Counted from the first letter of the stretch, positions 1-64,000 are shown. The stretch is DNA of 64,000 bases from Paramoeba atlantica (GCA_977017575.1 CDRNVI010000139.1:186001-250000); one strand, 5' to 3'. Notes: generated from the letters alone by a model not told the origin. A program made the numbers and translations.

Positions 1-744
1 CTTGTACACTGCACCAATAATCAAACGAGGCATCACGTAGTTCACGCAACTTGTACCATAAATGAAACAAGGACGAACGATGACGTAATCAAGTCTATTA
101 ATTTTTTTTTGAGTTTTCAAGAGAGAGGAGAGGGAGAAAGAAAAAAATAATAGAAAGAACAGAATGGAGAGGAGAATTGTGATTCAAAATCTCCAAAAAA
201 AAAAACAAAAAAAAAAAAAAAAAAAAAAAATCACATACCCTTCGACAGTGGGGAGGAACTTTTCGACCTGAGCCTTGTATTTGGCTACAATAGTCCATGG
301 GTCACACTTGGAATCTTCTTTCGCTCCTTTCTTGCCATCTTTTGGGGAATAGACAGCAGCGTCAGAAACTTCGATGAACCGTTTAACCTTGTTCTTTGCC
401 GCGTGTTGAGCCGCTCTCTTGGAAAGTTCCAAGACTCTCTGCTCATAATCTTCCGCAGGTTGACTGGCTTTAGTTTCAGCAGCACAATTGAAGACGTAGT
501 CATACTCCTCGGGGGCAGAAAACACTTTTGCAAGAAAGTTGTCCTTCGACAAATTTGCTTGAACGAAAGTGACCTTCTCGAAACAAGTTTTTTGTTCGGG
601 GGTGAGCCAAGAGGTCATGGGAAGAGCCTTGTCAGCAACCTTGATGGAGGAACACAAATCATTTTTCACCAAGTACACAACAAGATTACGTCCAACAAAA
701 CCACAACCACCCAACACAAGAACACGAGGTTTGGAATCAGCCAT
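1..744 (-). CDS. NAD-dependent epimerase/dehydratase (extended SDR) family protein, 5' part; runs off the left edge
   Basis: ATG at 744 gives MADSKPRVLVLGGCGFVG (Rossmann GxxGxxG), YDYVFNCAA, and a YxxxK-like VAKYKAQVE. Intron 238-95 (GTATGT..TAG) joins to GLDYVIVRPCFIYG. Confidence 0.85.
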
Positions 745-961
745 TGTCTTGGAGTACAACCACACACACACGAGAAAACACAAACCAACACAAAACGCTC
801 TCACACAACCCCAACCGATTCTTCAAGGACCATACCTCACATTCAAAATATACTGTAAATTACCGTTTTCCACCACAGAATTCCGACCTATTGCGGGTCC
901 AGGCACACGTGGCATTTTACTATGGAAAAGTTCACACCATCTGATTGGGACAAAATAAGCC

Positions 962-983
962 CAAAAAATGGATCCATTTTTTG
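962..983. repeat. Perfect 22-bp palindrome CAAAAAATGGATCCATTTTTTG in the divergent epimerase/U2AF65 intergenic region
   Basis: Self-complementary, read directly from the sequence. A CACGTG lies at 906-911. Confidence 0.85.
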
Positions 984-1372
984 AGCCCTATTATCACCAC
1001 TGAAAGGTCCCTTTTTTCTGTGTTTGAGATTCGACCTTGGGTTTGTTTTCGTGTTTTTTTGGGAACCGAAAAAACGGAAAAGAAGAAAAATGTATCTTCG
1101 TTCACCATTTTTTTGATCCTTCTTTCTTTTTCTTTTTTTTCTTTTTGAATCAAATAGAAAAACAATCGAACAGTTGATTTTGTTTCTTTTGTTTCTGTCT
1201 TTCTTTGGTTTCCCCCCTCCTCCTCTCTCTTTTTGAAAAGTTCGGATTTTTGGTTGGTCCGGATTTTAGCTCTTATTAAATAGTGTCAGGTCGGGACTAA
1301 GGTTTTTCGTGTTTTTTCCTCTTTCCCCAACCCACCCACCCACCCAAAAATCCTTCAAACAAAAGGATTGAG

Positions 1373-3877
<2,505 letters not shown>

Positions 3878-4059
3878 AAGAGAGGAGATTGAAACTCACT
3901 CATTTTTGATGTGGGGTTGTTTTGAAAAGTGATCACTCTTTGGGTTCTTCTCCAACAAAAAAAATAAAATAAATAATTGCGATTTTTTGGAATCGAACCC
4001 TTCCTTCTTTTTTTGGTTGTTCTCCTTCTTGCTTGTTCTTTTTTGTGTGTTGTTTGGTG

Positions 4060-4530
4060 ATGAGCAACCGCTCACAAAAGAAGAAAACCAGGAAAGGGAC
4101 GAAAAAGCATCCCCAATCTCAATCAGTCAATGAACTTTATCGAAAAGTGACCGAACTTGAAGATCAACTTCGTCGAAGGGATATTGCGATCTCTTATCCT
4201 CATCAGAATCAGAGCTCCCAAGAACAGCTTCCTCCCATGCTCGGTCATACAAAAGGGAACACCAAGAGTAACCGGAAAGTGGTAAAGAAGTTACAACAAA
4301 AAGAACTTCAAATTATGTACAGTTATTTGTTGACTTTGGTTCCTTCTGCTGAAAAGAATGATGAAGGATCTTCTCGCAGGAGAAAACGCAAGAGAAAGGA
4401 AGAGGTGATTGAATTTGGGGATGAGCAATTTTCCAGCTGTGAAGATGAAAACTTTGGTGATGATTCTTTTTATCATGATCTGGGGTTATCAATGATCGAC
4501 GATGATGAATTTGACGATGGCTATTTCTAA
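4060..4530 (+). CDS. Hypothetical basic/acidic protein with coiled coil, possible NLS and weak HLH-like segment
   Basis: 156-codon ORF from ATG 4060 with protein-like composition (VNELYRKVTELEDQLRRR; KELQIMYSYLLTLVPS; RRRKRKRK; acidic tail). No confident family. Confidence 0.5.
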   Translation: MSNRSQKKKTRKGTKKHPQSQSVNELYRKVTELEDQLRRRDIAISYPHQNQSSQEQLPPMLGHTKGNTKSNRKVVKKLQQKELQIMYSYLLTLVPSAEKNDEGSSRRRKRKRKEEVIEFGDEQFSSCEDENFGDDSFYHDLGLSMIDDDEFDDGYF

Positions 4531-4793
4531 TCACTGGCAAAATCTCTCACAAAAGGAGAACAAACGGAAGAATTACAGCATTCAAAGTGTCATCAGAAAC
4601 CGAGGTATCTTTCTTTATTCTTTGAAAATGAAAAAGTGCAATTGTTTCATTTTGTGAAAGAGGTTTCAATTTGACAAAACCACTCTCTACAGAAAGGTGG
4701 GTGACTTAATTTACAGACATGACTCGTTTGAAGAGCCGAAAAATTGATTTCGAAGGGGATATTAACCGAGGAATATTCTCTCTCTCCTCTCTC

Positions 4794-6112
4794 TTAGGTT
4801 GCTCGTGATGTTCTTCTTCTTTTGCGAGTCTGTACTCCTTCTGGTGAGGATGATCTTTGCGTTGATAACTGTGAAGGGGAAGGGGAAGGGGAAGGGGCTG
4901 GAGCTGAGGAACCTGAAAAAAAGGATGGTTAACCTCCTCTCGATAAAAGTAACTTCCCCCAACTCTCCTTTTCTTTGTTTTTTTGAAGAAACTTACTTAC
5001 TTGAGGAACTTGAAGAAGAAGAAGAGGAACTTGAAGAAGAGGGGAGGAAAGTTTCAGGAAGCCTGTCGCCACATGATGGACATCTATCGCTTTGGTTTGA
5101 AGCGAGAATTTTGTAGCAGTGCAGATGGATGATCTTTCCACATCCGACACATTTGGTTCCCTAAAATCAGAATTATTGATTGTGTTGAATTATTATCACC
5201 GAAAAAAAGGAATAATGGTTCAAAAAAAGAGAGAAGAATACCCTAAAGCAGATTTCTTCGCAAGCGGCACACTCACGACCCTTCACAACACTCTCATCAA
5301 ATTCATCTGAAAATAATTCAAAATAAGAATAAGATTCTTGTTTTTGTTTTGAGTTAAAGAGAAAGAAGATTAAAAACCTTGAAAGTATGGTTTTAATTCT
5401 GCAATTGACCGAGCAGTTAAAGCCACCAATCCTTGTTGGGGGGACTCGAGCCATCCACCAGCAATGCATTTGGCAACAAACTCCCGTGGTACGTTGAGAT
5501 TCTTTGCTGATTTGGTTACAATTGGTTCTTTTGACTTCATCATTTCTTCAATCTAACTCAAACCAAAAAGTAAATCAACACAACAGAGAGAGTAACACCG
5601 GAGAGAAGAGAAAAACAAGAAACACAAACCACAACTTCAAGATGTTTTAATTCTTTCTCAGTAAATTCAGTTCCAATCGAGCTCCCAAATCGATCTTCTC
5701 GATCCATTTGCGTTGAAACAAGAACGTAGATTGGCTGGGTAAAATTTGGTTTCAGAACTTGGGGGGTTTTGGATAAAAAGAAAAAAACAAAAACAAAAAC
5801 AAAATGACCAGACAAGTCCGTTCATCATATGTCTTTCGAATCTCAAAATAGAGCCATCGAAGATGCTGATTAATTGTCATTATTAGAGCGTCTAAGTTTC
5901 TTTCTTTCACTGTGAATGTGAAAATTAAAAAATGGAAGCAGAAAGGAAACAACAAGGAAAAAAAACCAACTCTCAACATTCTCTTTCACTTTTCGAAAAA
6001 TTTTGGAAAGGTTTGCTTGCGTTTGCACTGGTTCTTGAAAGAACGATTGCACGAACACACGGTGTCCATTTGTATATACTTCAGGATCAGATTGGTTGTA
6101 CCGAGATCCCAT
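4794..6112 (-). CDS. NSMCE1: SMC5/6 complex subunit NSE1 (winged-helix + RING-like)
   Basis: Spliced exons give HRVFVQSFF, LDALIMTINQHLRWLYFEIRKTYDERT, IYVLVSTQMD..GTEFTEKEL, and a RING variant CAACEEICFRGTKCVGCGKIIHLHC..CPSC. The last exon ends RKRRRTSRAT* (TAA 4794-4796). Confidence 0.85.
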
Positions 6113-6400
6113 CCCTTCAAAAAAGAGAGATTCAAAAAAGAGAGAAGAAAGAGCGAGTGGGAGAGGAGAAAAGTCGTTTTTCCGTTGCAAAAAAAACACA
6201 AAGTCCAAAATTATGGTGTCCCTTTTTATATTGGACACCTTTGCCTTTTTCGGAGAAAATTTCGCCGAATTTTTTTGGACCAGGTCTGTTTTTCTCTTTC
6301 TTTTTGGTCGAAGTCAGCGAAAAGATAATGAAAAGAAAAAGATGGGGTCTGTGGTTTGTGTGGAAACAGTTTTCCAATTTTTGAATTTGAAAAAAAACAA

Positions 6401-7961
6401 ATGGAAACAAGTAGTATTTTTGAGGCGTTTCGAATTGCGCCGGATGTACCTGAAACGATGAGACTTTTCGGGAAGCTTTCGGGTCTCTATCTTCAGAGAA
6501 CTGCTCTTCAAAATGAGTTCTCGATTTCTTTTCTCGACTTTTTGAAGAAAGAAACTCACCAAGGCACTCGTGTTTTGTGGAATCTCTTTGAAAACAAGAG
6601 GAAGAAGATGATCTGTTCTTGTCTGGGAAAAAGGGTTACTGTTGTTGGAGGTTTGTGTTAATTCTCTCTTCTTTTTTTTTTCTCTTTTTCTTCCTTTTTT
6701 TTCTTCTTCTTCCCTCTTCAGATGTCAAAAAGAGAATTGTTTGATTGATGAATTGATTTTTCTTTCTTCAGCTGGTCCTGCTGGTTTACAAGCAGCGATT
6801 GACTATCGAATGATGGGAGCGAATGTTGTGGTTCTTGAAAAGCGACTCGATTTTGGACGACACAATGTAATGAAGTTGTGGCCTTCCAGTGTTGCTCACT
6901 TGAAATCGATTGGATTGAAATACTTTTTCCCTAAATTTTGTTGTGGAGGTTTGGAGCACATTAGTATTCGAAAATTGCAGCTTTGTATGACGAAAATCGC
7001 GCTTCTTCTGGGGATTGATATTTGGTTTGGGACTTCTTTTGAAGGTGTCGAATCCCCAAAATTCTCTGGAGCAGGATGGGATGTTCGAACTATTACACAA
7101 TCTATGGGAGATCTCAGGTTTTGCGAAAAGAGAGAAAGTGTGATCGTAACAGACATTTTGATTGGAGCAGATGGAGTCAGATCAAAGGTTGGGGAGTCAT
7201 GTAATTTTTCTCGACGAAAAGAAGGAGGTCGAACGAGGTTGTTGGGAATTACTTGTAACTTTGAGAAATATGGAACCATTGTTGAACGTAACTTAAAAGA
7301 ATTTAGTCTAATTTCATATCTCAACCAAAACCGATTTCGCAAGCTGGAGACAGAATATGGTATTCAATTGGAAAATCTTGTCTTTTTTCGAGATGAGACC
7401 TTTTACTTTGTGATGACACCCAAGATCCGTTGTTTGGTGAAGAAGGGAGTTCTTCGATCTGGAGAAGGTTCTCCACAACAACTTTTGGAATCAAGTAATG
7501 TCAATGTCGAAAAATTAGAAGACTTTGCTCGAGAGATTGGAGAATTTTGTGGTCTTCCTCAGTCTTCAAAGATGATCCTCGTTCGAGGAAAACCTGATGT
7601 TCAGATCTTTGATTTTTCAACGAAAATGTCTTGTACACAACAAATTCGATTTCTAGATGCGCCTTCCCATCTTGATGATGTGAACCCTTTGATGGTTGGG
7701 GTGGTTGGAGATGCTCTAATTGAACCCTTTTGGCCTTTGGGGACTGGTGCCAATCGAGCACTGCAGAGTGGTATGGATATTGCCTGGCTTGGGCAGAGAT
7801 TTTGTTCCAATGTTACAACAGAAGAGATTAAACGCGAAGGGCGACAAATTCTTCAGGCTCTTATCAATAGTGATGAAAATCTCTTAAAGAAACCCTCTTC
7901 TTTCACAATTGATCCTGCGTCTCGTTATGTGAAATTCTTGGTGGATGAAATTATTTTTTAA
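6401..7961 (+). CDS. MICAL-type FAD-dependent monooxygenase domain protein, standalone
   Basis: Intron 6651-6771 joins VTVVG to AGPAGL (GxGxxG). EKRLDFGRHNVMKLWP, KFCCGGLEHISIRKLQL, VGDALIEPFWPLGTG and FTIDPASRY all match the MICAL MO domain. The ORF stops immediately after. Confidence 0.85.
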
Positions 7962-8056
7962 AGAATTAATTTAATGTGTTTCACTCTCCCAAACCTTTTG
8001 TATAATAAAACACTTATTTAATGTTCTCCCCTATCACAACAAAAATAACTTTTTTT

Positions 8057-11000
8057 TTAATTTCTGTTTGGAAAGAGAGGGTGAGATCGTTTCCAAAGAT
8101 TCATATCCTCAATTAGAACTCGACACTCAGAAGATAAAAGATCTTCTTCGAGTTGTTTTGGTCCATTGAGACCAGCTTTGTCAAATGTGTGATTGCATCC
8201 ATAGAGATGGATTGTCATTTTTCGTCGATGGGGTGAATCTTTTGCAAGGTACCTAATTTGTTTCAAAGTATTGAGTAAATGAAGATTAAAAATACAATTT
8301 GAAGAAAGAAAAGAAAAACTTTTTGAAGAAAGCAACAATGTCTTCCTTTTTAAGAGTCGAAAGTGCTTCCGCTTCTTTTTCTCTGATACAAAATTCGTTT
8401 TTATTCGTAACAATTGAACTCCAGATTCGGTCTAGTGGATTAATTTTGTCAGAAATTGACACTTTTGTCTTAATTTTAGAGAATAAAACAAACTGGTTTC
8501 TTGAGATAAATGACGATCTTCCTTCAGTTTAAGAGTCATTAGAGACTTTACATTGGATTCAAAATTCTCATCTGTCATTTTTTCCAACTTTTCTTCAAAT
8601 TGAAGGAGAAAAGCTTCGATTCTCTTGAAAAAAAAGTCAATTCGCCATCCCCAAAAATCATTAACTTCAAAAAAAAACAATAAACCTGTTCCAAATAAAG
8701 GGGATCAGCAACCGAAGATTGTACAAGAAACTTAAAGCCTTCAATGCCATGAATTGATCGAACAGATGCAAAAACAATATACCCTAATTGCTCTTTTGTT
8801 CTCAATTGATCAAATGCGGCCTCTATGATGGAAAGTGAGGGTTATTTATTTTATAGTGAGAGGAAAGAAAGAGAAATATTTTGAAAAATAAATTGGAGAG
8901 AGGGAGTAAGTACCTCTGACTAATTGAGCGAAAAGTTCGGTAATGGCATTCTGACGGTGTGATTCAGGGCCAATTTGGAGATAAAAATAATTACATGAGT
9001 TCTTCTCTGTCGCAGATAATGCTCTTTTTTGTAATACTTGCCCTTTTCCAGCTGGTAACTCCAAAACTCTTCGATCTGGTTGCTGTGACTATTATTTTTT
9101 TTTGGGTATCAGTAAATTGGATTTCAGGAAATCTTTTAAGAAAATCTGAGCCAAACCAGAGGGAGATAGGTGGATTTCTCAAAACAGTTTTCGATAGTTT
9201 TTACAAGATGAATTGCTTCCGACGAAAGATAGTTCCCATGAATCAAAGCATCAATTTTGACATTTGAAAACAAACAAGCTTGTAATTTGAAGAGGTCATC
9301 TAGGGTACAAGAAATTAGTTGATTTCGTTGAAAATTGGGAAAAGATCGAAAAACCAAGAGAGAGTCGTTCTGCTTCAGAGATTTTTTCATCGACAGACCA
9401 ATAAACTTGATGCATCAAAAGGTCATTGAAGTAGCGACCATGCTCGTAAGGTTGAGCAATTGAAAAGTTTTTCAAGTCTCTCAAATATTTTTCCTAATAT
9501 TCCTCCATGAGAAATAAAAACCAAAAATTCTCAAGAGATTTCTGTTGAAACCTGAAGTGTTCGAAAGCGGTCAGCAGTTGGGGATAAATGATGTATTGTC
9601 TCAATAATTTTAAGAGTCAACAATTCGATCTTTTCATCAAATCCTTTGACATTCAAACGAATTCCATTCCAAACAGAGAACTTTGAAAGAACATTGAGTC
9701 TCAATTTGAGTAAGAGAGTTGAAAAGGAAAAAATCAAACCAAAGAAAAATCCAATCCAGCAATCTCAGCATCATAAGCGAATTGATTAAGAGCGTCTTCA
9801 CACAATCTGACAAACAAAGAAGTACAAACTGATCCCCAAGGCGAATTGTGTGTATGAGGAACAATAAATTTTAAATACACATTCGCTTTCGGTAATTCAA
9901 ACTTTGTATCCTAACACACATCACAAAAAATTAAGAGTCAAAATCAAAGAGATTGAAAGAAAAGAGATTGAAATGAAAAAAAAACCTGTTTGTGATACAA
10001 CCGAACCAATGGAGAGTCATAAATGATCTCTGGATCTCTTTCTTTCTTCAACCAAGGTTTTTGAGCAACTTCCTCTTCTTTCTCTTCGAGTTGAGGACCA
10101 TCATATGGTTTCACATCAAGTTTCTTGGGAATGAAAATGTTGGGTGTTGGTTCTTCCAATTCATCACAAAAATGAGCTTCTACCCACGAACTCACAACAT
10201 CTGTTGGAATTCTATCCTCATTAAACTTTGTTCCATACCACCTCTCTTCTCTCTCAGCTTTTCCTTCAAAAGAAGGTGACACAAGAAAAGCAACCATATT
10301 CTCAGGTGTTAACCTCGATAAAACAGTCTCCTTGATCAATTCTTCATCGAATTCATATAATATATATGGCCCTGATATTACATCTTCTGGATCATAGAGT
10401 TGCATCGATTGAGTAAGAGCCCCAACATACGAGGAAGGGCTGGACTTTTCTTTCATTTCAAACTCAATTTCGCCCATATCTTGAAGTTCTTGAAAGATAT
10501 GTTGTTTTGGACCTGCTTTTTGGAGTTGTTGAATGTATTGAAATATAATTCCAGCAACTTCAGTCCATCTTTCTTCTCCCAACTCACTTAAACTGACCTT
10601 CACAGAGAAAAAAGAAAAGTCGGGTTGAGATAAAGTCACCCCCGCACTCAATTGAGTTGCCAAGTTTCTCTCCTTGAGAACAGAGAGAACAGAGCCCTTC
10701 CCTTCATGTCCAAGTAAATGTGCCACATAATGACCTGGGTCTTTTCGATATTGACCCCTTTGTGGTGGAATTGGAAAGAGGAGGCGTAATAGGCGGAGAT
10801 CTTTAATTGGAACCATCCGAATCAACTTGTTGAGGTCTCCTGGCAAAATGAGAGGGGGAGCTCCTTTGACAATCGAGTCTTCATCACCATCAATCTTCCA
10901 TGGAGGATAGGGAGACGTAATTTTGAGATTCTTGATTGGAGAAAATTTCTTGGTTACCCATTCTTTCATAACTGGTAATGGATCTCGACCAACAACAGCC

Positions 11001-11860
11001 AACTTCATGATGGAAGAAGAGTAATACTTTTTGTGAAACTCAAACAGTCGTTCTCTAACATCAATTCCTTTTTCCTCAGTGTCAGTTTTGAGAGTTTGCG
11101 TGTTTCCTGTTGAAAACTTCGAATATGGGTGGCTTTGGTTGACAAGAGACTTGAGGAGCTGATTGAATCGTCGAACATCATTCTGTGGATTTCATTGGGA
11201 TTAGTTAAAAAGGAATTGACTTTTGAAAAAGAAATATGAATAACTTGTAGATTCTTCGAGAACTCGGATTCAATGGCATTTCGTTCACGATCAGTCGCAG
11301 ATTCAGTAAACAAAGGAGAAATAAAAAATTGTGAAAATCGATCAAGAGCTTCTTCCAACTTGTTATGAACAACATCAAAATAGTAGTTGGTACTTTCCGA
11401 AGCCGTATAAGCATTTGAATGACCACCATTTTCTTGAAGAAAAGAAGAGTAACTGTTTTCGTCTGGATACTTTTCAGTTCCAAGGAAGAGCATGTGTTCG
11501 AGAAAATGTGCCATTCCTTGAATTTCTCTCTGTACCAAAAAAAATGAGAAAGTGGGGTGACAACATGAAAAGAAAAGGAGAAAGAACTGGATCACAAAGG
11601 GCACCAACACGAACATCAAGAGCAGCGGCAGCTTGATCAGCGGTATCATCAGAAACGATTGTTACTTGAAGTCCGTTCTCCAAAAAGAAAACATCGTGTG
11701 GTCTCTTCTCTTTCTTAGGAAGACGAAACTCAATTTTGTCATGGAATGCCATTCTTGGGGTTTGAAGGAAAGAAGAGGAAGCTTGGAAGATTCTGTACTT
11801 TGGAAAGAAAGGTTTCCAAAGCAAATGGTTCAGCCTCCCCCCAAGAACGCAACCAAACAT
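8057..11860 (-). CDS. IDE: Insulysin / M16A zinc metallopeptidase, copy 1, with 36-aa N-terminal extension
   Basis: HFLEHMLF (HxxEH), [15 protein letters not shown] (distal Glu), [18 protein letters not shown]. Multi-exon. The upstream ATG at 11860 is in frame with MAFHDK. Confidence 0.93.
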
Positions 11861-12139
11861 CAAAACCGAAAAAGGTAAAAACGAAAATGGAACACGGAAT
11901 TTGATTCAGCAGAAAAGAAAAAGAATATTATGTAAAATACACTAAAAATTAATTTACACGTCATTTTCAAATGAGTCGGATCAAGGAAAAAATGAAAACT
12001 TAAAAGAATCTTGTGTTATTTCGGTGAAGGACTTTTGTTTTCTGTTTCTCTTTTGGTTCAGAGAAAGCTCAAGACGAAGTTTTTCTTCTTTTCTTCTTCT
12101 TTGTTTTACTTTGTTTTTCTTGTTCCTTTGCTTGTAGAA

Positions 12140-15100
12140 ATGGCAGCGAACGAGAAAATCGATTTCCGTCTTCCTAAGAAAGAGAAGAGACCACACGATG
12201 TTTTCTTTTTGGAGAACGGACTTCAAGTAACAATCGTTTCTGATGATACCGCTGATCAAGCTGCCGCTGCTCTTGATGTTCGTGTTGGTGCCCTTTGCGA
12301 TCCAGTTTGTATTTCTTATCAAAATACTTTCACTTTTCAATTTAATTTCAATTTTCATGACTTTGTTCCAATCTTAGTGGGAAATTCAAGGAATGGCACA
12401 TTTTCTCGAACACATGCTCTTCCTTGGAACTGAAAAGTATCCAGACGAAAACAGTTACTCTTCTTTTCTTCAAGAAAACGGTGGCCATTCAAATGCTTAT
12501 ACGGCTGCGGAAAGTACCAACTACTATTTTGATGTTGTTCATAACAAGTTGGAAGAAGCTCTTGATCGATTTTCACAGTTTTTTATTTCTCCTTTGTTTA
12601 CTGAATCTGCGACTGATCGTGAACGAAATGCCATTGAATCTGAACATTCCAAAAATATCCAGGTTTTTTGTCAAATTTTGTTTGATGTTCTTCCAAGAGT
12701 TGTGTGTTATGAATCGATTCAAACTCTTAATATTGACCTGAATAGAATGATGTTTGGCGCTTTCATCAATTGAGCAAGAATCTGGTCAACAAAGAGCATC
12801 CTTTCTCGAAGTTTTCAACAGGAAACATGCAAACTCTCAAAACTGACACTGAGGAAAAAGGAATTGATGTTAGAGAACGACTGTTTGAGTTTCACAAAAA
12901 GTATTACTCTTCTTCCATCATGAAGTTGGCTGTTGTTGGTCGAGATCCATTACCAGTTATGAAAGAATGGGTAACCCAGAAATTTTCTCCAATCAAGAAT
13001 CTTAAAATTACACCTCCATACCCTCCATGGAAGATTGATGGTGATGAAGACTCGATTGTCAAAGGAGCTCCTCCTATCATTTTGCCAGGAGACTTCAACA
13101 AACTATTTCGAGTTGTTCCAATTAAAGATCTTCGTCAGTTGAGGTTGATGTTTCCAATTCCTCCTGTAACAAAAAATTATCGAAAGAAACCAGATCATTA
13201 TGTGGCACATTTGCTTGGACATGAAGGGGAGGGTTCTGTTCTCTCTGTTCTCAAGAAGAGAAACTTGGCGAATGGGATTGTTGCTGGCCCGACCGTGACT
13301 GAGGCTGATTTTTCTGTATTTTCAGTCGCGGTTGATTTAAGTGAGTTGGGAGAAGAAAGATGGACTGAAGTTGCTGGAATTGTATTTCAATACATTCAAC
13401 AACTCCAAAAAGCAGGTCCAAAACAACATATCTTTCAAGAACTTCAAGATATGGGTGAAATTGAGTTTGAAATGATGGAAAGATCGACAGCCACAACTTA
13501 TGTCGGATTCTTAACGTCTACTATGCAACTCTATGACCCAGTTGATGTCGTTGCAGGACCTTTTATTCTTCATGAATTTGATGAAGAATTGATCAAGGAG
13601 ACTGTTTTATCGAGGTTAACACCTGAGAATATGGTTGCTTTTCTTGTGTCACCTTCTTTTGAAGGAAAAGCTGAGAGAGAAGAGAGGTGGTATGGAACAA
13701 AGTTTAGTGAGGATAGAATTCCAACGGATGTTGTGAGTTCGTGGGTAGAAGCTCATTTTTGTGATGACTTGGAAGAACCAACACCCAACATTTTCATTCC
13801 CAAGAAACTTGATGTGAAACCATATGATGGTCCTCCACTTGAAGAGAGCAAGGAAGGAGAAAAAAATTATAGGGATCCAGAGATCATTTATGACTCTCCA
13901 TTGGTTCGGTTGTATCACAAACAGGTTTTTTTTTTCATTTCTTGCTCTTTTCTTTCAATCTCTTTGATTTTGACTCTTATTTTTTTGTGATGTGTGTTAG
14001 GATACAAAGTTTGAATTACCAAAAGCGAACGTTTATTTTCAGTTTACAGTTCCTCATGCATACAACTCGCCTTGGGGATCAGTTTGTAGTTCTTTGTTTG
14101 TCAAATTATGCGACGATGCTCTCAATCACTTTGTTTACGATGCTGATATTGCTGGATTAAAATTTTCGTTGGTAATAATATTTCTCTCATGTCATCCTTT
14201 CTTTTTCTATTCTGATTTACTTCTGTTCTAGGTTTCTGTTTGGAATGGAGTCAGATTACGCGTCAAGGGATTTGATGAAAAGATTGAATTGTTGACTCTT
14301 AAAATTATTGATACAATGCATGATTTGGCGCCCTGTCCGGATCGTTTTCTTTCCCTGAAGGTAAAGATATCCCAGTTCATATTTTATTCTGGACCACTTT
14401 CTCATCTTGTGGAATTTTCTCTCCAATAGGAACAATATTTGAGGGACCTGCGGAATTTTGCTATTTCACAACCATATGAGCATGGTCGCTATTTTTCTGA
14501 TCTTTTAATGCATCAAGTTTATTGGTCTTTCGAAGAAAAGCTCGCTGAATTAGAACGTCTCACTCTTGGTTTGTTTTTCTTTTTTCTTCCATTCTTTGAA
14601 GATGAAATCTAACTCTCCCCTTTGTAATTCTACAGATGATATTTTTCGAATCAAAGATTGTTTGTTTTCACACGTTAAAATTGAAGCTTTGGTTCATGGA
14701 AATTATGTTTCGTCTGAAGCAATTCATTTGATCAAAAGTGTTGAATCTCGTTTCGAAAAATCTCTCCCTCTCCCTCTGGTCAATCTCTCTTTCATTGTAT
14801 TTTATTTAAATTTTTTTTTCCTTGGCTAAAAATTGTAAAATCTTTTTCAGTCACAACATCCAGACCGAAGAATTGTACAATTTCCTTCAGGAGCAGTTCA
14901 AGTCTTGCAAAGAGACGTCTTATCTGCAACAGAACCAAATTCTTGTCTTTATATGTTTTTTCAGATTGGCCCTGAGTCTATTCGGATGAATGCGCTTGCA
15001 GATCTTTTTGCGCAATTGATTCGAGGTTTTTCTTCTTTCTTTTTTACTTCTTCGTTTCATTCTTTCTCTCTTATTGATCCTTTTTTTTTTTTTGAAAACA

Positions 15101-15862
15101 GAGGCTGCTTTTGATCAATTAAGAACAAAAGAACAATTAGGGTATATTGTCTTTTCCTCAGTTCATTCAGCACATGGTGTTCAAGGATTCCGTTTGATTG
15201 TTCAATCTTCTGTTGCTGATCCCTTGTATCTTGAACAGGTATCTTTCTTTTTGATTGGGATTTTTATTTTTTTATCTTTTTCTCACTGAATGTGTTTTTT
15301 CAGAGAGTTGAATCTTTTCTTCTTCAATTTGGAGAAAGGCTCGAAAAATTGACAGATGAATTATTTCAATCAAATATAAAATCTCTCATCACTCGAAAGC
15401 TCGAGGAAGATCGCCATTTGAGCCAAGAAACTGGTTTTTTTCCCCCTCTTTTTCTTCCTAATTCTTTTCTTTCTAAATTCTTTCTTTCAGATCGAATTTG
15501 GGACTCAATTATCCGACACAAAGATGGATTTAATTTGCGAGTGCAGGAGGCAGAAGCAGTTGCAACATTTACGAAAGAAGATGTTCTGAATTTTTACAAA
15601 ACGTATCCCATCTTCTCGTTTTTCTTTCCTCTTTTATGATGTTTCTAATTTGTTGGCCAATTTCAGGTACCTGTTGAAGGGATCAGCAGAGAGGAGGAAG
15701 ATGACAATCAATCTCTTTGGATGCAATCACAGTCAAGAGAAAGCAGGAACAATTGGTCCAGCGGAAAATGATCAAGATTATCTTGTTGGAGAGGAGCGTG
15801 TTTTAATTGAAGATTTTGATCGTTGGAAACGGAGTCACCCTCTTTTTCATAATACCGCTTGA
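12140..15862 (+). CDS. IDE: Insulysin / M16A zinc metallopeptidase, copy 2
   Basis: [13 protein letters not shown]; HFLEHMLF; [10 protein letters not shown]; HLLGHEG; [10 protein letters not shown]. Ends [12 protein letters not shown] at 15862. Inverted paralog of copy 1. Confidence 0.93.
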
Positions 15863-15960
15863 GAATTGAGTTTTGGCGTTTATATCAATAATAAAAGAGA
15901 AATTACAAGAACCAAATTCATTTGAAAGGAGATTTATTAATTTTGTTGGTTGGTCCAAAA

Positions 15961-18354
15961 TTAAAGCCTCAATGAAGAGAAGGATTGTTCAAGAGATGAA
16001 GCTGCCGCTGGAAAGACACAAAAAAAAAGTTAAAAAAAGGAAGAGAGAGAGATGTCCAACAAAAACAATCCAATGTTACCTTGCATGGTAGGTCTTTTTC
16101 CTGGCTCATCATTCCAACATTGCCACATCATTTTGATGATTGCTGAGGTGAGAGGGTCTGGGTTTGAGAAATGGGATGGGAGTTTAGGTCTGAGATGTTC
16201 CTTTACTACACCAATAATAATTTGTGCTTCTGTGAACCCTGTGAACCCCCGAAAGTGAGAAGAGAAAATGGAAAAAGGTAAAATCTGAAAAAAATTTTTA
16301 AAACCTTTGAATGGTTCACAATGAGAGAGGACTTCATAAATAATCATTGCAAAGCTGTAGACATCAGCTGGATATTTATAACCTCCTCCTTAAATTGAAT
16401 CAAGTGAGTGTTACAATTCAAATGATGTTCAGAAAAGAAAGAGATTGTTGAAAAACCTTGAAGGACTTCTGGGGCAATCCACGGCATCGTCCCACAAACT
16501 GTTTTTGCGGTTGTTTGATCTCTTTCCAAAGGTTTTGCCAGACCAAACTGCCAAAAAAAGGGTCAAATTTTAAAAAATGACCAAGAAAGGAACACAAAAT
16601 AAAAGAAAAAACGTACATCTGTGACTTTGACAACAAACCCATTTCCAAGGAGAAGATTTTGACATTTTAAATCTCTGTGGATAATATTTTTGTTGTGTAA
16701 ATATCCAACTCCCAAGGCGGTTTGATGAATGATCTTCCATCGAAGTTGAGGATTCCATTTTGTTTCTTTTTTGAATTCCGAAATCAGATTTAATAATTAA
16801 AATAAAAAGAGAATAACAATGAACCTTGATCACGGAGTGCATCATAAACACTCCCTCTTTCGATAAACTCAAAAATAATGCACATATTTTTACTTTGGTC
16901 AACAAGGCTCCCCAATAGTTTGACTGAAAGATTGAAAAATGTCAATATTTAAAAAAGAAATAAAAGAATAAAAAACTGAAAGAGAATTGAGAGCTCACAC
17001 AAACCAACATTTGGATGGTTTAAGCGACTGAGAACACCGACCTGAGAAAATTGGTCATTATTTTTTGTCAAAAAACTAGAAAATCGAAAATAAAAGAAAC
17101 CTCTTTTTCAAAATCCTCAAATGCATCTTGAGACAGAAGAGATCGAAAAACTCTTTTGACTGCCACCTTCTTTCCTCTTACAACAGCTAAATAAACTTCA
17201 CCACAAGCCCCACTCCCAACCTTTTTGAGAAAATGAAATTCAGAAGGAGATGCTTTTGATAAATCTTGGGGAACTTGTTGTTGTTGTTGTTGTTGGGCAG
17301 GAACTGGGGAAGAATGTCCATGTTGTTGTTGTTTTGCTCTTGGAGATTCATAAGGAGAAGGCCGTGCTTGTTGTTGATTTGGTTTCACAGGCGAAGGTTT
17401 TGCTTTCACCGGAGATGGTGTGGCGAATTGGGGTGAATTTGGAGCTCTTCTTGTGGGAGGAACATGGAGCTTTGGAGGTGGAGGGGACGGGGATAGAGAT
17501 GAGTCATCATACATACTCTCACAAAGACTCATGTCCATTGGTCCGCTGGGTTCAACTGGCCCCAAATCAACAACTTTTCTCTTTTTTTGGGGGTTAGAAG
17601 GTGGAGCTGCTTCTTTTCTTTTTCGGTCTTCGACCACTTGAGTGGCTCTCACCTGAGTCTTTTTTGGGACTGGCATGTGGACTCTTTCTTGAGGTTCTTG
17701 CGATTCAGGAAGTAAAGACGGTTCTTCGATCTGTGGAAAAAAATTCTTGAGAACAGAAAGGTTCTCCAGAAGAATAATATTGTTGGGCAACAAACCATGG
17801 TTGCAACCAGATCTTGACTTGTCCCATCGTCAGCTTCAATCTCCACAAGAATTTCACACAGATTACTCAATCTGCAAGTCAAATTTTGAGAATTGGATGA
17901 GAATCAAAAAAGAAGGCAAGAAAATTTTCAAACAAGATTATTGACTTATGAGTCAAAGGAGTTGGAACATCCATTTTCACTTCCTTCTTTATCCCATTTG
18001 CCCCAATCACATGTGTTGGGTTAGAACTCACCTGTTGGGAGAGAAAAAGTCTCAGAGGTTTCTCGATTTTGGTTGAAGAAGAGAAAAAGAAGAAAGATTC
18101 AAACCCTGTGAAGGTTTACAGAGCCAACACACTGATCGATCAGAATTGTTGCATGCCTTCGACTAATTTTTTCATCTTTCAAACCCAAATCTTGATTGCT
18201 CCGTCCAAGAAGAGTCGTCTTCTCAGTAAGTTCTTTAAAAATACAGTTTGAATTCATTTCAAAAAACAAAACTTCATATTATGAAAAAAAAACCTAAATC
18301 AAAAGAACAATTCTTCACCCCTTTGATTCGAACACGCAGATCTTCAACCGCCAT
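15961..18354 (-). CDS. FHA domain + Pro/Ser-rich linker + TKL-type Ser/Thr protein kinase
   Basis: Small 5' exons give TTLLGRS, ISRRHA and SSNPT (FHA signatures). Kinase motifs: [52 protein letters not shown]. Last exon [16 protein letters not shown]. Confidence 0.8.
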
Positions 18355-18514
18355 CCAACAAAAAAAAAGGCAAATGGGCAAACACAAAACAACAAAAAAA
18401 CAGAAAAAGAAAACAGAAATTAGAACCCTAATTTTAGCTTTCAAAATCAAATTTTTGTTTGGCAACTGGGCGAAAGGGTGTTTTTTCTTCAAACATTTTT
18501 TTCTTCTTTGTGTG

Positions 18515-21500
18515 ATGAGCGTTTCCTTGGCAAAGTTGTTGGAGAAGAAAAGAGAACGACTCCTCACTCTCACAAGTTTTACCGAAACACCAGTTGACGA
18601 AAAAGCTTCTCCCAAAGAGGAATTACGTCTCTCTTCTCCGCCCACTACTGAGAAGACCAAAGAAGAAAACCTGCTCTCGCCTCTCTCTTCACCATTGTTA
18701 CCTTTTGATGATGATGCTGAGTGGACTTCTTCAAAATCTTCTCAACAAGCCAGTTCTCCATCTCTCTCTCCATGTCTTGATCTCCCCCTTTCTGAGATAG
18801 GCTCTTCAAAAGGTTCATCGACAGACTCACTGCGACTCTCCCTCAACCGATCATCCTCTCTCACTTCATCCACAACAACCTCTTCTTCCCTTTCTACATC
18901 TTCCTCATCTTCCTCGTCTTCCACATCGTCTTCCTCATCTTCCGTTGTTCCGTTGTCCAGTTCAAAATCCTCCTCTTCTTCGAGGTCATCGTGCTTTGAT
19001 TTGGATTGGAGTGATGATGATGACGATTTATCTCTCTCGAGTGATGACGAAGAACCTTCGTTATCAGGTCAAAAACGAAAAGGAAGAGCATGGGTAACCA
19101 GTTCTTCAACAACAAAAAAAATTAAAAAAGAACCAACCCCGGAAGAACCATTTCTTCTGGGAAAAGATCAGTCAGATACTGAAGTTCTTGTTCCTGGATT
19201 TCTTGCAAAAGTTCTCTTTCCTCACCAACGTGTGGGCGTGCAATTTTTGTTTGATCACTATCTGAAAGGGTGTATTCTTGGTGATGATATGGGACTTGGA
19301 AAAACGATACAGGTATGACAACACAAATGGTTTATTTAATTTTTATTTAACAGAGTTATTTTTTGATCTCTCATCTCATTTTTCACAAGGTTATTGCTTT
19401 CTTGGCTGCGATTTGTGAAAAAAGAGAAGGGATTAATCAACCCTCCAAAAAAAAGATTCTGGTTGTTGTTCCAGCTTCTGTGATTGCCCAATGGGAAAAA
19501 GAAATTTTGAAGTTTGGGATGAAATCCTTCCATGTTTGTACCTATCATGGGAGTTCAAAACAATTTGAGATTGGGAAAATACGGAGTGGAGATGCGGATC
19601 TCATGATAACTTCGTATGGGATGCTACAAAGAGAATTGGATTTAATCAACCAAATTAAGTGGACCTGTGCAGTTTTCGATGAAGTCCACAAAATCAAGGA
19701 TAGAACATCAAAAGTTTGTAAGGCATGTAATGAACTGAGTTGTGAGAAGAGAATTGGTTTGACGGGAACGATGATGCAAAATAATTTTGAAGAACTCTGG
19801 TGTCTCCTTCATTGGGCTCGTTTGTTATTCATTCCTTTTTTTCAAATTATTTTATTTCAGACTAAAAGTCTTTTAAATTAACACTCCATTCCCTTCTCCC
19901 CAATTATCAATCTCTCTTCTTTTTCTTTTGAATTTTTTTGAAGGCCCAGGAGCTCTTGGCGGTTTGGATGACTTTCGAATGAACTTCATTAATGTCATTA
20001 AAGCGGGTCAAAAGAGGGAAGCGACTCTCCGAGAAATCGCAGATGCAAAAGACGCAGCAAAAACCCTTTCTGAAACCATTGTAGGTTCGGAACAGAAAAT
20101 TTGATTTTGTGCCCTCCCCCCTTCTTCTCCTTCCCCCACCTTGTTTATTTGATCTGAAACCTCCTCCCAAATTTATTATAGGTACTGTGGTCCTCCGAAG
20201 GGACAAGCGAATTATCTCTCACCTTCTTCCTCAAAAGAAAGATCACATTGTATTTTGTCCTCTGACACCCCTTCAGAAACGCTGCTATTCTCGTGTTATG
20301 CAATGTGATGATGTTCAAGCTCTTCGAGCAGCGTCGACTGCTTGTGAATGCGCATCAGGAAAGACAAAAGGGACCTGTTGTCATCGTTTTGACGACAACA
20401 CAGTCGTCACCTCTGCTTTGTTTTTCTATATGTCAAAGATTATCCAACTTTCGTCCCATTTGTGTTTGTTGAAGTCTGGAGCTGGAGATGCTCATAAGAG
20501 AGCAAGAGATGAAATGTTTTTGGAACTCGCATATGACGATGATGAAGAAGAAATTACCCAATTGAAACGATCACATAAAATTGAAGATCTTTGTGAGCTC
20601 TCGGGGAAGATGAAAGTTTTGGTTCAGCTTCTCCCGATTTGGAGAAAGGAGAAGAAAAAAGTGTTGATTTTCAGTCAATCAACAACGATGTTAGACATTA
20701 TGGAGACAGTTTTGAGGACATTAAGATACCACTTTTGTCGTTTGGATGGGTCCGTTCCTGTTGCAAATCGCCAGAGGATCGCTGAAGATTTCAATACCAA
20801 TCCTTCACTTTTCGTTTTTTTGCTCTCGACAAAAGCAGGCGGTCTTGGGTTAAACTTGGTTTCTGCGAGTGTAGTGGTCGTCTTTGATCCTAGTTGGAAT
20901 CAGGTTTCTTTTAAAAATTAATGTTCTTTTTGTTCTTTAGTTTTTTTTTTTTTTTTATCATCATCTCTCGACTCATCTGTCTTGATTTTTCTCTCCCTTT
21001 TTATTTGAGACCTGGGATCTGCAAGCACAAGATCGAGCCTATCGAATTGGCCAAACAAAAGATACGATGGTGTTTCGATTAATTTCTGAGAAGACAATTG
21101 AGGAGAAACAATACCAACGCCAAGTTTATAAACAACAACTTGATAATGTTGGGCTCCAAAATCAACATCAAAGGAGGTTTCTTTTCAAAAAGTGGGTTTT
21201 TCCAAAATTTTTTACAGAAAAATTAAATTTGAAAACAGATACTTTTCTGGGGTTCAAGGAGTAAAGGGACAAGAAGGAGAACTCTTTGGGACCGCAAATC
21301 TTTTTGCAGATTTGGAAGAAGAGAAAAATGGAACAACTACAGATATTCTTGATCGAACACAAAAAATGTACCAATCTTTTCGAATTGCAGAGACAACATC
21401 GAAACCAACAGAAGAGCAAAATGAGTTTCGTTTTTTTTTTCTTTCTTTTTTTTTTTGGTTCCCAGAGAATTCTCCCTCTCAATTTGTTTTTTTATTCTTG

Positions 21501-21883
21501 AATAGGGAGCCTCCTGGCCATATGAATTCAATTTTTGGAGACCAGACAAAATCAAGTTCTTCAACTTCTTTATCGTCCACCAGTAGTGTTGCTGGTGTTT
21601 TGCAAAGTGTTGGTGCTGGAAATGTCCGAGAACACAATACAATTGTTGGAGAAGCGACAGAAGAAACATTTGTTGCCCTCAAGGTTTTTCTATTTTCTCA
21701 GATGAAATTTTGAAAAGAAAAGAAGAAGAAGAAAGACTTTAACGAAGAGTTCTTTAGGCAGCTCGGGTAGCCCAAGAAGAAAGGCTCCAAAATTTGGAGA
21801 AAATAGTGGCATCAGAACAGAAGAAAAAATCGAAAGGTATTTCTCCACATGATGCAATGATGAGCATTCTTCTCAACAAATAA
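18515..21883 (+). CDS. ERCC6L2: SNF2-family ATPase, ERCC6L2/Rad26L-like
   Basis: [84 protein letters not shown], and [11 protein letters not shown] (VIGSSK-like tail). Confidence 0.85.
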
Positions 21884-22079
21884 AAAGAAGAGTCCTCTAA
21901 AAATGATTTTGTTTTGAAAGGAATTTTATTGAAAAAAAAATGGGGAACAGGATCAAAAGATGAGCTGAAACCAAGGAGGAAACTGGGCAAGGAAAATGGT
22001 GTCCCTTTTCCGGTGTCTCCTCAAAACCTCTTTTTTTGTTTTTCGTTGTTTTGTTTGTTCTGCGTGTTTGTGTGTTGGA

Positions 22080-22832
22080 ATGGATGGGATACCAAACACT
22101 CAACATCTCATCAATTTTGAATTCACTGCTCCTTTAATTCAACTCAAAGAGAAAGAAGTTGATGGAGGAATGTTCTTATTTGCAACCTTTCCAAATGGTC
22201 CAACTCCCTTGTGTTTGAACCCAACTTTCACTTTCGGAGAGGCATGTGGGTGATAACTTCAGTTTCTTGCTTCTTGTTTGTTTGTTTAAAACCTCACCAG
22301 TTTTTCTTTTCTTAGGGACATGAGTTGGAAGTTTAAGGTGATATCAGGAAATAGATATTGGATTTGTGGAGCCGTTCCTCTGGAAACAAAAGAATATCTG
22401 GGAAAACATAGTGGAGCGAGTTCGCTGATCTCTCTTGAAAAAGATATTTCTGCTGTTGTGAAAACATGTGGTTTTTATGCAAGAGGGATGGATCCTTGCG
22501 AATTAGATATGCATAACAAAGATATTGAGGTTCTTTTTGATCTCAAAACTAAAGTTTGAAAACCATTCCTGACTTGATGTGATAGATTGTTGTGAAAAAC
22601 TCACAAAGAGTCTTGGAAATCCATGTGAATGGTGTTCTTGAAAAAACTTTTTCATTGGGAGAGTCAAAATGGGACAAGGGGTTTCGAGTTGTGGTTGCTT
22701 GTTGTCACAATGGATGTGTGCAGGTTGGTTATTTCTTTTCGATTTTGATCCTGTTTCGCTTTTTGAATCTTTTATTTTTTGCAGGTGCAGGACCACCTTC
22801 AATGTTCAGTTAAGCCAGCAAAAAGAGGATAA
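22080..22832 (+). CDS. Standalone SPRY/B30.2-like beta-sandwich protein, copy 1 (about 190 aa, 4 exons)
   Basis: Three conserved GT-AG introns give MDGIPN..SWKFKVISGNRYWICGAV..VIVVKNSQRVLEIHVNGVLEKTF..FRVVVACC..QCSVKPAKRG*. The fold call is by motif resemblance only. Confidence 0.6.
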
Positions 22833-23014
22833 CACATCAAAATCACAAATAAGGATCTCCTTTTTCACCAAGAAATCAAGTCCAAAAAATAGACTTTTGA
22901 TCGAAAGATTGATTTTTCAAACCAAACACTTCACATTGGCCAAAAATAGTGAGTGAGTAAAGCAGAACTATGAAAAAGAGATTTTGTTTCTTTGTGATCT
23001 CCCTGAAAGTTGAA

Positions 23015-23245
23015 GTTCATTTATCAGAATTCTCTCAGCTGAGATTCTTTTTTCACCAAGAGAGAAATCAAGGAGATAGCACAGAGTTGGAAATCGTTGG
23101 CATAATTCATCTCCAAAATCCCAAGTTTGAAGCTCTCCTCTCGTGATTGAGTCAAATGGGACAGTGGATTGAATCAAAGGAAATAAAGAAAATAAAAGTA
23201 GGAAGAGAGAGAGCCTCTTTGACAATGAAGCTTGGGTGAAATGAC
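23015..23245 (-). pseudogene. Duplicated 3' fragment of the neighbouring glycosyltransferase-like gene
   Basis: Encodes LQTWDFGDELCQRFPTLCYLL, versus LQTWDFENELCQRFPTVCHLL in the intact gene's last exon (about 25523-25610). No upstream exons. Confidence 0.7.
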
Positions 23246-23340
23246 AAGGAAAAGAAATGGTGTCCCTTTTCCGGTGTCTCCTCAAAACCTCTTTTTTTGT
23301 TTTTCGTTGTTTTGTTTGTTCTGCGTGTTTGTGTGTTGGA

Positions 23341-24079
23341 ATGGATGGGATACCAAACACTCAACATCTCATCAATTTTGAATTCACTGCTCCGGAAATT
23401 CAACTCAAAGAGAAAGAAATTGATGGAGGAATGTTCTTAGTTGCAACCTTTCCAAATGGTCCAACTCCCTTGTGTTTGAACCCAACTTTCACTTTCGGAG
23501 AAGCATGCGGGTGATTTGTTTCTTGTTTGATGAAAACCTCATCAGTTTTTTTATCTTTTTTAGGGACATGAGTTGGAAGTTTGAGGCGATGGAAGGAAAT
23601 AGATATTGGATTTGTGGAGCCGTTCCTCTGGGAACAAAAGAATACTTGGGAGAATATACTGGAGTGAGCCCGCTGATCTCTCTTGAAAACGAGATTTCTG
23701 CTGTTGTGAAAACACCTGAATTTTATCCAAGAGGGAACGACCCTTTTGAATTAGATATGCATAACAAAGATATTGAGGTTCTATTTTTTATCTCAAACTA
23801 AAGTTTGAAAACCATTCCTGACTTGATGTGGTAGATTGTGGTGAAAAACTCACAAAGAGTCTTAGAAATTCACGTGAATGGTGTTCTTGAAAAAACTTTT
23901 TCATTGGCAGAGTCGAAATGGGACAAGGGGCTTCGAGTTGTGGTTGCTTGTTGTCTCCATGGATGTGTACAGGTTGGTTATTTCTTTTCGATTTTCGATC
24001 CTGTTTCACTTTTAAATTTTTTTTTTTGCAGATGCAGGACCACCTTCAATGTTCAGTCAAGCCAGCAAAAAGAGGATAA
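23341..24079 (+). CDS. SPRY/B30.2-like protein, copy 2
   Basis: Same exon structure and open frame as copy 1; stop TAA 24077-24079. Confidence 0.6.
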
Positions 24080-24289
24080 CACATCAAAATCACAAACAAT
24101 TTCCTTTTTCACCAAGATCTCCTTTTTACACCAAGAAATTAAGTCCAAAAAATAGACTTTTGATCGAAAGATATGTTTTTCGATAGATTGTGGACGAACC
24201 AAACACTTGGCCTTTGCCAAACAAAAAAGAGTGAGTGAGTGAGTATAGCAGAACTATGAATTTTGGTTCTTTGTAATCTCCCTGAAAGT

Positions 24290-24500
24290 TGAAGTTCATT
24301 TATCAGAATTCTCTCAGCTGAGATTCTTTTTTCACCAAGATAGAAATCAAGGAGATAGCACAGAGTGGGAATCGTTGGCATAATTCATCTCCAAAATTCC
24401 TAGTTTGAAGCTCTCCTCTCGTGATTGAGTCAAACGGTAGAGTCGAGTGAATCAAAGGAAATAAAGAAAACAAAAGTAGGAAGAGAGAAAAAGCTTGGGT
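24290..24500 (-). pseudogene. Second duplicated 3' fragment of the glycosyltransferase-like gene
   Basis: Homologous to 23015-23245 and 25520-25720, with small indels. Confidence 0.65.
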
Positions 24501-24590
24501 GAAAAGAAATGGTGTCCCCTTTCCGGTGTCTCCTCAAAACCTCTTTTTTTGTTTTTCGTTGTTTTGTTTGTTCTGTGTTTGTGTGTTGGA

Positions 24591-25342
24591 ATGGATGGGA
24601 TACCAAACACTCAACATCTCATCAACTTTGAATTCACTGCTCCGGAAATTCAACTCAAAGAGAAAGAAGTCGATGGAGGAATGTTCTTAGTTGCAACCTT
24701 TCCAAATGGTCCAACTCCCTTGTGTTTGAACCCAACTTTCACTTTCGGAGAAGCATGTGGGTGATAACTTCAGTTTCTTGTTTCTTGTTTGTTTGTTTAA
24801 AACCTCACCAGTTTTTCATTTCTTAGGGACATGAGTTGGAAATTTAAGGAGATAGGAGGAAATAGATATTGGATTTGTGGAGCCGTTCCTCTGGAAGCAA
24901 AAGAATACTTGGGAAAACACGGCGCAATGAATTCGACGGAGATCTCTCTTGAAAAAGATATTTCTGCTGTTGTGAAAACACCTGAATTTTATGCAAGAGG
25001 GGAGGACCCTTTCGAGTTAGATATGCATAACAAAGATATTGAGGTTGTTTTGTCGTCAATCAAAGTTTGAAAACCATTCCTGACTTGATGTGATAGATTG
25101 TTGCGAAAAACTCACCAAGAGTCTTGGAAATCCATGTGGATGGTGTTCTTGAAAAAACTTTTTCATTGGCAGAGTCGAAATGGGACAAGGGGCTTCGAGT
25201 TGTGGTTGCTTGTTGTCTTGATGGACGTGTACAGGTTGGTTATTTCTTTTCGATTTTGATCCTGTTTCGCTTTTTGAATCTTTTATTTTTGCAGGTGCAG
25301 GATCACCTTCAATGTTCAGTCAAGCCAGCAAAAAGAGGATAA
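24591..25342 (+). CDS. SPRY/B30.2-like protein, copy 3
   Basis: Same exon structure and open frame; stop TAA 25340-25342. Confidence 0.6.
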
Positions 25343-25522
25343 CACAAAAATGTTAAACAAGGGTGTTCTCCTTTTCCCTTGAATCAAGTCCAAAAATTCC
25401 GAAAAGGAAATAAAAAATCTTTTTCGAGGCCTTCTTTTTCGATGGACAAACCAATCTCAAAATAGTGAGTGAGTAAAAGCAGAACGATGGAGTGGCTTTG
25501 CGTTATCCCTGAAAGTTGGAGT

Positions 25523-28040
25523 TCATTTATCAGAATTCTGAGCCAGGAGATGGCACACAGTTGGGAATCTTTGGCATAATTCATTTTCAAAATCCCAAGT
25601 TTGAAGAGCTCTGCTCTCATGATTGAGTCAAATGCCCGAGTGGATTGAACCAAAGAAAGAAAGAAACAACCTCCAAGCAGGAAGAGAGAGAGCCTCTTTG
25701 AGGAGGGGGTTGGTGAAATGGGAGACCACATTCGTTCCATTCATAGTGGGAACTGAAAGAAGACTGAGAATACAAATATCATCTATGGATGCATCAGATT
25801 GCCAATTAATATTTCTGGAGGAAAGAAAAACTTAGTAAAATAGGTCCCAATCATCTCATTTTAGAGATGAAAAATTGACTTACTGGAGGCTATTTTGCAC
25901 AATTTTTTGGCAATCGGAAAGGTTTTCAATTTGAAGAAGGATTTTTTCCAAAGAATAGAGGGGAGAAAGGGGCGCTTCCCCAATCTCTCCCTCCAAAATG
26001 GATTTCCAATTTTTTTGCAGTGAATTGGACCTGCACCGGCCATTTGAACTGCATGGTTTACAATTTCCTCCCTATTGATTATTTGAAAGTTTGTCAAAGT
26101 AAAAAAAAAAACAATCAATAAAAGAATTGAATCAAACATCAGGGATAAATTGTTCTCTATATTTCATTCCGTTGAGTGACTAAAGAGAGAAGTGTCATCA
26201 AATTGAATTTCAAAAAAAAAGAACAATCAAAGAAAAAAATCAAAACCAAGTGGGCCATTCGGAGCACACAAAAAGGTGTTGGGCAACCTTCTTTATCTGC
26301 ATTCGCAATCGAGCACTGAAGCAAAAGAGAGTTTTACAAGAGAAATGAAGAAGAATGAAAAGAAAGAAACAAAAATAAACAAAACTGTTATTCCTTGAGT
26401 TCGGATATTGAGGTGGGTCAGCTCTTGTTTGAGTGAAGATTCGCTGTTTCTTGGATTTTCTCTTCAAAAGTTAAATTGAATGAATTGTTAAATTAGAAAG
26501 AGAAGAACAGCGATTGAGAGGGGAAAGAGAACTTGGGAGCCAATTTTTGAATGGACTTAAAACGGTTCATGGCATTGAGCATTAAATCTCTTCTATCTTT
26601 TTGGTTAGTTTTGAGATTTTAAATGAACATGCGGAGGAAACAAAATGAATAAGAAAACAAAAAGCAAACGGTCCAATCATGAAGCGATCATTTAACCCAC
26701 TATAATGTTCTTTTGCTGGGAGGAAGACATGACGTTTGAGTTCTTCTGGAAAATATTCTTTTTGTCAACAATCCAAAAAAAAAAACAAGAAAGTTTTTTC
26801 AAGAGAAAAGAAAAGAAAAGAAAAAGTTACTCCAACTGAGAGGAAGGCCGATTGGAGGGGCATACCATAGTGCATCAGTTCTTGTTTTTAAAACTGGTCA
26901 TTTTTTTGATCAGAATTTGTTTGAGAAAATTGGTTTTTTTTGATTTTGGTTTTTAAATTTTCATTCTTGATTTTGGAAGAAATCGAAACTGAGGTTATAT
27001 TGGTGTCCCTGATTCTTCTCTTGTTGTCGAATTAACTAAGAGATTCTTTCAAATAAAGAAATGTCCAAAAAAAAGAGAAAAGAAGGGAGAAGAAAAGAGA
27101 AAGAGAGATAAAGATCTAAAACAAAAAGAAAAGAGAAGAAAAGAAAAAAAGACCGTAGAGCATTGGGTTGTGAGGTTGAAAAGAGCATAAATTGATTCAA
27201 CACCAGAAGTGGCAATTGGCATGATTGATTCAGGGACTAATTTTTTTCAAAATAAAACATAAAAAAAAATGAATCATTTAAAATGAATAAAGAAAATAAT
27301 TTTTTGATCCATTTTTCATCATCCTTCCTTCTCTCATCTCTCTCTTCCCTCTTTCTCTCTTCCCTCTTTCTCTCTTTCTCTCTTCTCTCTTTCATTTCAA
27401 GAAATCAATTCCGTTTACCAGGAGAGAAAGAGGAAGGATATTGAAGAGGCATATTTACAACTGCAATTCGCACATTTTGAATTGAATTTTCAGAAATAAA
27501 TAAATCAAATTCTTTTTGTAAAATTGCAATCTTTTTTTGAAGAATGAAAATTTGAAAAAAAGAAAAAGGGGAATGAGAAAAGAGAGAAAAAAAGGAAAAG
27601 AAAGAGAAGAGAAAGAGAAAGAAATTGACGATCAGGAGAATTTGAGAAGTTAAAAACAAACCTTGAAAGCTTCTTGATCGAGAAAAGAAGAGAAAAAGAG
27701 GTCCACTCTTGATGTCTGTTTGGCAAGTGTTTTCACAAGATTTCGAAAGAGAAGGTGAACTATTTTTTTTACTTAAATTGAAATTGAAAAAGAAACAGAA
27801 AAAGAAAAAGAAAAAGTCTTCTCTTTCTTCTCTTTCTTCTTTACTTTCTTTCTTTTCTTTTCTTTCTTTCTTTCGTTTTTCCAAACCGACGAATTCAAAT
27901 GAGCGAATTTCTCCAACCAAACAAATCGCAACTTTCTTTCCATTTCCAACCACCACTGTTGAATCCTCCTCTTCAAGAGAGGAGAAAAGAGAGAGAAAGA
28001 GAGAGAGAAAGAAGAGAGAGAAGAAGAAACAAATTCTCAT
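25523..28040 (-). CDS. Secreted or type II membrane putative glycosyltransferase (DUF7796-like motif set), about 12 exons
   Basis: ATG 28040 with hydrophobic leader MRICFFFSLFFLSLF. Motifs in order: KKVAICLVGEIRSF, RVDLF, YNLILKTRTD, EHYSGLNDRFMIG, NSESSLKQEL, PFCVLR. Exons join in consistent phase. The family name is from memory and the 3' end is less certain. Confidence 0.65.
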
Positions 28041-28239
28041 CAAAGAGAAAAAAAACTGCAAAATGAGAGAGAAAAAATATGGGTGTGAAAAGAAGGAAAA
28101 ACGTTTTTTGTGGGTTTTAAAATTTTTTCGAGTTTTCTTCTTTTTCGTTTCTTTTTCCCAAAAACTGAGAAAAGAGAATTGAAAAGAGAATAAAAAGTGA
28201 AGAGAGAAAAGAAGAGAGAGAGAGAGAAAGAACACAAAA

Positions 28240-31200
28240 ATGTCGGGGGCTTTGTTAGGATTATCAGGAGAATTTTTAAGTTTTGGAGAGAAAAAAGATG
28301 CTTCTTTTTCTTCTGTTTCTTCTCCGATTCCAGAATCTGAAATTCGAGTTTCTGCCAATCTTTTGAATGTTTCTCAGGTTTTTTTCTTTTCTCTTTTCTC
28401 TTCTTTTTCTTTTCTTTTTCACTTTTTCACTTTTTCATTTTTCTTTTCTCTTCTCTTCTCTCCCCCACACAAAAAAACACCAGCCAACCTCGCCAACAAT
28501 CCCCCCAACATCAAACAGACACAAACAAATCCTCCAAAAACTACAACAATTGAGAAAAGAAACATCTTCTTCTTCTCTTTTTGATGGAGGAGAAAAAAAC
28601 ACCCCCATTTTAGAGGAGAATTTCTCAAAAGAAGAAGAACTTTTCTCTCTTCATCTTCGAATCCAAAACTCTTTGAATGATCTTCTTTCTTCTCTTTTGG
28701 TTTTTAAATCGGGGGTGACTCTTTCTTCCTCTTCTTCTTCTTCTTCTTCTTTCTCTCCCTCCTCTCCTCCTCTCCCTTCCTCTTCTTCTTCTTCTTTAAA
28801 TCAACAAAAAGAAATCATCCAAACTTTCACAATTGATTGTATCAACGAACCTCTTCTCCGCCTCCCTCTCTCTTTTACCCTTGTCTCCCCCCCTCTCCCT
28901 TCTTCTTCCTCTCTCTCTTCTCCCTCTTCTCCCTCTCCCTCTTCTTCTGTCCTCATCCAAGAAGATGGACCTTCTTCTCTCCTCTCTCCCTCTCCCCTCT
29001 CTCCCTCTTCTTCTTCTTCTTCTTCTCTCTCTCTTGACGTTTCTTTTGGACATGTGAAATATCGTTTTAATCCTCTTCCTTTTTGTGGATCAAATGATTT
29101 TCAGAGTTCTTTTACTGAATTGGTTATGGAGGTCCATCGGAGAATTCCTGATTCTCTTTTTAAAAAATCGGTTTTTCTTTTTCTTATTTTCATTTTATAA
29201 AAATAATAGATTTTGGATTCAATTCGAATCTTAATGTTATCTCTCAATTTAATTAAACGAAAAAACAAAACAAAAAACATCAACAACAGAGTCTTTCAGT
29301 CTCACTGAGTTCCCTCCTCCCAATCTTTGGACAACATTTAAAATCAGACATCATTGATATAAAAGAGATGTTCTTTTTGTGTGGTTCCCTCTATTTTGAG
29401 AGAGGGGGGAAGGAGATTGGAAGAGAGGATCCTCCTTTGATTCATGTGACTGGCGAGAATTTGACTGTTCTTTCTGAGGTTTGTTTGGGATTGTTTTTTG
29501 GGAGAGAGAGAGAGAGGAAGGGGGAGAGAAGGGAGGATAAGATTGGTTAAAATATTGTTTAAAATATTGTTACAAAATTGGGAAAAAAAATAGACTTTAA
29601 AAAATAAGATTCATATTATTTTTCAATTCAGTTAAATATTCCTTCTCTCTCTCCACAAGAAGAAGAAATCGATAAATACATCACGTCCAACATAAAACTC
29701 TTCCCTCCTCCACTCGAATCTCTCTCTTCTTCTTCTTCTTCTTCTTCTCCTCTCTCTCCTCCTCTCTCTCACTCCCTCTCTTTCTCTCATTGGCCCTCTC
29801 TTTCTCATTGTACAAGTTCTTTTCTTTCTTCTTGTGAAGAGGGGGGAAATGAGTTTGTTGTTCGGTTTAAGAATAAGTTGAGTGAGTTGACTCTTGCTGT
29901 TCATGCTGCTAGTTCCACAGGTTTTATTTATTTATTTTATTTATGTATGTATTTATTAAAAGGAATTATATATTTTATTCTTTTTTATTTTGAAGAAGTG
30001 TGTCGTAAGGTGTATTAATTTTTTGTGAATTTACTTTATATTCAAGAAGATGGTGATTCCTACGACTCAAGACGCCGATCTTTATCTCCAACTCCAGCAG
30101 GAAAGGTTTTTCTCTCACTTTCTTTCTCTCCTTCCTTTTTCCATTCTAAAAAAACAAAAACAAAAAAAGAATCTTCGGTCAGTGAAAAAAGTATTGTTAT
30201 CTGGAACAGAAAATTGTTGCCGAAGAGATCTTGCCATCGCTTTTGGCACTCAATTTGTTGCTTCTTTTACCAGAAGAAGAAGTAATAAAATGAAAAGAAA
30301 TTCTTCTTCTTCTTCTGGGAAGGTTCTTGGCTCTGTTTTTTCAGAGTTTCAATCTCCTTTGTCTTTTCCTTCTTCTTCTTCTTCTCTTTCACAACCCTCT
30401 TCTCCTTTTTCTTCTTCTTCTTCTTCCTCTCTTTTTGAAAATCCTCCTTTACAAATCACTCCCCATTTCTCTCCTCTCGCCCCTCTCCAAAATCTACATC
30501 CCTCTCTCTCCTTCCCTCCTCTCCCTCTCTCTTTTCCTTCTCTCCCTCTCCTCTTTTGGTTCGATGCAAGTTCGGAATTGTCTTTAATTTGTTCAATGTC
30601 CAAAATTGCAAATAAGATCCAAATTCCAAAAGAGAGTCTTTCTTCTTCTTTTTCTTCTTCTTCTCTTTCTTCTTCTTCTTCTTGTTTTGGGAGTGAGAGG
30701 ATGAGGGCTTTGTTGTTGTTGAAGTGGTTGGGTTTGTGTTTTTTTTTTAATTGTTCTTTCTCTTTTCTTCTTATAAATTTTAATTATTGAATTATTAGTT
30801 TTTTGAGTTAAAAAATGATCAAATTTATTTTTTTTTTCTTTTCTTTTCTTTTCTTTTCTTTTTCCCATTTAATTTAGGAGAGTGTCAAATGTCTTGGGTG
30901 CTTGTCTATGATAATGCTGAAGATGTTGAAATGGTATCGAAATGGCTTGTGAGGTATCCTTTCAAATTCTCTTCTCTCTCATCTCTCTTTTCTTTATTTC
31001 TTTCTATTGTCTCCATCATAATACTAAAAACTTTTTTCCTCTTTCTCTTTTCATTTTCTTTTAAAAAATCTCTCTTCTCCCTGCCTCTCTTCAACTAAAA
31101 AAAACATTCAATTTTTCAAGAAATGGGGAAGGGTGTATCATTTTGATTTCAAGTCGTTCAAGTTGGGATGGTTCCGCAAGTGTGGTAACTGTTTTGTTTT

Positions 31201-34200
31201 ATTTTTATTGTTTTGTTTTTGTTTTTGGAGTGAAAAAAAAAGAGAAAAGAAGAAAGAAGAGAGAAGAGAAGAAGGGAAAGAAAAAAAGAAGAATAGAAAA
31301 AGAGAAAAAGGAATCACTCATTTTTACTTTTTTCTCTTTCTTTTATTAGGTGAGAGTTCAGGAGAAAATTGATCACAAAATTGGAGAGAAAATGATTCGA
31401 TTTGGAGAGCTAAACGAAAAAGAAAGAGAAGAAAAGAGAGAAAGAGAAGGAGAAGAAGAGAAGGAAAGAAAAGAAGAAGAAAATGGAGTAGTTTTTGGAG
31501 ATTTATTTGATGGAGTTGAAGTGATTTATCGTCATTTGTTTCGGCTGCCAAAAGAAGTTTTTCCTTTTTCTTTTTTTTTCTTTTTAATTTCTTTCATTCT
31601 TTTTCTTGTTATTTTTCTTCTTTTTGTTATTTACTTTATGTTATGAATTCCAAAAATTTAGTTTCTATTATTTTTAAAAGATGGATGTTCATTTTTTCTC
31701 TTCTCTTTTCTTTCTCTCTCTCTCTCTTTCTTTTCAAAGGGTCGAGTATCTCTTCTGTGTCAACTTCAAGGAAACGAAAAAGGAAAATCGGATTCAAAAA
31801 ATAATACTTTAAAAGTTGTTGTACAACACATTCTTCAACTTCATATTCCTCTTCTTGTTCCGTTTTTGAATTTTTTGAGGTTTAGTTTTTTTTAATTTTA
31901 TTTATTTTTGTTAATTTTTATTTTTTCATTTTTTTTATTTATTTTTTTTTTTATTTTTTTATTTTTTCTTCTTTTTATTTTTAAATGAATTTAATTTATT
32001 CTTTATTTAAAATTTCTTTTCTTTTTCTTGAATAGCGCAATTTCTGATGGAGAAATCGAAACAATTGTTCTTGAAAAATGGTTTCATTTTGACTCAAAAA
32101 GACAGAAAAAAGAGGATTATTTCGAAGATTTATTCGAAATTCTCACTCTTCTTTATTCCTATGGTTCTTTTCTCTCTTTTTTCTCTTTTGAAAAATTGAA
32201 AATCAAATTTATCTCTTTTCTTTTCTTTTATGAAAAATAACACACAAAAAAAGGGTTTATTTTTATTATTTTTCCAAACGGAGAAGAAAAATTAACACTC
32301 AAAAACATTCAATTTGTTTCGATAATTTTGGAAAATCATATTCGAAATTTGATTCGTTCTTCTCAAGAACTTCAAATTTGGACTCAATCTCTTTCTTCTT
32401 CTTTTCATATTCTCTCTCTTTTTTGGTCTTCTCTCTCTTCTCCTTCTTCTCCTTCTCTTTCTTCTTCTTCTCTCTCTCACACATCTCTTCTTCCTTCTTT
32501 CATTTGTGTTTTCAACAAAATCGCAGCTCTTCCAAATTCTCTCTTCCAACAATCACCCTCTCTCCCTTCTTCTTCCTCTTCTCTCTCTCTCTCTTCTTCC
32601 TCTCTCTCTTCTTCCTCTCCTCTCTACCAAGAAATAACTTCTCTCATTCAAAACCTCACAAAAAATCTCTCTCTCTTCCTCGGAGTCTCTTCTTCTCTCC
32701 TCCACTCTCTCTCTCTCCCTCTCTCTTCTTCTCTCCTCCTCAAAAAATTCTTTGCATGGCACGACGATTGGATGGATCGGTCAATTCTGTCACAAAAAGG
32801 TGTCACGAAAAATATTGCGGGAATTGTACGAGATTTCGGGGGAATTTCTTTTTTTGTTTTTATGGGGAGAGTTGCTCATTTGTACTGTGTTGGTTTGGGG
32901 ATGGAAGGAGGGAAAGAGAGTGAGACTATTTTACAGTTTTATTGTACAAAGGTTTTCTTTTCATTTAATTTTTTGTTTATTATTATTGTTGATTTTTTTA
33001 TTATTGTTTTTGAGTTGAAGAATTTTATTGAGAAAAGTTTTTTTTGAATGTTGATCAAAATGTTTTATCCAATGAATTATTTTTTAAATGGAAAAAAATA
33101 GGTTTTGATCAAGAAAATGAAAAATTGTTGGGATGATATCTCATCTTATTTAGGAGAAAGGTTTTTTTTATTTTTATTTTTCTTTTTTCTTTCCTTTTCT
33201 TTTCTTTTTCTTTTTCTTTTTCTCTCTTCTTTCCTCTCTCTCTCAATCATTCTCTTTCTCTCCTTCTTCTTCTTTAGATATGAAACAGGAAGGGTACTCG
33301 AACATATTTTGAGACAAGTTGAGTGTTCTTATGCGAGGTTTTTACATTTTCATTGGGATACTGAAAAAGCACTTCAAAAAATATATAAGGTTTATTATTT
33401 ATTTATATTTATTTATTTATTATTATTTATTTATTATTCTTGATTTATTTTTTATTATTATTTTTATTTTGGAATTTATTCTTTATTTTTATTTTTTTTT
33501 TGTTTTCTTTTTCATTTTTTTTCTGAGAATCAATAACAGGCAACAGATTCAGCTCCTTCTTTTGAAGAAGAAGAAGAAAACATTGAAGAAGAGAGAGAAG
33601 AAGGAGAAGAGAAAGATATTTACGCTTTTGGTGTTTTGGCAAGTCTTTCTCTGGCTGATTTTCTTTGGGATAAAGGAAGGTATTTTTTGTCCTGTTTTAC
33701 TGTTTTATTTATTCTTATTATATTTTATTCTTTTCTTGAAATATTAAATAAAAATACAATCATTTTTTTCTTTATTTCTTTTTTGGGATCTTTCTTTTTT
33801 TTTATTTTCTTTCATTTTAGAGAATCAGACGCTCTCTACAACTATGAAAAAGCAGTAAAATCTTCTCAATCTCTTCGAAAATATCTTCAATCTTCTCTCT
33901 CTTCTTCTTCTTCATTACAATCAGGAATTGCTCTTTCGCATTTGAGAGTGGCAGATCAACGTCCAGAAGATGCCCTTTCGCTCTCTCTTTTTCAAAAGAA
34001 AAACTCTTCTTTCTCTTCTTCTCTCTCTCTTTCAGAGCATGTTTCTGCTTCAAGAACCAAAACTGGTTTTTTTCTCTTCTCTTCTCTTTTCTCTTCTTTT
34101 TTCTCCTTTCATTTTCTCTTCCTTTTTCGCCTCTGATCTTTTCTCTTCCTCTTCTCTTTTTTCTCTATCTCTTCTCCTCTCTTTCTCTCTCCTTCTTCTT

Positions 34201-37200
34201 TCTTTTCCCTTCTCTTTTCTCTCTCTCTTTTCCAGAGGATAGTCAGTGTTATTTAAGATCTGGGATCATTTATCTTCGAATGGAACGTTTTGAGGCTGCA
34301 ACAAGAAAACTTTTTAAATCCCTTGGTCTTTTTTTAAAAGAGAGAGAAGAAAGAGAGGGAAAAGAGAGAGAAGAAGGAGAGAGAGAGGGAAGAGAGAGAG
34401 AGAAGAGAGATAGTTTGTTTGTGGGGGAGAATTGTGTGAATGAGTTTTTTGGGATGAGAGATTTTTTGTTTTTTGAGAGTTTTGTGATTTCGATGTTGTG
34501 GAGATTTGTTCATGTTCCTGATCAGTTGATTGATTTTTCTAATGCTTTGAAAATGGTAATTTTTTGTTCTTTTTTTTGTATTTATTATTTATTTACAACT
34601 ATAATGAAAATAAATTATTTAATAATAAAGAAGAACAAGAAATTTCGAACAATAAGACGTGAATGGTTCCTGTGGAGAGATTGAAATAAACAATTTAATA
34701 GATACCATAAAATGAATAATAAATAATTATTTTTTTAGATGATCGATATTTTTATGGAAGATTGGAAAGTTGATGCACATATTTCTCATCGTCTCTCTTC
34801 TTTTTCTCTTTCTTTTCCCCCACAATTTTGCTCTTTTTCTCCCTCATTGACATCTTCATCAGGTTTTAGTTCTCTTTTCTCTCTCTCTCTTCTTCTTTTA
34901 AAAAAACATTTAGATGAAAAACTTGAGCAATTTGGAGAAATTTGCTTTTTTTTGGGATTTTCAAATTTGGCTGAAGGAAAAAAAACTGAAGCTTTGAGTT
35001 TTTTTTCTCGTTCTTTTTACATTTTTATCCAAATTTCGCAAGGTTTTTTTTTTTATTTTTTTTTCTTATTTTTGATTCTTTTATTTCTTATTTTATTTCT
35101 TTTTTGATTTATTCTCTATATCTCTTCTTTTTTAATTTTGTTGGTTAGATTGCTCTTCTTCTCTTTTTGGAAATTTGAGAGCAATAAAAGCACTTCGATA
35201 TGTTGGTCTCTGTTGCGAATTTCTTGGAAAAATAGATCATGCATTTCATTATTATAAAAAGTTATTTTTTGTTTTTTGTTTTTCTTTCTTCTCTTTCGTT
35301 TTGTATTCTCCTTTTTTGATTTTTCTTATTTTAAAAATTCTTTTTCATTTCTCAAAAAATGAAATCTGAATTGATTTTCCCTTCTCACCTCCTTTTCTCT
35401 TCTAGAGCTCTCTTTCTCTTAGACTCTCTCTCTCTCTCTCTCAACCTCGAAGGAGAAGAAGAGAGCCTCTCTTATTACTTAGAAGGGGGATTTCTTCTTC
35501 GCGCAGAGAGAGCTCTTCTTCTCTCTCTTCTTTGTTTTGTTTCTGTGCGAATGCATCGATATCAAGATGCGATTGCGAGTGTTGCTTTTTTAACCGATTT
35601 AATTCAGGTTTTCTCTTTTTTCTTTTGTTTTCTTTGTTGAGAGTAAAAAGAAAGAAAACTGAAAAGAAAAAAAGTGCAAAAAGAAACTTATTTTTTCTCC
35701 CACACAAGGAAAGAGAAGAAAGAGTCCGAATCCACAACTCAAAAACCCTGGACCACGAATTCGCAGAAGAAAGAGAACAAGAAATAGAACAAAAAATAGA
35801 GAGAGCAGAAAAGAAAAAGAAATCATCTCTCATTCGAAAATCATTCTCAGAAATTATTCCGACGTCCCCTCGACGTCCAATTAGACATCCGCTGGACGTT
35901 GGGGCTTTGGGGGTGGTTTATGATGTTCATGGTCATATTTTGTCTCTGAGGTTTTTCTTTTTATTATCTTATTTTGTTTTCTTTTATTTTGTTTTATTTA
36001 TTTTATTTTGAGAAGGAGAAAGAAGAGAGGAAAGGGGGAGAAGAAGGGGAAATTTTTGGTTAACAAAGGAGAAAAGAAATGAGATATTTTTGAAACAAAA
36101 AGTTTCTTCTGCCAAAAGAGTTTTTCCGTTTTTCGAAAATAATACTTCGAAATTTTAATTTGATTTGCAAAAAATAATTTGTGTCAAAAAAAATAGTACA
36201 AAATATGTGGAAGCAGAGTCCTTTTATCGAAGAGGGATGGAGATTCGGAGATCTGCAAAATTGGAAATTAATTTGGGTTCTGGATTTGAGATGTTTGCTC
36301 CTTTGAATGTATTTTTCTTTTTCTTTTAAATAATTTTGGAGATAAAAAAAGAGAAACTTTGTTAATTTGAAAAGAAACTTTAAAAATTAAAAAAAAAAAG
36401 AAAAATGATTTCTTTAAAATATATTTTAAATTACGAATTAAAAAAATCAACTCAAAAAAAACAATAGTTGGAAACATCAACAGCAAGAAAGACATCTCTT
36501 TCTCTTCTTCCTTCTTATTGTTTTATTGGGATGGCACTTAGAAAACAAGAAAAACTCAAAGGTTCTCTCTCTTTTCTCTCTTTCCCCTCTCTCTTTCTTT
36601 CTCTCTCTCTTTCTCTCTCTCCTCTCTCTTCTCTTTTTAATTCTCTTTTTAATTCTTCTCTCTTTTTCCAAAAATAGAAGCTTTTGAATATTACGAAAGA
36701 GTATTTTCCGCATCTGCAATTCAAGTCCTCTCCAAACCAGAAAAAGGAAAGAAAGAGAAAAAGAAGAAACAAAAAGGAGAGAGAGAAGAGAGAGAAGGGA
36801 AAAAGGTTGCTGAGTCGGAGAGTCATACGATTATTTTGAAAGAGAGAGAGGGGAAAGAGAGAGGGAGAGAGAGGGAGGGTCCTTCTTCTTCTTCTTCTTC
36901 TTCTTCCTCTTCCTCTTTATTGAGAGGAAGAAAAAAGACAGAGGTTTTTTATTTTTTCTTATTTTTATTTTATTTTATATTTTATTTTATTTTATATATT
37001 TCCCCCTCTTTCTCTTTCCCCTCTCTCTTTCTCTCTCTCTCTCTTCCCCCTCTCTCTCTTTTCCAGGAATCCTCATTCAACGACCTCAGCCAACTCCTCG
37101 CAGAAGGAGGAAGAGAAGAAGAAGAAGAACTCCGCAATTCCTCAAACCCCTCTCTCCCCTCTTCTTCTCTCTCTCTTTCAGAAACAGAAGAAGATCGTTT

Positions 37201-39870
37201 GAAATATACTGCGAGAGTTTTGACTGAGGTTGGAGAGCTGTTTTTGATGAGAGAACAATATCAAAATTCGATACTCTTTTTTGAACAGGTTTTTCTCTTT
37301 CTCTTTCTCTTTCTTCTCTCTGTCCCTCTCTCTTCTCTCTTTCCCTCTCCCTTCTTTCTCTCTTTCTCTTTCTCTTTTCTCTTTTCTCAAAATGGATCAT
37401 TTGAAATATCCTGCAAGAGTTTTGCCTGAACCACCATTCTCTTTTTCATTCTCTTTTCTTTCTTCCCTTTCCTCAAAACCACCACAGATTTTTTTTCTTT
37501 CTCTTTTTCTTTCTTTCCTCTCTCTCTCTCTCTCTCTCTCAATCAAAGAACCAATAAAAAAATAGGCACTGGCAATACAAGTTCGAGTTCTTGGGACGGG
37601 GAGTCACGCCACAATTTCACATCTTTATCGGTTAATGGGTTCTGCTCTTTCTCCTCAGGAGATGTGGGAGGAATCTTTGGATAGGTTTTTTTTTTATTTT
37701 TATTATTATTATTTATTATTATTTATTATTATTATTTATTATTATTTTTTGTTTTTTTATTTATTTTATTATTCTTCTGATTTTATTCTGCTCAAAATTT
37801 CTTCTTCTTTTATTCTTTGTTTTTATTCTTTTTGAAAATAAAAATAGGTACAAAGATGCTCTTGCAGTTGAAGAAGAAATAAATGTCGATCCACAAAATT
37901 GGGTTGTCACGATCACTTCGTATACTTTTATTTTTTACTTCATTTTTATTCTTTTTCAATTCATTCAAAAAGAATCTCAAAAAAAACAATTTTTTCTTTT
38001 CTCTTTTTCTTTCTCTTTTTCTTTTTCTTCGCTAGATATGAAATTGGTGTCACGGCTCTTTTGTTGGGGCATTGGGCGAGTTGGCATGCAAATGATATTG
38101 AAGCTTCTTATTATTATCAATATGGAATGCATTTTCTCTTAAAATCATATCAACTTGGGTTTTGTTTCAATTCTTTATTATTTTAGAAGAGGAAAAGAAA
38201 GAGAAAGAAGAAAGAAAAGAAAAAAGAAAGGTAAAACATAGAATATTTACTTTGTTTTATTAAATTGAATTTATTTTTTGTCAAAAAAGGAGGCTTTTGG
38301 GAAAGACAGAAAGAAGTCCTTTTATGGCAAAAATGAAATGTCGAGTGGCCGAACTTCTTCACCGATTTCAGAGTGAAAAGTGTTGTTTGTATGTTCGAAA
38401 AGTTGTTTTTGGATTTGGAAAAGAGGTTTTTTTTTATATTTATTTTATTTATTTGTTTTATTTTCAAATGTTTTTAATATTAATATTATTACTCTTTTTT
38501 TAAAATTTCTTCATTTTTTGAAATGGGCAATTAGATTGTTTGGCAAGATGAAGAAGAAGTAAGTTGTGAAATGCCAAGGTTACAATGTGCTTTTCATTTA
38601 TTACGACATTCTCTTTGGACTTTTGTTGATTTGTATGAGGGTTCAGCCAATTTTCCTGTTACAGAGGTATGCTTAAGAGACTTCTTTTTTATTTAATTTT
38701 TAGATAATAACAGTTTGAAAACCAATTTTTTGATAAATAAAACAAAAAATAAAATAAAAGAAGTAAACAAAAATAAATCAAGTAAATAATCTCCAAAAAA
38801 ACAGGTTCTTCGAAATACAGGAGATGTACTAGTAGACGACGGAAAAAGAGATCTGGGTCTTCATTGTTATACCCAAACAAGAGATATTCTTCATCGTTTG
38901 TATGGTCCTGAGCATTATTTTGTTGCTCGCATTTTGCAGAGAATTGGTTCTTCTTCTTCTTCTTTAGTATTATTAATGATTATATTATGATTATTATTAT
39001 TTATTACCATTAATTATTAAGTATCCTTATTGTTTATCTCTCTTTTTTCCAAGAGATATTCTCCCATTTCTTCAAGATTCAAAGAATGAAAATAGGTGGA
39101 ATTATGTTGGGGCAAAGAAAGCTTGATGAAGCAATGAATTATTTTACAATGGCACTCGCAATTTTCAGGTTTGAAAAAAGAGAAAAGAAAGAAAAAAAAT
39201 CTTTCTTCTCAGTTTAAATTTTCATTCAATCTTCTTATTTCCCTCTCTCTCCCTCTTCTCTCTCTCCCAGACTCTCCTCTCCATCAGACGAACACAGAGA
39301 CATCGCAACAACAATAAAATATACTGGAGACACACGCAAATTAATGAGACAATTTAAAGATTCTATTGATTGTTATAAAAAGGCTCGAAATATTTGGAGG
39401 AAAATGGGAAATGGGCGTGACGATTGTGACGAGATTGCCAGTCTTTATGTTGGTTTGTTATTTTTTTTTTCAATATTTTATTTGTTTTTAACATTTTCAG
39501 AATGAAAGGAATTTATTTGACTTGTATTCAAAAATATTTTTGATAATAATCAATTTTACAGAGATATCAGATGCACAATGTTTAATGGGAAAATACGCCT
39601 CTGCTCTCACCAGTATCGAAAAAGCTCTTCAAATTCGAATACAGCTTTTTCCTCCCAACCACCCTCGTGTCAATGGTTTTTAGTTTTTCTTTTTAAGAGA
39701 AGAGAAGAGAAGAAGGGAAGAGGAGAAGAAGAGAAGAAGAGAAGAGAAAGAAATTGAATCTTCTTTTTTTTCTTGCAGATGCTTTGGTTGAGAAAAATAT
39801 TATTCAAGATTTACAACCACCTTGTTTTGATTACTTTCTCAACATTTGTAGTGCAGTGAGAAGAAAGTGA
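28240..39870 (+). CDS. Large NB-ARC/STAND-like + TPR protein (NLR-like), highly intron-fragmented, degenerate Walker A
   Basis: VLLSGTENCCRRDLAIAF (P-loop position), FWFDASSELSL, WVLVYDNAED (Walker B), GCIILISSR. C-terminal KLC-type TPRs (LDEAMNYFTMALAIF; ALTSIEKALQIRIQLFPPNHPRV). Stop TGA 39868-39870. Internal exon boundaries are approximate. Confidence 0.7.
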
Positions 39871-39975
39871 GTTCTCTCTTTCCTCTTTTCCTCTCTTTTC
39901 TCTTTCATGAAAAAGATCACAAATGAAGAATTACTTGCAAAGGATTTTTTTATTGATTTGATTTTGATTTGGTTT

Positions 39976-42900
39976 TTACTTTTTCTCACAAAAAGAGAAG
40001 CAGTCCTTTTCCGGATTTTGTGTCTAATCATAAATAACAGTGATTAATCAAAAAGAAAAAATAAATTCATGATCAAATTCATTAAAAAAAAGATATTTCA
40101 AAACTCAAAAAAGATCAACAAAACTCCCCCTCCCCCCAAAAAAACAAACAAAACAAAAACAAAAAACAAAAAACAAACCTCAAAATCAGAAACCACCTCC
40201 AAACCAGGAGAAGCAAGACACTCCTCCTCCCCCCCCTGCAACATCTGACAACGAAAATCATTCTCCTCAACAACAAGAAACCAACAACACCGAACAAAAC
40301 CACTCGGAGGAGGTGGAGGAGATGGAGTTGGAGATGGCGTTGGTGTTGGAGAGGGGATTGGCGTTGGTGTTGGAGATGGTGTTGGTGTTGGTGATGGTGA
40401 GGGGGTTGGTGTTGGTGTTGGTGTTGGTGTTGGAGATGGGGAGGGCTGTGCGGGTGGGCCGAGGAGTGTGACTTGTCCGGAGAAAGACCATTCCTTTGAG
40501 AATTGATTTTAGAAATTGGAGAGATTATATTAATGGAGAGAATAAAATGATTTTTGCGAAAAAAGAAAAGAAAAAATAAAAAATTGAGACCAAAAGAGTG
40601 CCTTCATTCCCAGTAATTTGATCTTCAACTTCCAAAGTCCATCGACCTTTTGCAAAAAAAAAAAGATTTAAAAATTCAATTCAAAACAACACAGTTCTAA
40701 TTCGAAGAACCTCGAATATCCTCATTCCAATGCCAATTGGTCACAAAATCAAACCCACCCTCCTTGTTATAAGAATTTCCCTTTTTTTGGAGAACAAAAA
40801 AGATAAGAAGAGAGAAAATAAAGAGAGAGAAAGAAGTCTTCTTCTTACCGCATTGAGTGGGAGTTTTGTCCCTTTCATTTTGACAGCTGTTGGAGGACTC
40901 TTAAACATTTGGGGATATAATCTCCTGTAAAATAAATATTAAATTTCAATTCTATTTTCTTTTAATAAAGTGATTTTAAAATTTTAACAAACCTGATTAA
41001 ATATTGTTCAGTTTCCCAAAAAATTGTGTTTGTTCTCGAAGGTTGATATTCAAAAGCCTGATCTATTTCAACATATTGTCAATAATTTACTTTGGTAGCG
41101 GGAAAAAAGAAGGATTTTCTCACCAATCAAAAGCGCATCAAGTTCAAATCCTTTTCTTTTCAAATTTTCCAAAATCGTGGGCACCGAACAACTGCATCAA
41201 AATCGTTCATTCAAATATTAAAAAAAATGAGAATTTGTCCCAACTCAAGAAATACAAACTTGCTCTTTGGTACCAATAAAACAGTGAAGTATTGTGACCT
41301 AAAAATTCATTTCAATTTCATGTTTTTCTAAAACTAGAACACTAAAAACAAAAAGTACAAACGTTGTCGAATATCCAGATAATTTACAAGTCCTTTCCTC
41401 ACAACAACTGTCTTCTAACACTTCCCAATAACTATTTCCAAACAATTATTGTCAAAATCACTGTAAAAGAAAAGAGAAAAAGAGAGAAACTCAGAGGTCT
41501 GAAAAGTGACAAATTGAACATCAAATTCAATCGGCCTCTGTAAATCTTGTGCGCCGAATTTTCCAGCTAAAAAAATAATAATTATTCAACAAACCAAAAA
41601 AAGAAAAACATTCATGAAATGATTGAATTACGAAATTTTGTTTTTTCATAATTATGAAAAAGAATTAAAACCATCATTAATTGCTCTCACTTCAATTGGG
41701 ACCCTTTCCCCTTCAATGATCCAAGAAATCTAAAGATATTTTGTTATTGAAATCCAAAAGATATTGAAATCAAATTTGAGAGATAAAAACCGAATTTGAA
41801 TTGTAATGCCCAACAGATGTTGATAAAATACTTCTTGTATTCCTATTTTTTGAAATAATTATCAAAAAAATTCTTTGAAAAAGAAGAAAAAAAATCATTC
41901 AAAGATTAAAATGAAATGAGAGAAAACAGACCATGGTGAGACAAGAGTAATTTGCAGCTCGCTTGCATCAGGATGCTCAATCTGAACATTCACTTTCACA
42001 CTCTCCAATCGATGAAAAGACCCCCCTAAATGATACCATTTTAAAGTGAATTCTCAAAAGAAAAGGAAAGAAAAAGAGAGAGAAAAAGAAAAGAAAAAGA
42101 GAAAGAAAAAGAAGAGAAACAAACGGGCGGACACATCGATTGTTGATCTTTTCACTTGGTGATCAGGAAGTTGGTATTTTCGAGTTGAACGAGAATCCAC
42201 AAACTTAATTATTTTTTTTAATTTGATTTTTGGAAAATACAAAAAAGAGAGAAAGAAGAGAAAGAAAATTGTACCTTTATTCCATTCAATCTTTTCCATT
42301 CTCTCTGAAATTGAACTTCTTCCACCGCTGCGGATGCATTCACAAAACCCAACCCCGCCTAATCCAAACAAAAACAAAACATTAAAAAAGAAAAAAAAAG
42401 AGAGAAGAGAAAGAGAGAGAAGAGAGAGAGAGAAGAGAGAGAGGAGAGAAGGAGAGAGGCACTTTTGGGTGGAAACGATGGCCACCATGGTTCCAATTCC
42501 AAGAGATTCCTCCAGGATGATACGCTGTATTTACCTATTTTGATAATTTAAAAATAATTTCTTTTTTGACAAATTAGAATTTCTTTTTGAATTTCTCAAA
42601 ACAAACCAAAATGTGACGAATTTGTTGAACTGTCATTTTCTTTGGCGCAGCTTCTTTCATGAGTGCAACCACTCCAGCTGAAAAAAAAAATCGAAGAAAA
42701 AAGTAGAGAGAAAAAGAGAAAAGAAGAGGGAGTAAATAAAAAGAATAAAAAGAAAAATAGTAGAAAAAAAAAATTCGAAAAAGAAAAAAAAATAATAATA
42801 AAACCGACAAAAGAGGCGGCAATTGGACTCCCGTAAACTTGAACACATTTTGATTCAGAAAATGATGGTAAACTTAATGGAGAGGCGTCACTTCCACCGG

Positions 42901-45074
42901 GAGCTGAAATTAGCTGGTGAAATGGGAACAGGTTTTTTTTTTGGTGTGTGGGGAGGGAGTGGGAGAGAAGGAAAAGAGGGTGAGAAATGAAGGGGAGAGA
43001 GAGAGAGAAAAGAAAGGGGGTTGGGTGTGAAAAAGCAGAAAAAAGAAAAAAAAGAATAAAAGAATAAAAAAAAGAACAAAAAAAGATTTTAAAAAAAAAA
43101 GAAAAGAAAAAGAAAAAGAAAAGAAAAAAGCAAAACTGAAGCAGCACAAAGCTCAGCTTGAGGGGGGATAGAGAGACCATTCTTCTTTTGTTGATGAGAA
43201 GAAACTGTGATCCCCCAAAGAGGAGAACAATATTTATCGAAATTACAATTGTCTTCTTTTTTTCCTCCATCTCCTATTTATTTTAATGTTTAAATATGAA
43301 ATAAAATATTTTATTTTAATATTGGTATTTTAATTTTTATTTTAAATTATCTTTAAATTATGAGTTTTTTTTTCTTACTTATTCTTGGAAAGAAAAAAGA
43401 ACCTGCTGAAATAATAACAGGTTTTCCTTCATCATAAGCACTTTTCACAATATCTTCACAAGTAGAACCTTTTTCAAAAAAAAAAAAAAAGAAAGTCTCA
43501 AAATTCAAAAAAGAAAGAAATCAAGAAAAAACAGAGATGAGAGAGAGGAGGGGAGAGGAAAGAGGGGGAGAGAGAAGAGAGAAAAGAGAGGGAGAAAAGA
43601 AAAAAGAAAAAAGAAAAAAGAAAAAAAGAAAAAAGAAAGAAAACATTCTTGACGATGAGAAGGTTCATCAGTAGAACCATAATTGACAACATAAATATCA
43701 GATCTTCCATGTTTTCTTAAATCATTCTGAATATACGAAAAACCAGCCATTTCCTTTTTTGAAAAGAAATTTATTATTTTGGAAAAGGAAATCCATATTT
43801 TATGGAATAAAAATAAAGGAATAAGAATAAAGAATCAGAATGATCAGAATGGAGAATTAAAGAATAAAGAATAAAGAATGAAAGAATAATAAAAAACCCC
43901 AATGGATTCTTATTCTCTTATCTTTTCAAAAATCTACTTCTTTTCTTTCTTTGAAATCTCAATTTTCTCCATTCTTAATTTTAAAGACTCTTTCTCATAA
44001 AACAATCTCTTTCTTTTCTATTCTTTTAAAATGGAAAAGTATTTTAAAAAAACCTCCATTGTACCCAAAACAGCATATTTGGCGCCTGGGGCAACTCCAG
44101 CTGAACAAACATTCCCTTCTCCCACTAAAAATAATCCAATTTTGAACATTTTCTCTTCTTTTTTCTCTTCATCTCTTCCTTTCTTTTCCTTCCTTTCTTT
44201 TCCTTTCCTTTCTTCCTCTCTTCTCTTTTTCTCTTTTTCTCAGAATAAACAAGAAAAAAACCAGCAGCCCCAGCACAAACTGGGAGAGTCATATCAAGGC
44301 TTGAAAGTCCAGAAGTTGAACTCGCCTGTTTTTTTAGGGAATGAATGAAAGAAAGAAAGAGAGAAGAGAGAAGAGAAAAAGAAAAAGAAAAAAAAGAGAA
44401 AATAAATAGAAGAGAGAGAGAGAAAAGAATGAAAAACCTTTCGATCAATCTGAGCAATTAAATCGAGGTGTTTGGGGATTGGTGAACCAGCTCCAGGAAA
44501 TCCAATCACCACACCTTTTTTATTCTTCAGAGAGAGGAAGAGGGAAAAGAGAGAAAAGGGAAAAGAGAAAAGAGAAGAAAGAATAAAAAGGAAGAAGAAA
44601 GAAACCTTCCCCAGAAATGCCACTCTTCCAAACATGGTCCAAATCCAAACCCCCTTTTTCGAAAAAAAGAAAACCAAATTTGAATTGATTTTTATCAAAA
44701 AGAAAGAAGAAGGTAAAAGAAAAGTAGAGACAAACCAGGTTGCGATTCGGAATACCATGAGAAGATACTCTTCTCTTCTCCAAAACAAAAAACAAGAGAA
44801 AGAGACAAGAGAAGAAGAGGGCGAAACATTTCTCCTCAAAGAGAGAGAAAAGAAAAGAGAAAAACGCCACAAAAAAAGGAAAAAAAGAAAGACTTTTTGA
44901 TACCGAAAAATAACCTTTTTTGTCTTTTTGGAGGTGCTTTTCTCTTTCTTTTTGACCTTTCTGGGATGAGAGCCGCCCGACCTGCTCCAGAACAAAATTT
45001 TCTTGTTTCTCAAACAAAACCAAATTTTGGATTGAGTCTTTTGGAAAGAAAATGGAGGGAAAAGCTATGATCAT
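39976..45074 (-). CDS. Kexin/furin-like (S8B) pseudoprotease lacking the catalytic triad, with P domain, PA-like insertion and Pro/Thr stalk
   Basis: Spliced exons: [129 protein letters not shown]. The start codon is uncertain; 45074 is the first in-frame ATG. Confidence 0.75.
40305..40445 (-). repeat. (CCAACA/CCATCT)n repeat encoding a PTPTPSPTP mucin-like linker
   Basis: Tandem ggtgtt/ggagat hexamers on the + strand, in frame with the pseudo-kexin C-terminus. Confidence 0.85.
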
Positions 45075-46877
45075 CCCTCTTTTCCTTCTTTCTTTTGTTT
45101 CTCTTTCTCTTTGCGGCACTTTTGGTCACGGGCTTCCGCCATCCTTCCATGTCCCTTCTGACTTCAACCCAGAGACCGCAGAGCTTTCTGATGAGTGGGC
45201 TGTTCGACTTCGAGAAGGAGTTGAAGATATCCATAAATTGGCCTTTGATCATGGGTTCAATGTCCATCGACTTGGTATCGCGTCTTTGAAGAATGTTTTC
45301 ATCTTCAAGGAGCACCCACAACGATCTCGTTTCCCTTTCCCTCACTTGAACTTGTCTGAACATGTTGAGTGGGCTGAACAACAAATCTACCGCCGTCGTG
45401 TTCGCCGATCAATCAACTTCAATGATCCAAATTACGAGGATCAGTGGCATTATCATTCTGTGGGGAAAGATATGAACATTCTCCCTGTTTGGGAATCTGG
45501 GAATATGGGAGAAGGATGTCAAATTGCCATTGTGGATGATGGACTTCAGTGGAGTAATCCTGATTTGTCTGTCAATTATGACCCTCTTGGTTCTTATGAT
45601 TTCAACTATGATGACGATGATCCTACTCCTGATAAGTACGAGGACCAGCATGGAACTTCTGCTGCTGGTTGTGCTGCTGCTGCTCCCAACGATATTTGTG
45701 GTGTTGGTACTGCACCCCATGCCAAACTTTCTGGTATTCGTTTGATTTCCAAACTTGCTTCTGATGCGACCGAAGCAGATGCTCTTGGTTTTAAGTCTGA
45801 CCGAAATCAAATTTATTCAAACTCTTGGGGACCGACTGATGATGGAGATACCCTTGAAGGTCCTGGCATCCTCTTGCGCGATGTCTTTACCGATGCAATT
45901 CAAAATGGGAGAGACGGAAAGGGAGCTTTGTATGTTTGGGCTGGTGGTAATGGAAGAAGTAGAGGTGATAATGGGAATTATGATGGCTATAATAACAAGC
46001 CTTATACTCTTTCTATTGGTTCATATGACTATTCTGGACATGTTGCTCATTATTCTGAGTCTTGTTCTTGCCTTTTTGCTTCAGCTCCAAGCAGGTTTCT
46101 TTTTTTTCTCACAGTACCATTATTATTATTTTTTTGACCCTATATACTTCATTCCTGTCAGTCTTTCTCATTTTTTTTATTCATTTCTTTCTTTTTAGTG
46201 GAACCTCTGGACCAGAAATTGTTACAACCTCTGTTTCAGCAAGGAATAATTATTGTACCTCATCGTTTGGTGGAACCTCTGCTTCTGCTCCAATGGTGTC
46301 AGGTATCATGTGTCTTGTTTTGAATGCGAATCCCCATTTGACCTGGAGGGATATCCAAGATATTGTGGTTCTGTCATCAGCTCCAATTGATCCTAAATCT
46401 TCTTGGCAAGGAAATGGTGCTGGTCTTCACTTCAGTCACAATTATGGTTTTGGAAAAATTGACGCTGCTCGTATGGTAGAATTGGCGGAGAATTGGGTTC
46501 CTTTGCCTCCTTCTGTTTTTTTTGATAGTGGATTAGGTTCGCCTCAAAAGTCTGTCGCTCGTGGTGCTAGTGAAACTATCACAGTCGAATGTGATGAAGA
46601 TTTTGTTGTTGAGCATTTTCAGCTTTATTTCAAAGTTTCGATTCAAAGGAGAGGGGATCTTTCTTTGACTGTTTTCTCACCATTTGGAACAACAAGCAAA
46701 ATGATGGTTAAACATCATGATTTGAAGCCTGGTATTACTTGGGTTGCTTCGAGTAATGCTGCTTGGGGTGAAAATTCGAAAGGTCAATGGAAATTGAAGT
46801 TCACCAATGGGGGATCTCGTGATATGATTATTCGAGAGTATGAGATCGTTCTTGATGGTCATATGTCCCCCAATTAA
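45052..46877 (+). CDS. Kexin/furin-like proprotein convertase (S8B), soluble; signal peptide, prodomain, catalytic and P domains
   Basis: Signal [23 protein letters not shown] maturation site, triad IVDDG (D 45535), QHGTSAAG (H 45649), GGTSASAP (S 46278), oxyanion WAGGNG, P domain VEHFQL..RRGDL..WGENSKGQW. One intron, 46095-46198. No TM tail. Confidence 0.93.
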
Positions 46878-47143
46878 GTCGCTCTTTGAAAGGCCTCCTG
46901 ACTCAGTTATTTTTTATTTTTTTAATTTTTATTAATAAAAAACCTTGATGGTATTTTTTCGATTGCCAAACTCTCAAGAAAGACGCAAATGAAAGAAAGA
47001 AAAAGACCAATTTGGGGCGATTTGGGATGTTTTTGAAAAATCCCTTTTATAGAAAAAGTACTTATTTGAGAGGATAAAAAAGCAGTCTTTGCCCAGAGGA
47101 AAAAAGGAAAGGGAAAAGGAAAAAAGTCCCAAGGAAAAGAGGA

Positions 47144-49420
47144 ATGGGAGAGAGGATGAGACGGGCGTCCTTTCTTTTCTGTTTCCTCTCTTTTGTGCTC
47201 CCCTCTCTTTCTTTCTCTCTGGGAGGAGGAGGAGATTCACTCACCGAGACAAACACCAAAACAAAAAACAATTCTTCTTCTCTTTCTCTCTTTCATTATG
47301 AGAAGTATTGGAAGAGAGCAGAGAAGCTCGCTCTCTTAGAGGACAGACAAGTTCCTCACTTTCAACCTTTGAAAGGTTGCCTCAAGGTTCCTTTTTCTTG
47401 TTCTTAATCTGATTCAATCTTTCGCTTCATATTTTTTATTATCTCAAGTGAACAAGAAAAAAAAAGAGAAAAAGTAAACAAAATTCTCCCTCTCCAAATC
47501 TCAGACAAAAAACCTTTCTTTTTTCTCTCAAAAAACAAAAAACAAAAACAAAAACAAAACAGATCTACATATACAATCTCTCCCAATCCCTTCAAGGAGA
47601 CTTCCCATTCGAAAAAATCACCTCCCAAGAATGGTTAGAAAAACTCGTCTTCATCAAAAAAAATCAAAATACAAAACCATTCGAATTCGAAACTCCAATG
47701 AGAGCAGAAATTGATTTATTCCTCTATCGCCTTCTTGTAGACAACCAGAGAAGAAAGGAGGACCCTCTCTATTTTCGATATTGTGGCTTTCGTTGTGAAT
47801 TGGAGAGGGCGAGGAAGTTGTTGTATGAAGAGAGAGAGAGAGAGGGGTGTTTTTTGACAAGTGATCCAGAACAGGCGGATTTCTTTTTTGTTCCAATTCA
47901 TTTGGAAATTGGGAAATGGGGTCATGACTTTTGTCGACAAGGATCAAACTTTTCTGAGGTGTTTCCTCTCTCTCTCTCTCTCATCCCATTTTCTAAACCT
48001 TCAAAAACTCAAATTTTATTTCTCTTTCAAAAAAGATTCATCACAAGAAAAACCAAATTTTGGGAGAACTAGTTCATCTGAATCCTTCCACTTCTTGCCG
48101 CCACTTCTTTATGCATGCACAAGGTCTTTTCTTTTCTCTTCCTCTCTCTCTTCTCTTGAAATAATAAAGTCATTTTTCTTAGGGACTTATCAAGCAAGAA
48201 ATTGTAAAGCTTGGTTTTCTCGACCAGAGGGTTTATTTCAAAATGTTCTCAGAATTGGAGGAACACCAATTTTGCCAAAACATTCCCCTTTAGTACGAAA
48301 TGATCTCGAATTTTTTGAAAAACCAAGTTTTGAGGTTTCCTTTTTCAATTTTTTGGTGATTTTCAAGAAATCAAAAATGGAGTTTGATGGACTTGCAGAG
48401 AGTTCCAAACGAGTTTCCATATCTTATTTCAGTACCATATCCCACAAATGTTCATTGGTCAAGGACATTCAGAGGAAAGCCTCCTTGGGCGAACTCAAAC
48501 ACAGTTAATAATCTTTTTCTGAAAAGATCAGTTTGTTTTTTCTCACGAGAGGAAAAGTTTTCTCACTTTCAACCCCAAGATCAAAAAAAGGAAATATTTT
48601 AATCAAAAATATTATAAAATAGGAGAGACCCATCTTGATGTTATATTCTTCAAGAGCAACCGAACTCCATGGTGATATCCCAACCAGAGAAAAAATCCTT
48701 CAAGCTTGTCAGAATTATCAGAAAGTCAGCCTCTCTTTCTTTTAATAATCGAAAAAAATAATCTCATTTTTCCCTCTTTCTTTGTAGAAATCAGCTGATA
48801 TTTGTCACCTCGATCTGGATTCTGGAACTCTCTCCAAAAAAGAGAATGCTGTCTTTTGTCTTGAGCCAATGGGAGATTCCCCATTTCGAAAATCTATCTT
48901 TGGTTTTTCTCTTTTTAATTTTTTTTTGTCATCACTTTGAATGACCATTTATTCCTTTTTGTTTGAAGATTCAATCACGTATGGCTGTATTCCTGTTCTT
49001 TTTTCCGAAATAACTGACACTATTGCCCCGTATCATTGGGGTGGATGGAGAAATAGAACTCGAGTTTTGGTTTCAAGAAAAGATTTTCTCGAAGGGCGGA
49101 TTGATTTAAAGGTTTCTTTTCTCCTCTCTCTCTCTCCTCTCTTGCTTCTCCTAAAATTCGAATATAGGTCCTCCTTGAGTCAATTCCCTTTTCTCTCCTT
49201 CGAATTCTCCAACAATCAATCCATAAAGTTGGAAAGAGATTTCAAACAAGTTTGCAATATGACCCAGGTATCTTTTTCTTTCAATTTTTCCAAAATGGGC
49301 ATTAAATTTGATTCATTTTAACCAGGGGATTCTCAATCTTTTATTTTGAGAGGACTTGTTGATAAGAAAGGAAAATGTGAAGCTGATCTGAAAAAAAGGA
49401 AAACAAATTACTTCCACTAG
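47144..49420 (+). CDS. Exostosin-family (GT47) glycosyltransferase
   Basis: N-terminal hydrophobic anchor, IYIYNLP, TSDPEQADFFFVP, ISVPYPT, AVFCLEPMGDSPFRKSIFDSITYGCIPV. Stop TAG 49418-49420. Confidence 0.85.
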
Positions 49421-49773
49421 ACAATAACCCAAACAATATAATTGATTCAAATGAGCATCAACAACAACTTCGAGATTGATGAATGTGTTTTCCCAAATGA
49501 AAAAGAAAGAGATGGGAAAGAATTTATCTTACGACATCCAAACCATCTCAAGATTTTTATTCAAGCAAAGCGAGCAAAAAAATCGAAGAATAAAATTCTG
49601 GTTGAAAGAGGTTTTTTATTAAAGAAACAAATCCAGAGAGAGTGTGCAAAAAACTCTGTTTCTGTTGGGAACGAGAAGAAAAGGGGGTCAGATGAAACTG
49701 AACCAGAACAATAAAAATAAGAAAGGTGGCAGAGAAAAGAAAAATCAAAAAAACTAAAACCTTCTCTTCAAAA

Positions 49774-51669
49774 TTATTTCCAAAATTCAATTGACTTCTT
49801 CCCACAATCTGAAACAATAATTGTTCCCGAAGCAACAACAACGCCGCGTGGCTTCTGAATGTGATCTTTACCAAATAAAAAAAGAAATGTTCCATCTTTC
49901 TCAAACACACTCACTCTTTGATTTTTTAATTCACCAACAACAATTCTACCTTCCCCATCCACATCAACACTACTGGGAAGAGCTAGTTGAGAATCACCTG
50001 AACCTTCTGTTCCAAAACATCGAATAAAATTCCCTTCAATATCCATCACTTGAATTCGGTGATTTAAACAATCACAAACAACAATATTCCCATCTCCATC
50101 AACTACAACACTCATAGGTTTGTTAAATTGACCTTCAGAAGAACCTTTTGAACCAAAAGAATGAATAAAAGATCCATCATTATCAAACACTTGAATTCGA
50201 TGATTCCAAGCGTCAGCAACAATGATTCGACCTTCTTCATCTACATCCACTCCCCATGGGTTGAAAAACTGACCCTCTCGAGAACCTTTTGATCCAAAAG
50301 ATTTGATCAATTCTCCTTCTTTGTTTAATATTACAACTTGAAAAGAATCTTGAGAATAATCAAGAACAACAATTTGATCATCCAATCCAATTGAAACATC
50401 AACAGGTTCCAAATAAAGTGAATCAATTGTTTTCTGAATTGTTGATTCAATCATCTCATTTCCTTCTTTATCTCTCACTCTCAATCCACCCCTCCATTCA
50501 CAAATAAAAATATTCCCATCACTGTTCACACACACTCCTAAAGGTTCGTTGAAAGGAAAAGAAGAAATGACACGAAACGAATCACCACCACCATCACAAC
50601 AAATCACTCCTTTCTTTGGTTTTCGTAATCCAACAACTCCTCCTTCAGAAACAATATCATTTGCAGTTTGAAGAAGAGTTGAAAAAAGTTGATCATCAAA
50701 AAAAAGAGAAACATCCGTTGGTGTGTTGGATAAACGAATAATTGAATCTTTTCTTATTCTCAAATCTTCTTTCTCTAATTCTATTTCTTTCTTTTCAATT
50801 CTTTTCTTTTCTAATTTCTCTTCTAATTCTTTCATTTCTCCTTCAATCCTTTTTCTTTTTTCTTCAATAAAAATCAATCTTCTACCCAATTCATCTCCAA
50901 TCTTTACAACTTCATCCCTTTTCTTCAAAACACTTTCTTCAATCGATTTCACTTCCTCTTTGTGTTCTTCATGTGTTTCGAGAACACAACGAATACAAAC
51001 AAAAGAAGAACATTGAAAACAATATCCGCTGATTGTTTCAGATGGGTGGTTTGAACAATCTCTCTTCTTCATCTCAAGATCATCGCCATTATCGTAAGTA
51101 TCGCAAGTGAGCATCTCTGATTGAGAAGAGAAAGAACGTGAAAACGAAAATGGATTCCAAGAAGAAGAAGAGAGAAGAACATCGATCGTTTCTGGAATCA
51201 AATAATTCAATTCAAGTGTTTCAATCATTTCACATTCGTTCGCTTTTCCATAAACCGGACATTTCACTCCTCTCAAAGAGAAAGAAGAAGAGGAAGAAGA
51301 GGTAGAAGATGATGAAGAAGAGGAAGAGGAAGGATTTTGAAGAAGAAAGAGTTTGTTGAGACAAGGTGAACAAAAAGAAAGACCACAACAAGGTAACAAC
51401 CTTGGTTCTTTTTCCCAATTCATCAATTCCAAACATATTCCACATTCAAATCTTTTCTTTTTCTCTTCTTCTTCTTTCTCATTCTGCATCACCACTCCTT
51501 CTTCTCTTTCTCTTTCTTCACCTTGTCCTCTTCCATCATCCTCAATCATTCCAACAACATCATCATCACTTTGTCCTTTTTTTCCACTTTCGATTTTTCT
51601 TTTCTTCTCTCCATTCTCACTTTCCACTCCCATCCCTCTATTCTTTCTCTTTCCTCTTCCGTCACTCAT
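49774..51669 (-). CDS. TRIM-NHL protein copy A (RING with CPVY, single B-box, coiled coil, NHL propeller), intronless
   Basis: 631-aa uninterrupted ORF: CGIC..PCCGLSFCSPC..CPVY, CSNHPSE..CFQC..CIRC..HEEH, coiled coil, and repeated GQFxxPxGV..DxxNHRIQV. Confidence 0.9.
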   Translation of the reverse strand: MSDGRGKRKNRGMGVESENGEKKRKIESGKKGQSDDDVVGMIEDDGRGQGEEREREEGVVMQNEKEEEEKKKRFECGICLELMNWEKEPRLLPCCGLSFCSPCLNKLFLLQNPSSSSSSSSSTSSSSSSFSLRGVKCPVYGKANECEMIETLELNYLIPETIDVLLSSSSWNPFSFSRSFSSQSEMLTCDTYDNGDDLEMKKRDCSNHPSETISGYCFQCSSFVCIRCVLETHEEHKEEVKSIEESVLKKRDEVVKIGDELGRRLIFIEEKRKRIEGEMKELEEKLEKKRIEKKEIELEKEDLRIRKDSIIRLSNTPTDVSLFFDDQLFSTLLQTANDIVSEGGVVGLRKPKKGVICCDGGGDSFRVISSFPFNEPLGVCVNSDGNIFICEWRGGLRVRDKEGNEMIESTIQKTIDSLYLEPVDVSIGLDDQIVVLDYSQDSFQVVILNKEGELIKSFGSKGSREGQFFNPWGVDVDEEGRIIVADAWNHRIQVFDNDGSFIHSFGSKGSSEGQFNKPMSVVVDGDGNIVVCDCLNHRIQVMDIEGNFIRCFGTEGSGDSQLALPSSVDVDGEGRIVVGELKNQRVSVFEKDGTFLFLFGKDHIQKPRGVVVASGTIIVSDCGKKSIEFWK

Positions 51670-52388
51670 CTTTATCGCTCAACAGAAAGAAAAAACACCA
51701 AAAGAAGAAAAAGGAACTGGGAAGAAGAAAGAGAAAATTCAAAAAGAGTAAAACAAAAAATCGAAACCAAAAAGAAATCAACCTTTTCTCGATTCGAAAG
51801 ACCCAAAGAGAGAGAAAAACAAAAGAAACAAACTCGAAAAACACACAAACCAAAGTCAACCAAAAACTCCGAAACACAAAACGAAACGGGAAAAGATCAA
51901 AAGTTGAAGTTGAAAGCTGATTTGAAGTTGAAAAAGTGTCAGTATTGTAATGGTTGAAATTTTGAAACAAGGAGAAAAGGAAGAGAAACAAAGAAAGAAC
52001 AAGGAGAAAGAGAGAGAGAGAAGACCGCCGAAAAAGACAAATCTCCAAAACCACAAAAAAAAAGAGGATTATTATCGGTGTGAACTTTTGAGGCTTTTAT
52101 TTTAGTTTGGGTATGGACGAATTATTTCTCTCTTTTTGGTTTTTTCTCTTTTTCTCTTCGAGAGGTTTGTGGCTTCTTTTTTCCTTCAAGAAGAGGTGGC
52201 TTCTTTTTTGTTTTCTTCTTTTTTGTTTTCTTCTTTTTTTTCTTTTTCTGAGCAATTTTTCAGATTTTTGCTCTTTTTTCCCAAGTGTTCTTTTGTCTTT
52301 CGTCTTTTCTTCTTTCCTCAAGAGATCTTTTGTTTCCTGAAGAGATCTTTTATTGTGTGGTGGAAAAGATTGTCATATTGTGCAGAAA

Positions 52389-54430
52389 ATGAGCGAAAAG
52401 GATGAAATAGAAAACGAGAAAAAGGAAGAGAGAAGAAGGGATGAAAGATTTGATTGTGGGATCTGTTTGGAGTTGATGAGTTGGAAGAAAAAACCGAGGA
52501 TGTTACCTTGTTGTGGGAATTCGTTTTGCTCTGATTGCCTTCAGAAACTCTTTTCTTCTCAAGGAAAACAACAATCGCTCTTTCCAACCACTTCTTCGTC
52601 TTCATCTTCATCTTCTTCCTCTTCTTCTTCTTCATCGTCTTTCTCTTCTTCTTCTTCATCGTCTTCCTCATCTTCTTCATCTCCTTCATCAGCTCTCTCA
52701 ATGATGAGGGGGAATTGGAGTGAGGATTGTGGTGTTGTGAAATGTCCTGTTTGTCAAAAAGTGAATGAGTGTGAAACAATTGATTCGTTCGAGACGAATT
52801 TTTTGATTCCAAAGACGGTTGATGTTCTTCTTTCTTCGGCTCTGGTCTCTGAACAATCAGGTTTTCCTTTGTTTGTACCTTTTGTTTTTTCTCCTTTTTC
52901 TCTTTTTGGTGACTTGAAGTGCTTGGAAAGGAGAGAGAATTAAATGTAAAAACAGGAGTTTCACCAGAATGTGTGAATTTTGAAACGTGTGGAGAACGAA
53001 CTCGGATGTATTGTTCTGATTGTAAAGTCTTTATTTGTGATTCTTGTGATTCTTCTCACTCTTCTTCCATTTTCTCTCGAAATCATGAACGATCTGAAAA
53101 ACGGAATAGGAGTTGTGGTGATGGTGATGGAGTTGGGAACTTGAAGAAGAGAGAATGTTCAAAACACCCATCTGAGTTGGTTTGTGGATATTGTTTTGAA
53201 TGTTCTCTTTTTCTTTGTCTTCATTGCGCTCTTGATATACATGGTTATCACAAAGAGAAAGTAAAATCGATTGAAGAAAGTGTTTTGGAGAAAAGGAATG
53301 AAGTCGTAAAGATCGGAGATGGATTGGAGAAAAGATTGGAGATTGTTGAAAAGAAAAGAAAAAGGATTGAAGAAGAAATGAAAGAATTGGAAGAGATATT
53401 AGAAGAGAAAAGAATCGAAAAGAAAGAAATAGAATTGGAGAAAGAAGATTTGAGAATAAGAAAAGATTCAATTATTCGTTTATCCAACACGCCAACCGAT
53501 CTCTCTCTTTTTGATGATCAACTTTTTTCAACTCTTCTTCAAACTGCAACTGATATTGTTTCGGAAGTTGGGTTACAGTGGTCCTCAACAAAGCCGACAA
53601 CGAAAGGAGGGATTTGTTGTGATGGTTCATTTCGTTTTATTTCTTCATTTCCTTCAATAGATGGACCATACGGAGTGAGTGTGAGTAGTGATGGGAATAT
53701 TTTTATTTGCGAACAGAAGGGCGGATTGAGAGTGAGAGATAAAGAAGGAAATGTGATTGATCCCATCCAAGAAACGCTCGATTTGCTTCAGTTGGATCCT
53801 GTTGATGTTTCAATTGGATTGGATGATCAAATTGTTCTTCTTGATTGGTCTCAAGAGTGTTACGGGGTTGTAATATTAAACAAAGAAGGAGAATTGCTCA
53901 AATCTTTTGGATCAAATGGTTCTCAGCTTCGTCAATTTAATGAACCATGGGGAGTGGACGTGGATGGAGCGGGTCGAATTATTGTTGCCGACACTTACAA
54001 TCACCGAATTCAAGTGTTTGATAATGATGGATCTTTTCTTTGTTCTTTTGGTTCAGAAGGTTCTTCTGAAGGTCAGTTTCGTGCACCGCATGGTGTTGCA
54101 GTTGATAGAGATGGGAATATTGTTATTTGTGATTATTGGAATCACCGGATTCAAGTGATGGATATTGAAGGGAATTTTATTCGATGTTTTGGAACAAAAG
54201 GTTCAGGTGAATCTGAGTTATATTTTCCAAGAAGTGTTGATGTGGATGGGGAAGGTAGAATTGTTGTTTGTGAATGGAAAAATGGGAGAGGGAGTGTGTT
54301 TGAGAGTGATGGAACATTTCTTTTTTCTTTTGAAAAAGATCACATGAAACCAAATGGGGTTGTTGTGGATTTATTTGGAACAATTATTGTTTCAGATTAT
54401 GAAAACAGATCAATTGAATTTTGGAAGTAA
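52389..54430 (+). CDS. TRIM-NHL protein copy B (RING, two B-boxes, coiled coil, NHL)
   Basis: ATG 52389; intron 52861-52955; B-box1 CVNFETC..CSDCKVFICDSC..H; NHL repeats. Confidence 0.92.
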
Positions 54431-55057
54431 CTGATTGTAATTCTATTTTTTTTGCTTTTCCCATTTTGATTTTATCTTCCGATTTATTTGGCGAGAATAT
54501 TTTTTTTGACAAGGTTGACGATTAAGACAAAATTAAGAACAAGGAGGTGAAGAAACATTGGAAAAGAGAAAAGGAAAACAGAATTTCACACACAAGCAAC
54601 GCAAAGAACAGAAGAGAGGAAGAGGAAGTCTTTTCACCACATAAAAAAAATCTTTGAAGTGGATCATTCGACACACAAAACGAGACACACCGAGAAGAAG
54701 GCTCCAAGGGAGATCTATTTTTTTTCGAGAAATAAAACTCTTTCGAAAAAAATCTCTTTTTTTTCAAAGAGAGAAGAGAAAAAAAAACCTCAAAGAAAAA
54801 AACAAACAAAATAACAAAAACAAATTGGACAAAATGAGAGAAAAAAAATCACAAACCAAAATAGGTAACAACTCTAATTTGTTGGGGGAGGAACAAATAA
54901 AAAAAATGAATATAAAAAAATCAAATCAAATCTCACTCCATCATTTTTCGTCAAAAAACAAATAAAAAAGAGAAACTAAAATATCAAAAATCCTTCAACC
55001 CCTTCTTGAGAAAATAAAAAGAGAAAAAATAAAAAAGAATCAAAAAAACCTTCTCTT

Positions 55058-56841
55058 TCAAAATGATTTCCACAATTCAATTGAATTTTTCTCACAATCT
55101 GAAACAATAATTGTTCCAAATGAATCAATAACAACCCCAATAGGATGCTTCATGTGATGTTGACCAAATGAAAAAAGAAATGTTCCATCTTTCTCAAACA
55201 CACTCACTCTTCCATTTTGTCCATCACAAACAACAATTCTACCTTCCCCATCCACATCAACACCTCTTGGATAGTTCAATTGAGAATCACCTGAACCTTC
55301 TGTTCCAAAACATCGAATAAAATTCCCTTCAATATCCATCACTTGAATCCGATGATTTAAACCATCAGAAATAACAATATTCCCATCTCTATCAACTACA
55401 ACACTTCTTGGTTCATAAAATTGACCTTCAGAAGAACCATATGAACCAAAAGAACGAAGAAAAGATCCATCATTATCAAACACTTGAATTCGATGATTTC
55501 CAGAGTCAGCAACAATAATTCTACCTTCTTCATCCACATCCACACCACATGGTTCACAAAACTGACCATCTTCATCACCAAATGATCCAAAAGATTTGAT
55601 CAATTCTCCTTCTTTGTTTAATATTACAACTCTATCTTGAGACCAATCAAGAACAACAATTTGATCATTCAATCCAATTGAAACGTCAATAGGTTCCAAT
55701 TGAAGTGAATCAATTGTTTTCTGAATTGTTGATTCAATCATCTCATTTCCTTCTTTATCTCTCACTTTCAATCCACCCTCCTCTCCACAAATAAAAATAT
55801 TCCCATCACTGTTCACACTCGCTCCACAAGGTGGATTCTTCAAAGGAAAAGAAGAAACAAAACGAAAAGAATCACTACCACCATCACAACAAATCACTCC
55901 TTTCTTTGGTTTTGAGAATAACCCAACAACACCTCCTTCAGAAACAATATCAGTTGCAGTTTGAAGAAGAGTTGAAAAAAGTTGATCATCAAAAAAGAGA
56001 GAAACATCACAATCAGTTGTTGTTGTTGTTGTTGTTGGTGTGTTGGATAAACGAATAATTGAATCTTTTCTTATTCTCAAATCTTCTTTCTCCAATTCTA
56101 TTTCTTTCTTTTCAATTCTTTTCTTTTCTAATTTCTCTTCTAATTCTTTCATTTCTTTTTCAATCCTTTTTCTTTTCTTTTCCACAATCTCCAATCTTCT
56201 CTCCAATCTATCTCCAATCTTTACAACTTCATTCCTTTTCTCTAAAATACTTTCTTCAATCGATTTCACTTTCTCATTGTGTTGAACATGAGTTTCAAGA
56301 GCACAACGAATACAAACAAAAGAAGAACATTGAAAACAATATTCACTGATTGTTTCAGATGGGTGTTTTGAACATTCTCTCTTCTTCAAATTCTCCAATC
56401 CCATCACTCCCACCACCACCCCTCCCTCCTCTTCCAATCTTCTTCTTCCACCTCCCTCAACACCATCTCTTTCAGGTCGTTTGTGATTTTGAGTGAAAAT
56501 AGAAGAAGAGTGAGATGAATCACAAGAATCACAAATGAATACTTTACAATCAGAACAAAACATTTGAGTTCGTTCTCCACACGTTTCGAAATTCACACAT
56601 TCTGATCCATCATCTTCTATTTTGGTTTCTTTTTCGTCAATTCAAGAGAGAGGAGAGGTTGGAAAAAGAAAGAGAGAGAAAATTAAGAAAAGGAAAGAAA
56701 AACGTGATTGATTGGAGAAAGAAATCAAATTTGAAGAAAGAAGAACATCAATCGTTTCTGGAATCAAATAATTCATCGAAAGTGTTTCAACACTTTCACA
56801 TTCGTTCATTTCTCTACAAACTGGACATTTCACTCCTTTCA

Positions 56842-56872
<31 letters not shown>

Positions 56873-57241
56873 AGAAGAAGGATTTTGAAGAAGAAAGAGT
56901 TTGTGGAGACAAAGAGTACAAAAAGAAAGATCACAACAAGGTAACAACCTTGGTTCTTTTTCCCAATTCATCAATTCCAAACATATTCCACATTCAAATC
57001 TTTTCTTTTTCTCTTCTTCTTCCTTTCTTCTTCTTTTCATCATCTCTTCTTCGCTTTCTCTTTCTTCCTCTCCTTCTCCTTCTCTTTGTTCTTTTTCATC
57101 ATCATCATTCTCAACTCCACCAAGGATAACATCCCCATCATGAGTAATTTGTTCTTTCTTTCCTCTTTTAGATTTTCTTTTCCCTTCTTCACTCTCAGTT
57201 CTCACCACTTCTCTCTTTCTCTTTCCTTGTTGTCCACTCAT
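55058..57241 (-). CDS. TRIM-NHL protein copy C
   Basis: ATG 57241; intron 56703-56617; complete RING, B-box1, B-box2, coiled coil and NHL. Confidence 0.92.
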
Positions 57242-58096
57242 TCTCTTTTTGCTCTTCTTTCAATCAAAACCAAAACACACAATTTTTCAACAATGAGAGT
57301 TCAAGAAGAGTTTCCGAAAGAAAGAGACGATTACTCAAGGTTATTGATTTTCTTATTCTGAAAAAAAAAGAGATTATTTAAGAAAATGAAAAAGAAGAAA
57401 AGAAAGAAAAAATACAAACAACTCTCAAAACCAAAGAGGAGGATCTCCTTTTCGAGAGACAGATACTCAAATCAAGAGAGAGAGAGAGAGCGAACAAAAG
57501 GAAAAAGGGAAAGAAAGAAAGAGACAGAAATGATAAAGCCAACAGAAAGAGAGAAAGTCGACGAGAAAGAAAAGAAAGAAAGAGAGCAAACAAACAAAGG
57601 AAAAAAGAGAGAGAAAGAAAGAAGAACAAAAACAGAAAAACAGAAAAAAAGAGAAAAAAAAGGAATGGTACGAAAAGAGGATTCAAAACTTTTTAAACCT
57701 CTGAAAAAAATATCACAAAAACACACCAAAAACTTTTGCTTTTTCGTTTTCCCTTCTTCTTCGCAAAGAATCCTTTCGTGACTTTTTGAGAGATGTTTGT
57801 TTTTTTTTTATTTTCTTTTTTCTCTTCTTTTTATTCCATTTTTTGAAAAAAAAAATTGTCAGAAACCTCTCGATCTCTCTCTCTCTCTCTCTTTGGAGGA
57901 CATTCTCTAAGAATCGGTTTCTCTCCGTTGTTCCTCTTTTTATTTGCCTTTTGTTTTGGCAACAGCAGTCTATTTTGTGGGGTGATTTTTCTTTTTAATT
58001 TTCATTTTCAGTCTCTCCATTTTCTTTAAAATTGTTTCCCTTTTCTTTCCATTTTGTTTGTTTATTAATCTCTTTTCCCACACACAGAGAGACAAA

Positions 58097-58493
58097 ATGA
58101 GTGAAAAAAGAGGAAAGAGAAAGAGAGGAGGGGGAGAACAAGGAACAGAATTAGAAAGTGAGAAAAAGAGAAAAACCAAAAGAGGAAAGAAAGAGAAAGA
58201 AGATCAAACAACAGATCGTGTTGGTGATCATGATGACGTTGATGTTGTTGTAATTGAAGATGATGATGATGAAAGAAAGAGAGAACAACAAAATGAAGAA
58301 GGAGAAGGAGAAAGAGAACAAGAAGAAGAGATAATGAAAAGAAGAAGAAGAGAAGAAGAAGAGAAAAAGAAAAGATTTGAATGTGGGATATGTTTGGAAT
58401 TGATGAGTTGGGAAAAAGAACCAAGGTTGTTACCTTGTTGTGGTCTTTCTTTTTGTTCTCTTTGCCTCAACAAACTCTTTCTTCTTCAAAATC

Positions 58494-58524
<31 letters not shown>

Positions 58525-60311
58525 TTCTCCTTCCTCATCTCCCTCATCTCCCTCTTCTTCTTCCTCTTCTTCGTCCTTTTCTTCTTTGAAAGGAGTGAAA
58601 TGTCCAGTTTGTGGAGAAATGAACGAATATGAAAGTGTAGAAACACTTATGATGAATTATTTGATTCCAGAAACGATTGATGTTCTTCTTTCTTCAAATT
58701 TGATCTCTTTATCCCAACAATCAGGTTTTTGTCTCTCTTTTTTTGAACTCTCACTTTATTTCCTCTTTGTTTTTCCTTCTTTTGAGAGAGTTATTTCAAA
58801 GTTGAAAAACATAATTTTTGAAAAACAAAACAACAGGAGATGAATCAGAATGTGTGAATTTCGAAACTTCCATTTTCTCTCGAAATCACAAACGATCTGA
58901 AAGAGATGGTGTTGAGGGAGGTGGAAGAAGAAGATTGGAAGAGGAGGGAGGGGTGGTGATGGGAGTGGGATTGGAGAATTTGAAGAAGAGAGAATGTTCA
59001 AAACACCCATCTGAAACAATCAGTGGATATTGTTTTCAATGTTCTTCTTTTGTTTGTATTCGTTGTATTCTTGAAACTCATGTTCAACACAATGAGAAAG
59101 TGAAATCAATTGAAGAAAGTATTTTAGAGAAAAGAAATGAAGTTGTAAAGATTGGAGATAAATTGGAGAAAAGATTGATTTGGATTGAAAAGAAAAGAAA
59201 AAGGATTGAAGAAGAAATGAAAGAATTAGAAGAGAAATTAGAAAAGAAAAGAATTGAAAAAAAAGAAATAGAATTGGAGAAAGAAGATTTGAGAATCAGA
59301 AAAGATTCAATTATTCGTTTATCCAACACACCAACAACAACAACAACAACAACAACAACAACTGATTGTGATGTTTCTCTCTTTTTTGATGATCAACTTT
59401 TTTCAACTCTTCTTCAAACTGCAACTGATATTGTTTCTGAAGGAGGAATACTGAAACCAAAGAAAGGAGTGATTTGTTGTGATGGTGGTGGTGATTCTTT
59501 TCGTTTAGTTTCTTCTTTTCCTTTGACTGAACCTTGTGGAGTGAGTGTGAACAGTGATGGGAATATTTTTATTTGTGGAGAGGAGGGTGGATTGAAAGTG
59601 AGAAATAAAGAAGGAAATGAGATGATTGAATCAACAATTCAGAAAACAATTGATTCACTTCAGTTGAAACCTGTTGATGTTTCAATTGGATTGAATGATC
59701 AAATTGTTGTTCTTGATTGGTCTCAAGATTCTTTTCGTGTTGTAATCTTAAACAAAGAAGGAGAATTGATCAATTCTTTTGGATCATTTGGTTCTAAAGA
59801 TGGTCAGTTTAATGGACCATGTGGTGTGGATGTGGATGAAGAAGGTAGAATTATTGTTTGTGATACTTGGAATCATCGAATTGAAGTGTTTGATAATGAT
59901 GGATCTTTTCTTCATTCTTTTGGTTCAAAAGGTTCTTCTGAAGGTCAATTTGATGGACCAAAGAATGTTGTAGTTGATAGAGATGGGAATATTGTTATTT
60001 CTGATTGTTTGAATCATCGGATTCAAGTGATGGATATTGAAGGGAATTTTATTCGATGTTTTGGAACATATGGTTCAGGTGATTCTCAATTGAACTATCC
60101 AGAAGGTGTTGATGTGGATGGGGAAGGTAGAATTGTTGTTTGTGATTCAGAAAATAGAAGAGTGAGTGTGTTTGAGAAAGATGGAACATTTCTTTTTTCA
60201 TTTGGTAAACATCACGTGGGGAATCCTCTTGGGATTGTTATTGATTCTTTTGGAACCATTATTGTTTCAGATTATGTGAAAAATTCAATTGTATTGTGGA
60301 AATCACTTTGA
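58097..60311 (+). CDS. TRIM-NHL protein copy D (B-box1 core deleted in frame)
   Basis: ATG 58097; intron 58725-58836. ECVNFET joins directly to SIFSRNH. Confidence 0.9.
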
Positions 60312-61685
60312 GGAAAGGGTTTTTTTTTTCACTTGCTTTTTTTTTTCTTTTTTCTTCTTTGTTTCTTTTTTCTTTTTTCTTTTTTCTTTTTTCTTTTTTC
60401 TTATTTTGTTTCATTTTTTTTCTTGTTTAGAGGAAAATGAAAGAAATTAATTTTTTCTCTTTTCCCCTCCTCCTCTCCTCCCCCTTCCTTTTAGTTTTAG
60501 TCTCTGTTGTGGTGTGATGTGGTCTTCTTTTCCAATCACCTTCTTCTTCAATTTCGATTCGATTTTTCTCCTTCTCCTCCTTCCCTTTCTCTTTCATTCC
60601 CTCCCTTTTCTTTCTTTTTAGTCTCTTCTGGTGCATAAAATGTTGGGGTGTTCTTTGTTCCCAATTTTTCGCTTTGATTTTATTCTCCTTCTTTCAAACC
60701 TTTTTTTTCGATTTGCTCCACAGACCAATAATGATTCTTCTTTCTCTCCTCTCCTCTTTGTCTGTTTCTTCTATCTCTTTATTCTCTCTCCTCATTCTTT
60801 TCTTTCTTCTCTTTCTTTCTTCATTTCTCAATTTTGTTTTTGATGTGGGGATGGGTGAGAATTTTCTCAATTTCTTGAACCTTTTGTGGAATTACTATTT
60901 CTCAATTTTTTTGTTGATTAAAATTTCATTTTTCTAAAAATTGTGTTTCTCTCATTCAATCAACCAAAATATATGAATTCCTCCTCTTCCCCCTCCCAAC
61001 AACAACAAAAAAGAAAAAAATGTTGTTTGAGAGTTTTGAAAGAGTGTTGTTGAGTATTTGGGTATTATTCATTCAACCAAATAAAAAAGGTGAATCAACA
61101 AAAAAGAACAACAAAACAAAAACAAAACAAAAAAAAAGAAGGAAAAAAAATTTCAACAAAAAGACTGGGCAACAAAAAAGAATCATTTCTTTTTAACAAA
61201 AACAATAAAATTTGAAGAAAACAAAAAAAGAAAAATAATTTAAATCAAAAAAAAGAGAAGAGGAAGAGAAAGAGAGAGAACTTTCACAAAAACACAAAAC
61301 ACATTCACACAACAACAACAAAACACAAATGAAGAGGAGAAACAAAATCAAAGAAAAGTTGTTTTTGAAGAAGAAGGATCAAAAATTGAATCAAAAATTG
61401 GGAGAAGAAGAAGGATGATGATTTTGGAGGAGAAGAAGAAGACCACTGCACCACAACAGAAACTAAAAAGGAGAAAAGGGAGGAGGGGAGGAAGGGGAGG
61501 AAGGAGGGGAAAAGAGAAGAGAAGAGAAAAAATATTAACTTCTTGTTTTTAATTTTCTTCAAACAAAAAAGGAAACAAAAAGAAAAAAGAAAGAAAAAAT
61601 GATACAAAATAATAAAATAAAACAAATCAAAATCAAAAAAGAAAAAAAGAGAAAAAAAGAGAAAAGAAAAAACCTCCATCTCTTT

Positions 61686-64000
61686 TCAAAATGATTTCCA
61701 CAAACCAACTGACTTTTTGTCACAATCTGAAACAATAATTGTTCCAAATGAATCAATAACAACCCCATAAGGAGACTTCAGGTGATGTTGACCAAATGAA
61801 AAAAGAAATGTTCCATCTTTCTCAAACACACTCATTCTCCCATTTTCTGAATCACAAACAACAATTCTACCTTCCCCATCCACATCAACACCTTCTGGAT
61901 AGTTCAATTGAGAATCACCTGAACCATATGTTCCAAAACATCGAATAAAATTCCCTTCAATATCCATCACTTGAATCCGATGATTCCAATAATCACAAAT
62001 AACAATATTCCCATCTCTATCAACTCCAACACTTCTTGGTTCATCTAATTGACCTTCAAAAGAACCTTTTGAACCAAAAGAACGAAGAAAAGATCCATCA
62101 TTATCAAACACTTGAATTCGATGATTTCCAGAGTCAGCAACAATAATTCTACCTTCTTCATCCACATCCACACCAAATGGTTCATTAAACTGACCATCTT
62201 CAGAACCAAATGATCCAAAAGAATTGATCAATTCTCCTTCTTTGTTTAATATTACAACTCTTCTTTCAGATTGAGACCAATCAAGAACAACAATTTGATC
62301 ATCCAATCCAATTGAAACATCAACAGGATCCAATTGAAGTGAATCAATTGTTTTCTGAATTGTTGATTCAATCATCTCATTTCCTTCTTTATCTCTCACT
62401 TTCAATCCACACTCATCTTCACAAATAAAAATATTCCCATCACTGTTCACACTCACTCCCAAAGAATGATTCTCCAAAGGAAAAGAAGAAACTAAACGAA
62501 AAGAATCACCACCACCATCACAACAAATCACTCCTTTCTTTCCAAATCCAACAACACCTCCTTCGGAAACAATATCATTTGCAGTTTGAAGAAGAGTTGA
62601 AAAAAGTTGATCATCAAAAAAGAGAGAAACATCACAATCAGTTGTTGTTGTTGTTGTTGTTGTTGTTGTTGGGGTGTTGGATAAATGAATAATTGAATCT
62701 TTTCTGATTCTCAAATCTTCTTTCTCCAATTCTATTTCTTTCTTTTCAATTCTTTTCTTTTCTAATTTCTCTTCTAATTCTTTCATTTCTTCTTTAATCT
62801 TTTTTCTTTTCTTTTCCACAATCTCCAATCTTTTCTCCAATTTATCTCCAATCTTTACAACTTCATTCCTTTTCTTCAAAATACTTTCTTCAATTGATTT
62901 CACTTTCTCAATGTGTTGAACATGTGTTTCAAGAACACAATGAAGGCAAACAAAAGAAGAACATTGAAAACAATATCCACTGATTGTTTCAGATGGGTGT
63001 TTTGAACATTCTCTCTTCTTCAAATTCTCCAATCCCACTCCCATCACCACCCCCTCCTCCAATCTTCTTCTTCCACCTCCTTCATCACTCTGCTCACCAC
63101 AAGGAACATTTTGTTGTTGAGATCGTTTGTGATTTCGAGAGAAAATGGAAGAAGAGTGAGATGGATCACAAGAATCACAAATAAAGACTTTACAATCAGA
63201 ACAATACATTCGAGTTCGTTCTCCACACGCTCCAAAATTCGCACATCTTCTTTTAGCTTCTCCTGATTTGTTTGTGTGTTTAAAAAAGAAGAAACTAAGT
63301 CAGTGAATGTTGGGTTTAGGAGTGGGTGGGTCGAATTGGGTGGTCTTGGGGCTCAGTTCAAAAACAACAAGAGAAAAGAAAGAAAAAAAAAAAAAATCAA
63401 GAAGATGAAACCTGAAGTTGATTGTTGGGATAAAGAGATCAAATTTGAAGAAAAAAGAACATCAATTGTTTCTGGAATCAAATAATTCATCGAAAGTGTT
63501 TCAATGCTTTCACATTCGTTCATTTCTCTACAAACTGGACATTTCACTCCTTCCAAAGAAGAAATGGGAGAGGGGGAAGAGGAAGAAGAAGAAGAGGAAG
63601 GATTTTGAAGGAGAAAGAGTTTGTTGAGACAAAGAGAACAAAAAGAAAGACCACAACAAGGTAACAACCTTGGTTCTTTTTCCCAACTCATCAATTCCAA
63701 ACATATTCCACATTCAAATCTTTTCTTTTTCTCTTCTTCTTCCTTTCTTCTTCTTTTCATCATCTCTTCTTCTCTTTCTCTTTCCCTTTCTCCTTCTTCT
63801 TCTCGTTCTCTCTTTCCAAGAACATCCTCACTTCTTCTTTCTCTTTCTTCCTCTCCTTCTCCTTCTCTTTCATCATCAACATTGTCATCTTCAATTACAA
63901 CAACAACATCAACATCATCTTCTTTCTCTTTCTTTCCTCTTTTGGTTTTTCTCTTTTTCTCACTTTCTAATTCTCTTCCTTGTTCTTCTCCTCCTCTTTT
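61686..64000 (-). CDS. TRIM-NHL protein copy E; start lies beyond the right edge
   Basis: RING exon open to the window edge; intron 63411-63263; B-box1, B-box2, coiled coil and NHL intact. Confidence 0.9.

Follow-up and report, generated by a model that had tools for sequence, protein, structure and literature searches.

A probable kexin-type pseudoprotease gene, kept by purifying selection, beside an active kexin gene in Paramoeba atlantica

The minus strand of a 64 000-nucleotide stretch of P. atlantica DNA (CDRNVI010000139.1:186001-250000; hereafter the window, with positions counted from its first letter) carries at 44829-39976 an intron-rich gene which we consider, with a probability of roughly 0.75, to be intact, to be under purifying selection and to encode a secreted kexin-type pseudoprotease that presumably acts as a non-catalytic binder. 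In the predicted product, referred to here as the pseudokexin, a signal peptide is followed by S8B-like and P domains, after which come a Thr/Pro-rich linker and a short C-terminus that contains Cys. An active kexin gene (45052-46877, plus strand) lies head to head with it. Pseudoenzymes that regulate active relatives are known among the rhomboids, caspases, kinases and bacterial Csp subtilases, and convertases are thought to need their prodomain for folding. In the literature searched we found no description of a pseudoprotease of the kexin/furin type (S8B with a P domain); the present locus shows such a protein, lacking a prodomain and kept by strict purifying selection.

Exon structure and kexin homology of the minus-strand gene

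An independent rebuild of the gene from 44829 to 40591 yielded 17 exons, all with GT-AG borders and consistent phases, which together give 451 codons without a stop. GTT begins 13 of the 17 donors, with GTTT recurring among them. Including the 3' part, the gene has at least 18 exons; the continuous frame put forward in a preliminary description of the locus is upheld. Exon 1 (44736-44829), read from the sequence, contains the start codon, a putative signal peptide (a hydrophobic N-terminus assessed by eye) and a further 14 or so residues that align with the mature kexin N-terminus. Exon 2 (44653-44606; kexin profile positions 126-139) is followed directly and in phase by exon 3 (44514-44438), and the two (44438-44653) read [11 protein letters not shown] and then VVIGFPGAG. 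Exons 4 (44325-44262, placed by the exon model) and 5 (44124-44054; positions 198-213) span 44054-44325 and encode DMTLPVCAG, in the position of HGTxCAG, followed by [12 protein letters not shown]. A micro-exon of 11 nt near 43900, between exons 5 and 6, was dropped in favor of an in-phase GAG/GTTTTT donor at 44054. The stretch formed by exons 6 (43753-43645; positions 235-249) and 7 (43468-43403, from the exon model) contains YGSTDE, the counterpart of WGPxDD, and ends in ISAG (43403-43753). Exon 8 (43137-43273) carries (A)GDGG and DNCNFDKY and has matches in the PDB, in a protein collection and to the kexin profile. Exons 9 (42913-42805; positions 350-365) and 10 (42677-42607; positions 371-392) contain YGSPIAAS and keep the helix that follows this motif. 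The S8-like domain ends in exons 11 (42534-42463; positions 403-415) and 12 (42358-42275; positions 420-436), where AGLGFVNA is the counterpart of YGFGKIDA (42275-42534).

The P domain is encoded by exons 13-17 (42203-42125, 42025-41932, 41842-41791, 40780-40711 and 40646-40591) and is split by intron 15 (41790-40781, 1010 nt). Exon 18, which starts at 40493, contains the end of the P domain, the Thr/Pro-rich linker and the Cys-containing tail. The gene probably closes with a short last exon (40023-39976) and a stop codon at 39978-39976, with AATAAA just downstream; the 3' model is provisional from about 40190 to 40024. Were exon 18 instead to run on to a stop at 40100, the C-terminus would be hydrophobic; this was considered less likely than a further intron and a last exon ending at 39976. 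A Pfam search of the 3' part (39976-40493) gave no match. From the pseudokexin stop it is about 100 bp to the end of the next gene.

A kexin profile built from 70 homologues was run on stop-to-stop fragments of the locus. Twelve exons match it in strictly ascending order, an order with a random chance of about 1/12!: exons 2, 5, 6, 8, 9, 10, 11 and 12 ascend over profile positions 126-436 (S8 part) and exons 14-17 over positions 473-550 (P part). Exon 8 matches the profile at 4.9e-6; its sole matches in the PDB are Kex2 and furin chains (E 0.0023), and its sole match among 1.84 billion representative proteins is an ordinary kexin, P0121 (E 1.4e-5). Exon 14, searched alone, matches Pfam P_proprotein (6.3e-5, 23.4 bits against a cut-off of 21 bits). 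No other single exon has a Pfam match, the general S8 model being blind to every catalytic-domain exon, and a PDB sequence search with exons 5, 6, 9 and 14 gave no match. Exons 3 and 4, around the lost Asp and His, have no profile alignment of their own and are placed by in-phase continuity with their neighbors alone. The protein of the plus-strand gene, compared with the window by tblastn, gave a single weak match (exon 8, E 1.9) because the pseudokexin exons are too short. A MAFFT alignment of P0001 (a P. atlantica transcript protein) with the separate exons, intended as a profile query, scattered the fragments and was not used. The exon 8 search of the 1.84 billion representative proteins, which include a P. 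atlantica transcriptome carrying an orthologue of the active kexin, revealed neither an orthologue nor a paralogue of the pseudokexin, and a word search that used the open frame surrounding exon 9 returned only an ORF of L003, a second assembly of the same species.

On this sequence evidence the minus-strand gene is a full-length kexin-type (S8B plus P domain) homologue in which the whole catalytic apparatus has been replaced. Alignment along the S8B and P architecture, already proposed from inspection of the sequence, is borne out by the 12 exons in profile order and by the P_proprotein match of exon 14. Compared with the Kex2/furin convertases (MEROPS S8B; Pfam Peptidase_S8 and P_proprotein), the pseudokexin has the same domain order, an S8-type domain followed by a P domain, and retains the kexin-specific motifs DNCNxDxY, xCAG and VCxxGVAP together with, apparently, the acidic residues of the Kex2 S1 pocket. 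It differs from them in the absence of the catalytic triad, the oxyanion Asn, the prodomain with its autocleavage site, a clear transmembrane segment and a sorting tail.

Catalytic residues, prodomain and S1 pocket of the pseudokexin

The catalytic Asp is replaced by Gly at 44492-44494 (FPGAG, exon 3) and the catalytic His by Thr, with TLPVCAG at the HGTxCAG position. The catalytic Ser is replaced by Pro at 42824-42826 (GSPIAAS, exon 9), although a one-residue length difference upstream makes this column ambiguous between Pro, the best overall fit, and Ile, neither of which is Ser. The oxyanion Asn is replaced by Asp, with AGDGG at the SGNGG position and aligned with GNGG of Kex2. All four substitutions had been listed in the preliminary description and were re-read at the same places, the Pro with the ambiguity just given. 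The patterns D[DS]G, HG[TS] and G[TS]S are absent from all minus-strand frames of 39900-45060, intron 15 included, as is the oxyanion Asn motif from the frames of the locus. Because no frame of the locus has an Asp, His, Ser or Asn motif, the triad could not be restored by alternative splicing, and the suggestion that correct splicing might bring back the catalytic residues can be answered in the negative for canonical motifs.

It could be argued that catalysis persists with non-canonical residues, such as the Ser before the Pro of GSPIAAS or some other nucleophile, or that motif-bearing exons were missed by the model. This Ser is only one residue before the catalytic Ser column, which is itself ambiguous, and in intron 15 there are ORF-like pieces whose splice sites are usable. 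However, the Asp, the His and the oxyanion Asn are replaced too, exon 4 lacks the His and no candidate for it is found at the right place in exons 3 and 4, the motif search covered intron 15 as well, and the frame of exons 9, 11, 12, 13 and 15 is confirmed by the synonymous-only differences described below. We therefore regard either possibility as very improbable.

No prodomain with a basic autocleavage site is present in the pseudokexin model. The alignment places the end of exon 1 at the QWH with which mature kexin starts, such that exon 1 passes from the signal peptide straight to the start of the mature domain, in agreement with the lack of a prodomain noted previously. Upstream of the start codon there is room for only 222 bp before the start codon of the other gene. 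Neither a clear transmembrane segment nor a cytosolic sorting tail was found. Two acidic residues are kept in DNCNFDKY of exon 8, and the alignment places an Asp at both Kex2 D320 and Kex2 D325, which we take to be the acidic residues lining the S1 pocket in which Kex2 and furin bind Arg. The S1-pocket acids appear to be kept, where both their retention and any binding function rest on short alignments.

A protein of this kind would be unable to cleave by the subtilase mechanism, and it most likely serves as a non-catalytic binder in the secretory pathway or at the cell surface. Given that the S1-pocket acids are seemingly kept, a preference for basic motifs is plausible; if proteins of its kind bind such motifs, they would form a new class of secretory-pathway proteins that read dibasic sites.

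Purifying selection on the pseudokexin gene

The window was compared with L003. Over 1353 nt of exon sequence the two differ by eight substitutions and no indels, whereas the introns (2841 nt) differ by 65 substitutions and 123 gap columns. All exon differences are synonymous: one in exons 9-10, three in exons 11-12 and four in exons 13-17, to which exon 18 adds two (at 40440 and 40446), for a total of ten synonymous and no non-synonymous differences. The neutral probability of eight synonymous differences out of eight is 7e-6. Splice dinucleotides are kept in L003 at all 33 of the 33 sites checked. The synonymous-only pattern also confirms the frame of exons 9, 11, 12, 13 and 15. As had been surmised in the preliminary description, the pseudokexin gene is kept by purifying selection and is not a decaying copy. 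The adjoining active convertase is under selection no stricter than this, the same comparison giving for it five synonymous and three non-synonymous differences.

These data bear directly on the alternative of a decaying pseudogene, in which the minus-strand feature would be no more than a dead kexin copy without function. Every catalytic residue has been lost, the similarity to kexins is very low and no orthologue was found with exon 8 among the 1.84 billion proteins or with the exon 9 word search, which returned the L003 ORF only; these points speak for such a copy. Against it, 451 codons remain open over 17 phase-consistent exons despite the deep divergence, the ten differences from L003 are all synonymous, the exons have no indels compared with 123 gap columns in the introns, and the splice sites are kept throughout in both assemblies. 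A pseudogene is hardly credible in light of these observations, and an intact gene for a non-catalytic protein remains our preferred explanation.

The active kexin, the gene pair and comparable systems

The plus-strand gene (45052-46877) consists of two exons and encodes 573 amino acids with the complete S8B set of a prodomain, an S8 domain with the D/H/N/S residues and a P domain. Exon 1 (45052-46094; supported by Pfam, a PDB match and P0001) encodes the signal peptide, the S8 prodomain, which ends in RRRVRR as read from the sequence, and part of the catalytic domain, with the Asp in IVDDG, the His in HGTSAAG and the oxyanion Asn in AGGNG. The single GT-AG intron (46095-46198) was read from the sequence and its splice is confirmed by agreement of the junction with the transcript-derived P0001. 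Exon 2 (46199-46877) completes the S8 domain, to which it contributes the catalytic Ser (GGTSASAP), and continues through the P domain to the stop codon. Pfam assigns S8_pro-domain at 2.4e-11, Peptidase_S8 at 1.8e-30 and 2.5e-11 and P_proprotein at 1.1e-13, the matches at 2.5e-11 and 1.1e-13 being located in exon 2. Kex2 and furin PDB chains match the protein with an E value of 5e-56, and it is 93% identical to P0001, which also has 573 residues. No transmembrane segment was found, and the protein is predicted to be soluble and unanchored. As judged by these features it is a genuine, complete convertase and a full member of the Kex2/furin family; the intact triad and oxyanion Asn reported in the preliminary description were all seen.

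The two genes are divergent and occupy opposite strands, with 222 bp between their start codons (44830-45051), a spacer that could hold a shared promoter. The earlier proposal that they are co-transcribed does not hold for genes on opposite strands, which at most share this spacer in a compact genome. Both assemblies of the species contain the pair. When kexins are ranked by their similarity to the pseudokexin exons, the plus-strand gene comes only 109th out of 124, below most others, and the two are, on this measure, old paralogues and not the result of a recent duplication. The adjacency is real, and a hypothetical functional coupling of the two genes has it as its sole support.

One interpretation of the arrangement is a dedicated protease/pseudoprotease module, co-regulated from the 222 bp bidirectional spacer. 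In such a module the dead paralogue, which has no prodomain, would serve as a regulator, adaptor, decoy or sink by binding to the active kexin, to the prodomain released from it or to its dibasic substrates. The head-to-head orientation across so short a spacer is consistent with this interpretation, as are purifying selection on both genes, the combination in the pseudokexin of a missing prodomain with seemingly kept S1-pocket acids, and an active kexin that is soluble and has no anchor. Adjacency has moreover been kept between old paralogues, and a chance pairing within one family is unlikely. In another branch of the subtilases there is a precedent in Clostridioides difficile, where CspC and CspA control the active CspB (PMC7200643, PMC12880746). 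However, short spacers are the rule here because the genome is compact, as illustrated by the gene about 100 bp from the pseudokexin stop. In L003 the spacer is interrupted near its middle, at about 44941, by an inserted 2.36 kb transposon-like element with inverted repeats at its ends (a Pfam search of its ORFs was empty). The orthologous active kexins of two more distant relatives, L001 and L002 (about 56% identical), have no kexin-like neighbor, and the P. atlantica transcriptome contains the active orthologue and no pseudokexin orthologue detectable in the exon 8 search. We consider such a module unlikely.

A specific form of two-protein unit is distinctly unlikely. Here, the pseudokexin would retain a substrate cleft in which the Arg-binding S1 pocket is intact but the chemistry is gone. 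This cleft would hold either the basic C-terminus of the active kexin's released inhibitory prodomain, making the pseudokexin a sink by which activation is controlled, or dibasic sites in substrates, making it a shield or adaptor. If this were true, the kexin/furin branch would gain its first described pseudoenzyme regulator. The locus is the most natural place for testing whether a live convertase is modulated by a dead one.

The C. difficile pseudoproteases CspC and CspA regulate the active CspB subtilase encoded beside them (PMC7200643, PMC6636752, PMC12880746). Like the pseudokexin they belong to the subtilase family, have lost catalytic residues and are retained by selection. They differ in being bacterial members of the S8A branch that have no P domain and keep their prodomains, and their link to the active enzyme has been demonstrated, whereas that of the pseudokexin is hypothetical.

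PCSK9, a member of the convertase family, acts physiologically through non-catalytic binding of the LDL receptor. It differs from the pseudokexin in that its triad is intact, it has a prodomain and it undergoes self-cleavage, and it belongs to the proteinase-K-like branch with a Cys/His-rich domain in place of a P domain. A protist example is PIMMS2 of Plasmodium, a secreted or surface subtilisin-like pseudoenzyme without the HGT and GTS motifs for which a non-catalytic role has been proposed (PMC5520436). PIMMS2 resembles the pseudokexin as a protist subtilisin-like protein devoid of catalytic motifs and differs from it in being S8A-like, in having no P domain and in lacking an active paralogue as partner. 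Because some members of Paramoeba and related groups parasitize fish and sea urchins, secreted or surface families of the pseudokexin kind may, speculatively, also matter for host contact.

Structure of the two kexin genes

The active kexin is encoded on the + strand at 45052–46877 in two exons (45052–46094, as read from the sequence, and 46199–46877; 573 residues in total) separated by an intron at 46095–46198. Its product matches the S8 prodomain, Peptidase_S8 and P-domain families of Pfam, aligns with the crystal-structure chains of Kex2 and furin with an E value of ~5e-56 and is 93% identical to a transcript-derived kexin of Paramoeba atlantica (P0001; EukProt EP00008, MMETSP0151). The motif set is complete (IVDDG, HGTSAAG, AGGNG and GGTSASAP), with RRRVRR forming the end of the prodomain, in agreement with the intact triad and oxyanion asparagine reported in the preliminary description. 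Because the protein terminates directly after the P domain, it lacks a membrane anchor and is a soluble convertase. In a more distant amoeba, the orthologous kexin is present as two copies in tandem, both apparently active (L002:3867-7877; ENA ERZ24894578), each with an intron at the same position as that of the plus gene.

The second gene, the pseudokexin, lies head-to-head with the first on the − strand (44829–39976). A tblastn search of the window with the plus-gene protein matched almost nothing in this gene, owing to exons of just 16–46 codons; the gene model was obtained by reading the minus strand directly and choosing splice sites by phase and consensus. Around 20 exons in a continuous frame had been described previously, and the rebuilt gene likewise reads through 17 core exons, which begin with the ATG at 44829 and end at 40591, as 451 joined codons without a stop. 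All introns are GT–AG with a pyrimidine-rich tract preceding the acceptor, and GTT begins 13 of the 17 donors as well as that of the plus-gene intron. Fifteen of the 16 introns between the core exons are 64–300 nt in length and mostly consist of C/T-rich low-complexity sequence. The remaining one, intron 15 (40781–41790, − strand), is 1010 nt long, has an ordinary composition that is not of low complexity and has no second copy in the window. In-phase ORF pieces bearing good splice sites, at 41729–41671 and ~41566–41493, could be cassette exons; most of the intron is probably non-coding, since 1- and 2-nt indels are among its differences from ERZ24900291 (L003), a contig from another assembly of this species that represents a different haplotype or isolate. 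Beginning at 40493 (− strand), exon 18 completes the P domain and continues into a region rich in Thr and Pro and a tail that contains Cys. A putative short final exon ending at 39976, the coordinate assigned in the preliminary description, is suggested by three features: a donor resembling the consensus near 40184, an acceptor at 40024 and, directly past the stop codon, an AATAAA. The T/G-rich low-complexity segment at 40123–40186 (minus strand) is probably at the start of this last intron.

Kexin homology and catalytic positions of the pseudokexin

Twelve exons of the pseudokexin align between positions 126 and 550 of a 560-position profile built from 70 full-length kexins, each one further along the profile than the one before it; the chance odds for such an order are ~1 in 12 factorial. 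Exon 8 (46 residues) matches only Kex2 and furin chains in the PDB (E = 0.0023) and, among 1.84 billion representative proteins, a single ordinary kexin (E = 1.4e-5), while exon 14 (30 residues) scores above the curated Pfam threshold for the proprotein-convertase P domain. None of the other exons individually gave a match in single-exon Pfam scans or PDB searches. Assignment to the kexin family holds by both descent and architecture (an S8-like domain plus a P domain), and the predicted product fails every feature that defines a kexin as an enzyme: the triad, the oxyanion asparagine and the prodomain.

At the aspartate position, exon 3, positioned because it continues exon 2 ([11 protein letters not shown]) in phase, reads VVIGFPGAG compared with xxIAIVDDG in kexins, with Gly at 44492–44494. 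The histidine region in exon 4 is DMTLPVCAG compared with HGTxCAG, and SAGDGG at the exon 7/8 junction replaces SGNGG, such that an aspartate falls on the oxyanion asparagine in the alignment with Kex2. In exon 9, YGSPIAAS followed by the conserved helix corresponds to GGTSASAP; Pro (42824–42826) occupies the position of the catalytic serine when the alignment keeps the helix in register, and a one-residue shift in the profile alignment brings Ile into this column, with no serine under either alignment. The replacements listed in the preliminary description were therefore all read again at the same positions. A regular-expression scan of the three minus-strand frames across 39900–45060 found no Asp, His, Ser or Asn motif, and the site therefore cannot be recovered by splicing the gene differently, an outcome that the preliminary description had considered; that the gene encodes a cryptic enzyme is very improbable. 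The prodomain noted as unrecognizable in that description is also missing here: the segment SWY...HVWKSG, which aligns with the mature kexin start QWH...VWESG, begins within ~14 residues of the exon 1 signal peptide and, with just 222 bp separating the start codons of the two genes, the pseudokexin has no prodomain.

Purifying selection on the pseudokexin

The locus is spanned by the 45 kb contig ERZ24900291, with 99.7% identity on the plus-gene side and 97.2% on the minus-gene side. The 17 core exons of the pseudokexin differ from this contig by eight substitutions in 1353 nt and no indels, compared with 65 substitutions in 2841 aligned nt and 123 gap columns in its 16 introns; the plus gene shows eight substitutions in its 573-residue coding sequence, and four substitutions and one gap column in its single intron. 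Given 22.8% synonymous sites, the probability under neutrality that all eight core-exon differences are synonymous is 7e-6. dS (~0.026) equals the intron divergence, the upper bound of omega is roughly 0.1 and all 33 splice dinucleotides that were checked are identical. The ratio of synonymous to non-synonymous differences of 10:0 (including two in exon 18), a dN of 0 and the retention of splice sites show that the pseudokexin is under purifying selection rather than decaying, as had been proposed in the preliminary description together with a dN/dS test, and that its constraint is no weaker than that on the active enzyme, for which the ratio is 5:3. A pseudogene is highly improbable, and the pattern of differences effectively excludes a decaying one. 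The same substitution pattern gives independent confirmation of the reading frame of exons 9, 11, 12, 13, 15 and 18. The non-synonymous differences in the plus gene are at 45571, 46372 and 46411 (Val/Ala, Leu/Gln and Gly/Glu); by this small sample, the active kexin would be less constrained than its dead neighbour.

Analyses of the gene sequence show the pseudokexin to be a kexin-fold homologue that is predicted to be secreted, lacks a prodomain and catalytic residues, and is kept by selection. The core of the preliminary description, an intact kexin head-to-head with a triad-dead homologue, is confirmed, and a clean selection test between assemblies supports its interpretation as a pseudoenzyme.

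Possible function and relation to the active kexin

We consider it likely (a probability of about three in four) that the pseudokexin is a selected non-catalytic binding protein, with coupling to its neighbour unproven. It would bind instead of cutting. In the Kex2 alignment, D320 and D325 are matched by aspartates and the WGPxDD segment corresponds to YGSTDE; in Kex2 and furin, these acidic residues form the arginine-binding S1 pocket and its calcium site. Since the S1-pocket acids are matched, the pseudokexin may still recognize basic motifs. The Thr/Pro-rich linker may form an O-glycosylated stalk. PCSK9 cleaves itself and thereafter acts non-catalytically. PCSK9, the Csp pseudoproteases of C. 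difficile, which control active CspB (PMC7200643, PMC6636752, PMC12880746), and Plasmodium PIMMS2 (PMC5520436) are the closest functional counterparts; unlike the pseudokexin, none of the three is an S8B protein with a P domain. Full-text literature searches found no described kexin-type pseudoprotease, consistent with the preliminary description. Pseudoenzymes of the subtilase family are already known.

A dedicated protease/pseudoprotease module with the adjacent active kexin is unlikely. The two genes are divergent on opposite strands and hence are not co-transcribed, contrary to the earlier suggestion. When 124 kexins are ranked by exon-by-exon similarity to the pseudokexin, the plus gene and P0001 come 109th, and the Kex2/furin cysteines of DNCN and xCAG are kept in the pseudokexin and lost in the plus-gene lineage; the two genes are thus old paralogues and not a recent inverted duplication. 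Chance adjacency of two members of the same family is improbable, and the adjacency has outlasted a long divergence, which favours some link between the two. However, L003 carries a 2.36 kb insertion (L003:7517-9876), not present in the window, that splits the spacer near its middle (window ~44941), and therefore the tight head-to-head layout varies even within the species. The insertion has imperfect terminal inverted repeats of ~24 nt and looks like a polymorphic DNA transposon; Pfam matched nothing in its three ORFs. Furthermore, no kexin-like fragment is present in the flanks of the active kexins (~56% identity) of L001 and L002, which come from two amoebae that are less closely related. 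The 222 bp spacer is itself unremarkable, since the genome is compact at this locus: a convergent TPR-repeat gene (38900–39870, + strand) ends ~100 bp from the pseudokexin stop codon. The module reading, unproven, is somewhat weakened by this genomic context. No orthologue of the pseudokexin was found with exon 8 among the 1.84 billion representatives, which include the P. atlantica transcriptome containing the plus-gene orthologue, or in a search with exon 9; the gene may be lineage-specific or silent in the culture used for that transcriptome.

The window is AT-rich eukaryotic DNA (~35% G+C) with numerous short GT–AG introns. Introns are also abundant in the published P. pemaquidensis genome, where ~500 genes contain >15 of them and where they mostly measure 50–150 bp (PMC5601477). 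The TPR-repeat gene probably represents the 3′ portion of the NB-ARC/TPR gene at 30180–31190. Divergence between the two assemblies is uneven across 37490–56000, with zero differences across 43650–44956, differences of 3–10% and many indels in pseudokexin introns 7–11 and only 0.3% on the plus-gene side, a distribution that suggests a recombinant haplotype mosaic.
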